Shown here one piece after another: positions 1 to 36,683 of a stretch of DNA of 36,683 nt. Made by a program: the position numbers and the translations under genes. The stretch is from NCBI GenBank assembly GCA_030622125.1, contig JAUXGM010000002.1:1-36683 (forward strand). Reading direction: 5' to 3'. The notes below the pieces were generated by a model. That model ran no database searches and was not told the origin of the DNA. It saw only the letters and a list, made by a program, of their open reading frames with translations. This DNA comes from a bacterium. GTDB lineage: Bacteria > AUK180. Numbering within the stretch: position 1 is the stretch's first letter; each line of letters begins with the position of its first letter.

Positions 1-5
1 AAATA

Positions 6-34
6 TTGAAAAATTTTGCATAATAATTTATAAT
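6..34 (+). promoter_or_regulatory. Sigma70-type promoter (TTGAAA-17bp-TATAAT), probably leaderless
   Basis: TTGAAA at 6-11 and TATAAT at 29-34 with a 17-bp spacer; ATG 7 nt downstream; no Shine-Dalgarno (SD) sequence. Confidence 0.6.
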
Positions 35-41
35 AAATAAT

Positions 42-914
42 ATGAGAAGAATAATTATCATTTTGTTTACTTTATTATTGCTTATTTTTTCCCTAATTCT
101 CGGATGCAGTAAAAATGAAGGTGAAAAAGAAAAAATTATAATTGCAAAAATAAATGGGAACAATATATACAGAAGGGATTTTATAGATTATTACGCTGAT
201 GATAAGATACCTGAATATCCACCTAATGTAAAAAGAAAGCTCTTAATAAATATGATAATTGATAAGCTCATTGCCGAAAAAATAACTTCCGATAGTAAAG
301 TAGATGATGATAAAATTAAAGAGACGATATCGGCGCATTATAAAGGACCTGTATCGGATGATGTTTATGAAAAATTAAAGAAGATTATTTTACTTAAAGG
401 ATATATAAAGGAGAGTATTTCGTTTGATATACCCGAAAAAGAAATTAAAGATTATTATGATAGTCATTCGGATAAATTTTTTACAAAAGAATCCGTTCTG
501 GTATCTCAATTATTCTTTAAAGATGAATCTGTTGCAAAAAAGATATACAAGCTCATCCGCTCTGATCATTCAAAATTCTCCGAATATGCAAACATATACA
601 ATGAAGAGCCATATAAATCAAAAAATGGAAATATGGGATGGATGGAAAGAGGGGAACTACCAACTGCTTTAGAGAATGTTGTTTTTAAAATGAGGAAGGG
701 TACTGTTTCCAAGCCGACGTGCTCGGATTATGGGTATCATATTTTTTGGTTAAAGAAAAAAGTTTATTCAAAGAGTATTCCTTTTGAAAACGCCAAAGAG
801 CGAATAAAGAGGAAGATACTGGAAAATAAATTGAATTTAAGGTATGATGAAATGATCAAGAACCTCATTAAAGATAATGAGATATATGTTGATGAGGAGT
901 ATATATACAAATGA
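42..914 (+). CDS. PpiC/parvulin-type peptidyl-prolyl isomerase lipoprotein (PrsA/SurA-like foldase)
   Basis: Lipobox LILG-C; N-terminal IIAKING chaperone region; parvulin motifs GNMGWMERGELP and VSKP..SDYGYHI. Confidence 0.85.
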   Translation: MRRIIIILFTLLLLIFSLILGCSKNEGEKEKIIIAKINGNNIYRRDFIDYYADDKIPEYPPNVKRKLLINMIIDKLIAEKITSDSKVDDDKIKETISAHYKGPVSDDVYEKLKKIILLKGYIKESISFDIPEKEIKDYYDSHSDKFFTKESVLVSQLFFKDESVAKKIYKLIRSDHSKFSEYANIYNEEPYKSKNGNMGWMERGELPTALENVVFKMRKGTVSKPTCSDYGYHIFWLKKKVYSKSIPFENAKERIKRKILENKLNLRYDEMIKNLIKDNEIYVDEEYIYK

Positions 915-1330
915 AATTGATTGCAAAATGTTTAGTTACTAAACTTTCTTATGGTTGTAAGTATTGTAAAACCAATGAAAGGCTAAAAGATAGATATTTA
1001 AAGCATTTATTAATACCGGTTTGCCTTAAAGAATATGCTTACAATCGTAAGGAATTATATTTCTTAGCAGGCGAACTTTTCGGTGGGGATGGTAAGGCAT
1101 TTGTTGAAGGAAAGGCAAAATACTATCTTGAAAACGGAATAGAAACGGCATCCTTGATCGCAGACGGATTAAATAAAATTGAAAAACTAATGGATTCAAT
1201 GGGAGTTTATGAAATTATATTGCCGAGAATAAGCAGTTTATGTGGTACGGAATATATTTCAGATGGAACATTTCAAGCAGGTTTTATAAAAGGAAAAGGT
1301 ATCCTCCCTGCTTTTTTAGAAAATATATAG
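911..1330 (+). CDS. Hypothetical protein (Cys-containing, CKYC)
   Basis: ATGA overlap with the upstream gene; 139-aa ORF filling the gap in the operon; no family recognised. Confidence 0.6.
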   Translation: MKLIAKCLVTKLSYGCKYCKTNERLKDRYLKHLLIPVCLKEYAYNRKELYFLAGELFGGDGKAFVEGKAKYYLENGIETASLIADGLNKIEKLMDSMGVYEIILPRISSLCGTEYISDGTFQAGFIKGKGILPAFLENI

Positions 1331-1342
1331 GAGTTTTTATAT

Positions 1343-4327
1343 ATGAAGAGACACTTTAAAATTATTTTAATAATAGCAATACTCTTTCAAATCGTAGTTT
1401 GCTTTACAGGGGAAATAGTTTTTACAACAGGAAACAAAATTGGAAATATGCCCGCTTTGGGAGATATAGATTACGATGAAAAATATGAATTTATTATTAT
1501 GAAGGAAACCGGAGATCTATTAATTCTTAATCCTGAGACATTGGAAAAATTTAAGGATTATATGATTAGTAATTTTATCAAAAAAGGGGATATATTAGTA
1601 AATAAAAAAGATGACACTATCTATGCAGTAAAAATCCCATTTGATGATACCTCCACTATAACGCCATTTATTTTTGACATAAATGAAGATGGAATCGAAG
1701 ATATTATAATGATATTTAATAAAAGCGGAAAGATCATAGGACTTGATTATTACAACTTATATAAGAATTATCAAAAAACGGGAAAAGATATAATTAAGAA
1801 CAATTATATAATATGGAGTAATCAGATTGAAAATGATGAGATAACAAGTGGAGTATCATTATTTAAGAAACATGGGAAATATTATATTGTCTTCGGCAGT
1901 AAACAGGAGCATCTCTATATAATCAATCTAAAAACAGGTGTATTTGCAAATAATATTGATATACACAAATTCGTTTCTACTCCGGATAGAAGAATGATCC
2001 GGGATTCTCCTCTTATTTACGATATTAACGGAGATAATTTCAATGATATTATTGTCGGCAGTAATAGTGGAACAATTGTGGCATTAAATGGAAAAACAAA
2101 GACAAAACTCTGGACATTTTCAAAAAAAAATTCTCCGGTTCTATTTGCTCCTTCCGTTGTAAAAAATAATAAAACCATTAATCTTATTGTTCCGTTCAAT
2201 GAATATAAGGTCGTATGTCTCAATGCTAAAACGGGGCGTGAAATATGGTATTATAATACCGATGCTTCATTGTTTGGTGCTGTTACAGTTGCCGATCTGA
2301 ATAACGATAATACCGAAGAAGTGCTTTTTGCTACTGTGGACGGTTTTCTTACCTGTTTAAATAGTTTAAATGGAGAGAAATTGTGGACATTTAAAACGAG
2401 CAAAGTGGTTGCCACTCCCATCGTTTACGATTTTAATCAAGATCTATTTGGAGATATTGTTCTTTGTGATAATAACGGTATTATTCAGATTATTAATAGT
2501 AAAACCCATCTGCCAATGGATAACTACAAATTCATTACCAAAGGTTTACAGGAAATTGCTTCTCAGCCCCTAATAGGTGATTTCACGGGAAATGGGATCA
2601 TAGATATTGCTCTAAATTCAACAGATAAGAATTTTTATATGTTCACAGATCGCGAAAAAATTGAAATTGAGCAATGGAAGATCATAAATGTTACCGAAAA
2701 AGGTGATCTTTATAGAACAGGCAATATTAGTGAAAATAAGATAAATAATGCAAAGTTAAAATTTTATTTAAATAACATTAGAAAGAAAAATTTTTATAAA
2801 GCTGCAAATGATTATCTTAGTGAGGGGAATATTAATCTTGCAGCATTTAATTTTAAAAAAGTATTGGATATTGATCCGGAATACAAGGATACAGCAGAAC
2901 AATTTGGAAAGATCGTGGATAAATTTTTAAATTATGAGTATAAGTCATTTCAAGAAGCATTAAATCAAGAAAATCTCGCCACAGCAAAAAAAATTCTAAA
3001 CGATGTTGAAAAAGTTTCAGCCAGCTATGAAAAATTGGATGAAATGAGAACATTACTGGGCAAAAAGTTAAAGGATCATAAAGAAGCAAGACGGTTATTG
3101 GAGGATGGAAAGAAGGATATTGCAGCTCATTTAATGATAGTTGGTTATAAGAAACTACAGCAGGCAAAAAAATTAGCACCAAAAAACAATTTAATAAACG
3201 CAGAGATCCAGAAATATATTTATGAAATGAATCTTTATAATGAAATGCTTCAAGACATCTCTGATCATAAATGGGGAAAAGCCGCTGAAAAATACAATAA
3301 GCTTTTTGCAAAAGATCCGAATTTCCCCGGGCTCACTGGATATAAAGCAAAAATAACATTCAATAAGAATAAATTTTTAATTCTTGGAGGTGTATTACTG
3401 TTTGTTGCTTTGCTTATGATTATGTTTTTTATGTTGAAGAAAAATAAGAAAAAGAAAGAAGAACTGATGAAACAACATATTATTGAGAATAAGGAGGTAA
3501 TTGCAGCAAAATCCGTATCATTTGAAGGAGAGCAATCTGATGAGGTACCCACCGAAATGGTTTCCGAAGTTATAGAAAAAAATGAAGAATCCACCGTTAC
3601 AGCGGAACATTCCGTTGATGTGTCCCAAGAAGAACAGGAGGAAGAAGAAGTTATTCAAGAAACTACTCCAATAGAAGATTATGACGAAAGTAGTATCGAG
3701 CTTGGCGGTATAGATTTGGGAGTTTCGACTGAAAATACGGAACCAGCTGTTTCGGAGTATGAAAATATTTCCGAAGATGAAGAAATACTTTCTACCTCAA
3801 AAGATGTAAACCTTTCCGAAGAGCCTGAGGAAAGGAGCATGCAGGAGGAAAATCTTGAAGTAAGGATGACAATGGCAATACAACTTTATGAGGATGAAGA
3901 TTACAGTAGAGCAAAAGATGAGTTTAAAAAAATACTGAATACGGATTCTTCCTACAAGTATAAAACATTATCGTATTTAGGGTTATGTTATTATGCCCTT
4001 GGAGAAACGGAGCTTTCAATGAAAACAATAAAAAAAATTCCATATCAGGACAACGAACTTCCGACAGATGAGGAAAGAGAAATTTTAACAATTCTCGGCA
4101 ATGGTTTTGTAAAAAATAATTTAATTAAACCGGCAATTCAAGTTTTTAAAAAACTTGTTGGTTTGATTGATGGACTTGAAAAGAAAAAAATTCTTTATAC
4201 AATAGCCAATATTTATCTTGATAACGGAGACAAAGAAGAGGCATCAAAATACTATAAAGAATTATTTTTGATTGACCCGAATTATAAAGATGTGGGGGAT
4301 AAACTCGATGAACTTGGTTTTTCCTGA
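1343..4327 (+). CDS. Single-pass membrane protein: FG-GAP/PQQ-like beta-propeller + TPR (outside), TM, acidic linker + TPR (inside)
   Basis: SD AGGAG upstream; signal peptide; repeated DxNxDG loops (DINEDG, DINGDN, DLNNDN, DFNQD, DFTGNG) and G..LW-type repeats; TPR ends LDIDPEYKD and LIDPNYKD; TM FLILGGVLLFVALLMIMFFML followed by a poly-Lys stretch. Confidence 0.8.
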   Translation: MKRHFKIILIIAILFQIVVCFTGEIVFTTGNKIGNMPALGDIDYDEKYEFIIMKETGDLLILNPETLEKFKDYMISNFIKKGDILVNKKDDTIYAVKIPFDDTSTITPFIFDINEDGIEDIIMIFNKSGKIIGLDYYNLYKNYQKTGKDIIKNNYIIWSNQIENDEITSGVSLFKKHGKYYIVFGSKQEHLYIINLKTGVFANNIDIHKFVSTPDRRMIRDSPLIYDINGDNFNDIIVGSNSGTIVALNGKTKTKLWTFSKKNSPVLFAPSVVKNNKTINLIVPFNEYKVVCLNAKTGREIWYYNTDASLFGAVTVADLNNDNTEEVLFATVDGFLTCLNSLNGEKLWTFKTSKVVATPIVYDFNQDLFGDIVLCDNNGIIQIINSKTHLPMDNYKFITKGLQEIASQPLIGDFTGNGIIDIALNSTDKNFYMFTDREKIEIEQWKIINVTEKGDLYRTGNISENKINNAKLKFYLNNIRKKNFYKAANDYLSEGNINLAAFNFKKVLDIDPEYKDTAEQFGKIVDKFLNYEYKSFQEALNQENLATAKKILNDVEKVSASYEKLDEMRTLLGKKLKDHKEARRLLEDGKKDIAAHLMIVGYKKLQQAKKLAPKNNLINAEIQKYIYEMNLYNEMLQDISDHKWGKAAEKYNKLFAKDPNFPGLTGYKAKITFNKNKFLILGGVLLFVALLMIMFFMLKKNKKKKEELMKQHIIENKEVIAAKSVSFEGEQSDEVPTEMVSEVIEKNEESTVTAEHSVDVSQEEQEEEEVIQETTPIEDYDESSIELGGIDLGVSTENTEPAVSEYENISEDEEILSTSKDVNLSEEPEERSMQEENLEVRMTMAIQLYEDEDYSRAKDEFKKILNTDSSYKYKTLSYLGLCYYALGETELSMKTIKKIPYQDNELPTDEEREILTILGNGFVKNNLIKPAIQVFKKLVGLIDGLEKKKILYTIANIYLDNGDKEEASKYYKELFLIDPNYKDVGDKLDELGFS

Positions 4328-5060
4328 TAATTTTTTACTTATAATATCTTATGATGGCAGCGATTATTTCGGGTGGGCTATACAAAAAGATAAGATAACG
4401 ATCCAGGGTGTTTTCAAAAAGTGTTTTGATGATCTCTTCGGCAAATATGAATGGTCGGTTGCAGGAAGAACAGATCGGGGGGTTCATGCTTATGGACAGA
4501 TACTCTCTATCTCTACGGTACTTAAAATGCCTCGGAATAAACTTTTATACCTGATCAATGATCATTTACCCGCATCTATTCAAGTTAAAAAAATTAAGTT
4601 TACAAATAAATATATCGATATAAGAAGAACGGCAAAAAAGCGAACTTATAAATATTTTATGGATGATATTTCTATATTTACCCCGTTCAAAAGTCGATAC
4701 CGTAATTACATTGATTTTACGGGAATAGATTGGGAAATTTTTAAAGAAGAAATGGAAAGTTTTATTGGCAGACATAACTTTTTTAATTTTTCTTCCGCAA
4801 ATACTAATGTAAAAAATTATGAAAGAACGGTATTCAATTTTGACATAAGATTATCAAAAAAGAGTGCTTTAATTACAATAAGTGCCGACGGTTTTTTATA
4901 TAATATGGTGCGTCGTATAATTGGAAGTTTATTGGATCTTAGTCGTGGAAAATTAAATAAAACAGATTATCAAGAATTATTTAATTTTGGAATTGATATG
5001 AGGAATAAAACTTCTCTTGTAGCTCCGAATGGGTTATATTTGTGGCGGGTGAATTATTAG
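4308..5060 (+). CDS. truA: tRNA pseudouridine(38-40) synthase
   Basis: ISYDGSDYFGW, AGRTDRGVHA (catalytic Asp), GFLYNMVRRIIG, APNGLYL. ATG at 4308 preferred over TTG at 4272. Confidence 0.95.
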   Translation: MNLVFPDNFLLIISYDGSDYFGWAIQKDKITIQGVFKKCFDDLFGKYEWSVAGRTDRGVHAYGQILSISTVLKMPRNKLLYLINDHLPASIQVKKIKFTNKYIDIRRTAKKRTYKYFMDDISIFTPFKSRYRNYIDFTGIDWEIFKEEMESFIGRHNFFNFSSANTNVKNYERTVFNFDIRLSKKSALITISADGFLYNMVRRIIGSLLDLSRGKLNKTDYQELFNFGIDMRNKTSLVAPNGLYLWRVNY

Positions 5061-5127
5061 AACTAAACTATTAAAACTACTCAAAAATTGGAAAAATACA
5101 AAATATTATATCATCGGGAGTATTCTT

Positions 5128-6201
5128 TTGATCTTTATTTTAAATTTATTCCAGGGATTACCATTTAGGATATTAATAGCATTGTTGCTGGTCTTTTTGG
5201 TCATTCCAATCTTCTCTGAAATAATTAAAAAAAGAAAATATAAAGAACTTCTTTCGGACTATAAAAAAGAGATTAACCTAATTATTGATAATTTGACGAC
5301 AGGGAAAGAGTCAGGTGAAACACAATTGAAATTTTTGAAAGAACTCATTAAAGAAATAGAAAAAATCAGAACAAAGTATAAAATTGATGTAAAAAACCAC
5401 AATGCAAAAACAGAGCGAATTCTGAAAGAAGCAAATGACTTTATCAACAATATAGAAGAAAAACTCCGAATGATGACACCGAAAAATTGGGATTGTAGAT
5501 TACCCGAACTTCGTATTGACTTTTTTAACAAAGAACAAACATCTTATACAAAAATAAATATAATCACACTTGACGAAAAAATAAACACTGTTACAGATCA
5601 ATTTAAAATTTATTATGATAGTTTTGATCAAATTTTTAATTTTATTAATATAATATTCGAGAAGATCATAAAACTTGATCAGATAAATAAAGAATTTCAA
5701 GTGGTCTTCGATAATATTAAATTGCTTTACTTGAATATTCAATTGGAAGCAATAAAAAAAGGAGATATTGCCAACGAATTTATCGTTATTGGTAATGAGA
5801 TGAATCAATTATATGATGATAGTAGAAATAATGTTAATAAAGTTGAGGAGATATTGAATTTTATAAAAACGCAACAAAATTTAATCGAAACCGGTGGCGA
5901 GATAAGGATCAATTTTGAAAATTTATCACAGGATCTTACATCCCTTGCATCTGATATTAAGGAAATTCAAAAGAAAATGGAGGCAAATAATATCAATAGT
6001 GAAATGAAAGATAAATTTTATAGCGATGCCGAAACAGAATATCAGGAATTTATAAAAAAGTGGTATGCACTTCAAGATAACCTTACTGAAATCAAAGAAT
6101 TTATTGAAAAAAATAATAATAGAGTAAATATAACTGTTTTAGAGTTTAAAAATGCTTTAAAGTGGCTGGAACATATTAAAGAAATATTAAAGGAGAAATA
6201 G
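5128..6201 (+). CDS. Membrane-anchored coiled-coil protein with a degenerate methyl-accepting chemotaxis signalling tip
   Basis: N-terminal TM; NIKLLYLNIQLEAIKKGDIANEFIVIGNEMNQL aligns with the MCP consensus [35 protein letters not shown] GGGAG before TTG. Confidence 0.65.
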   Translation: MIFILNLFQGLPFRILIALLLVFLVIPIFSEIIKKRKYKELLSDYKKEINLIIDNLTTGKESGETQLKFLKELIKEIEKIRTKYKIDVKNHNAKTERILKEANDFINNIEEKLRMMTPKNWDCRLPELRIDFFNKEQTSYTKINIITLDEKINTVTDQFKIYYDSFDQIFNFINIIFEKIIKLDQINKEFQVVFDNIKLLYLNIQLEAIKKGDIANEFIVIGNEMNQLYDDSRNNVNKVEEILNFIKTQQNLIETGGEIRINFENLSQDLTSLASDIKEIQKKMEANNINSEMKDKFYSDAETEYQEFIKKWYALQDNLTEIKEFIEKNNNRVNITVLEFKNALKWLEHIKEILKEK

Positions 6202-7308
6202 ATGAAAAAAAATCTAATTATCTTTACAATTATATTGATTACGATAAATATTGCAGCTAAAACGGAAATATATTTTTGGCATGTTTTTGACGGCTCACTT
6301 AGGATAAGTTTGGAAGGCATCATAAATGAATTTAACAGTTCCCAACGAGACATTGAAATAAAACTTGTAAGTCAAAAAAAATATTCAACTATATTTCAAA
6401 AATTGAAATCACTTATAAAATATAAAGGTAAAATGCCGGATATTTTTTTGGGATATTCATCATGGCTTTCACAGTTCCCTATTGATAAACTATATAAATG
6501 CAACGATCTTTTATCAAAAGAAAAAATAAACAGAATTCATCCGCAGCTTTTAAAAGATGCTTCATTTAACGATATACAGTATGGACTTCCATTTAATAAA
6601 AGTATAATGCTCCTCTATGTGAATGATAGTATTATCTCTAAGGCGAAAATCAATATAAAAGATTATAAAGCAGCAGATCTAATGAAGTTATTAAGAGAGA
6701 TAAAAAAGAGAACAGGGAAAACATCAATGGCTTACAACGGAAGTGTTTGGGCTTATGAAAATCTACTTTTAAATATCGGTGGAAACCTTTCTGATCTTTC
6801 TTCTTCAAAATCCGCAGCAGTCCTTGAAATGATAAGAACCGGATTTAAAGAAAAAATGATCATTTTTAAAAGTGGTTTTTCATTTCAAAAATATTGGACG
6901 GATCAAACGGTGCCAATTATGTTTTCCTCTATTGTTTCTCTAAATTATATGAAGGATATAAACTTTTCGTACAAGAGATATAATGTTTTGGGTGGTGATA
7001 CAACTACATATTCTATTATTTCCGGCAGCAATTTGTATGTTTCCAAAAAGGATAACAATCATGCTGCAATCGCTAAATTTTTGAACTGGTTTTATCAAAA
7101 GAAGATATTGGAAAAGTGGTGCAATAAAAGCGGTTATCTTCCATTATCCAAAGAGCAAAGAGGTGGGGATATATTAAAGGATATTACAATTATTTTAGAA
7201 CCCAATAGTGATGAGTGGTATAAAGTGAGAAAAGAATTAAGTGGAATAATAAAAACTTCGTTAATTTCAGGAGAAAGTTCTGAAAAATTACTGCAAACAC
7301 TTAAATAA
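6202..7308 (+). CDS. Extracellular solute-binding protein, family 1 (sugar/glycerol-3-phosphate ABC type)
   Basis: Signal peptide; IYFWH, INEFN, YGLPFNKS..LLYVN, AKFLNWF, W...SGYLP. Confidence 0.85.
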   Translation: MKKNLIIFTIILITINIAAKTEIYFWHVFDGSLRISLEGIINEFNSSQRDIEIKLVSQKKYSTIFQKLKSLIKYKGKMPDIFLGYSSWLSQFPIDKLYKCNDLLSKEKINRIHPQLLKDASFNDIQYGLPFNKSIMLLYVNDSIISKAKINIKDYKAADLMKLLREIKKRTGKTSMAYNGSVWAYENLLLNIGGNLSDLSSSKSAAVLEMIRTGFKEKMIIFKSGFSFQKYWTDQTVPIMFSSIVSLNYMKDINFSYKRYNVLGGDTTTYSIISGSNLYVSKKDNNHAAIAKFLNWFYQKKILEKWCNKSGYLPLSKEQRGGDILKDITIILEPNSDEWYKVRKELSGIIKTSLISGESSEKLLQTLK

Positions 7309-8683
7309 ATTTTTATACTATTTTTTATTTTTTCTTCTTTATTTTTTTTCTTTCCCAAATGAGATTATTAAAGATACATCTATAATACAAATTGTGTTAC
7401 CATTTTCTTTTTTTGTGATACTGATCAACTACAAAGACAAGATAAAAAAACTCTATTTTTATATAACAATGGTCATTGTCAATTATTTCCTTTATGTGTG
7501 GCTTATCTATACATTGCATAGATTCGGAGGGCTTCACTCACTTCTTGCCGCTTTTTTTATTTTATTTCTTTCTCTCTATCTTGCTTTATATCCATTAATT
7601 TTTCTTATACTTATCAGAAAATACAAAAGATATCCTTTCTTTTTCCCGGTATTCTGGTTGATATTAGAGATCATTAGAGGGTGGTTTCTGTCGGGATTTA
7701 CCTTTAATTTAATAGGTTATTCTCTTTATAAAGCTCGATTTTTAATTATGCCCGCCCGATTTTATACCGTATATGGTGTCGGTTTTTTTATAGTTCTACT
7801 CTCCACTTTGATTGTGAATATTAAAAGAAAGAATATGAAATTTATTCTTATATTTGCTCTTGTTGTTTATTTCATTCCACTTTTGGCTTTTCTAAGTCCC
7901 TATGAAAAGCCGAATATAAATATTGCAATGCTTGAAACATCATTTGAACCGGAGGATAAACGAATAAATAACTATGATGTTTTTTGGAAATACCATTATC
8001 AAAATACAAAAAAATTCTTGACAAGTGATCATAAAATTGACCTTATGATCTGGTCTGAAACCTCGTTTCCATTTACGATTAAAAGGAATTCCTATGAATT
8101 TATGCGGCTTCGGGATTTAGTAACAAAAAACGATATTAATCTTGTATTCGGTGCAATGAATTATTCTAATGGGAAATACTATAATTCCTCTATTTTTTTG
8201 AATAAAAACGGTATAATTGAAGATATCTATAGTAAAAATCACCTTGTTCTTTTCGGCGAATATTTTCCTTTAAGAAATTTTCCGATCTTGAAAAATATAT
8301 ATGGACAATTTCTCGATTTTACACCAGGGGAAGAAATTAAGGTATTTTCAATCGGAAAAACAAAGATCTACACACCGATCTGTTACGAAATCGCTTTTGG
8401 ATCACTTATAAGAAAAGCGGTAAAGCATGGAGCAAAAATAATAATTAATACATCAAATGATGGTTGGTACGGATACAGTTCGGGACCTATTCAGGAAGTA
8501 CCATTTGCGGTATTCAGAGCGATTGAAGGGAATGTGTGGGTTGGCAGAGCGATAAATCGGGGCTATGGTGTAATCGTGAGACCGGATGGAAAGATAATAT
8601 ATACCAACGACCCTAAAACATGGGGGGTTATAACCCTTGACCAAGAAGGTAAAGTAGATTTTTATAAATTATATATGAAGTAA
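7280..8683 (+). CDS. lnt: Apolipoprotein N-acyltransferase
   Basis: Nitrilase-type E-K-C triad (IWSETS, KNHLVLFGEYFP, ICYE), SNDGWYG, FRAIE. The frame is open upstream of GTG 7394 to 7265; probable CTG start at 7280 after AGGAG (start uncertain). Confidence 0.93.
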   Translation: MKNYCKHLNKFLYYFLFFLLYFFSFPNEIIKDTSIIQIVLPFSFFVILINYKDKIKKLYFYITMVIVNYFLYVWLIYTLHRFGGLHSLLAAFFILFLSLYLALYPLIFLILIRKYKRYPFFFPVFWLILEIIRGWFLSGFTFNLIGYSLYKARFLIMPARFYTVYGVGFFIVLLSTLIVNIKRKNMKFILIFALVVYFIPLLAFLSPYEKPNINIAMLETSFEPEDKRINNYDVFWKYHYQNTKKFLTSDHKIDLMIWSETSFPFTIKRNSYEFMRLRDLVTKNDINLVFGAMNYSNGKYYNSSIFLNKNGIIEDIYSKNHLVLFGEYFPLRNFPILKNIYGQFLDFTPGEEIKVFSIGKTKIYTPICYEIAFGSLIRKAVKHGAKIIINTSNDGWYGYSSGPIQEVPFAVFRAIEGNVWVGRAINRGYGVIVRPDGKIIYTNDPKTWGVITLDQEGKVDFYKLYMK

Positions 8684-9446
8684 TCGTTCCGACACCACCT
8701 GGAACGGGTGTGATACTACAATCAATATCCTCTAATAAATCCGTATTTACATCTCCTACGATCTTATTACCTAATTTATTAATACCGACATCAATGATAA
8801 ATTGATCGTCTCTGAAATATGATGGTCCGAAAAAATCAGCCTTTCCAATAGCACAAACAACAATATCTGCGGTTTTTGTTATTTGCGACAGCTCCAATGT
8901 TCTTGAATGGCATATTGTTACGGTGCAATTTTCGGATAAAAAAAGTGGAACAAGTGGTTTTCCAACACGAACAGATCGTCCTACAATAACAATATTCTTT
9001 CCTTCCAATTTTCCCTCGAAATATTTTTTTGCAATAACAAGAACGCTTTCTGCGGTTGCCGGCGCCAAAAGGGAGCTTCCGGCAAATAATTTACCAAAAT
9101 TATTTGTATTGATACAGTCAACATCCTTTTCTGCCGGTATTTTTTGCAAATATTCACTTTTCAGATCATTGGGATAAGGAGCAAGTGCAAGTATGCCATC
9201 GGATAATTTGATCTCATCCGAATCCAATAATGTCAAAAATTGTGAACTATTTGTATAGTTGAATATCTTTGCTTTGATATGAAATTGAACAGCTTTTTTT
9301 ATCAGGGATTCTGCGTAGTACTCCGCATCCCCGCCTTTTTCACCAAGAAATATGGCAAGCTTGATTTCGTTTTCATATTGTAATCTTTTTTGAATAATCT
9401 TTTCCCTCAGGATCTTACCAAGAGATTTTGTCTTATATATTTTCAT
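8628..9446 (-). CDS. folD: Methylenetetrahydrofolate dehydrogenase (FolD family; cyclohydrolase site altered)
   Basis: EKDVDC, GRSVRVGKP, TVTICHSRT, IDVGIN, VGDV, ITPVPGGVG. Start taken as ATG 9446 with SD GAGGT rather than TTG 9518. Confidence 0.93.
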   Translation of the reverse strand: MKIYKTKSLGKILREKIIQKRLQYENEIKLAIFLGEKGGDAEYYAESLIKKAVQFHIKAKIFNYTNSSQFLTLLDSDEIKLSDGILALAPYPNDLKSEYLQKIPAEKDVDCINTNNFGKLFAGSSLLAPATAESVLVIAKKYFEGKLEGKNIVIVGRSVRVGKPLVPLFLSENCTVTICHSRTLELSQITKTADIVVCAIGKADFFGPSYFRDDQFIIDVGINKLGNKIVGDVNTDLLEDIDCSITPVPGGVGTITSYIIYKNLLYLLGQGL

Positions 9447-9465
9447 TGTCAACCTCAAATAATTT

Positions 9466-9494
9466 ATTATAACAATATTGAAATAATTTTTCAA
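9466..9494 (-). promoter_or_regulatory. folD sigma70 promoter (TTGAAA-17bp-TATAAT, extended -10)
   Basis: Minus-strand TTGAAA at 9494-9489, extended -10 TGT-TATAAT ending at 9466, 17-bp spacer. Confidence 0.6.
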
Positions 9495-9525
9495 GTGTTT
9501 AAAAATAGTTTTTTGCAATTTTTTC

Positions 9526-10140
9526 CGTCATTCTGATTAAGTGAAACGATTGAAGAATCTATCTTTTGATTTTGCTTCTATTGTTTCTTTGTTTTCTGAA
9601 TTTGCAACTGGATTCCCTTGCTAACTGGGTTCACTCTTTTTCGCTTTGCGAAAAGGGGTGCCCCACTTGACGCCGATGCTATTGTTTTTTTTGTTTTTGG
9701 AGTTTAATATTATTTTTCTTACCAACCTCTAACCTCCAACCTCTAACCTCTTTGATGAGGTATGTCCCTCTTTTATTAGTTACGGAATTTTTAATATTGT
9801 TTTCCGTATCAATGGGTAGACACACAGGTCTACCCCTACAAATAACTGGTGCTTTTGCATTTTAATTCTCAATTCTCAATTGTTAACTCTCAACTATTTT
9901 GTACTCTGTGGTTAATATTTTTACTTAAATTCTGGATTCTTCTTGTGGGCAGTTGTCGTCATTCCAGGTGTAAATACCGAAAACAATAGGGACATCCCTT
10001 AAGAGTTGTGAGTTGCGAGTTATGAGTTTCGAGTTCAAAAGAAAATCCTCCGCTAACAAGCGGGACATACTTCGGATATTCAGGTGTGTCCCAAGATAAA
10101 GAGTGTCCCGTCTAATGAAAGAAAATTCCCGTCATTTTAA
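9526..10140. repeat. Composite intergenic repeat region: CGTC- and GTAG-tagged palindromes, heptamer tandem runs, GGGAC hairpin modules
   Basis: CGTCATT at 9526, 9957 and 10130; hairpin 9632-9660; 7-mer runs at 9722-9750, 9862-9896 and 10003-10037; GTAG-REP 9814-9839; hairpin 10062-10092. Several modules recur at 36477-36683. Confidence 0.8.
9814..9839 (-). repeat. GTAG-tagged REP palindrome
   Basis: Minus strand reads GTAG-GGGTAGAC-CTGTGT-GTCTACCC: a GTAG tetranucleotide abutting a perfect 8-bp stem. Confidence 0.8.
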
Positions 10141-10189
10141 ATTTTGTATTATTAGGGGTTTAGAATTTCGCAAATGGTTCTTTTGGTAT

Positions 10190-10218
10190 TTGCATTTTAA
10201 CATTAAAAATCCTATAAT
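10190..10218 (+). promoter_or_regulatory. Sigma70-type promoter (TTGCAT-17bp-TATAAT), probably leaderless
   Basis: TTGCAT at 10190-10195 and TATAAT at 10213-10218; ATG at 10224; no SD. Confidence 0.6.
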
Positions 10219-10223
10219 TTACT

Positions 10224-12122
10224 ATGAAAAAAAAGAAATGGATCGTATTTACAATAATTGCAGTTATTTACTTGATAACCCTCCCCGGAACCGTTCAAAT
10301 AGGGGATTCCGCAGAATTGATAACAGCATCGCTGACAGATTCATTATCCCATCCCCCAGGTTATAATCTTTACCTTGTTCTGACAAGGACATTATCAATA
10401 CTGATTCCTATTGCAAATAAGGGCTTGCTCTTTAATTTTTTCTCCCTATTATTTACTCTGTTCGGTCTTTTATTTCTTTTGAAAACGGTAGAATTGCTTT
10501 TTAAAAAGGAGGAACTGCTATTCGCTGCGATCCCTATTTTCTTCATTGCCCCTTTTTGGGAAAATTCAACAGTGGCGGAGGTCTACCCCCTCTATTTCGC
10601 TTTACTTTCATTGGGATTTTATCTTTTTGTATCTATAATTAAAGGAAAAAAGAAATTTTTACCGCTTTATTTCTTTATTTCCGGACTTGGAATGATTGCT
10701 CATCAAATGTATATTTTCTTCTTTCTGCCGTCTTTTATTATACTACTTTTAAGGAAGGATCGTTTTAAAATTACATATTTATTGCTGTTATTATTTCCAT
10801 TTTTACTTCACCTTTATCCAATTTTCAGAGCGGAGCATGCTTCTACTTATGTTTGGTCAAGTCCGAATAATTTACGGAAATTTCTCTTTTATTTTTTCAG
10901 AGGACAGTATGAACCAATTTACGGGAATTTTCATCTTATTTTAGATAAAATGAGATATCTTTATAAAATTTTTATTGTAAATTGGGGAATTATTTTCACA
11001 CTGTTATTAACATTCTTTCTTCTATTTATTAAAAGAAAAAAGGATCAGATAATAAATTATACATTTATATTTTTCATTTTTTCCTTTCCATTTATAATTC
11101 TTTTAATACCGGCTGATTATACCTTTAGAAAGGTTGAAATCTTTTTTCAATATATTCCCTCTATTATTCCTTTTGGATTGATACTATTTATTTACCTTCT
11201 GGATCTTTTAAAAAGGAAGGTATATATAATAATTGTTTCATTTATCAGCATTCTTTTTTTTATTCTTTCCGGACCGAATATGCTATTTAGAGATAGTGGA
11301 TTTTATGAGAAATATGGATACGATCTTCTATCAAACCTTCCTAAAAATTCTACACTCATTGTTAAAGGTGATAATCCAACCTTTTCTACCGTCTATTTAA
11401 AATATGTTAAGCACCTTAGAGAAGATATTACAATAATTTCAAGAAATGATATATTAAAGCAATCTATAAAGTTAAAGAAAAATCCACAAAAAGAAATAGA
11501 ACTTTTTGACACTACCGAAAATATCTACTATTCATCTCTAACGGAGATAGATCATATCAATACTAATCTAATCCCTTGCAATCTTTATTATGCAAAGAAT
11601 GGAAGTGAATGTAAAAAAGTAAATATTACCTTAAAAAAATATTATTATGGAACTGCCCTTTCAGCCCTGATATCGACTTATTACTACTTCCTTTATTTAA
11701 GAAACGAAAAAAATGATCATCTGAAAGCCGCTATGAAATTTGGAAAGCATAATGCAGGACTTTTTTACAATCTCGGCTATTTTTCTTATAGAAAAGGTGC
11801 TTTTAAAGATGCGGTAAAATATACGGAACAGGGTTATAGGATAGAAAAAAATCCTTATGGCAGAATAAACCTATTCGGGATATATATTTTTTATTCTCAA
11901 ACACTTTTCAAAGATAAAAAATATCAAGAGGCACTGATCTGTATTGATAAAGCAGAGAAAATAATGGATAATCCCAGTATCTATTTTTACAGGGGAGTTA
12001 TCTATGACCGGATGGGGTATGTTGAAATGTCGAGAGAAAATCTTGAAAAATTTATTTCATCGGACTATCGGGATAATAAAAAAATGAAAGTAGCAAGGTC
12101 AATACTTGAAAATAAAGAATGA
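10224..12122 (+). CDS. DUF2723/TMEM260-like GT-C glycosyltransferase (putative protein O-mannosyltransferase) with C-terminal TPRs
   Basis: GDSAELITAS...SHPPGYNLY, W..STVAEVY, many TM segments, GDN..F motif, C-terminal TPRs (YNLG, YFYRGVIY). Confidence 0.85.
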   Translation: MKKKKWIVFTIIAVIYLITLPGTVQIGDSAELITASLTDSLSHPPGYNLYLVLTRTLSILIPIANKGLLFNFFSLLFTLFGLLFLLKTVELLFKKEELLFAAIPIFFIAPFWENSTVAEVYPLYFALLSLGFYLFVSIIKGKKKFLPLYFFISGLGMIAHQMYIFFFLPSFIILLLRKDRFKITYLLLLLFPFLLHLYPIFRAEHASTYVWSSPNNLRKFLFYFFRGQYEPIYGNFHLILDKMRYLYKIFIVNWGIIFTLLLTFFLLFIKRKKDQIINYTFIFFIFSFPFIILLIPADYTFRKVEIFFQYIPSIIPFGLILFIYLLDLLKRKVYIIIVSFISILFFILSGPNMLFRDSGFYEKYGYDLLSNLPKNSTLIVKGDNPTFSTVYLKYVKHLREDITIISRNDILKQSIKLKKNPQKEIELFDTTENIYYSSLTEIDHINTNLIPCNLYYAKNGSECKKVNITLKKYYYGTALSALISTYYYFLYLRNEKNDHLKAAMKFGKHNAGLFYNLGYFSYRKGAFKDAVKYTEQGYRIEKNPYGRINLFGIYIFYSQTLFKDKKYQEALICIDKAEKIMDNPSIYFYRGVIYDRMGYVEMSRENLEKFISSDYRDNKKMKVARSILENKE

Positions 12123-13607
12123 TCCGTTTATCGTTTTTATCGGTTTTTTCTCTTTCAAGTAATCAAAATAAGGATAATATTTTCCACTTAGATTTGTTGC
12201 CGAGACCATAAGATAGTTGTTCCTATATTTAATGTTATTTATAGAGTTAGTAAATCTTTTTCCATAAGAGACCGAATATAAATTTTTACAATTAAAAAAT
12301 CGTGTTGGTTCATCCGTTCCGAAATAGGAAATAGTATAATTTCCAGGATGCCTTTTTGTCCATTTTTCTAAAAATTTTAACTCTTGTCCCCAATTAAGAT
12401 CACTGTCAACACTAATTCTGTATCGTTTGTTTACAGGAATTATTTCATTGAAATAAGAAAGTAAATTAGGAAGATCACGCACAACAAAGAGAAACATTAT
12501 GCCCAAAATGATATAAATTAAAATTTTGGATTTTAAAAATATTTTTTCTATTCCAGATAGCGCCCATATTAAAAAAATGGTATAACCGGGTAAAAGGTAT
12601 CTTATACCAAGTTGTTTTTTTGAGATTGCAAAAAGAAAAACATTCAAAAGAAGATATATTATTAAAGAACTGTTCTTTTTATTAAAGAATTTTCTGCCAA
12701 ATATAAAAAATGGAATATAGAAGATAGAGAGTTTGAAAAATAGATCAAAGATAAAAAGAGGGCTGCCCTGTTTAAAATTGTGTCCTAAAAAATAAAGTGA
12801 TTTCCCTTCTGATATCTGTTCCATCTGATAAAAAACTGATGAATAAAGATAATGCGGTTTAAATTGATAGGCTAAAAGTATCACAAAAAAACCGATTAAA
12901 ATTGAAATAAGTAGCGCTTTTAATTTATTTTTCAGCTTGAAAAATTGAATCAAAGAAAAGAGGTAAAGTGTAATTCCGGAGAACTTTGACATAAAGCCAA
13001 GGGTTGAAAATAAGATGAGAAGATAGAGTTTTTTTTCATCTCTCATCGGTTTGATAAATATGTAAATTGTTATTAGAGAAAAAAAGTATAACAGATAATC
13101 GCTATTTGCAATTGCAAAAGGGGTTATAAATATCGGTGTAATGGAAAAAAAGAATATACCGAGAACAGCTGTGGATCTCTTCTTAAAATAAACAATAAAA
13201 AGTTTAAAAAGAAAGATAAAAAACAGTATTCCGACAAGAAGAGACGGTAATCTGCCAAGTATTAAAATAGTATCGGAAGAAAATTTATTATGCAAAAAGA
13301 AATCATTTCCGATCTCCCAATCTCTTTTTTTAGAGTAATCAATTTCTCTTTTGCTGAATAAGGATAGGATAGATCCTGAAATATATTTTGAAAGCGGCGG
13401 ATGCCCTTCGTTGATATCAAGCCGACCGTCTTGTATATAAGAAACTCCTGCTGTAAGATGTAATGGCTCATCAAATGTAGCGGAATAATTAAATATCTGC
13501 AGTAATGTAAATAGCACGAAAACCAAAAAAATCAGAGAGATTACTATTTCTTTAGTCTTAAATTTGATTTTTGCTTTCAGTTTTTCCAATTTGTTATTCA
13601 TATTCAT
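12099..13607 (-). CDS. GT-C membrane glycosyltransferase (PMT/ArnT-like)
   Basis: SATFDEPLHLTAG, HPPLSKY, LGIRYLLP, DSDLNWGQEL, many TMs. Start ATG 13607 or 13601, because TTG 13634 falls inside a predicted promoter. Confidence 0.82.
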   Translation of the reverse strand: MNMNNKLEKLKAKIKFKTKEIVISLIFLVFVLFTLLQIFNYSATFDEPLHLTAGVSYIQDGRLDINEGHPPLSKYISGSILSLFSKREIDYSKKRDWEIGNDFFLHNKFSSDTILILGRLPSLLVGILFFIFLFKLFIVYFKKRSTAVLGIFFFSITPIFITPFAIANSDYLLYFFSLITIYIFIKPMRDEKKLYLLILFSTLGFMSKFSGITLYLFSLIQFFKLKNKLKALLISILIGFFVILLAYQFKPHYLYSSVFYQMEQISEGKSLYFLGHNFKQGSPLFIFDLFFKLSIFYIPFFIFGRKFFNKKNSSLIIYLLLNVFLFAISKKQLGIRYLLPGYTIFLIWALSGIEKIFLKSKILIYIILGIMFLFVVRDLPNLLSYFNEIIPVNKRYRISVDSDLNWGQELKFLEKWTKRHPGNYTISYFGTDEPTRFFNCKNLYSVSYGKRFTNSINNIKYRNNYLMVSATNLSGKYYPYFDYLKEKKPIKTINGSFFIFKY

Positions 13608-13619
13608 TTTATCTATAAT

Positions 13620-13648
13620 ATGATAATCTATCAACAGGTTTTTGTCAA
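13620..13648 (-). promoter_or_regulatory. Sigma70-type promoter (TTGACA-17bp-TATCAT)
   Basis: Minus-strand TTGACA at 13648-13643 and TATCAT at 13625-13620. Confidence 0.6.
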
Positions 13649-13667
13649 GAATTGTATTTGACTGATG

Positions 13668-13717
13668 ACTGGTGCTTTTTCCGTATTCCCTTATTACCTT
13701 ATTTCCTTATTTCCGTG
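13668..13717. repeat. Octamer tandem repeat (5 degenerate units) preceded by ACTGGTGCTTTT
   Basis: tttccgta-ttccctta-ttacctta-tttcctta-tttccgtg at 13678-13717; the flanking 12-mer is identical to 9845-9856. Confidence 0.7.
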
Positions 13718-15236
13718 TTTTCTGGTGTTCTCGCAATAATTGCTTAAACAATATTGGATTGGTTTTCTTTAAGATATTCATTTCTGAAAGAAAACTGTTT
13801 TTGTATGAAAAATTATTTTTCCCCTGGATCATTTTAACCATTTCTTTCATCGTCATCTCATAATTGTAAATATCACCGTTTTCCCTATAAATCATTGCTT
13901 CAAAAAGTTCCGGTCCAATATTATACCTGTTTTTTCTATACTTTTTGGAACGTTTTATCGTTTGAAAAGCTAAATTTTTCTTTCCGTTATTGTATTCTAT
14001 CTCGGCAATCTGGATGAACTTCCCCGTAAAACCATATTGATATGAAAACGGTTTCGGAATGATATGTAATAATAAAAAAAAGAGGGAAAAGATAAGAAAA
14101 TTTTTCTTATTTACTTTAAACAGAGATGTAAAAAGTATCGGAACGATAAGTAAAAGCAATTTATATCTCATTGAAAGGAAAAATGGGAGGATTGATATTA
14201 CCAAAAATAATTCAAGAAGGTAAAATTTGAGATGCCTTTTTCTTGCGTTTAAGAGTACAATAAAAAAGATTGAAAAAATAAATGCAAAACCCGGAAGAAA
14301 AAAGAGAAATTTCAGCCGATCCTTTATAAAATAATAGTTAAGATTAAGCGGTGGAGAGTATTCGGATATGGAAAGGTAAAATTTTTTCAAATAAAGAAAA
14401 AATCCTTTTATCGGATGGTAAAAAAGAAAATGGAGTCCTTTTTTAACAAAAAGATGACTTTTTAATTGGTTCAGATTCTCCATATCAGAGGAAAATCCTA
14501 TTATTGGAGTAAATCCGCCGTTACTTGCCTTATTGTTGCCTATAAAAAAGTTAATACCCCCTTGTGAAGAGGTAAGAACGAATCTCTTTTCTATGATAAG
14601 ATTTTTTAAAAAAAAGGGAAAAATTATAATTATTATTCCTAATAGTAACGGTAAGAACCGCTTTTTTCGCAGGATTAAATAAAGAATATAGAGAAATATT
14701 ACGATCAAAAGATTTCCCCGTCCGAGAAAAGAAAGACCCAGGAAAATACCTCCTAATAATGGCTTTCTCTCATTATATAATAAAAATAACAAAAAAAATG
14801 TAATAACAATGATCTCAGGGAGCGGGTAATTTGAGTAAATGATAAATGGAACTGATAATGCATATATTAAAGCCGGAATGATAGGTTTTCCTTTTTCAAA
14901 ATTCTTTTTTGAAATAGAAAAAATAAGATAGATATTCAAAAGATCAAGTCCTATCAAAAAAACTTTTGCGATAATAGAAGCATCAGAAAATAGCGAAAAC
15001 GGAAGACAGAATAGAACACCTAACGGATTTACATAAATCGGAAATTGAAATGAGCGTGCATATTCTATATAATATCTTACATCTAAAGAAGCGGAATAGT
15101 TCCAAAAATAGGGCAGTTTTTTACTAACAATAAAAAAAAGTGCCCTTAAAATGAATCCCAAAAGTAATACTGATATTATCTCATAGCGGGATTTTGAAAG
15201 AGTGTGTATCCATTTTTTTGATAGATTTTTTTCCAA
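13707..15236 (-). CDS. GT-C membrane glycosyltransferase (PMT/ArnT-like)
   Basis: LD..YY loop after TM1, GLSFLGRGN, TSSQGGINFFIGNN, FF..RY motif, polytopic, TPR-like C-terminal helices. Confidence 0.75.
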   Translation of the reverse strand: MEKNLSKKWIHTLSKSRYEIISVLLLGFILRALFFIVSKKLPYFWNYSASLDVRYYIEYARSFQFPIYVNPLGVLFCLPFSLFSDASIIAKVFLIGLDLLNIYLIFSISKKNFEKGKPIIPALIYALSVPFIIYSNYPLPEIIVITFFLLFLLYNERKPLLGGIFLGLSFLGRGNLLIVIFLYILYLILRKKRFLPLLLGIIIIIFPFFLKNLIIEKRFVLTSSQGGINFFIGNNKASNGGFTPIIGFSSDMENLNQLKSHLFVKKGLHFLFYHPIKGFFLYLKKFYLSISEYSPPLNLNYYFIKDRLKFLFFLPGFAFIFSIFFIVLLNARKRHLKFYLLELFLVISILPFFLSMRYKLLLLIVPILFTSLFKVNKKNFLIFSLFFLLLHIIPKPFSYQYGFTGKFIQIAEIEYNNGKKNLAFQTIKRSKKYRKNRYNIGPELFEAMIYRENGDIYNYEMTMKEMVKMIQGKNNFSYKNSFLSEMNILKKTNPILFKQLLREHQKTRK

Positions 15237-16642
15237 TTTCCAAACTCCAATCGGCTTTTAACCGATGTAAATACTGATTTCGCGGAAGGATTATCCAATA
15301 GGTAATCTTTGATAAATAAAAATTTTGTTTTCATTAAAAGATTGGAATTTTTTTCTTCCGATACAAATGTATTTATACTGATTACATTCCCTTTTATAAG
15401 TCCGTATATACTGGGGTCCGTAATAACAACTTGATCTACGATCCTCTCATTTATAAAATCGGCGATCTCTGCAAGAAAATAGTTCGGATTGTAAAAAAGA
15501 ATTATCGAATCAAATCTTTTTTTCTCCCTCCACGATGAAAGACTCAGAAATTTACTTGGATGTGTTTTAAGCAGCAACTTTAAAAAATCGTCAAACAGTA
15601 AATATTTATATCCGGCACTTTTTCCATTTTCAATCACACTATCGAATTCCTTCCAATTATCTTTCTTTAAAAAAGCAAGTTCTCTGGAAATTATAGTTGG
15701 TTCCTTTAATTCCGGCAGATCTTTGATATCTTGAAAATTAACTGATGGAAACGGCAATTTGATGTACCTTCTTTTTGAGTAATCGAATTGATATTTGAGA
15801 TGAAAATTATTAACAAAACCACCGACAAGATTAAATACGGCAAGGACCAAGAAAAGACAGTAAACCCATTTTTTATGATCGAATCTATAAAAACCGTAAA
15901 GTAAAATGAAAAATGAGAGAGAAAAAGGCAGTTCATAAGAATTATTAAGAAAAAACAATATAAATGAGAGTAAAAACAAAATTAAAAGTGATTTCAAATT
16001 TTTGTTCTCAATGAATATTAAAATAAACAAAAGCGGAATAAATATCCCCGTTAGATAAAGTGACTGTAATTTTAATAATGAAAGATCAAAAAAAAGATTC
16101 TTATAAAATATTCCGATAAATACTATATTTAATCCTGCACCGATAATCTTATATATTTTGTTTGCTCTTATAAATAGCAAAAAAAATGGTAAAAATGGAG
16201 AAATGAATGGAGAGAAAACAGCTATAATTCCCCGCACATATTTATTTTTAATAATATCAAAAAGAAAAAAGAAAAGGATACCCAGATGAACAGGGGAGAA
16301 GACCTTTATATACTGATTGATCTGAGGGATTGAAAGGATCACGGCAAGAAAAATAAGTGGTTTTACAGGGTTTTTCTTTTTAAAATACAACAAAAAAAAG
16401 ATGGCAATCAATGATAAAAGTGATAATATTCTCAGCGAATAGAATGAAAAGAAGATCGCGAATAATTTTACCAAAAGAAAATAGAAAAAAGAAAAAGGAA
16501 AAGCAATTTTAAATGAAATGGAAAGAGAAACTCCTTCGGTTGGTGTTATTCCCGGATGTGAAAACCAAAAGATAAGATGAAATATAATCATTAATAAAGA
16601 TAAAGCGATCGCAATTTTTTCTATTATTTGTTTTTTATCCAT
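15176..16642 (-). CDS. Polytopic membrane protein, possibly a divergent GT-C
   Basis: About 9-10 TMs followed by a soluble C-terminal domain; acidic residue in loop 1 (PTEG); LRILS motif; position between GT-C genes. Confidence 0.55.
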   Translation of the reverse strand: MDKKQIIEKIAIALSLLMIIFHLIFWFSHPGITPTEGVSLSISFKIAFPFSFFYFLLVKLFAIFFSFYSLRILSLLSLIAIFFLLYFKKKNPVKPLIFLAVILSIPQINQYIKVFSPVHLGILFFFLFDIIKNKYVRGIIAVFSPFISPFLPFFLLFIRANKIYKIIGAGLNIVFIGIFYKNLFFDLSLLKLQSLYLTGIFIPLLFILIFIENKNLKSLLILFLLSFILFFLNNSYELPFSLSFFILLYGFYRFDHKKWVYCLFLVLAVFNLVGGFVNNFHLKYQFDYSKRRYIKLPFPSVNFQDIKDLPELKEPTIISRELAFLKKDNWKEFDSVIENGKSAGYKYLLFDDFLKLLLKTHPSKFLSLSSWREKKRFDSIILFYNPNYFLAEIADFINERIVDQVVITDPSIYGLIKGNVISINTFVSEEKNSNLLMKTKFLFIKDYLLDNPSAKSVFTSVKSRLEFGNWKKIYQKNGYTLFQNPAMR

Positions 16643-18012
16643 ATATTATACCTCATTCTTTCTCCTATATATGCCCATTCATTCTCAACAAGATATTTTT
16701 TTATATTCTTACCGCCCGGATATTGAGAAAATGATCTTAATATCACTATTTCAATATTATATTTTTTAAAGATCTCTTGGATCTTATTGCCCTGTGCGAC
16801 ATCAATGTAATCAAAAAGTTTCTCTTTGTTGAGATTTATTCCATAGATAAATACCTTTCTTTTCAATTTATAACTTAAAAAACCACCGAGAGAGTAATCA
16901 TTAAAAATGTTTCCCTTTAGATTCAATTCATAAAAAAGTGATCCTATCTTTCCGTCATAAAATTTTGAAATCCCAATTCCCGGATCAACATTTAATCGAT
17001 AGTAGGGGGAAAAAATATTTATTGTATATAGGATAATTAACATTATTATGAGTCCGTATCTTTTTATTTTAGTTGCATTTTTTAAGAATCTATCAATTAC
17101 AAAGATCAGAGATATACCGAAGAACGGAATAAATCTTCTCGCAAATAAGACAGCAATTCCTAAAAATAGAGGGAGAATTATTGTTCTATCCTTTTTATCA
17201 AAATGAAAAATGATCTGAAAAAGGAAAATCATACCAAAAAAGAGAAATAGTATCTTTACAAAGGTTGGTAGAGGTCTGACATTAGAAAAAAGAGGCAGCC
17301 ATTCTCCGATCATAACAGTAAAATCCTTGTTAATAAATGAATTCAAATACTGTTCAATATTTCTAAAAGACGATGGATTAAGCAGTAAGGCAATTATGAT
17401 AATGATTAATTCAAATATCCTGTTCTTATCAAATTTTTTTTCAAAAATAAGCTCTGAAATCAAAATAGAAAGGGGAAAAAATAAGAGAAGCAAGACACCC
17501 TGATGTAACTGATTCCAAACAAGTGTCGTAAAAAAAAGGTATATAAATCTCTTTTTACCGGACAATTTTGTGAATATGTAGTATGAAAATGTAAAAAAGA
17601 ACAGGGAAAATATTTCAGGTTTTGCAAAGATACGGATAGAAATAAGTAGCAATATCAAAGGAAAAACCAAATAGTGAAGATTTAATTTTTTTCTAATAAT
17701 ATAAAAAATAAGAAATAAAACAAGTATTTTTAGTAAAAAGATGCCGATTGCTCCGGAAATTAAATAGATAATATAAAGAATTATATCGGATAAAAAAGAT
17801 TGAAAATAGGGCTTGCCGGGTAATGCGAAAGAAAAAGGATCAAACTTTGGAAAACCATTTTGTAAAAAATATCTTCCATAATCAATATGCCACCAAAAAT
17901 CCGGTGAAACGATCTTAAAAAAAGAAACAGAGAAAATAGTAAACATAGAAAAAATAAGATCCGAGTACTTTTTGAAAAAATTAACCATCTTTCTGCCAAT
18001 AGATATCTTCAT
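16624..18012 (-). CDS. GT-C-like membrane protein (D.WWH...G family)
   Basis: PDFWWHIDYGRY..DPFSF, KPEIFS, WNQLHQG, IGEWLP, RRFIPFF, IFNDYSLGGFL. Alternative start ATG 17988. Confidence 0.7.
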   Translation of the reverse strand: MKISIGRKMVNFFKKYSDLIFSMFTIFSVSFFKIVSPDFWWHIDYGRYFLQNGFPKFDPFSFALPGKPYFQSFLSDIILYIIYLISGAIGIFLLKILVLFLIFYIIRKKLNLHYLVFPLILLLISIRIFAKPEIFSLFFFTFSYYIFTKLSGKKRFIYLFFTTLVWNQLHQGVLLLLFFPLSILISELIFEKKFDKNRIFELIIIIIALLLNPSSFRNIEQYLNSFINKDFTVMIGEWLPLFSNVRPLPTFVKILFLFFGMIFLFQIIFHFDKKDRTIILPLFLGIAVLFARRFIPFFGISLIFVIDRFLKNATKIKRYGLIIMLIILYTINIFSPYYRLNVDPGIGISKFYDGKIGSLFYELNLKGNIFNDYSLGGFLSYKLKRKVFIYGINLNKEKLFDYIDVAQGNKIQEIFKKYNIEIVILRSFSQYPGGKNIKKYLVENEWAYIGERMRYNIWIKNK

Positions 18013-18646
18013 CCACTATTCTAAAAACATTTAATGTTTTTCCCTTTCCCTTAACATTAAGTTTATCATAGTAAACTACCATTCCATACGGAACAATGAG
18101 TTTATTTAAATCCGATTTAAATACAACATCGGGAATAAATGGAAGTATGATCTCATTTTCTCGTGCTTCCTTTTGTAGCCGCGCTGCAACATTAACAGGA
18201 TCCCCGATCACTGAAACTTCTTTACTTTTATCGTCTAAGGAAGAAAATCCCATAAAAACATCTCCCATCCATATACCTGTGGAAACCCTCAGCGGGATCT
18301 TTAAATTTCTTCCTAATACCGTTATGTAAGTAGCAATCTTAAGACTGCTTGAAATTGCTTTAATAAGATATTGCTTGTTGTCAATATTATATTTATTTGA
18401 AAAGATCGCCCCGTAGAGAGCCATTATCCCATCGCCCAAGAATTTATCTATAACACCGTCATAAGAATAGATAACATCCGATGCATGCGCATAAAATTTG
18501 TTTAATATTTTAATAACCTTATCCTCACTTTGATTATTTATTGCTTTGTCCACCATTTTTGTGAATCCGCAAAGATCGACAAAGCTTATTATTACATTAT
18601 CGCCATGGATAAAATCAACTATTTCAAATTTTTTTTTGTTATTCAC
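17981..18646 (-). CDS. Stand-alone class III adenylate/guanylate cyclase catalytic domain
   Basis: FVDLCGFT and DKFLGDG (metal-binding Asp pair; Lys typical of ATP specificity), VIGDPVNVAARLQ (Asn/Arg), VKGK. Confidence 0.92.
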   Translation of the reverse strand: MNNKKKFEIVDFIHGDNVIISFVDLCGFTKMVDKAINNQSEDKVIKILNKFYAHASDVIYSYDGVIDKFLGDGIMALYGAIFSNKYNIDNKQYLIKAISSSLKIATYITVLGRNLKIPLRVSTGIWMGDVFMGFSSLDDKSKEVSVIGDPVNVAARLQKEARENEIILPFIPDVVFKSDLNKLIVPYGMVVYYDKLNVKGKGKTLNVFRIVDEDIYWQKDG

Positions 18647-19434
18647 TTTAAAAAGGAGAGGATCAGTCCGGTAAAATATAATTGATTCAGTTCTTCTTTT
18701 TTAATTTCTCTTTGAACGAATCTTCCGAGTATCCAAACAAAAAATTTATCCTTTCTTTTTAAAGGATACATTACAAGATATTCCTGTAAATTTAAGGATT
18801 TTACCGATCTATAAAGGGTAACAATATTTCCCTCATCCAATAAAGTCAGGGTTTTTTCATCTATCTCAGGGATCTTATCATAAAAAGAGGTAGAGATATC
18901 CGTCCTTCTTAATTTATTATTTTTACCAATCTCGGCAAGAAGAAAATTTTCAATATTGAAACGATAGACAATGTTTTTTAAATTTTTCCAGAATTTTTCA
19001 CCATCATTAAATTGAAGATAGGGCGATAGCACCCTGTAAAAAATTTGAAGATAATCTTCGTGTTGCTCTGCTTCTTTTAAAAGGGTTACTCGGACACTAT
19101 CTTTATCTACATAAGAAAAAAGATTGTATTTTCTTTGAAAAATATCCTCCTCACCTTCAAAATAGATAAAAACATTTTTTCCGATCTTCACCCTATCGGA
19201 GGGATGCAGTCGTTTAAGACGATACCTGATATTGTTAATAAAAAGCCCATTATGTGAATTATTATCAATGATATATAGATCGCCTTTATGATCAAAAAAT
19301 GTTGTGTGAAGCTTTGAAACATAACTATCATTTATAGTAATATCATTATCAACCGCTCTTCCTATTGTTACTCCATTTTTTAATGGATAACAATTGCCTT
19401 CAAGTTTTCCGGATGTTGCATATATAAGTTTCAT
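18643..19434 (-). CDS. FHA-domain protein with a possible degenerate GAF-like C-terminal domain
   Basis: TIGR..NDI, VSKLH, SHNGLFIN and DRVKIG are the FHA phosphothreonine-binding residues; the C-terminal YLVMYPL..FFVWIL...EELNQL pattern is GAF-like. Confidence 0.8.
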   Translation of the reverse strand: MKLIYATSGKLEGNCYPLKNGVTIGRAVDNDITINDSYVSKLHTTFFDHKGDLYIIDNNSHNGLFINNIRYRLKRLHPSDRVKIGKNVFIYFEGEEDIFQRKYNLFSYVDKDSVRVTLLKEAEQHEDYLQIFYRVLSPYLQFNDGEKFWKNLKNIVYRFNIENFLLAEIGKNNKLRRTDISTSFYDKIPEIDEKTLTLLDEGNIVTLYRSVKSLNLQEYLVMYPLKRKDKFFVWILGRFVQREIKKEELNQLYFTGLILSFLK

Positions 19435-20285
19435 CTTATGCTCTCCATATATTTTTTTAGTTTTTTATCCATTTTAGTTCCTATAATTACATCTTCTAAT
19501 CCAAATTCCTCATTATTCGGTTTATCGTGAAATCCGATCTGCCAAAATAATTTTCCGTCTTCAGGCAGGGTTAAGATCTTTATTTTATCTTTTGCTTTCG
19601 GTATTTCACCTTTTTTGATCTTATCAAGATGGTAGATGTATTTTATTTTTTTTATTTTATATTCTTTTATTTTATCATCTATTTCAGGATAATCGGTTAT
19701 TAAAAATACCTGATCGTATTTTTTAATAAGTAGTTTCAATTCCTTCAAAGAATTTTCCAATGAAAGCAAATTGATATCGGCATAATAGTTCGGTAGGTTT
19801 GTATGTCCCGTAATAGAAATAAAAATAAATTTCTCCCCGTTTATATTTCTTTCGATATAGGGATGAAACAATCTCTTGCCATTCTTGGCAAGAAGAGTAA
19901 ATGATGAAAAAAGAAGAGTGGAACCATCTATCTCCTGTGAATAAAATTTCGGAAGCTCTTTATAATCATACGCAGTTACAAAATAAGCGTCATAACCCAT
20001 AAATTCCATCAATCTCAAGAGTTTCACTCTTCCTATCTGTAAAGAAGAGATGGAATTACCGCCATCAAAGATAAATGTTTCGTTAGATATATTCCTGATC
20101 TTATTGATCAGATAACTCCTTTCAAATATTCGTCCTCTCTTTACCTTACAGACGCAATGTTCAATAAATCCTCCTGTATTTCCGGTAAAAATTATAGAGT
20201 AATTATAGATTATTTTTTGTTTATTGCAATTTAAAAATGCAAAAATTAGAAAAATAAGAAGAAAAAATTTGTAAAATTTTAACAT
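19431..20285 (-). CDS. UshA/5'-nucleotidase-like N-terminal-domain lipoprotein with a CxC motif
   Basis: Lipobox FLN-C; IIFTGNTGGFIEHCVC...GRIFER, FDGGN, MGYDA, HPYIER..NG. Confidence 0.65.
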   Translation of the reverse strand: MLKFYKFFLLIFLIFAFLNCNKQKIIYNYSIIFTGNTGGFIEHCVCKVKRGRIFERSYLINKIRNISNETFIFDGGNSISSLQIGRVKLLRLMEFMGYDAYFVTAYDYKELPKFYSQEIDGSTLLFSSFTLLAKNGKRLFHPYIERNINGEKFIFISITGHTNLPNYYADINLLSLENSLKELKLLIKKYDQVFLITDYPEIDDKIKEYKIKKIKYIYHLDKIKKGEIPKAKDKIKILTLPEDGKLFWQIGFHDKPNNEEFGLEDVIIGTKMDKKLKKYMESIR

Positions 20286-20287
20286 TT

Positions 20288-20302
20288 TGTTATAATATTA
20301 TA
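20288..20302. promoter_or_regulatory. Bidirectional -10 palindrome TATAATATTATA between divergent genes
   Basis: Perfect 12-bp palindrome at 20291-20302 in a 20-bp intergenic gap; the plus-strand copy is an extended -10 (TGT-TATAAT). Confidence 0.55.
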
Positions 20303-20305
20303 TAA

Positions 20306-23300
20306 ATGTTTGCAAAAAAATTCAAGTCTTTATTGTTTTTTTTGTTTTTCTCCATTACTATCTTTATTCAAAGTGCTGTTATTGAGGAATCTCCCGATCA
20401 GATAAATCCATTTTTGGAATCACCGAAGACAGTATTGGTAGAAAAGAAAAAAAGACCGTTTTTAAAAAGAAAGAAATCATTTCTTCCCAAACCGGCATTC
20501 ATACTTAAAGGCGGGAAAGGAGGGCTGCTTCCGGAACTTGAAATATCGGCGATCAAAAGTAATATCTCATTGAGTATCTTTAAAAATCTCTCTTTTTCCT
20601 TTTCAAATAAGGTTTATCCCAATGACCCGAATAGAGCAGCAACGTATCAGCCGAATTTAAATCAAAGTATGAAATTAAATCTGAAAGGAATAGTTGGTGA
20701 CAGATTGAATATATTGATCAAATACGACGATACGCAAAAAACATTTAATATAGATCAAAATATTTCTTTAAAATATATCGGCAAGAAGGATGAGATATTG
20801 AGTTATTTGGAAGCGGGGAATATCAATCTTTCCCTTCCGAATACACAATTCGTTTCATACAATAAAAATTTCTTTGGAATAAAAGGAAAACTTATATTTG
20901 AAGATATTCCGATAATCCCAGGAAAATTACAATTATTTCCGATCATAGGTGTATCCGAAAATAAAACAATATCTGCGACCTATAGCGGAAATACATCAAA
21001 TACAAAGAAAACCATATCCGACTGCGGATACGCAAAGAACAGTGTCTTTGTTCTTTATAGAAATGTACCGGAAGGAACTCATTCCAAATATGCTTATAAC
21101 GATCTTATCAATAATTTTTTGGGTGACTACAAGGTTATAGGGAATTCCGAGGTTATCTATTATGACAACCGTATTGGCACAGATAATACCGAGGCAACGG
21201 TAGCAGCAGGACCCAAACAGGGAGAAACGCAGATATGGAATTTTGATCAGCTTTTGCGAGGAACGGATTATTATATAGATACGGTCAGTGGGCTGCTTTA
21301 TTTGCAAAAAAGTATTAAGGACAACGGGCTCTTGATCGGAGCTTTTCAGGTCCAGAACAATACAACCGCTGAAATAATTGATATAGGAAATAATTTAACA
21401 CCCTTTATTGATGATAATGATTCCGGTTTTTTTGATGATGATCCTGCTCCCGGTATGGATAATGATAATGATGGGGATACCCGCGAGGATACTATTGACG
21501 GAATTGACAATGACGGCGACGGGCAGATAGATGAAGACCCCGATGATATCTGGATCGATGGCGGTTCTGCTCAAACAGGAACCGATCCCTATCAAAGCGG
21601 ATATATCTTTTTAAAGGCGGAGCAGAACCGTTATATGGGGAATGCCCTTGTAAATGTTTATAAAACAGGCATTACCGGAATATCTCCCGGTGATGTTACG
21701 GTCAATATAATAAATAAGAATGATCCTGATGGTGATAATGATCCGACGGTATTTACAACCTCTTCCGGAAAGAAAATATCGTATCTTGCTATATTCGGAC
21801 TTGATATGGAGCCGATTGACGGGAGAATAGATATAAGATTTCTTGATACGGATAACGGCTATCTGATATTTTCGGATGCGACTCCTTTTGATCTTACGGA
21901 TAACGATACTTCTTCAAGTAGTTATTTTGAGAAACTTAGACTTGAAAAGGGACTTGATGATACCGACATAAATGAAATTATAGAAAAATGTTCAAATAAA
22001 TATATATACGCAGTAAATGATTCTTTAATCGATCCATTTAATATCTCTCAAACAAAGTTTGACATTTCATTGGAATATGCGGCACCGCAAAAAAGCTATA
22101 ATCTTCATTGGGATATTAAAGAGGGTTCGGAGGTTGTCAAGGTGGACGGTATTATAACACGCCGCGGCACGGATTATACGATTGACTATAATACGGGAAA
22201 TTTGACATTTATAAATGAAGAGATATTAAGAGGGAATGCAAAGGTGGAGATCGCTTATGAATATGTTCCTTTCGGGGTAACAGAACAAAAATATGTATTG
22301 GGAAATCGGTTTGAATGGAATGTAAGCAAGAATTTTTTCATCGGTTCCACTATAATAAGTGAAAGATTCTTAAAGAAACAGACCGAGATACCGCAACCGG
22401 GAAATGAGCCGGAAAGTAAATTTGTATTTGATGTTGACGGTTCTCTTAATATTACAAAGGACTTTCTGAAAAGGACACTATTTTCTCTTCCCATATTAAA
22501 AAAATCCGAACCTTACGATATCAAATTATCGGGTGAATACGCATATTCATACAACAACCCCAATACATATAAGAAGACCGCAATTGAAACAATGGAGGCA
22601 ACAAAGACCACAGAAAGCCCGAGCACATCCTATAAATTATGGAATCTTTCATCAAAACCCGCCGTTCTTTCTTCTGCTGATACAAGGGCAAAGACAACTA
22701 AGATTCAATTTAAGGATATCGATGATTTTAATAATTTCGGTGAATTCGGATTTTATTCCTGTAAGGATGATGATAGTCATCCCTATACGCCATCGGAAGA
22801 GGAGGGTCTGCAGTCCGGTCATATTGAGGACTCCTTATTCTTTAAATTATCGAAAGGAAATAGCTGGGCTGGTATTCAAAATGTATTTTCCACGAATTTT
22901 ATAGATATGTCACGGAAAACCTCACTTGATTTTTGGATTAAAAATCTAAAAAGCCTTCCGAAAAATGCAATTATTCACATCGATATCGGATTGATCTCGG
23001 AAGATAGTGACGGAGATATTTTTCTTGATACGGAGGATACGAACAGTAACGGTAGTTTAAATCTTGATGAGGACACGGGAATTACATTTGATTACGATAC
23101 CGCTACAACATCTATATTGGGAAAGGATGACGGTAGTTTACAAAGTGAGGACCTTGATAAAGATGGACTTTTAGATACCGCCGAGAGATATTATACATAT
23201 ACATCGGATATCTTAAATTCTATTTCGGAAGGGGATGGATGGCAATTCGTTTCGATACCTCTAAATCTTGAAAATGATGAAAAGCAGGGAAATCCTTCCC

Positions 23301-25606
23301 CAAACAATGTCAAATATGTTAGAATATGGATTGAAAACTTGGCGGTCAACGATCTATACTTTAAGATACAAAATTTTTCACTGTCGGGAAATAATTGGGA
23401 AAAGGGGATCGTTGAAAATGGCATTGCTCCCGAATATCTCTCCATATCGGCAATATCAATGGATGACCCCAATTTCAGCCGATTTTTTGATAGCGATGAA
23501 AAGAGCGATAGAGAAGCACTATGTTTGGATTTTCTTATAGATGGAACAGCAGCAAACACAAAGACGGCATATACAAAATTAGTAAGCCAGCGAGGTATAA
23601 ATATATCCAACTACAATAATGTGGAGATATCAACATTGGGGTATGAAATGCCGCAGGATACAGCAGTATATACACTTTATCTTAAGATGGGAATAGATGA
23701 GAACAACTATTGGAGGATACCGCTTTCAATAAAAAAAGGAGTTGATATTTCACAATGGGTTGTAAATAAGATGAATATAAAAAATATTGCTCAATACGAA
23801 AAGACAGGTAATCCCTCTCTATTAAATGTAAAATATCTATCGTTGGAGATAATAACCGGTAGTTCGATACAGGGAAAATTCTTTATAAACAATATTATCT
23901 TAACGGATCCGGATATTCTCAAAGATAGTGCATACAGAGCATCTATCTCAACTACCTTACCCGGGATTGGTCCAATTTCCGTTAATTATAGTAATGTCGG
24001 CGGACGGTTCAGTGCGCTCGGAAGTAGTAGGACAGGTTCAAATGTAAGGGGGTTCGCTTCAAGTTTAACCGTAAATACATTAAAATGGCTGCCCGTCAGT
24101 TTAGGATACACAAATACCACCTCTACATTAAGGGATATCCTTCAACTCTCTCAATCATCTTCAAATTATCAAACAAAAAATGAGAGTTTTAGAATGTCTA
24201 CAAGTTTAAATTTAGGACGATATATATGGAAATATTTACCGTCCATTTCATATTCGTATTCAAATGGAACAAATGCGGGATACGCATTGGAAGATAATCA
24301 CTCAGTAGAAAGATCAAAGAGTATAAATGAGGTTCATACCATTTCCTTGAAATTAACAAGGCTTCTTTTTTTATTGGAGAATCTTAATATAAGCAGTGGT
24401 AAAAATGTAAATTTAAGTAAATACAACAAACATTATGACTCGACAAAGGAAAACAGTTCAACGATCAGAAATAATATATCTCTCAATTTTAAAATTCGGT
24501 TTTTTAATATTCAAAATTCATTTCTATACAATAACAGTATCCTGAACGGATTTAAACAAAATGATGCCCTTACATACAATTTGTCAACGAATATATCTAT
24601 CTTGAAATCGGTCATTGAACCGAGAATTTCTCTTAAGGCATCACTTGGCAGGCTCTATTATAAAGATACTCTTTCGGAAGATGTTGACGCTACCAATGTT
24701 AAATTCGGCACAACTGCTTCGATTACCAATAGATTATCATTGCGGTCGCTTTTACGAAATCTTCACCTCCTTTCACTGAATACGATCAACCTGAATGGAT
24801 CTTATACAAAAACCAATTCATCCAATATTACAGCTTATGAAGGTATATTCCCTATTAAAAACAGTCTGGATATTCTTCGGAAAAAATTTGATAAGGAGAT
24901 CTATGCCAATCTTACCGATCAACAGAAAATAAACATTTCCCTCAGCTATATCCCTATTAGCTTTATGAATTTTTCGGGATCGTATAATTATCTAATTATG
25001 GATACGGTCATATCGGGAACGGAGGTTGTCGATACAACACACACAATAAGCTCCAATCTTACCTTGACAAAACTTGATAAATTATTCAAATTCTTAAAAA
25101 AGACATCGCTTTTAATTGGTTTTCAATATTCTCTGAATGAAAAATCCGGATCGGATTATATTACAGAAACATATACTCCATCCCTTTCATTCCCGATAAA
25201 TTTTTCACCAAAATTAAATCAGTCATTTCGTCTATCCTATTCTAAAAAGGTAAATACTCGCTTTGATATAGATAAAACCACTTCAAATACATTGACATTT
25301 TCTTCCAATTGGAATTATCGGTTGGATCTTAAATATGGAATAAAATTACCGTTTTTAAAGAACAAGATCAAGGCAAGTAGTCCTATAAACACAAAATTAG
25401 GAATTTCTTACTCAATATTAAGAAGTGATCAAATAAATACAACCGAATCCAATAGTTTGAATGTAAACGGAGGATTTGATTATAGATTTTCAAAGAACTT
25501 TGTTTTCAACTCAAATCTTTCATATTCCCTCTATAAGAATATAACGGAAAGAAGATTGGATTATAGAGAATTTAAGTTTACAATAGGGGGGAATATTGTT
25601 TTTTAA
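20306..25606 (+). CDS. sprA: SprA/Sov-like large outer-membrane beta-barrel protein (type IX secretion translocon homolog)
   Basis: Signal peptide; SprA-like blocks MKLNLKGIVGDRLNILIKYD, LKYIGKKDEILSYLEAGNINLSLP..FFGIK, GSEVVKVDG..RGTDYTIDYNTG, LGNRFEW..FFIGST, IDIGLISED, GNPSLLNVK..GKFFINNIILTD; amphipathic C-terminal strands ending in Phe. Confidence 0.75.
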   Translation: MFAKKFKSLLFFLFFSITIFIQSAVIEESPDQINPFLESPKTVLVEKKKRPFLKRKKSFLPKPAFILKGGKGGLLPELEISAIKSNISLSIFKNLSFSFSNKVYPNDPNRAATYQPNLNQSMKLNLKGIVGDRLNILIKYDDTQKTFNIDQNISLKYIGKKDEILSYLEAGNINLSLPNTQFVSYNKNFFGIKGKLIFEDIPIIPGKLQLFPIIGVSENKTISATYSGNTSNTKKTISDCGYAKNSVFVLYRNVPEGTHSKYAYNDLINNFLGDYKVIGNSEVIYYDNRIGTDNTEATVAAGPKQGETQIWNFDQLLRGTDYYIDTVSGLLYLQKSIKDNGLLIGAFQVQNNTTAEIIDIGNNLTPFIDDNDSGFFDDDPAPGMDNDNDGDTREDTIDGIDNDGDGQIDEDPDDIWIDGGSAQTGTDPYQSGYIFLKAEQNRYMGNALVNVYKTGITGISPGDVTVNIINKNDPDGDNDPTVFTTSSGKKISYLAIFGLDMEPIDGRIDIRFLDTDNGYLIFSDATPFDLTDNDTSSSSYFEKLRLEKGLDDTDINEIIEKCSNKYIYAVNDSLIDPFNISQTKFDISLEYAAPQKSYNLHWDIKEGSEVVKVDGIITRRGTDYTIDYNTGNLTFINEEILRGNAKVEIAYEYVPFGVTEQKYVLGNRFEWNVSKNFFIGSTIISERFLKKQTEIPQPGNEPESKFVFDVDGSLNITKDFLKRTLFSLPILKKSEPYDIKLSGEYAYSYNNPNTYKKTAIETMEATKTTESPSTSYKLWNLSSKPAVLSSADTRAKTTKIQFKDIDDFNNFGEFGFYSCKDDDSHPYTPSEEEGLQSGHIEDSLFFKLSKGNSWAGIQNVFSTNFIDMSRKTSLDFWIKNLKSLPKNAIIHIDIGLISEDSDGDIFLDTEDTNSNGSLNLDEDTGITFDYDTATTSILGKDDGSLQSEDLDKDGLLDTAERYYTYTSDILNSISEGDGWQFVSIPLNLENDEKQGNPSPNNVKYVRIWIENLAVNDLYFKIQNFSLSGNNWEKGIVENGIAPEYLSISAISMDDPNFSRFFDSDEKSDREALCLDFLIDGTAANTKTAYTKLVSQRGINISNYNNVEISTLGYEMPQDTAVYTLYLKMGIDENNYWRIPLSIKKGVDISQWVVNKMNIKNIAQYEKTGNPSLLNVKYLSLEIITGSSIQGKFFINNIILTDPDILKDSAYRASISTTLPGIGPISVNYSNVGGRFSALGSSRTGSNVRGFASSLTVNTLKWLPVSLGYTNTTSTLRDILQLSQSSSNYQTKNESFRMSTSLNLGRYIWKYLPSISYSYSNGTNAGYALEDNHSVERSKSINEVHTISLKLTRLLFLLENLNISSGKNVNLSKYNKHYDSTKENSSTIRNNISLNFKIRFFNIQNSFLYNNSILNGFKQNDALTYNLSTNISILKSVIEPRISLKASLGRLYYKDTLSEDVDATNVKFGTTASITNRLSLRSLLRNLHLLSLNTINLNGSYTKTNSSNITAYEGIFPIKNSLDILRKKFDKEIYANLTDQQKINISLSYIPISFMNFSGSYNYLIMDTVISGTEVVDTTHTISSNLTLTKLDKLFKFLKKTSLLIGFQYSLNEKSGSDYITETYTPSLSFPINFSPKLNQSFRLSYSKKVNTRFDIDKTTSNTLTFSSNWNYRLDLKYGIKLPFLKNKIKASSPINTKLGISYSILRSDQINTTESNSLNVNGGFDYRFSKNFVFNSNLSYSLYKNITERRLDYREFKFTIGGNIVF

Positions 25607-25624
25607 TTTATATTTGAAGTTCTA

Positions 25625-26218
25625 ATGTCTAAATCACAAAATCTTGGTGCACCTGATTCGTTTGCTCTTTTTTTTAAAAGAAAAAGCATAAGAAATTATG
25701 CGGATACTTTTGTTGAACGGGAAAAGATCATGAAGATAATGGAAGCGGTCAGATGGTCACCTTCTGCACAAAACTCTCAGCCATGGGAATTTCTCATCAT
25801 AGATGATCAAGAACGAAAAAAAGATACCGTAGATCATTGCGGATTGAATACCAACCGTTCTATTCTTAATTCCGCACCTGTTTTGATCATTGGTCTTGCA
25901 AATTCTAAGTCAAGCGTCAAAATGCATGGAATAGATTACTATCTCATAGATTTTGCAATTGCAATGGAACACCTGATATTAGCAGCAGCAGCGTTGGATT
26001 TAGGTACCTGTTGGATGGCATGGTATAATGAGAAAAAATTAAAAAAATTTCTGAATATTCCGGAAAAAATGAGGATCGTTGCAATTTCACCACTTGGCTA
26101 TCCAAAGAATAAAAAAACATTTTTGGATTTTGTTTCCTCAAAGATCGTGGCAAAAAGTGGAAAAAGAAAAAAAATAGAAAAATTTCTATTTTTTAATGAA
26201 TATGGAAGAACCGATTAA
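25625..26218 (+). CDS. Nitroreductase family protein
   Basis: RKSIRNY, SPSAQNSQPWEF, LAAAALDLGTCW, PLGYP. Confidence 0.93.
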   Translation: MSKSQNLGAPDSFALFFKRKSIRNYADTFVEREKIMKIMEAVRWSPSAQNSQPWEFLIIDDQERKKDTVDHCGLNTNRSILNSAPVLIIGLANSKSSVKMHGIDYYLIDFAIAMEHLILAAAALDLGTCWMAWYNEKKLKKFLNIPEKMRIVAISPLGYPKNKKTFLDFVSSKIVAKSGKRKKIEKFLFFNEYGRTD

Positions 26219-26897
26219 ATATTATTTAAAAAAATATGGAGTAATAACATCAAATATTACAAAAATCGCTACCGGCTATAAGTATTCGCTTGTTATGTTA
26301 AAAAACGGCAATATCGGTGTCTGTGCGAATCTATTAAGAAACATCAATGTAAGTATAAGAGATCTGATCCATCCCGATCTTGATAATATTGAACATAGAA
26401 TAATTCTAAATGCCTATTTTAATGCACTTCTTAACTATTCACAAAACTATGATAAGAAGGTAGACATCTACAATGGGATAAATTTTGGGAAATATAAAAA
26501 TATCGTTATGATAGGGCTTTTTAAGCCACTTTTAAAAAAGTTTAAAAATGATAATATAAATATCTCAATTTTTGATATGATGAAAAAAGACGGTGTTATA
26601 CATATATCAAAAGAAAGTGAATATGTTGGACAAGCAGATGCAATTATTCTTTCCGGAACAACAATTTTTAATAAGACATTTATTAATATCACTGAAAATA
26701 CAAATCCCGACTGTGAAGTATTTTTATTGGGACCCTCCGTTATTATGGATCAGGATATGTTCAAATACAGAAATATCAAAGGACTTTTCGGTTCAATATT
26801 CGGAAAATATGATCAGCGGGTCATCAAGGTAATCGAAGAAAATGGCGGCACACCGCAATTTTCCCCTTATGCACAAAAATGTGCCGAGATACACTAA
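26196..26897 (+). CDS. DUF364 (Rossmann-like, DUF4213/DUF364) family protein
   Basis: G..Y..V....IGVC, AYFNAL, VMIGLFKP, ADAIILSGTTIFNKTF, LLGPS, GG..QF. Confidence 0.78.
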   Translation: MNMEEPIKYYLKKYGVITSNITKIATGYKYSLVMLKNGNIGVCANLLRNINVSIRDLIHPDLDNIEHRIILNAYFNALLNYSQNYDKKVDIYNGINFGKYKNIVMIGLFKPLLKKFKNDNINISIFDMMKKDGVIHISKESEYVGQADAIILSGTTIFNKTFINITENTNPDCEVFLLGPSVIMDQDMFKYRNIKGLFGSIFGKYDQRVIKVIEENGGTPQFSPYAQKCAEIH

Positions 26898-27499
26898 TAA
26901 TCTAATTCTTTCTTGATCTTTTCTATAAGTTCACCTATTTCAAGTACTTTTTTATTTTCAGGAAGATCCAGTTTCTGTTTGTTTTCTTCCAATTCCTTTT
27001 TTGTTTTTGCCAATTTTACTTTAAATTCTTCTTTCTGTGCAACGGTATATGTTGAGGTGTCTGTTTTTGAAAGAGATTCCAATGCTTTTTCGGAACTTCC
27101 GATGATATATTTAATTCCCGTCAATCCTCCGAATTTTTGTTGTGTCATAAATAGTTCGTTGCCTATCTGACTATATTTTTCATAAGTCATATCAGTATTT
27201 TCTTTAATAATAGCATCAAGTTTTTTGCCTTTTACGCCGGCAAGTGTTGCTGCAACGGTCGGAACTTCAAAATTAATTTCATCACTTGAATACTTTTCAT
27301 TTAATTTTTTTACATCGGTATAATATTTTTTTAACATTTCCTCTGTAAATTCGATCTTCTTTTTAGTTGCCGTTTTTGCAGTAACCTCAACCTGTTTTTT
27401 TACACTCTTAGCTGCTTCTACATACCTTTTTGCCGATTTAAGTTTGGAACAACCCATAAACAGAACCAGCAATGCCATAATAATTGCTACTTTTTTCAT
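26894..27499 (-). CDS. Hypothetical helical lipoprotein
   Basis: SD GGAGG; lipobox LFMG-C; Lys/Glu-rich helices. Confidence 0.7.
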   Translation of the reverse strand: MKKVAIIMALLVLFMGCSKLKSAKRYVEAAKSVKKQVEVTAKTATKKKIEFTEEMLKKYYTDVKKLNEKYSSDEINFEVPTVAATLAGVKGKKLDAIIKENTDMTYEKYSQIGNELFMTQQKFGGLTGIKYIIGSSEKALESLSKTDTSTYTVAQKEEFKVKLAKTKKELEENKQKLDLPENKKVLEIGELIEKIKKELDY

Positions 27500-27511
27500 A
27501 GTAACCTCCGA

Positions 27512-28342
27512 TTAATTTAGTTTAACTAATTTTCCATTTTTTGTCAAGTAGATTTTCACTTTTAATCGGATTCCTTTATCTTTACTGTCTTCATAGTTTT
27601 TAAAAAGATCATAGAATATCTTATTCTCATCCTTTGTTTCAAAAAAGGTATCTATCAATACCTTCGGATATTTTTTGATATGATCATTAAATTTCTCCAA
27701 TGGAAAATTTCTTAATGCCTTTATACATCCGTAATAGATCAATGGCGAACTTTTCCTTTTTGCTTTTTTTAAGAGAAAGGGAAGTAATTTTATCTCTTTT
27801 GTCTTTCCAATAATATGGATCAGATTGATCCTCTTTCTTTCATTCGTTCTTTTATAATTATCTATAAATATCTCTTGGGAATAGATCTCACCATAATTTG
27901 AAAATGAGAGAATTGCACTGTAGCAAAGTTTGATATTATTATGAAAATCAATCAAATATTTCTTAAATTCAATATCTTTTTTCTTTCCCGCAAGATAGAT
28001 CAGCGGTTTTAATTTATCAATATCTTTCTCCATTTTAAATTTATCAATAATAAAATCCCTTGCATCTTTTGAATGGACAAAGATATATTCAATTGCCCTC
28101 ATATCAAGTGTGTCGATGTTTTTTGTGAATTTATTTTCATAGACCCATTTGAGTGCCGGTATTCCGATACTTACTAATTCCTGCCTTGCCTCTTTTACAA
28201 TTTCTTTATTTTCCCCGACCTGCCATAAAGATGCGGTCTTAAAAAGTTCCTCAATATCGGTATCTGCTGATATCGACATACCAAAAATCAAAAAAAACAA
28301 AATAAAAAAAGGCAAGCAGTTTATAGCTTTTAATCTTTTCAC
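27512..28342 (-). CDS. Exported HEAT-repeat-like protein
   Basis: Signal peptide ending ISA-D; helical repeats (ARQELVSIGIPAL, LIHIIGK..LLPFL, GCIKAL). Confidence 0.6.
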   Translation of the reverse strand: MKRLKAINCLPFFILFFLIFGMSISADTDIEELFKTASLWQVGENKEIVKEARQELVSIGIPALKWVYENKFTKNIDTLDMRAIEYIFVHSKDARDFIIDKFKMEKDIDKLKPLIYLAGKKKDIEFKKYLIDFHNNIKLCYSAILSFSNYGEIYSQEIFIDNYKRTNERKRINLIHIIGKTKEIKLLPFLLKKAKRKSSPLIYYGCIKALRNFPLEKFNDHIKKYPKVLIDTFFETKDENKIFYDLFKNYEDSKDKGIRLKVKIYLTKNGKLVKLN

Positions 28343-28357
28343 TTTTCAATCCGTTTC

Positions 28358-28386
28358 ATTATACTAAATTTTCAAATATTTTTCAA
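28358..28386 (-). promoter_or_regulatory. Sigma70-type promoter (TTGAAA-17bp-TATAAT)
   Basis: Minus-strand TTGAAA at 28386-28381 and TATAAT at 28363-28358; GTG start at 28342. Confidence 0.55.
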
Positions 28387-28415
28387 AAATTTTGAATTTA
28401 AAAAATGTAATATTT

Positions 28416-28444
28416 TTGAATTTTTTTGAATAAAATGGTAAAAT
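28416..28444 (+). promoter_or_regulatory. Sigma70-type promoter (TTGAAT-17bp-TAAAAT, extended -10), probably leaderless
   Basis: TTGAAT at 28416-28421, TG at 28436-28437, TAAAAT at 28439-28444; ATG at 28451; no SD. Confidence 0.55.
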
Positions 28445-28450
28445 AAAACT

Positions 28451-29827
28451 ATGATAAAAATTGTGGGTGTTAATCCTATTTATTCAAGTGAAGAGATATT
28501 AGAAATAGATAAAGTAGGTATCACTTTAAAAAATACAGACAAAAAAGGTACCGATGCAACGATTATTCTTGTTATCAGAGAGAAAAACGGACAGGATGTA
28601 TTAACACAGGATTTTGATTTATTTTTGGCTTCAAATAAGGTTAATGAATTTATTATTCCACTGGATATTCCCATCAATAGTAATTGGTCATGTGAAATCC
28701 GAATAATGATCCAGGTAAGTGGTAAGATCGTCGCCGAAAGTGAGTGGTATGATCTGATCCAGGGAGAGGAAACCGAAAAAGAGGAAGAAACAAAGCCATA
28801 TACGAGTGAGTTTTTAAAAGAAGAAGATACCGAAACCGAACTGGCAGCAGATGTAACTCCGGAGAGCTCCGAAAAAGAAGATTCTAAAAAAAGTTTTGAT
28901 GAGAAAGAGGATACCGAGGTTACAATTGTCGAGGATGAAAAAGAAAAAAAAATAACGTCATCATGGGGTATTTTGATTGAAGATGGTAAAAATGCAACTT
29001 TCGGGATAGAAGTAGAAAGTGATATAGTTCCGGAAGAGGAAGAAAAGATAGAGGATAGAGGCTCGAGGTTAGAGGTTAGTGAAGAAAAAGAAAAGAAAAA
29101 AGAGGATAGAGGCAATAAAAAGACAATGAATAGTGAAGAGTTAATAGTGAATAGTGAAGAGAAAAAAGAAAAAGAGGTTAAAAGCATGCCCAGCACCAAG
29201 ATGGTGCAGGGTGAAAGGTTAACGGTTAGTAAAGAAAAAGAAAAGAAAACAGAGGATAAAGGCTCAAGGTTAGAGGTTAGTGAAGAAAAGAAAAGGAAAA
29301 AAAAGAAAATAGAAATCGCTGAGAAAGTTGAGGAGGAGTTTACACAAACAGAAGCAGAAATTATAGTCAAAGATGCAAGCGAGAATGTTGTTTCGGATTT
29401 GAAACAAGATCAACAAAAGATGTTCCGTCAAAAGAAAAAACGATTTCCGGTTCTATTGATATTGATCTCAATCGTTGTAATCGGTGCTGTTGGGTATTAT
29501 TTTTTTATTGTAAAGGGAATTAAAATTCCATTTATCAACCGTGAAAAAACGGTCGATAAAACAAAAGAAACAGATATTAATGATCTACTTTCAACGGGAA
29601 AAGATGATCTACTGGTCATTGAAAAAAATTATATTGTTGAAACAGAAAAACTATCCGAAGATCAGCTTGGAAAGATAGAAAATCTTATAGAGAAATACAA
29701 TGGAAATCTTTTAGAAGTTGATGGGGGTTATAAAATGACCTTTAATTTCAAAAAGAAGGATAATGCAAATGAATTAAAAACTTTATTAGAGGAAAAAGAA
29801 ATAAAATGTACGATAAAGGAACAGTAA
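28451..29827 (+). CDS. Single-pass membrane protein: N-terminal beta-sandwich-like domain, E/K-rich linker, TM, SPOR-like C-terminus
   Basis: No signal peptide; TM FPVLLILISIVVIGAVGYYFFIV after KKKR; the C-terminus YKMTFNFKKKDNANELKTLLEEKEIKCTIK resembles SPOR. Confidence 0.6.
   Translation: MIKIVGVNPIYSSEEILEIDKVGITLKNTDKKGTDATIILVIREKNGQDVLTQDFDLFLASNKVNEFIIPLDIPINSNWSCEIRIMIQVSGKIVAESEWYDLIQGEETEKEEETKPYTSEFLKEEDTETELAADVTPESSEKEDSKKSFDEKEDTEVTIVEDEKEKKITSSWGILIEDGKNATFGIEVESDIVPEEEEKIEDRGSRLEVSEEKEKKKEDRGNKKTMNSEELIVNSEEKKEKEVKSMPSTKMVQGERLTVSKEKEKKTEDKGSRLEVSEEKKRKKKKIEIAEKVEEEFTQTEAEIIVKDASENVVSDLKQDQQKMFRQKKKRFPVLLILISIVVIGAVGYYFFIVKGIKIPFINREKTVDKTKETDINDLLSTGKDDLLVIEKNYIVETEKLSEDQLGKIENLIEKYNGNLLEVDGGYKMTFNFKKKDNANELKTLLEEKEIKCTIKEQ
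29050..29289 (+). repeat. Heptamer tandem repeats and a 39-bp direct repeat inside the coding linker
   Basis: gaggata-gaggctc-gaggtta-gaggtta at 29051 and again at 29252 (2 mismatches over 39 bp); tgaatag-type x5 at 29127-29161; ggtgcag-ggtgaaa-ggttaac-ggttagt at 29203-29230. Confidence 0.8.
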
Positions 29828-29842
29828 TTTTTGGAGGATCAA

Positions 29843-30898
29843 ATGTTAAGATTTGGACTTGTCGGATGTGGTAGAATCGGGATTAGACACGCCCGCTTAT
29901 TGAAAGAAATTAAAAATGTTGAACTCACAGCTGTTTGTGACATCAATGAAAAAAAAGCGAAAGATTTTTCAGATAAGTTTAAAATTCCGTACTACACCGA
30001 TTATATTAAGATGGTAAGAAGTGAAAAGATTGATGTAGTTAATATTTGTACACCCTCCGGATTACATTCTGAACACACAATCGATATTGCCCCTTTTGTA
30101 AACAATATTATTGTAGAAAAGCCGATTGCACTTACTGTTGCCGGTGCCGATAAAATGATAGAAGTATGCGATTTGAAAGGGACACGGCTTTTCGTTGTAA
30201 AACAAAACAGGTTCAATTTACCCATAATTAAGCTTCGCGAGGCGATAGATCAAGACCGTTTTGGAAGTATCTATCTTGTAACGGTACGAGTTCACTGGCG
30301 AAGAACACAGAAATACTATGATATGGATGATTGGCATGGAACATGGGCAATGGACGGCGGTGTTTTGACCAATCAGGCATCACATCATATAGATATGTTG
30401 CAATGGATACTGGGACCAATCAAAAGTGTATCTGCAATGACCGATACTTTTCTGCACAATATTGAGGTAGAAGATACCGGTGTTGCTATATTAAGAGCGA
30501 GATCGGGTGCGTTGGGAATTATTGAAGCAACTACCAATACATCACCTGAGGATCTTGAGGGATCAGTAAATGTTTACGGTTCAAATGGAACAGTGGAGAT
30601 CGGCGGTTTTGCAATGAATAGGATCGTTACCTGGAAATTTGACAAAATGAGGGAAAGTGATAATGATGTAATTGAAAAATATTCGGAAAATCCGGCTGAT
30701 GTATATGGTTTCGGTCATCATGCTTATCTGAAAAATGTAATTGAAAACATTGAAAATAATGGATCTCCTCTTATAGATGGAATTGAGGGTAGAAAAACAG
30801 TGAAGATCATTCAAGCAATATATGAATCCGCAGAAACCGGGAAACAAATAAATCTAAGTTTTGATTCTACAAAAAGTAAATTAGGGGAAAAAAAATGA
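29843..30898 (+). CDS. Gfo/Idh/MocA oxidoreductase, WlbA/WbpB-like UDP-sugar 3-dehydrogenase
   Basis: GCGRIG, CTPSGLH, VEKP, VVKQNRFN, GTWAMDGGVLTNQASHHIDML, VYGFGH; ATG 29843 after SD GGAGG. Confidence 0.88.
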   Translation: MLRFGLVGCGRIGIRHARLLKEIKNVELTAVCDINEKKAKDFSDKFKIPYYTDYIKMVRSEKIDVVNICTPSGLHSEHTIDIAPFVNNIIVEKPIALTVAGADKMIEVCDLKGTRLFVVKQNRFNLPIIKLREAIDQDRFGSIYLVTVRVHWRRTQKYYDMDDWHGTWAMDGGVLTNQASHHIDMLQWILGPIKSVSAMTDTFLHNIEVEDTGVAILRARSGALGIIEATTNTSPEDLEGSVNVYGSNGTVEIGGFAMNRIVTWKFDKMRESDNDVIEKYSENPADVYGFGHHAYLKNVIENIENNGSPLIDGIEGRKTVKIIQAIYESAETGKQINLSFDSTKSKLGEKK

Positions 30899-32016
30899 AG
30901 GTTCCGCTTTTGGATCTAAAAAGACAATACAAATATATCAAAAATGATATTCTTCCTGATATTGGTGAATTAATGGAAAATCAAACCTTTATACTGGGTG
31001 ATCAAGTCGGAAGATTTGAACAAGCTGTTGCTTCGTATTGTAATTGTGAGTATTGCATCGGAGTTGCTTCGGGAACGGATGCACTTATCCTTGCACTTGA
31101 TGAAGCCGGTGTTAAAAATGGAGATGAGGTAATAACAACTCCATTTACCTTTTTTTCATCGGCAAGTTCAATAGCAAGGGTTGGAGCGACACCTGTCTTT
31201 GTAGATATAGATGAAAGAACATTTAATATTGACATAAATAAGATTCATAAAAAAATTACCGATAAAACAAAAGCAATTCTTCCCGTTCATATCTTTGGTC
31301 AGGCAGCGGATATGGATTTTATCCTTTCACTTGCGAAGGAATACAATCTGAAGGTAATTGAAGATGCAGCTCAAGCAATTGGGACGACATATAAGGGAAA
31401 GAAAGTAGGTAGTTTAGGAAATTTCGGCTGTCTCTCTTTTTTTCCATCAAAAAATTTAGGAGCTTTCGGCGACGGTGGAATGATCCTTACGAAAACACTT
31501 GGAGATTATGAAAGATTAAGAGCAATGCGAATGCATGGTGAAACGAAAAAATACCATCATAATTTTATCGGCTATAATTCACGACTTGATGCAATACAAG
31601 CACTTGTATTGAGTAAAAAACTTAAATACCTTAATAATTGGCATGAGATGAGACGAGAACATGCACATAGATACAATGAACTTTTTGAAAAAAAGGAGTT
31701 ATTGGAATTTGTAACACCGCCTTATGAAACAACGGTAAGTTACCATATTTATAATCAATATACGATAAAAGCAAAAAAAAGAGATGAGCTAAAGCAATTT
31801 CTTGATGAAAATAATATTGGTAATGCAATTTACTATCCCTTACCATTGCATTTACAAAATTGTTTTGAATATCTTGGATACAAAAAGGGTGATCTGCCAA
31901 TTGCTGAAATGGTTTCAAAAGAGGTCTTATCTTTGCCTGTTTTCCCCGAATTAACCGAAGAGGAACAGAACTTTGTTGTTGATAAGATAGAAGAATTTTA
32001 TAAGGGAAAAATATGA
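30895..32016 (+). CDS. DegT/DnrJ/EryC1/StrS PLP aminotransferase (WbpE/WlbC/GnnB-like)
   Basis: VASGTDAL, IEDAAQAIG, SFFPSKNLGAFGDGG (PLP Lys), GYNSRLD, YYPLPLH. Confidence 0.93.
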   Translation: MKVPLLDLKRQYKYIKNDILPDIGELMENQTFILGDQVGRFEQAVASYCNCEYCIGVASGTDALILALDEAGVKNGDEVITTPFTFFSSASSIARVGATPVFVDIDERTFNIDINKIHKKITDKTKAILPVHIFGQAADMDFILSLAKEYNLKVIEDAAQAIGTTYKGKKVGSLGNFGCLSFFPSKNLGAFGDGGMILTKTLGDYERLRAMRMHGETKKYHHNFIGYNSRLDAIQALVLSKKLKYLNNWHEMRREHAHRYNELFEKKELLEFVTPPYETTVSYHIYNQYTIKAKKRDELKQFLDENNIGNAIYYPLPLHLQNCFEYLGYKKGDLPIAEMVSKEVLSLPVFPELTEEEQNFVVDKIEEFYKGKI

Positions 32017-32945
32017 AGTTTTTAGTAACAGGTGCCGCTGGATTTATCGGCTCATCGCTATGTTTGGAGCTTGAAAAAAGATTTCCGGATGTGAATATCT
32101 ATGCCGTTGATAATTTTTGGTCGGGACATTTTAAGAATCTTAAAGGATTTAAGGGTATATTCCTTTCGTATGATATTTCATCAAAGGAGTTTTTTGAGTT
32201 TTTAAATTCAATGAAATTTGATGCCGTATTCGATATAGGTGCAATATCCGATACCACTGTTGAAGATCAATACAAAATGCTGGCGGTAAATACAAATAGT
32301 TTTCATAAGATGGTAGAATATGCTTTAAATAATCGCATTCCTTTGGTATACGCTTCATCTGCCTCTGTTTATGGTAAAAAGCCGGGACCGAATCATTTGG
32401 AAGACGGTGATTCGCCGGAAAATGCCTATGCTTTTTCAAAACTAATGATGGATAACTATACAAAAGAGGTTATAAAAAAATATCTCGATTTTCCAATTGT
32501 CGGTCTAAGATTCTTTAATGTTTATGGTGCAAAAGAAAGATACAAAGGTAAATTTGCGTCGATGATCTATCAACTTTGTGCCAAAATGTTAAAGGGAGAA
32601 AAAGTTAGATTATTCAAATATGGAAAGCAAAAGAGGGATTTCGTCTTTATAGAGGATGTTTTGGAGGGGATCATAAGTGCTTATCAGTCCGGTAAAAATG
32701 GAATCTATAATCTTGGTTCCGGAAGAGCAATTACCTTTAATAAGGTAGTAGAGATAATAAATAAATGCCTTGGTAGTAATCATCCGATAGAGTATTTTGA
32801 TAATCCTTATAAATTTTATCAGGATCATACGGAAGCGGATCTAACGGAGTCAAAAAAAATCGGATATGAACCCAAATGGCAAATTGAAAACGGCATCAAA
32901 AAATTACTTACTTTATTAAAAAAAGATAGAGATCTATATGAGTGA
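32013..32945 (+). CDS. hldD: ADP-L-glycero-D-manno-heptose 6-epimerase
   Basis: TGAAGFIGS, AISDTT, YASSASVYG, PENAYAFSK, GLRFFNVYG.KERYKG..ASM, YQDHTEAD. Confidence 0.88.
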   Translation: MKFLVTGAAGFIGSSLCLELEKRFPDVNIYAVDNFWSGHFKNLKGFKGIFLSYDISSKEFFEFLNSMKFDAVFDIGAISDTTVEDQYKMLAVNTNSFHKMVEYALNNRIPLVYASSASVYGKKPGPNHLEDGDSPENAYAFSKLMMDNYTKEVIKKYLDFPIVGLRFFNVYGAKERYKGKFASMIYQLCAKMLKGEKVRLFKYGKQKRDFVFIEDVLEGIISAYQSGKNGIYNLGSGRAITFNKVVEIINKCLGSNHPIEYFDNPYKFYQDHTEADLTESKKIGYEPKWQIENGIKKLLTLLKKDRDLYE

Positions 32946-34389
32946 TATCAGAGTAAGATTTGCCCCAAGCCCGACAGGTTATCTTCATATCGGCGGTGCA
33001 AGGACCGCTTTGTTTAATTATTTGTTTGCCCGACATACCGGTGGGAAATATATATTAAGGATAGAGGACACGGATAAAAAGAGATCTACCAAAGAATCGG
33101 TAAACAATTTGATAAGCAGCTTAAAATGGCTGGGACTTGATTGGGACGAAGGTCCCGGTATTGATGGTCCCTTTGCACCATATTTTCAAACGGAAAGATT
33201 TGGTATATACAATGAGTATATTGAGAAGCTCTTAATGAATGGATCGGCATATAAGTGTTTTTGTACGGAAGATGAATTAAAAACAGAGAGGGATCGGCAA
33301 CTCAAAGCTCACTTGCCTGTAAAATATTCAGGGAAATGCAAGAATTTGACAAAAGAAGAGATTGGAAAATATGAAGATGAAGGTAGATCCTTTGTGATTA
33401 GATTTAAGGTACCGGAAAATAGAAAGATCAAATTTTGCGATATAGTACACAAAGAGACGGAATTTAATTCAAATATATTGAGTGATTTTGTTATAAAAAG
33501 AGCAGACGGTTATCCTACTTACAATTTTACCGTCGTTATAGATGATGCGAAGATGCGGATCACCCATGTTCTGAGAGGAGATGATCATCTTTCAAATACA
33601 CCGAAACAGATACTACTTTATGAAGCATTGGATTTTCCAATTCCGCAATTCGGCCATCTTTCTATGATACTTGGTAAGGATGGTTCGCGATTGTCAAAAA
33701 GACATGGTGCCACATCGGTAGAAGAATTTCAAAAGCAAGGATACCTTTCCGAAGCACTTATTAATTTCCTTGCCTTACTTGGTTGGTCCCCGCCTGAAAA
33801 GAATGGAAAAACCCGGGAATTTATGACAAAAGAAGAACTTATCAGGTATTTTGATATTAATAGTGTCTCAAAAACTTCCGCAATAATGAATATAGAAAAA
33901 TTAAAATGGATGAATGGATGCTATATTAGAAATTTAGATACTCAAAAAATGATGGAATATTTTCCGAACCTAAAAAGTGATCCCTTTTTTCAAGGGGATG
34001 AAAAAAGGGCAATTAATTATATCAAGGCATCAAGGAGTTATTACGATACATTGAACGATGCCGTTGTTTATTTGGATAACTTTAAGAAATGGTCATTAAA
34101 TACGGATATATTAAAAGATTTCAAAAATCCGGAATATATAGAACTTATTTCAAATCTTGTCGATATGTTAAAAAAAACATCGGTCATTAACCCCGATATG
34201 GTCGGAAATATATTTAAAGAAGTTTCGCAGAAAACAGGTTTAAAGGGCAAAAATCTTTATCATCCTATAAGATTTATCCTATCGGGAAAAATAGAAGGTC
34301 CGGAACTTCAGCATTTTTTCACGGTAGTTCCCAAAGAAGAAATTATATTAAGATTAAAAAAGGGTCTTGAATTTTTAAGGAAGAAATGA
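32938..34389 (+). CDS. gltX: Glutamate--tRNA ligase
   Basis: RVRFAPSPTGYLHIGG (HIGH), LRIEDTD, THVLRGDDH, RLSKRHG (KMSKS-like), anticodon-binding domain present. Confidence 0.97.
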   Translation: MSDIRVRFAPSPTGYLHIGGARTALFNYLFARHTGGKYILRIEDTDKKRSTKESVNNLISSLKWLGLDWDEGPGIDGPFAPYFQTERFGIYNEYIEKLLMNGSAYKCFCTEDELKTERDRQLKAHLPVKYSGKCKNLTKEEIGKYEDEGRSFVIRFKVPENRKIKFCDIVHKETEFNSNILSDFVIKRADGYPTYNFTVVIDDAKMRITHVLRGDDHLSNTPKQILLYEALDFPIPQFGHLSMILGKDGSRLSKRHGATSVEEFQKQGYLSEALINFLALLGWSPPEKNGKTREFMTKEELIRYFDINSVSKTSAIMNIEKLKWMNGCYIRNLDTQKMMEYFPNLKSDPFFQGDEKRAINYIKASRSYYDTLNDAVVYLDNFKKWSLNTDILKDFKNPEYIELISNLVDMLKKTSVINPDMVGNIFKEVSQKTGLKGKNLYHPIRFILSGKIEGPELQHFFTVVPKEEIILRLKKGLEFLRKK

Positions 34390-35123
34390 TGCAAAAGGTT
34401 ATAGGAAGAAACGCAGTTTTGGAATCATTAAGAAGTAATGAAAGAGAGTTCATACGATTGTATATAAGAGAACATACATTTGGTGAGAAAGTACAGGAAA
34501 TAATGGATATGGCGGCATCAAAGAATGTTCCGACTGAATTCGTTTCACAAAAACGATTTGATTCTCATTATAATCCGAGATCGCAAGGTGTTGTTTTAGT
34601 CGTTGGAAAGCGAGTATTTTTTCCCGTATTGGAGATGATAAAAAATGCACGATCCAATCATGAACCCCCATTTATCTTACTTTTAGATAGAATTCAAGAT
34701 GTTCATAATCTTGGATCTATTATAAGAACTGCTGCTGCTATGGGTGTTCACGGAATAGTTATTCCAAGGCACAATTCCGCTCAGATCACATCAGATGTGG
34801 AAAGAATATCGGAAGGAATGATTAACAGATTGATGATATGTGAATCCTCAAACCTGAAAAATGAGATCAAGGTATTAAAAGAAAAGGATGTTGAAATTGT
34901 CGGGCTGAAGATGGATGGGAAAGAGGATCTAAGGGATTTTTCTATCGATGAAAACGGGATTGCCTTGATACTTGGCAATGAAGCGGAAGGAATAAGGCAT
35001 GGGCTTTTAAATGAATGTGATACAACTCTTAAAATTCCTATGTCGGAAGGCGTTGAATCGCTAAATGTTGCGGTTTCATTCGGCATAGCGGTATTTAAGA
35101 TAAAATTTTTAAATAGGGGGTAA
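34386..35123 (+). CDS. rlmB: 23S rRNA (guanosine-2251-2'-O)-methyltransferase, SpoU/TrmH family
   Basis: GRNAVLE, SQGVV, LDRIQDVHNLGSIIRTA, LGNEAEG, IPM..VESLNVAVS. Confidence 0.88.
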   Translation: MMQKVIGRNAVLESLRSNEREFIRLYIREHTFGEKVQEIMDMAASKNVPTEFVSQKRFDSHYNPRSQGVVLVVGKRVFFPVLEMIKNARSNHEPPFILLLDRIQDVHNLGSIIRTAAAMGVHGIVIPRHNSAQITSDVERISEGMINRLMICESSNLKNEIKVLKEKDVEIVGLKMDGKEDLRDFSIDENGIALILGNEAEGIRHGLLNECDTTLKIPMSEGVESLNVAVSFGIAVFKIKFLNRG

Positions 35124-35126
35124 AAA

Positions 35127-36458
35127 ATGTTTGGAATGACTTCACCATCTAAAATAAATGATGAGATAATTATTAAAGCTGTGGATGACTATAATTTTGT
35201 TATAATGCAATTTATCATTCCTCTGATCGCCGGTATTGGATTTATTCTAAGTATTTTGGATATTTTCTTTTATAAGTTTATGAATTTTCCCGATATGTTT
35301 ATAATTGTCTCACATTGGTTTCTTTTTTTACCATTTATTATTATGACCTTTTTAGTACAAAAGAGAAAACATACATATCTTTTTACATTTCTTTCGCTCT
35401 TTTTTGCGATGTTTGCAGTATTTACAGCACTTATATATGATCTTGCCGCATTCGGTCATATTGTGGTATATGCTTATGGAAGTATGGCTCTTTTTATGAT
35501 ATATGTTTATCGTCCGAGAGATCTTATAAAATTGATATTGTTTTTTACCGTGATTTTTGCTATTATATTATCTGTATTTTGCAAGAGGGATGTTCCCGGA
35601 TTATTGCGGTCGGATATAATCAATGCAGTATTTATTTTTATTCTTTCGTTGATGCTTTCAATGGGAAAATTTCATCATTTGATGAGTAATATTATCAGTA
35701 ATGAAACAATTGAGAAAAAAAATAAGGAAATTGAAATAAAAAATAAGATGCTCAATGAAACTCTTTCCAAGGTAAAAAACATAGATAGAGAAAAGGATAC
35801 ATTTATAGCAAATATTTCACATGAGTTAAAAACACCTATAGCGGTTATCAGCGGGTATATATCAATATTTAAAAGGAAAAATATTTTTAAAGGAGAAGAC
35901 AAAACACGGTTTGAATCAATGGATAGGAATGTTAAACGCCTTTTGAACACAGTGAATGAACTATTGGATATTGTCGGGCTTGAAAGTGGTGAAAAACCGT
36001 TTGAGATGAAAAATATAAGCATAAAAACATTTTTTAAAGAAATCGCCGATGATTATAAGGAATTAATGGAAGAAAAGGGAATTAATTTTTCAACTGAGAT
36101 AAAAAAGGCATCAACAATTATTGGAGATAAGAAGGAATTAAGGGTAGCACTCGATAATATTATTACGAATGCTTATAAATTTACTTCAAAGAGCGGAAAG
36201 ATAAATATTACAGCGGAACAAATTAATGATAAAGTTAAAATAAGTATTAGTGATTCAGGTACCGGAATTTCTTCGGAATCAATAAGCCATGTTTTCGAAA
36301 AATTTTATCAATCATCAAGCGGTACAAAGAGAAAATTCGGGGGAATTGGTTTGGGATTAACCATTGCAAAAGGAATAATTGAGAAACATAATAGTAAATT
36401 GGAACTGGTGAGTGAGGAAGGCAAAGGCACCACTTTTTATTTTACAATAGGAAGTTAA
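35127..36458 (+). CDS. Membrane-bound sensor histidine kinase (HisKA + HATPase_c)
   Basis: About 6 N-terminal TMs; H-box ISHELKTP, N-box NIITNAYKFT, G1 DSGTGI, F-box VFEKFY, G2 GIGLGL. Confidence 0.93.
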   Translation: MFGMTSPSKINDEIIIKAVDDYNFVIMQFIIPLIAGIGFILSILDIFFYKFMNFPDMFIIVSHWFLFLPFIIMTFLVQKRKHTYLFTFLSLFFAMFAVFTALIYDLAAFGHIVVYAYGSMALFMIYVYRPRDLIKLILFFTVIFAIILSVFCKRDVPGLLRSDIINAVFIFILSLMLSMGKFHHLMSNIISNETIEKKNKEIEIKNKMLNETLSKVKNIDREKDTFIANISHELKTPIAVISGYISIFKRKNIFKGEDKTRFESMDRNVKRLLNTVNELLDIVGLESGEKPFEMKNISIKTFFKEIADDYKELMEEKGINFSTEIKKASTIIGDKKELRVALDNIITNAYKFTSKSGKINITAEQINDKVKISISDSGTGISSESISHVFEKFYQSSSGTKRKFGGIGLGLTIAKGIIEKHNSKLELVSEEGKGTTFYFTIGS

Positions 36459-36476
36459 TAGGAAAAGAAGAAAAAT

Positions 36477-36500
36477 GTAGGGGTCGTTCGTGAACGACCC
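36477..36500 (+). repeat. GTAG-tagged REP palindrome
   Basis: GTAG-GGGTCGTTC-GT-GAACGACCC: a perfect 9-bp stem just downstream of the kinase stop codon. Confidence 0.8.
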
Positions 36501-36505
36501 ATTTA

Positions 36506-36683
36506 AAGTTTGGAGTTTGGGGTTTGAGGTTAATAAGAAAAACAATATTAAATTCCGTACCCCCACAAAAGAGGGACATTACCGAATACAATTGATAATG
36601 GACAATGGACAATTGACAATGAAAAAAAAGACAAATACAAACTCCGAAAACAGGCGGGACGTACCTCGGATGTTCAGGTGCGT
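36506..36683. repeat. Composite repeat region (heptamer runs and GGGAC modules), truncated by the window end
   Basis: 7-mer runs at about 36506-36533 and 36588-36622; AAAACAATATTAAATTCCGTA and AAAAGAGGGACAT modules shared with 9759-9805; hairpin 36656-36683 matches 10062-10092. Confidence 0.75.

Follow-up and report, generated by a model that had tools for sequence, protein, structure and literature searches.

A module-built intergenic spacer of an AUK180 bacterium: an unusually elaborate REP/BIME-like repeat with hairpin arms matching transposase-gene ends

Pneumococcal BOX elements consist of three modules, boxA-(boxB)n-boxC, with no known dedicated enzyme. Cyanobacterial STRRs are dispersed heptamer repeats, and the ends of IS200/IS605 elements, which often carry tnpB, are subterminal hairpins without terminal inverted repeats. 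TIRYTs form a large, nearly unstudied branch of the Y1 transposases. TIRYTs, TIRtrons and dispersed TIR families have been described, the latter termed 'moderately abundant' in the available text, with a published TIRtron end motif of GGGGWSAS and ends beginning with GGGGAC or GGGAC (Di Nocera et al. 2013, PMC3733652). Y1 proteins of subclass 2.1 carry Bac_DnaA_C or HTH tails, and the accessible part of that study reports that no REP-like sequences were found near subclass 2.1 genes (Quentin et al. 2018, PMC6006769). Multicopy elements of Geobacter metallireducens have been described as dispersed tandem heptanucleotides (PMC2700814). We found no experiment demonstrating TIRYT activity in the literature text available to us.

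Here, we describe a repeat-built spacer near folD in an AUK180 bacterium (assembly GCA_030622125.1), analysed within positions 1 to 36,683 of contig JAUXGM010000002.1 (the window, 36,683 nucleotides in all). We regard the spacer as an unusually elaborate REP/BIME-like repeat because its modules occur genome-wide and its hairpin ends are those of a transposase gene. It is most likely a pile-up of small repeats from at least two unrelated systems, namely GTAG-REPs and lineage-specific TIRtron-armed hairpins. Our main reading, to which we give a probability of roughly 0.55, is that these are REP/BIME-like non-autonomous repeats that would have been spread by a TIRYT and reshaped by slippage and recombination.

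Layout of the spacer and grammar of its modules

A BLAST depth map places the repeat-built stretch at 9520-10180, slightly beyond the 9526-10140 of the initial annotation, and shows it to consist of at least 12 modules, each present in 4-133 further copies (Table 1). A minus-strand chain is accompanied by a second chain on the opposite strand with a K box and hairpin (10055-10092, plus strand). Markers on both strands were seen in only 2 of 156 oriented clusters, one of which is this spacer. The GTAG-REPs at 9814-9839 and 36477-36500 give DNA folds of -7.0 and -8.4 kcal/mol, respectively (z -3.4 for each), and the GGGGCACCCC..GCGAAAAAG hairpin module, which lies 3' of an L box at several further loci, folds at -9.8 kcal/mol (z -2.9); the module at 9520-9577 has no stable fold. 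Module A at 9759-9774 stands without a closing right arm, with heptamers next to it. A scan of the whole window against Rfam, on both strands and at gathering thresholds, returned 0 matches.

Table 1 Repeat features of the spacer, the second site and the in-frame segment.
Feature	Position	Strand	Remarks
GATTCTTC..CAGAATGAC module (token X)	9520-9577	-	folD-proximal edge; 4-9 copies (BLAST depth)
Module with GGGGCACCCC..GCGAAAAAG hairpin	9600-9693	-	8-15 copies (BLAST depth)
Second L box, TAAGAAAAATAATATTAAACTCC	9699-9721	-	BLAST depth about 55-65
GAGGTTR heptamer run, 4 units	9722-9750	-	Computed 9724-9751, period 7, 4.0 copies
Module A, AAAAGAGGGACATACC	9759-9774	-	AAAAGA and GGGACATACC left arm
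L box, AAAACAATATTAAAAATTCCGTA (AACAATATTAA..TCCG)	9781-9803	-	Junction module 5' of left arm
GTAG-REP type a, GTAGGGGTAGACCTGTGTGTCTACCC	9814-9839	-	GTAG head and 8-bp stem; upstream edge of minus-strand chain
AATTGAG/AGTTGAG heptamer run and adjoining module	9850-9942	-	TRF 9864-9893; adjoining module about 22-25 copies
Plus-strand chain: ACCGAAAACAAT, degenerate GGGACATCCC, GAGTTGY heptamer run (10003-10035)	9975-10035	+	4-9 copies
K-box end (AACAAGC), 31-nt hairpin H2 GGGACATACTTCGGATATTCAGGTGTGTCCC (10062-10092), AAGA	10055-10096	+	23-32 copies
Further module	10099-10177	+	5-9 copies; abuts promoter region of downstream gene
In-gene modules: GAGGTTA heptamers, GCATGCCCAGCACC..GGTGC hairpin module, AATAGTG heptamers	29045-29306	+	Repeat map 29056-29313
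GTAG-REP type b, GTAGGGGTCGTTCGTGAACGACCC	36477-36500	+	19 bp 3' of histidine kinase gene stop
Heptamer run RGTTTGG, final unit GAGGTTA	36507-36530	+	Tandem-repeat computation
L box (36534-36559), variable 7-9 nt segment, module A AAAAGAGGGACATTACC (36567-36583)	36534-36583	+	Depth 120-133, window maximum
CAATKGA heptamer run	36588-36621	+	48 hC tokens genome-wide
K box CTCCGAAAACAGGC and hairpin H2 (36656-36683)	36640-36683	+	Reads CCGAAAACAGGC, then GGGAC hairpin

The spacer and the second site (36477-36683) both read as the initial annotation had them, save for the linker bases GATACGG, ACTAAT and TCATCAA, which it omitted. The modules are not shuffled between the two sites, as it had claimed; both follow the order GTAG-REP, optional heptamer run, L box, left arm, heptamer run, L or K box, and they differ in which optional pieces are present and in the heptamer unit. 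Hairpin H2 of the second site is cut by the contig end, with 28 of 31 nt present. At 29045-29306, modules lie in frame inside a variable linker of a conserved 458-aa protein, whose orthologues align on both sides of the repeat segment, that of G001 (genus g2) being gapped opposite it. Repeat modules are thus able to sit inside a conserved gene.

Across the genome, the motifs AGAGGGACAT, CCGAAAACA and AACAATATTAAA were observed 134, 133 and 70 times versus 2.1, 12.9 and 4.2 expected, respectively. Named modules occur in 278 repeat regions on 159 of the 192 contigs, which bears out the genome-wide distribution first supposed and disposes of a family restricted to the two sites. These repeats make up 37% of the non-coding DNA on a crude gene map, and 167 clusters of at least three tokens share one grammar. 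This starts with a GTAG-REP and, optionally, a heptamer run, continues with an L box and a GGGAC left arm, and closes with a right arm and tail or with another heptamer run. The cassettes are therefore not freely interchangeable, as had been proposed, since order and strand are under tight grammar (936 of 1042 adjacent module pairs on the same strand as each other; 154 of 156 oriented clusters unidirectional). Of the 215 L tokens, 119 have A as the next token and 22 have K; of the 128 A tokens, 56 lead into R1 and 42 into a heptamer run; X tokens number 52, and the T box stands directly 3' of GTCCC in 139 of 144 cases. Multi-module clusters are nearly all individual in composition, and few architectures are seen more than once in the 130 internal clusters. 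Unequal recombination (tandem duplication) would give (h-L-A)n and (R0-T-E)n arrays without a transposase, a point against the TIRYT model. AACCTCT is the commonest period-7 unit of the genome (44 arrays), and heptamer and octamer runs are moderately enriched beside GGGAC arms (116 of 306 and 76 of 157 within 80 bp, respectively, compared with 25% of random intergenic 30-mers).

We considered whether the composite could be an assembly artefact, produced by repeat-induced chimeric joins in a metagenome bin. Although the bin comprises 192 contigs and a contig end truncates the second site, this account is hardly credible: contigs from two studies' runs, one of which may be the source sample, tile 9547-9998 and 10099 onward, mostly with 0 differences (single pieces deviate by 1-2 letters or by at most 2 one-base gaps), the same grammar recurs in the 167 clusters mentioned above, and H2 has identical flanks in two other assemblies. 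Parts of the stretch were found in 19 sequencing-run entries from 8 studies of cold-seep, marine-sediment and vent metagenomes, with no RNA dataset among these entries. No repeat longer than 416 bp is present in the assembly, and 175 of 384 contig ends stop in repeats. The strong fragmentation of the bin is attributed to the module repeats, because 138 of the 384 contig ends lie inside module-bearing clusters.

Hairpin structure and placement relative to genes

We counted 144 intact GGGAC...GTCCC hairpins in four size classes (30, 31, 45/46 and 51 nt) and 216 genomic matches to the arm pattern GGGAC[AG][CT]ACC. The arms read GGGAC-R-Y-ACCTC ... GAGGT-R-Y-GTCCC; position 6 pairs as A-T in 112, G-C in 28 and A.C in 4, and position 7 is T.G in 138 of 144. 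Variants of the left arm go together with those of the right arm (38 of 48 units, z 13), and the variable flanking segments are unlinked. The canonical H2 form is also present in the sister-genus genomes G002 and G005. No T-run was found 3' of the hairpins, so they are ruled out as intrinsic terminators. Further candidates were set aside: a CRISPR array, as the spacing is not regular; a retron or DGR, as reverse transcriptase had no match in the genome; and a TnpB guide RNA, as TnpB (PF07282) had none either. Heptamers as tandem copies of the H1 inner stem are unsupported, the GAGGTTR junction being one base longer than GTTGAGG.

Among the 48 clusters with both neighbour genes annotated, 19 lie between convergent and 10 between divergent genes, compared with 109 and 107 of 1590 junctions genome-wide. 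Cluster orientation relative to tandem genes is weakly biased (14 same, 5 opposite), as is co-orientation with GC skew (odds ratio 2.4, p 0.026), and individual hairpins exhibit no strong strand bias relative to genes (13 same, 6 opposite in tandem context). The weak gene and GC-skew co-orientation may reflect RNA-level selection, which would speak against the TIRYT model.

These features raise the possibility that the modules are host-selected structural or regulatory elements, i.e., RNA hairpins stabilising or punctuating transcripts or DNA sites for nucleoid proteins, kept and homogenised by selection and recombination, with the likeness of arms to TIRtron ends reflecting a distant origin. 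Both the G-C/A-T covariation and the conserved T.G wobble are consistent with one strand being folded, and the G.T-bearing strand of H2 at 10062-10092 folds better (-5.8 kcal/mol on the plus strand versus -4.6 on the minus strand). Clusters favour gene ends, shun operon-internal junctions and are weakly co-oriented with genes (14:5), the H2 sequence is conserved across two genera, and such roles are credited to REPs elsewhere (PMC3733652, in its available text). However, we consider host selection unlikely, given the lack of Rfam matches in the window at gathering thresholds, the absence of a strong strand bias of hairpins, the missing T-runs, the individual composition of the 130 internal clusters, a burst limited to one genome, and modules lying in frame within a gene.

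Transposase genes and the hairpin ends

No candidate enzyme was found within the window, in agreement with the initial annotation, which had placed the mobilising enzyme outside it and suggested a TnpA-Y1 search. A PF01797 search of the genome recovered four intact Y1 transposase genes, all TIRYTs on other contigs. One of them, on contig C172 and hereafter called C172, is single-copy and encodes a Y1 (HUH) tyrosine transposase whose C terminus has a DnaA-C-like HTH. The ends of this gene match the hairpin arms over 12 bases: the 12-mer GGGACACACCTC (59 copies) is its left end and the inverted form its right end. The hairpin left arm departs from the TIRtron end at position 7, with T instead of C, and nothing in the TIRtron interior corresponds to the L, T and E modules, which always flank the arms. 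The C172 gene and its dispersed ends are best described as a TIRYT/TIRtron sensu Di Nocera et al. (2013).

The C172 protein scores above the cut-off of PF01797, and its best NCBIfam model is the REP-associated tyrosine transposase, at 56 bits versus a cut-off of 80. All 8 homologues in the alignment (8 of 8) retain the HUH residues (H60, H62) and the catalytic Y119. A word-based homologue search recovered three close relatives only, one named 'transposase [bacterium]'. The AlphaFold model (mean pLDDT 73.9) has as its top PDB fold match (E 8.7e-7, with a target-normalised TM of 0.71) 4er8_A, which is a RAYT in complex with its REP hairpin; matches 2-24 are IS608, ISDra2 and IS200 transposases, and a DnaA DNA-binding domain also matches (TM 0.61). 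PDB searches by sequence did not reach the RAYT entry, whether the query was the protein alone or a profile of 8 sequences. PF08299 falls below its cut-off in C172 (E 2e-5) and is also listed in the precomputed Pfam annotation, and HTH_23 is above cut-off in the protein of another gene, C140. A C-terminal HTH of the subclass 2.1 kind (Bac_DnaA_C, HTH_23 or HTH_28) is thus present.

Inverted repeats flank all four intact TIRYT genes, and GGGGACGG and AGGGACAC each agree with GGGGWSAS at 7 of 8 positions. The ends of class II (C172-type) are dispersed as the repeat family of 216 arm matches and 144 hairpins; class I comprises 35 GGGGACGGTGG copies, including 4 MITE-like pairs, and its ends share the GGGAC core with class II. 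Eight inverted GGGGACGGTG pairs are present: TIRYT genes lie within three of them, and another four are MITE-like elements of 161-198 bp. These class-I elements have matching ends and, as expected for Y1 enzymes, no visible target duplication, whereas MITEs, at 70-300 bp, have a target-site duplication; the class-II hairpins measure only 30-51 nt. In the three paralogous TIRtrons, paired 9-mer direct repeats are found immediately internal to the ends; three of the four MITE-like elements share end and 9-mer direct repeats with a particular TIRYT gene, and the derivatives match two of the three paralogues.

GTAG followed by a stem-loop occurs in about 45 copies of three types in this genome. 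These modules are multi-copy, extragenic, imperfect palindromes of 20-40 bp with a GTAG tag at one end, which is the definition of a REP. Type a has 17 matches at up to 2 mismatches and shows a compensatory stem change in relatives, and a search of 41 genomes detected type c in 8, some of them only distant kin. In contrast, the GGGAC-arm family is limited to this genome and one sister genus. The composite is thus not the single element originally proposed, and GTAG-REPs are an older, broader class than the GGGAC-arm family. No cognate RAYT flanked by GTAG-REPs was found in the 96%-complete assembly, where all four PF01797 matches are flanked by GGGAC-type ends; such a RAYT could have remained unassembled.

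The C172 TIRtron is syntenic in a second genus, with orthologous flanking genes of 55-67% identity, and the orthologue of the gene in G005 (66% identity) carries an inverted repeat, GGGACACACCTCGC, that is perfect over 14 bp. The insert is present in G000, G005 and G002, and the site is empty, with flanking genes abutting, in G001, G004 and G006 (genus g2) and in G003 (genus g4). The TIRtron is single-copy and vertically inherited. The arm family follows the C172-type TIRtron across six family genomes: G005 has 12 arms and G002 has 5 (1 each in reversed-pattern controls), and G001, G003 and G004 have 1-3, not above such controls. From 12 in G005 to 216 here, the family has expanded at least 18-fold in one lineage, the counting patterns being slightly different. 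Since G005 and G002 carry the same TIRtron with so few arms, a C172-type gene alone is insufficient for the burst. In the search for an empty site at the spacer itself, folD was found to be about 50% identical in relatives, with a different upstream neighbour in G005 and G004. A metagenome scan with a 16-base pattern, which was too short, gave chance matches at all 119 loci screened among the matches listed; a loose L-box match was seen at 9 of these loci, and a T box, R1 arm or K box at none.

Under the main reading, TIRYT would recognise the arms as a single-stranded DNA hairpin. At 7-9 nt above the foot of this hairpin, the T.G wobble or bulge, which is conserved, may make one strand the better hairpin. 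By analogy with RAYT and IS200/IS605 enzymes, TIRYT might cut and rejoin at the hairpin foot, and new copies landing beside or inside existing ones would yield unidirectional chains and nested hairpins. Heptamer and octamer runs could be counterparts of the paired 9-mer direct repeats in the paralogous TIRtrons, possibly enlarged by replication slippage and perhaps serving as HTH binding sites. The variable sub-segments would then be re-assorted as the more than 100 copies recombine or undergo gene conversion. Against TIRYT-driven spread, no insertion, excision or empty site of a hairpin or composite was seen, nor any presence/absence variant in the contigs of 4 metagenome runs, whose length falls short of the region. 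The position-7 difference, the L, T and E modules, the few arms of G005 and G002 and the missing cognate RAYT of the GTAG-REPs also count against it. The contigs of the 4 runs break in repeats, none spans the spacer, and the joints listed are short-sided and fit other genomic copies.

It is also conceivable, and in our view quite unlikely, that the repeats are mobile through an agent other than C172, whether an element lost from the fragmented assembly, a class-I TIRYT acting across families, or an integrase-like hairpin recombinase. Integron attC arrays are unidirectional imperfect hairpins with unpaired bases, a description that fits the hairpin chains here; the 175 contig ends in repeats imply that multi-copy genes may be missing, the L...E unit is without a match in the TIRtron interior, and the GGGAC core is common to class-I ends. 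Yet the longest assembly repeat is at most 416 bp, TnpB and reverse transcriptase were not found in the genome, all four PF01797 matches are TIRYTs, no cassette-like open reading frames (as in integrons) lie between hairpins, and the arm family tracks the C172-type TIRtron in the six family genomes.

A more ambitious and improbable version of TIRYT-driven spread envisages a domesticated TIRYT as a genome-structuring system, in which the DnaA-like HTH would read heptamer arrays, asymmetric GGGAC hairpins exposed on single-stranded DNA at the fork would be cut and joined by the HUH domain with a preference for insertion into its own products, and the host would use the arrays, for example, as fork, supercoiling or transcript boundaries. 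If true, such an enzyme would write a directional hairpin 'sentence' at most transcription-unit boundaries. In that case, no TIRYT before it would have had a demonstrated substrate family, nor any earlier repeat system a defined grammar of insertion.

A single-copy TIRYT, syntenic in two genera with its site empty in two others, represents a clean natural case, and a hairpin family with TIRYT ends, together with three paralogous TIRYTs, offers defined oligonucleotide substrates for biochemistry.

Comparison with known repeat systems

Set against the available descriptions of TIRtrons, the present case shares a Y1 HUH protein longer than RAYTs with a DnaA_C/HTH tail, inverted repeats, and the same ends dispersed as singles, pairs and clusters. 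It differs in its higher copy number and elaboration, with module clusters on 159 of 192 contigs, and in its directional chains, grammar, L/T/E junction boxes and heptamer runs. Unlike the subclass 2.1 genes in the accessible text of PMC6006769, C172 is associated with a repeat family. The comparison to E. coli REP/BIME with RAYT (TnpA-REP) holds for the high-copy extragenic imperfect palindromes, the GTAG members, the mosaics with linkers, the preferred site between convergent genes, and an associated enzyme that is single-copy, vertical and closest in fold to 4er8. The initial label of BIME-like stands for the linker motifs (L, T, E and K boxes), but not for the orientation of REPs, which alternates in BIMEs, whereas 154 of 156 oriented clusters here are unidirectional. 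Furthermore, the main hairpins lack a GTAG head, and unlike a RAYT, the C172 enzyme is below the NCBIfam RAYT cut-off (56 vs 80 bits) and has an extra HTH.

Set side by side by description, BOX elements are likewise modular, directional composites with variable internal tandem units and strong secondary structure, whereas the present case has 12 or more modules and a candidate enzyme. The Y1 HUH fold, the irregular hairpins that favour one strand and the absence of target duplication (class-I ends) are shared with IS200/IS605 and their miniature derivatives, although the ends here are inverted copies of each other and TnpB was not found in the genome. Finally, the short heptamer runs, each with 4-5 tandem units and recurring at dozens of sites between and within genes with several unit types per genome, resemble the Geobacter metallireducens elements and STRRs; in the available text of PMC2700814, the former are not described beside transposase-type ends, as the runs are here.

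Extent and setting of the repeat modules

The window comprises contig C58 in full; its genome bin (2.08 Mb in 192 contigs, 33% G+C, 96% complete) represents a deep, uncultured lineage. Named organisms from several phyla provide the nearest matches to its GluRS, at ~50% identity, and the stretch itself turns up in runs from cold-seep, marine-sediment and vent metagenomes, with no RNA run among them. Comparisons were made with six genomes of the same family and two of the same class. All modules that the initial annotation had listed for the spacer and the second site were recovered in place, and its expectation that they recur genome-wide was borne out: 278 regions with named modules lie on 159 of the 192 contigs. 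Copy numbers far exceed chance: relative to the genome-wide numbers expected from composition, AGAGGGACAT is present in 134 copies (2.1 expected), CCGAAAACA in 133 (12.9) and AACAATATTAAA in 70 (4.2). In a BLAST depth profile, at least 12 modules cover the spacer along its whole length, each having 4-133 copies elsewhere, and its unique DNA amounts to only ~40 bases beside each start codon. Repeat regions defined by 15-mers with at least 5 occurrences number 513 and cover 93,294 bp (4.5% of the assembly), and the 74,557 bp outside our crude ORF calls occupy 37% of non-coding space. The longest repeat in the assembly is at most 416 bp, repeat pairs have a median of 61 bp, and 138 of 384 contig ends fall inside module-bearing clusters. 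Because the bin is highly fragmented, these repeat counts are lower bounds.

Modules also occur in frame within one ORF of the window, which encodes a conserved 458-aa protein with no assigned function; its E/K-rich linker contains GAGGTTA and AATAGTG heptamers and a GCATGCCCAGCACC..GGTGC hairpin module. In 5/5 family genomes the orthologue aligns on either side of this segment, that of G001 (genus g2) having gaps facing it. Separately, the window encodes four ORFs with no Pfam match (E <= 0.001), which adjoin genes with FHA and adenylate-cyclase domains.

Coordinates of the repeat sites, candidate enzyme genes and associated elements
Feature	Contig	Position	Remark
Repeat-built spacer	window	9520-10180	between divergent genes
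folD	window	8628-9518 (minus)
TMEM260-like/TPR gene	window	10224-12122 (plus)
Second site	window	36477-36683	begins 19 bp past histidine kinase gene stop (36458); cut by contig end
1766-aa ORF and three 462-509-aa ORFs	window	20306-25606 (plus); 13707-18012 (minus)
In-frame module segment	window	29045-29306	within ORF 28451-29827 (plus)
Heptamer/L-box junction	window	9699-9750
Folded full unit (L002:1379-1562)	C12
Class I TIRYT gene	C73	12764-13692	ends are inverted GGGGACGGTGG
Class I TIRYT gene	C140	8218-9259	ends are inverted GGGGACGGTGG
Class I TIRYT gene	C141	12003-12955	ends are inverted GGGGACGGTGG
Class II TIRYT gene	C172	3630-4472	bounded by GGGACACACCTCGC and imperfect inverse
MITE-like element	C34	23444-23637
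MITE-like element	C40	2833-3026
MITE-like element	C45	7485-7645
MITE-like element	C91	4788-4985
1223-bp element	C183	3547-4769	GGGGACGGTGTTTC-type inverted ends
Y1-like gene	C122	4733-5218	bounded by AGTGCCAGGTTGACG...
TIRYT-start remnant	C1	about 5961-6040	beside GGGGACGGTGG end
PF05635 gene	C82	10197-10514
PF05635 gene	C32	2989-3303
PF05635 gene	C184	7447-7761
PF05635 gene	C60	6357-6566

Module grammar and hairpin structure

For tokenising the clusters we wrote fuzzy patterns by hand and chose the token set ourselves. The commonest unit runs from a heptamer or octamer run through the L box (AACAATATTAAnyTCCG), 7-9 variable bases, AAAAGA, hairpin H1 (GGGACAT(T)ACCTCAAC - loop - GTTGAGRTGTGTCCC), the T box (GGAYTCTTCMTTAGATAACGATA) and 6 variable bases to the E box (CCCGARAACARTAT). 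The K box (GAAAACARGC) precedes hairpins H2 (31 nt), H3 (30 nt) and H4 (51 nt), which have an arm core in common with H1. With A denoting AAAAGA plus left arm, R1 a right arm and R0 and R2-R4 further tokens, token transitions are tightly restricted genome-wide: heptamer runs lead to L (115) or K (32), L to A (119) or K (22), A to R1 (56) or a heptamer run (42), K to R2/R3/R4 (51) or a heptamer run (13), R2 and R4 to R1 (23), R3 to R0 (21), R1 and R0 to T (112), and T to E (140). Adjacent tokens lie on the same strand in 936 of 1042 cases and 154 of 156 oriented clusters are unidirectional; the spacer is unusual in carrying a second chain on the opposite strand. Nested hairpins appear as strings such as A-hC-K-R2-R1-T-E, where hC is a CAATKGA heptamer run. 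Nearly every multi-module cluster has a unique composition, just three multi-module architectures being seen twice among 130 internal clusters. The two sites had been described as containing shuffled modules, a description we do not retain since both follow one shared path through the genome-wide grammar and differ in optional pieces only.

Among 144 intact hairpins, the position 6 pair is A-T in 112, G-C in 28 and A.C in 4, with H2 and H4 both showing compensatory change. A T.G wobble occupies position 7 in 138/144, where T is fixed by the search pattern and the partner base alone is informative. H1 takes two forms, both irregular 7-9 nt from the foot (a C.A mismatch or a bulged T); in 38 of the 48 full units the forms of the two arms match (z 13), and the variable segments in L, loop and T are mutually unlinked. 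The computed fold of the window's H2 is -5.8 kcal/mol on the G.T-bearing strand versus -4.6 on the other. For a full unit on C12, the computed fold comprises H1 and a second stem in which the last GAGGTTA heptamer pairs with the L box (..TTAATCTCC), and a heptamer array would therefore give several pairing registers. The same junction is present in the window.

Clusters with both neighbours called (n = 48) occupy 19 convergent, 10 divergent and 19 tandem junctions, compared with 109, 107 and 1374 of all 1590 gene junctions. Cluster orientation agrees with that of tandem neighbours in 14 cases and opposes it in 5, and is associated with local GC skew (odds ratio 2.4, p = 0.026), both being weak signals and dependent on crude gene calls. 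Short tandem runs show a moderate excess near arms: 116/306 heptamer runs and 76/157 octamer runs lie at most 80 bp from one, compared with 25% of random intergenic 30-mers.

The GTAG-REPs are a layer separate from the GGGAC-arm hairpins, with ~45 copies of three types in the bin. Type a is shared with four relatives in the family, a compensatory stem change being present in three of them, and type c occurs in 8 of 41 genomes searched, some distantly related only. The REP GTAGGGGCACGGCATGCCGTGCCC is near-unchanged in G007, G012, G014, G015 and other genomes related at the domain level only; in relatives it is often a perfect palindrome with GTAG on both strands. A PF01797 search of the 96%-complete assembly found no canonical RAYT for the GTAG-REPs.

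TIRYT genes and their history

The TnpA-Y1-type genes that the initial annotation proposed to look for do exist: the genome encodes four PF01797 proteins (280-299 aa), and neither TnpB nor reverse transcriptase was found in it. Their top NCBIfam model is REP-associated tyrosine transposase, with scores below cut-off; all four carry a Bac_DnaA_C- or HTH_23-type HTH at the C-terminus, and an alignment of 8 homologues shows no variation in HUH or the catalytic Tyr. An AlphaFold model (mean pLDDT 73.9) has its best fold match in 4er8, a RAYT-REP hairpin complex (E 8.7e-7), with further matches to IS608, ISDra2 and IS200 transposases and to the DnaA DNA-binding domain. These genes belong to the TIRYT/TIRtron class (Di Nocera et al. 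2013, PMC3733652), a TIRtron being a TIRYT gene with its terminal inverted repeats, and to subclass 2.1 (Quentin et al. 2018, PMC6006769). Class I genes carry a gene-specific 9-mer direct repeat pair just within their ends. Three of four MITE-like elements (161-198 bp) share both end and 9-mers with the C140 or C141 gene, and the assembly contains no parent gene for the C91 type. The dispersed hairpins have as their arm the end of the class II gene on C172.

Three further loci were noted. The C183 element contains an open frame of 208 aa whose ORF gave no match in the PF01797 or TIRYT protein search, the C122 gene lacks the HUH-motif region and is bounded by a different inverted repeat, and C1 retains a TIRYT-start remnant. 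Four-helix-bundle genes (23S-rRNA-IVS-type, PF05635), also suggested at the outset, were found in four copies, those on C82 and C60 being at most ~2 kb from large repeat clusters.

In G005, from a different genus, the orthologue of the C172 TIRYT is 66% identical, is bounded by perfect 14-bp inverted repeats and has the same two flanking genes (neighbours 55-67% identical), and G002, compared at the ends, has the same TIRtron ends at the same site. The flanking genes directly abut, with no TIRtron between them, in G001, G004, G006 and G003. The TIRtron thus entered once, ahead of the split between genera g1 and g3, and its inheritance since then has been vertical, the behaviour described for RAYTs. 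Arm-family matches number 12 in G005 and 5 in G002 (reversed-pattern controls, 1 each), and 1-3 in G001, G003 and G004, not above such controls. H2 with identical immediate flanks is present in G002 and G005, the only genomes with the H2 pattern among 185,579 species genomes in a scan whose scope possibly excludes the window's own genome. Judged by this distribution, the arm-family expansion is specific to the lineage of our bin.

Interpretation and comparison with known systems

The best-supported reading is that the repeat load consists of REP/BIME-like non-autonomous repeats, with the main hairpin family as putative substrates of a domesticated TIRYT. From the anatomy and from known RAYT and IS200/IS605 enzymes, we infer that the TIRYT would recognise hairpin arms as single strand, cleave at the hairpin foot and insert new copies beside existing ones, slippage could lengthen the subterminal short repeats and recombination could occur among copies. 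Against this reading, neither insertion nor excision of a hairpin was observed, nothing in the TIRtron corresponds to the L, T and E boxes, position 7 differs between the hairpin left arm and the TIRtron end, and the sister genus has the same TIRtron yet only a handful of arms. The metagenome contigs were too short to reveal polymorphism.

New here are the way hairpins, junction boxes and heptamer arrays are chained in one direction under fixed rules, to the extent of about one third of non-coding DNA, and the tie between repeats and a TIRYT of subclass 2.1, for which Quentin et al. (PMC6006769) reported no associated repeats; the literature, as far as accessible to our search, yielded no account of such a chained system. 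BIMEs alternate in orientation, whereas 154/156 clusters here are unidirectional, and the earlier label "BIME-like" fails in this respect. The system also differs from IS200/IS605 because terminal inverted repeats are present and TnpB is absent. The tested features of TIRtrons are found here, apart from the GGGGWSAS motif, which is matched inexactly, and REP/RAYT and the TIRtron TIR families are the known systems that function alike to the present one.

What the first reader, a model, noticed from the sequence alone, without database searches (positions are those of the whole stretch)
20306..25606. Compact SprA-like (type IX secretion) translocon without neighbouring T9SS genes
Seen: a 1766-aa exported protein with several SprA/Sov-like blocks in the expected order and a barrel-type C-terminus ending in Phe. 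Established: SprA is the very large single-chain beta-barrel translocon of the T9SS, best known from Bacteroidota and usually well over 2000 aa. Inference: this copy is several hundred residues shorter, and no porK/L/M/N, porV or CTD cargo genes lie in the window. Flanking genes use Shine-Dalgarno sites and canonical -35/-10 promoters, which are unlike Bacteroidota signals. It may be a minimal or variant T9SS-like exporter in a different, possibly candidate-phylum, lineage.
Basis: partly seen in the sequence, partly recalled or inferred. Interest (0 to 1): 0.8.

Follow-up and report, generated by a model that had tools for sequence, protein, structure and literature searches.

The report
Compact type IX secretion pore
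This gene encodes a slimmed-down relative of SprA, the giant outer-membrane pore of the type IX protein secretion system, in an uncultured candidate-phylum bacterium whose genome also holds the pore's cargo and shuttle proteins but no recognisable motor.

Summary
The ORF at 20306-25606 (+) is real and intact. It encodes 1766 aa with a signal peptide and ends in Phe. It is a true but divergent SprA/Sov homologue. NCBIfam SprA scores 175.5 bits (cut-off 200) and Pfam finds nothing. A profile comparison with Bacteroidota SprA gives probability 100%, E 2.7e-40. Two overlapping AlphaFold models together align residues 82-1766 with solved F. johnsoniae SprA residues 132-2401.

It is about 640 aa shorter than Bacteroidota SprA through many small deletions. 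This size is not unusual: 45 of 113 homologues are 1707-2199 aa, all those with a source name coming from non-Bacteroidota lineages.

The window holds no other T9SS gene, but the genome does. It has 28 ORFs with a C-terminal T9SS sorting domain and five PorV/PorQ-like barrel genes, each directly downstream of a cargo gene.

GldK, GldL, GldM and GldN were not detected in any of the 9 genomes of this small candidate phylum. A positive control for GldM worked. They were also undetected in other SprA-bearing lineages, so extreme divergence cannot be excluded.

Verdict: this is the translocon of a T9SS-type pathway in a candidate phylum, with the energising part unidentified. It is a variant shared by many lineages and of moderate interest.

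The parts
20306..25606 (+). sprA-like gene: 1766 codons plus stop
   Evidence: ORF list and translation. TIGR04189 scores 175.5 bits. hhalign against Bacteroidota SprA gives probability 100%. Fold matches to solved SprA.
20269..20296 (+). Promoter-like element TTGTAA-16-TATAAT with TG before the second hexamer. It ends 10 nt before the ATG, and there is no SD.
   Evidence: Scan and sequence. The same arrangement is conserved in L034-L038. That it functions as a promoter is inferred.
20297..20325 (-). Mirror promoter-like element TTGAAT-17-TATAAT for the divergent lipoprotein gene. Its first hexamer lies inside sprA codons.
   Evidence: Scan. The AAATTCAAG stretch is conserved in all five relatives.
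20306..20377 (+). Sec-type signal peptide, about residues 1-24
   Evidence: Basic start followed by a hydrophobic stretch at residues 8-26. The cleavage site was not predicted by any tool.
20378..20557 (+). N-terminal periplasmic segment, residues 25-84. It is lysine-rich, modelled at low confidence, and not alignable to the Bacteroidota N-terminus.
   Evidence: pLDDT is below 50 for residues 21-83. hhalign starts only at residue 111-113. VIA alignment starts at residue 82.
20558..20956 (+). N-terminal set of about 7 long beta-strands, residues 85-217. It overlaps SprA HMM block 1 (20621-21055).
   Evidence: DSSP of model mbf4cd2f76a3e and the HMM block. Aligned to SprA from residue 132 onward.
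21392..21562 (+). Family-specific insert of 57 residues, rich in Asp (residues 363-419)
   Evidence: A gap in the Bacteroidota profile. pLDDT is below 50. It is conserved within the four-member family.
21650..22756 (+). Best-conserved SprA block (model positions 456-817). It includes four long strands at residues 661-751.
   Evidence: DSSP.
22559..23905 (+). Cap region, residues 752-1200. It has a jelly-roll (CBM11-like) domain and Asp-rich DxDxDG-like loops.
   Evidence: VIA gives Z 15.0, rmsd 2.5-2.6 over 146-152 residues to CBM11 chains. It is aligned with the SprA cap part. 'Cap' is inferred from the F. johnsoniae structure description (PMC10994853, passages).
23918..25597 (+). C-terminal run of about 26 long beta-strands, residues 1205-1764
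   Evidence: DSSP of model mc41e1fcdbf68. Aligned up to SprA residue 2401. hhalign matches 1587-1734 to 2182-2372.
25574..25603 (+). C-terminal strand ending ...GGNIVF, a beta-signal-like end
   Evidence: Sequence. The alignment consensus of 44 compact homologues ends IxF. 37 of 113 homologues end in F. Recognition by BAM is inferred.
19431..20285 (-). Divergent neighbour: a 284-aa lipoprotein-like protein resembling UshA. It is the first gene of a cluster that stays next to sprA in relatives. Its role is unknown, and it is not shown to belong to the secretion system.
   Evidence: NCBIfam NF041198 at 42.6 bits, cut-off 275. Synteny in L034-L038. Sequence.

Best explanation
The gene encodes the outer-membrane translocon of a type IX-type secretion pathway. 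It is a divergent, compact orthologue of SprA/Sov.

Shown: it has a signal peptide. It is homologous to Bacteroidota SprA over nearly its whole length. Its predicted fold matches solved SprA from the first barrel strands to the last. The genome encodes many proteins with the T9SS type A C-terminal sorting domain, together with PorV/PorQ-family barrels.

Inferred from work on F. johnsoniae: the protein is exported by Sec and inserted by BAM as one very large beta-barrel of about 36 strands with an extracellular cap. Sec-exported cargo enters the barrel from the periplasm. The cargo's C-terminal domain is bound inside the barrel together with loops of a PorV-type carrier sitting at a lateral opening. 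Cargo then leaves sideways with the carrier. Five cargo genes have their own PorV/PorQ-like gene directly downstream, which suggests dedicated carrier or anchor pairs.

Not identified: what powers the step. No GldL/GldM motor or GldK/GldN ring was detectable.
For: Homology:
- TIGR04189 gives E 1e-51, 175.5 bits.
- A family profile against PDB SprA chains 6h3i/6h3j gives E 2e-24.
- hhalign against 12 Bacteroidota SprA gives probability 100%, E 2.7e-40, over 1045 columns. A colinear C-terminal match follows.

Fold:
- Model of residues 567-1766: pLDDT 77.1. The four best Foldseek hits are SprA chains at E 3.2e-46 to 1.4e-33; the next hit is at 2e-6.
- VIA gives Z 17.6-19.0 with 1006-1041 residues aligned up to SprA residue 2401.
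- Model of residues 1-1200: pLDDT 72.5, Z 17.1-19.3, with 792-942 residues aligned from SprA residue 132.
- About 37-39 long strands were counted over the two models.

Conservation:
- 9 of 9 genomes of the phylum have a match. The ORFs are 1764-1794 aa in the six genomes where the gene is whole.
- Relatives are 50-53% identical over the full length and syntenic.

Context:
- 25 Por_Secre_tail matches in G000, 24 of them marked over the cut-off, two only when summed with neighbouring matches.
- 28 ORFs carry the domain at or within 7 residues of their C-terminus by an HMM built from 24 of them.
- 7-33 such matches occur in each of the 9 phylum genomes.
- PorV/PorQ family NF033709 scores 100.5, 113.2 and 95.6 bits (cut-off 90), and 38.9 and 37.5 bits for two more. 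All five genes lie directly after a cargo gene.
Against: - The whole-protein score is below the curated NCBIfam cut-off (175.5 against 200), and Pfam SprA_N does not match.
- The barrel was never modelled closed, because the tool takes at most 1200 residues.
- VIA Z for SprA (19) is only a little above that of unrelated barrels (16.6). Those align about 250 residues, against about 1000 for SprA.
- GldL, GldM and GldN gave no match in G000. GldK gave only a weak FGE-sulfatase match.
- PorU-type C25 peptidase is absent from G000 and found in 4 of 9 phylum genomes.
- The PorV equivalog model stays far under its cut-off.
- There are no expression or protein data. All transport steps are inferred from another phylum.
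Confidence: 0.85

Rival explanations
1. It is the translocon of an otherwise complete, canonical T9SS. The GldK/L/M/N, PorU and other parts would be present but too divergent for the Bacteroidota-trained models, or would lie in the unassembled 4% of the genome. Nothing would then be minimal about the system.
For: - The models were built on Bacteroidota.
- 47 of 101 sampled genomes have an SprA match, 24 of them over the cut-off. None of the 101 has GldM, and none has GldK over the cut-off.
- Pfam GldM_1st is also silent in five genomes with SprA matches (four summing over the cut-off), including a complete one-contig genome. A blanket failure of this kind fits a sensitivity limit.
- C25 peptidase is present in 4 of 9 genomes of the phylum.
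- G000 is in 192 contigs.
Against: - The search pipeline works where the gene is canonical. GldM was found in 2 of 401 genomes at 265 and 394 bits. The operon in one of them scores well above all four cut-offs.
- 0 of 9 genomes of the phylum match GldM or GldN even at E 0.1. Six of these are at least 90% complete and two are in only 40 contigs.
- phmmer with the four real proteins finds nothing credible in G000, and neither does an HMM built from the GldM hits (those over 480 aa, at most 120).
- No adjacent pair of a two-helix protein followed by a single-helix protein resembles gldL-gldM. The only such pair is NfeD/SPFH-like, named from recall.
Confidence: 0.45
2. It is an SprA-fold barrel with a different job, such as a general large-solute or polymer channel, and does not serve the CTD-bearing proteins.
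For: No genetic linkage to any T9SS gene in the window. The conserved neighbours are a phosphoesterase-like lipoprotein, an FHA protein, a cyclase-like protein and GT-C-like membrane proteins.
Against: - SprA, CTD cargo and PorV/PorQ-like genes co-occur in 9 of 9 genomes of the phylum.
- No other SprA-like gene exists in G000 to serve 28 cargo proteins; both matches lie in this one ORF.
- The cap and the barrel both align with SprA.
Confidence: 0.07
3. It is a decaying remnant or a binning contaminant, not a working gene of this organism.
For: The genome is a fragmented metagenome assembly of 192 contigs. The score is below the family cut-off.
Against: - The 5.3-kb frame is uninterrupted.
- Orthologues of the same length are present in all six genomes where the gene is whole.
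- 50-53% identity with the gene order kept on the upstream side, and a conserved promoter-like element.
- GC of the gene (0.33-0.36) is within the range of the window (0.28-0.36).
- Estimated contamination is 0.68%.
Confidence: 0.03

Closest known systems
SprA of Flavobacterium johnsoniae (PDB 6h3i, 6h3j, 8gl6, 8gl8), the T9SS translocon
   Same: Colinear homology and fold from the first barrel strands to the C-terminus: P0001 residues 82-1766 align with SprA 132-2401. Both have a signal peptide and a giant all-beta architecture with a jelly-roll-containing middle part. Both co-occur with type A CTD cargo and PorV-family barrels.
   Different: - 1766 aa against 2403 aa.
- The differences are many small deletions: 15-72 aa each in the aligned part, and about 260 aa in the poorly aligned stretch 1275-1586.
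- It has an Asp-rich insert of its own, 57 aa long.
- The N-terminal segment, which in F. johnsoniae folds inside SkpA (PMC10994853, passages), has no recognisable counterpart.
- Only 12-18% identity in structural alignments.
- No detectable GldKLMN in the genome.
Sov of Porphyromonas gingivalis (name and role recalled and seen in abstracts listed)
   Same: Same family as SprA; the outer-membrane pore for CTD proteins.
   Different: Not compared directly here, since no Sov sequence was fetched. In P. gingivalis the system includes PorK/L/M/N, PorU, PorV, PorQ and PorZ (abstract of PMC12365241). Here only the PorV/PorQ family was found.
Compact SprA homologues of other non-Bacteroidota lineages (Endomicrobium proavitum P0006 1770 aa, Elusimicrobia P0032 1800 aa, Zixibacteria P0015 1962 aa, Fermentibacteria P0033 1870 aa, Cloacimonetes P0055 2012 aa)
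   Same: Same size class and same blocks. The window's family groups with the Elusimicrobia/Endomicrobium copies in a FastTree of 44 compact homologues, with local support 100.
   Different: Only 20-28% identical to P0001. The tree had no Bacteroidota outgroup and carried composition warnings. None of these proteins was found described in the papers searched.
PorV/PorQ family (NCBIfam NF033709), and the PorP/SprF genes that sit beside type B CTD cargo genes in Bacteroidota (abstract of PMC9143113)
   Same: Barrels of 298-318 aa encoded directly downstream of a cargo gene. Three are over the NF033709 cut-off.
   Different: - The paired cargo here carries type A-like domains, not type B (TIGR04183 model or the own CTD HMM).
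- The PorV, PorQ and PorP equivalog models stay below their cut-offs.
- One copy is fused to OmpA and SPOR domains, and one to an LpoB/TolB-N-like end.

Membership tests
SprA/Sov family (NCBIfam TIGR04189, Pfam PF14349) | Whole-protein score over the curated NCBIfam cut-off (200 bits) | tested here: not met
   175.5 bits, E 1e-51. Orthologues in 3 of 9 genomes of the phylum reach 211-222 bits when the pieces in one frame are summed.
SprA/Sov family (NCBIfam TIGR04189, Pfam PF14349) | Pfam SprA_N domain over the gathering score | tested here: not met
   No PF14349 match even at E 1. Many of the more distant homologues do carry it.
SprA/Sov family (NCBIfam TIGR04189, Pfam PF14349) | Colinear homology with Bacteroidota SprA along the protein | tested here: met
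   hhalign gives probability 100%, E 2.7e-40, for 111-1272 against 194-1602. A second colinear match, 1587-1734 against 2182-2372, has E 2.4e-4. PDB SprA gives E 2e-24.
SprA/Sov family (NCBIfam TIGR04189, Pfam PF14349) | Fold of the solved translocon | tested here: met
   Foldseek E 3.2e-46 to 1.4e-33, TM (query) 0.48-0.52. VIA Z 17.1-19.3 with 792-1041 residues aligned in two overlapping models.
SprA/Sov family (NCBIfam TIGR04189, Pfam PF14349) | Single-chain closed barrel of 36 strands with a cap and a lateral opening | tested here: inconclusive
   About 37-39 long strands were counted in two partial models: 7-9, plus 4, plus 26. The full chain could not be folded, so closure, the exact count and the opening were not seen.
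SprA/Sov family (NCBIfam TIGR04189, Pfam PF14349) | Exported outer-membrane protein (signal peptide, beta-signal-like end) | tested here: met
   Sequence features only. No predictor for signal peptides was available.
Type IX secretion system (as defined in Bacteroidota) | Cargo with type A C-terminal sorting domain | tested here: met
   24 of 25 matches are marked over the cut-off in G000. 28 ORFs carry it at or near the C-terminus. It is present in 9 of 9 phylum genomes.
Type IX secretion system (as defined in Bacteroidota) | PorV-type carrier | tested here: inconclusive
   The PorV/PorQ family model is passed by 3 proteins. The PorV equivalog scores at most 31.9 bits in G000 and at most 92.2 bits in relatives, against a cut-off of 250. 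Pfam PorV gives no match.
Type IX secretion system (as defined in Bacteroidota) | GldL/GldM (PorL/PorM) motor and GldK/GldN (PorK/PorN) ring | tested here: not met
   No credible match in G000 or in any of the 9 phylum genomes. The same models are silent in other SprA-bearing lineages, so absence is not proven.
Type IX secretion system (as defined in Bacteroidota) | PorU sortase (C25 peptidase) | tested here: not met
   The PorU model hits only C-terminal sorting domains in G000. Peptidase_C25 gives 0 matches in G000 and is present in 4 of 9 phylum genomes.
Type IX secretion system (as defined in Bacteroidota) | SprE/PorW, SkpA, Plug, PorZ, PorT | not tested
Only the CTD part of the PorZ model gave weak matches.
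Type IX secretion system (as defined in Bacteroidota) | CTD-dependent export across the outer membrane | not testable with these tools
   Needs experiment.

The most novel reading that the evidence does not exclude
Outside Bacteroidota, including this candidate phylum and an Elusimicrobia-like clade, the type IX pathway exists as an outer-membrane module only: a compact SprA, PorV/PorQ-type barrels often paired with single cargo genes, and CTD cargo. It would work without the GldLM motor and GldKN ring. Transport would then be driven differently, or not need a dedicated motor, and the motor and ring would be a later addition in Bacteroidota.
Probability: 0.35. Interest if true: 0.75.

Novelty: new variant of a known kind. 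Interest (0 to 1): 0.45.

Why it matters
In the review and research papers listed in my searches, type IX secretion is described as a Bacteroidota system, at most an FCB one, built around a proton-driven GldLM motor.

Here a full-length SprA-fold translocon sits with dozens of CTD cargo genes and PorV/PorQ-like barrels. The lineage is a nine-species candidate phylum in which no motor or ring gene can be detected. The same pattern, SprA present but GldM and GldK undetected, holds in many other sampled lineages.

If the absence is real, it bears on how the translocon is energised and on which part of the system is ancestral. If it is only divergence, these genomes are the place to look for the most distant motor homologues.

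For annotation, the case shows that curated cut-offs miss true SprA orthologues of the compact class.

Tried and rejected
- Pfam on P0001 gave nothing but a chance-level DUF7070 hit.
Two overlapping parts were folded instead.
- The weak GldK match at G000 C119:563-1825 was rejected as GldK. Only the FGE-sulfatase half matches. The signal peptide has no lipobox Cys by my reading of the sequence. Nothing resembling gldL/M/N lies in the 560 bases downstream.
- GldL matches at E 0.01-0.1 were rejected as noise. They lie in ORFs of 422-2869 aa, and 5 of 14 unrelated control genomes ring too.
- A heuristic for a gldL-gldM-like adjacent pair found only one pair, which by recall looks like NfeD/SPFH.
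- The two ExbB-type motors of G000 look like ordinary TonB/Tol clusters. One lies convergent to a cargo/PorV-like pair, which I do not count as evidence.
- The search for homologous proteins with a real GldM listed only close Chitinophagaceae-like proteins (the best 120 of 7763), so it gave no stepping stones.
- phmmer of one PorV-like protein against PDB sequences gave 0 matches at E 1.
- A tree with Bacteroidota rows timed out. The tree reported has none.
- phmmer with --max timed out and was rerun with default filters.
- Seven searches of titles, abstracts and full text found no paper describing compact SprA proteins or a T9SS lacking GldKLMN outside Bacteroidota. [quoted passage not shown]
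- No paper on this candidate phylum was found beyond a table row for T1SED10-198M in a review (PMC11382960, passage). That row describes a 42% GC genome, so the present GTDB name of the window's phylum is unknown to me.
- Whether the phylum belongs to the FCB group was not resolved.
Full report
WHAT IS THERE. The window is contig C58 of a 2.08-Mb metagenome-assembled genome in 192 contigs, estimated 96.1% complete and 0.68% contaminated. GC is about 0.28-0.36 along the window. The ORF at 20306-25606 (+) is intact and encodes 1766 aa. It starts with a basic and then hydrophobic signal-peptide-like stretch and ends in ...GGNIVF.

IS IT SprA? Pfam gives nothing. NCBIfam's SprA equivalog TIGR04189 matches at E 1e-51 and 175.5 bits, which is under the curated 200-bit cut-off. 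The match comes in two blocks, at model positions 121-256 and 456-817.

A profile of the protein and its three close relatives hits the solved F. johnsoniae SprA (6h3i/6h3j, 2403 aa) at E 2e-24. The stretches are colinear. Profile-profile comparison with 12 Bacteroidota SprA proteins of about 2400 aa gives probability 100%, E 2.7e-40, aligning 111-1272 with 194-1602. A greedier run adds a colinear C-terminal match, 1587-1734 with 2182-2372, at E 2.4e-4 and probability 43.6%.

The full chain could not be folded because of the 1200-residue limit. Two overlapping parts were folded instead, each with a 44-row alignment.
- Residues 567-1766 gave mean pLDDT 77.1 and pTM 0.50. Foldseek ranks four SprA chains first at E 3.2e-46 to 1.4e-33, and the next hit is at 2e-6. 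VIA-align gives Z 17.6-19.0 with 1006-1041 residues aligned up to SprA residue 2401.
- Residues 1-1200 gave mean pLDDT 72.5. VIA-align gives Z 17.1-19.3 with 792-942 residues aligned, starting at SprA residue 132.

The Z values stand only a little above those of unrelated barrels (16.6). Those cover about 250 residues, against about 1000 for SprA.

Long strands were counted in the DSSP strings: 7-9 at residues 85-238, 4 at 661-751 and 26 at 1205-1764. That makes about 37-39. This is compatible with the 36-strand barrel described for SprA (PMC10994853, passages). It is not a count on a closed barrel.

I conclude that the protein is an SprA-family member by homology and fold, although it fails both curated sequence thresholds.

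WHY IT IS SHORT, AND WHETHER THAT IS SPECIAL. The difference from Bacteroidota SprA is spread out.
- About 70 aa are missing at the N-terminus.
- Eight deletions of 15-72 aa lie in the aligned part.
- About 260 aa are missing in the poorly aligned stretch 1275-1586.
- The family has one Asp-rich insert of its own, 57 aa at residues 363-419.

In F. johnsoniae the N-terminal segment is held inside SkpA (PMC10994853, passages). It has no recognisable counterpart here: alignments start at residue 82-113, and pLDDT is below 50 for residues 21-83.

The size is not unusual. Of 113 homologues found, 45 are 1707-2199 aa and 65 are 2300-2539 aa. The named short ones come from Endomicrobium/Elusimicrobia, Zixibacteria, Fermentibacteria and Cloacimonetes. 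The named long ones come from Bacteroidota. In a sample of 101 genomes, 47 have an SprA match, 24 of them over the cut-off. ORFs outside the window's phylum run from 1556 to 2364 aa. In a FastTree of 44 compact homologues, the window's family groups with the Elusimicrobia/Endomicrobium copies with local support 100. That tree had no Bacteroidota outgroup and carried composition warnings.

THE LINEAGE. The five closest genome records are titled only 'bacterium'. One of them was placed by its authors in the GTDB placeholder phylum T1SED10-198M, earlier UBP7 (supplement of PMC9213671). In the collection searched, the window's phylum has 9 species genomes in two families. All 9 have an SprA match. 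The ORFs are 1764-1794 aa in the six genomes where the gene is whole. Whether the phylum belongs to the FCB group was not resolved.

Expression signals differ from what I recall for Bacteroidota. SD-like motifs precede 714 of 1490 ORFs, against 234 of 1490 at a control position. A TTGTAA-16-TATAAT element with TG before the second hexamer ends 10 nt before the sprA ATG, and it is conserved in all five relatives. Promoter-like hits in general are at chance level in this AT-rich DNA: 30 found against 29.2 +/- 6.4 expected.

CONTEXT IN THE WINDOW. No neighbour matches a T9SS family. On the upstream side a divergent cluster stays next to sprA in the relatives. It holds an UshA-like lipoprotein, an FHA protein and a cyclase-like protein, followed by polytopic GT-C-like membrane proteins. 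The downstream genes are not conserved in the one relative that has downstream DNA. As far as I recall, sprA also stands apart from other T9SS genes in Bacteroidota. The lack of neighbours therefore carries little weight.

CONTEXT IN THE GENOME. G000 has 25 matches to the type A sorting domain, 24 of them marked over the cut-off. An HMM built from 24 of these tails finds 28 ORFs, the 24 seeds plus 4 new ones. In every case the domain lies at or within 7 residues of the C-terminus. Each of the 9 phylum genomes has 7-33 matches at E 1e-5 or better.

Five of the 28 cargo genes are followed within 10 bases, on the same strand, by a gene for a PorV/PorQ-like barrel. Three of these pass the NCBIfam PorV/PorQ family cut-off, at 100.5, 113.2 and 95.6 bits against 90. 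Two score 38.9 and 37.5 bits. One is fused to OmpA and SPOR domains. The stricter PorV, PorQ and PorP models stay below their cut-offs.

A PorU-type C25 peptidase is absent from G000 and found in 4 of 9 phylum genomes.

THE MISSING MOTOR AND RING. GldL, GldM and GldN give no match in G000. GldK gives only a weak FGE-sulfatase match with no gldL/M/N beside it. Across the phylum, GldM and GldN are 0 of 9 even at E 0.1, and GldL shows only noise. Pfam GldM_1st is 0 of 5 in G000 plus four relatives.

The pipeline works where the genes are canonical. GldM is found in 2 of 401 sampled genomes at 265 and 394 bits. The operon in one of them scores 597, 190.7, 394.9 and 179.4 bits for GldK, L, M and N. 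phmmer with those four proteins finds nothing credible in G000's ORFs, and neither does an HMM built from the GldM hits (those over 480 aa).

There is an important caveat. The same models are silent in the other SprA-bearing lineages too. GldM is 0 of 101 and GldK over the cut-off is 0 of 101, while SprA is 47 of 101. GldM_1st is over its cut-off in 0 of 5 genomes with SprA matches, four of which sum over the SprA cut-off. Either a motor-less form is widespread, or the motor and ring diverge beyond sequence detection outside Bacteroidota. I cannot tell which.

HOW IT MOST LIKELY WORKS. Shown: this is an SprA-fold protein, conserved phylum-wide, in genomes rich in CTD cargo and PorV/PorQ-like barrels. 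Inferred from F. johnsoniae (PMC10994853, passages): cargo exported by Sec enters the barrel from the periplasm. Its CTD binds inside together with loops of a PorV-type carrier at the lateral opening, and the pair leaves sideways. The cargo-barrel gene pairs suggest dedicated carriers or anchors, as described for PorP-like proteins and type B cargo in Bacteroidota (abstract of PMC9143113). The energy source is unknown. I put 0.85 on 'T9SS-type translocon', about 0.45 on 'canonical partners present but undetected', and about 0.35 on 'module truly without GldKLMN'.

VERDICT. The identification as SprA-like is right. The candidate-phylum guess is supported. The weight put on compactness and on the empty neighbourhood is not justified, because both are common. 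What remains of interest is system-level and is shared with many lineages: SprA, PorV-like barrels and CTD cargo with no detectable motor or ring. Seven literature searches found no description of this. Supplements of other papers were not examined.

Noticed in passing
window 20269-20325, and L034-L038 at the start of the sprA match: The 20-bp gap between the divergent start codons (20285 on the minus strand, 20306 on the plus strand) carries two overlapping promoter-like elements facing each other. Each ends about 10 nt before its ATG, and neither gene has an SD. The plus-strand element and the AAATTCAAG stretch are conserved in all five relatives, although the proteins are only about 50% identical. 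Both genes look leaderless.
   Followed up: partly
window 10224-20285: A cluster of an UshA-like lipoprotein, an FHA protein and a class III cyclase-like protein, followed by five polytopic membrane proteins (462, 488, 509, 511 and 632 aa; two match PMT_2 or TMEM260-like glycosyltransferase families). Parts of it stay next to sprA in the relatives. No link to secretion was shown.
   Followed up: partly
G000 C166:475-2457 (locus L065): A PorV/PorQ-family barrel (95.6 bits) is fused to an OmpA peptidoglycan-binding domain and a SPOR domain. It is encoded directly after a CTD cargo gene.
   Followed up: partly
G000 C62:2952-5939, C47:1-2116, C162:3932-6288, C166:1-2457, C68:1-3197: Five cargo genes with type A-like sorting domains (by TIGR04183 or my own CTD HMM) are each followed within 10 bases by a PorV/PorQ-like barrel gene. 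One of the cargoes is an S8 subtilase.
   Followed up: yes
alignment A3 (44 compact SprA homologues): In the SprA gene tree the window's family is sister to the Elusimicrobia/Endomicrobium copies (1770-1890 aa). Elusimicrobia is not usually counted in the FCB group (recalled). Low-GC composition could be pulling the two groups together.
   Followed up: partly
G000 C68:3233-7823: An ExbB-ExbD-ExbD-TonB-like cluster with a 791-aa outer-membrane receptor-like gene lies convergent to a cargo/PorV-like pair. This is probably coincidence.
   Followed up: no
G000, many short contigs (for example C137, C140, C51, C9, C166, C47, C28, C32, C185): Contigs often begin inside a gene that ends with the sorting domain, so the assembly seems to break in or near the cargo genes. 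The cargo count is therefore a lower bound.
   Followed up: no
window 28451-29827: A 458-aa protein with a long Glu/Lys-rich low-complexity middle part and one membrane-helix-like stretch at residues 336-354. It has no family match.
   Followed up: no
sample of 101 genomes around the window's phylum: SprA matches occur in 47 of 101 genomes. GldM matches occur in 0 of 101, and GldK over the cut-off in 0 of 101. The mismatch is general and not a property of this genome alone.
   Followed up: partly
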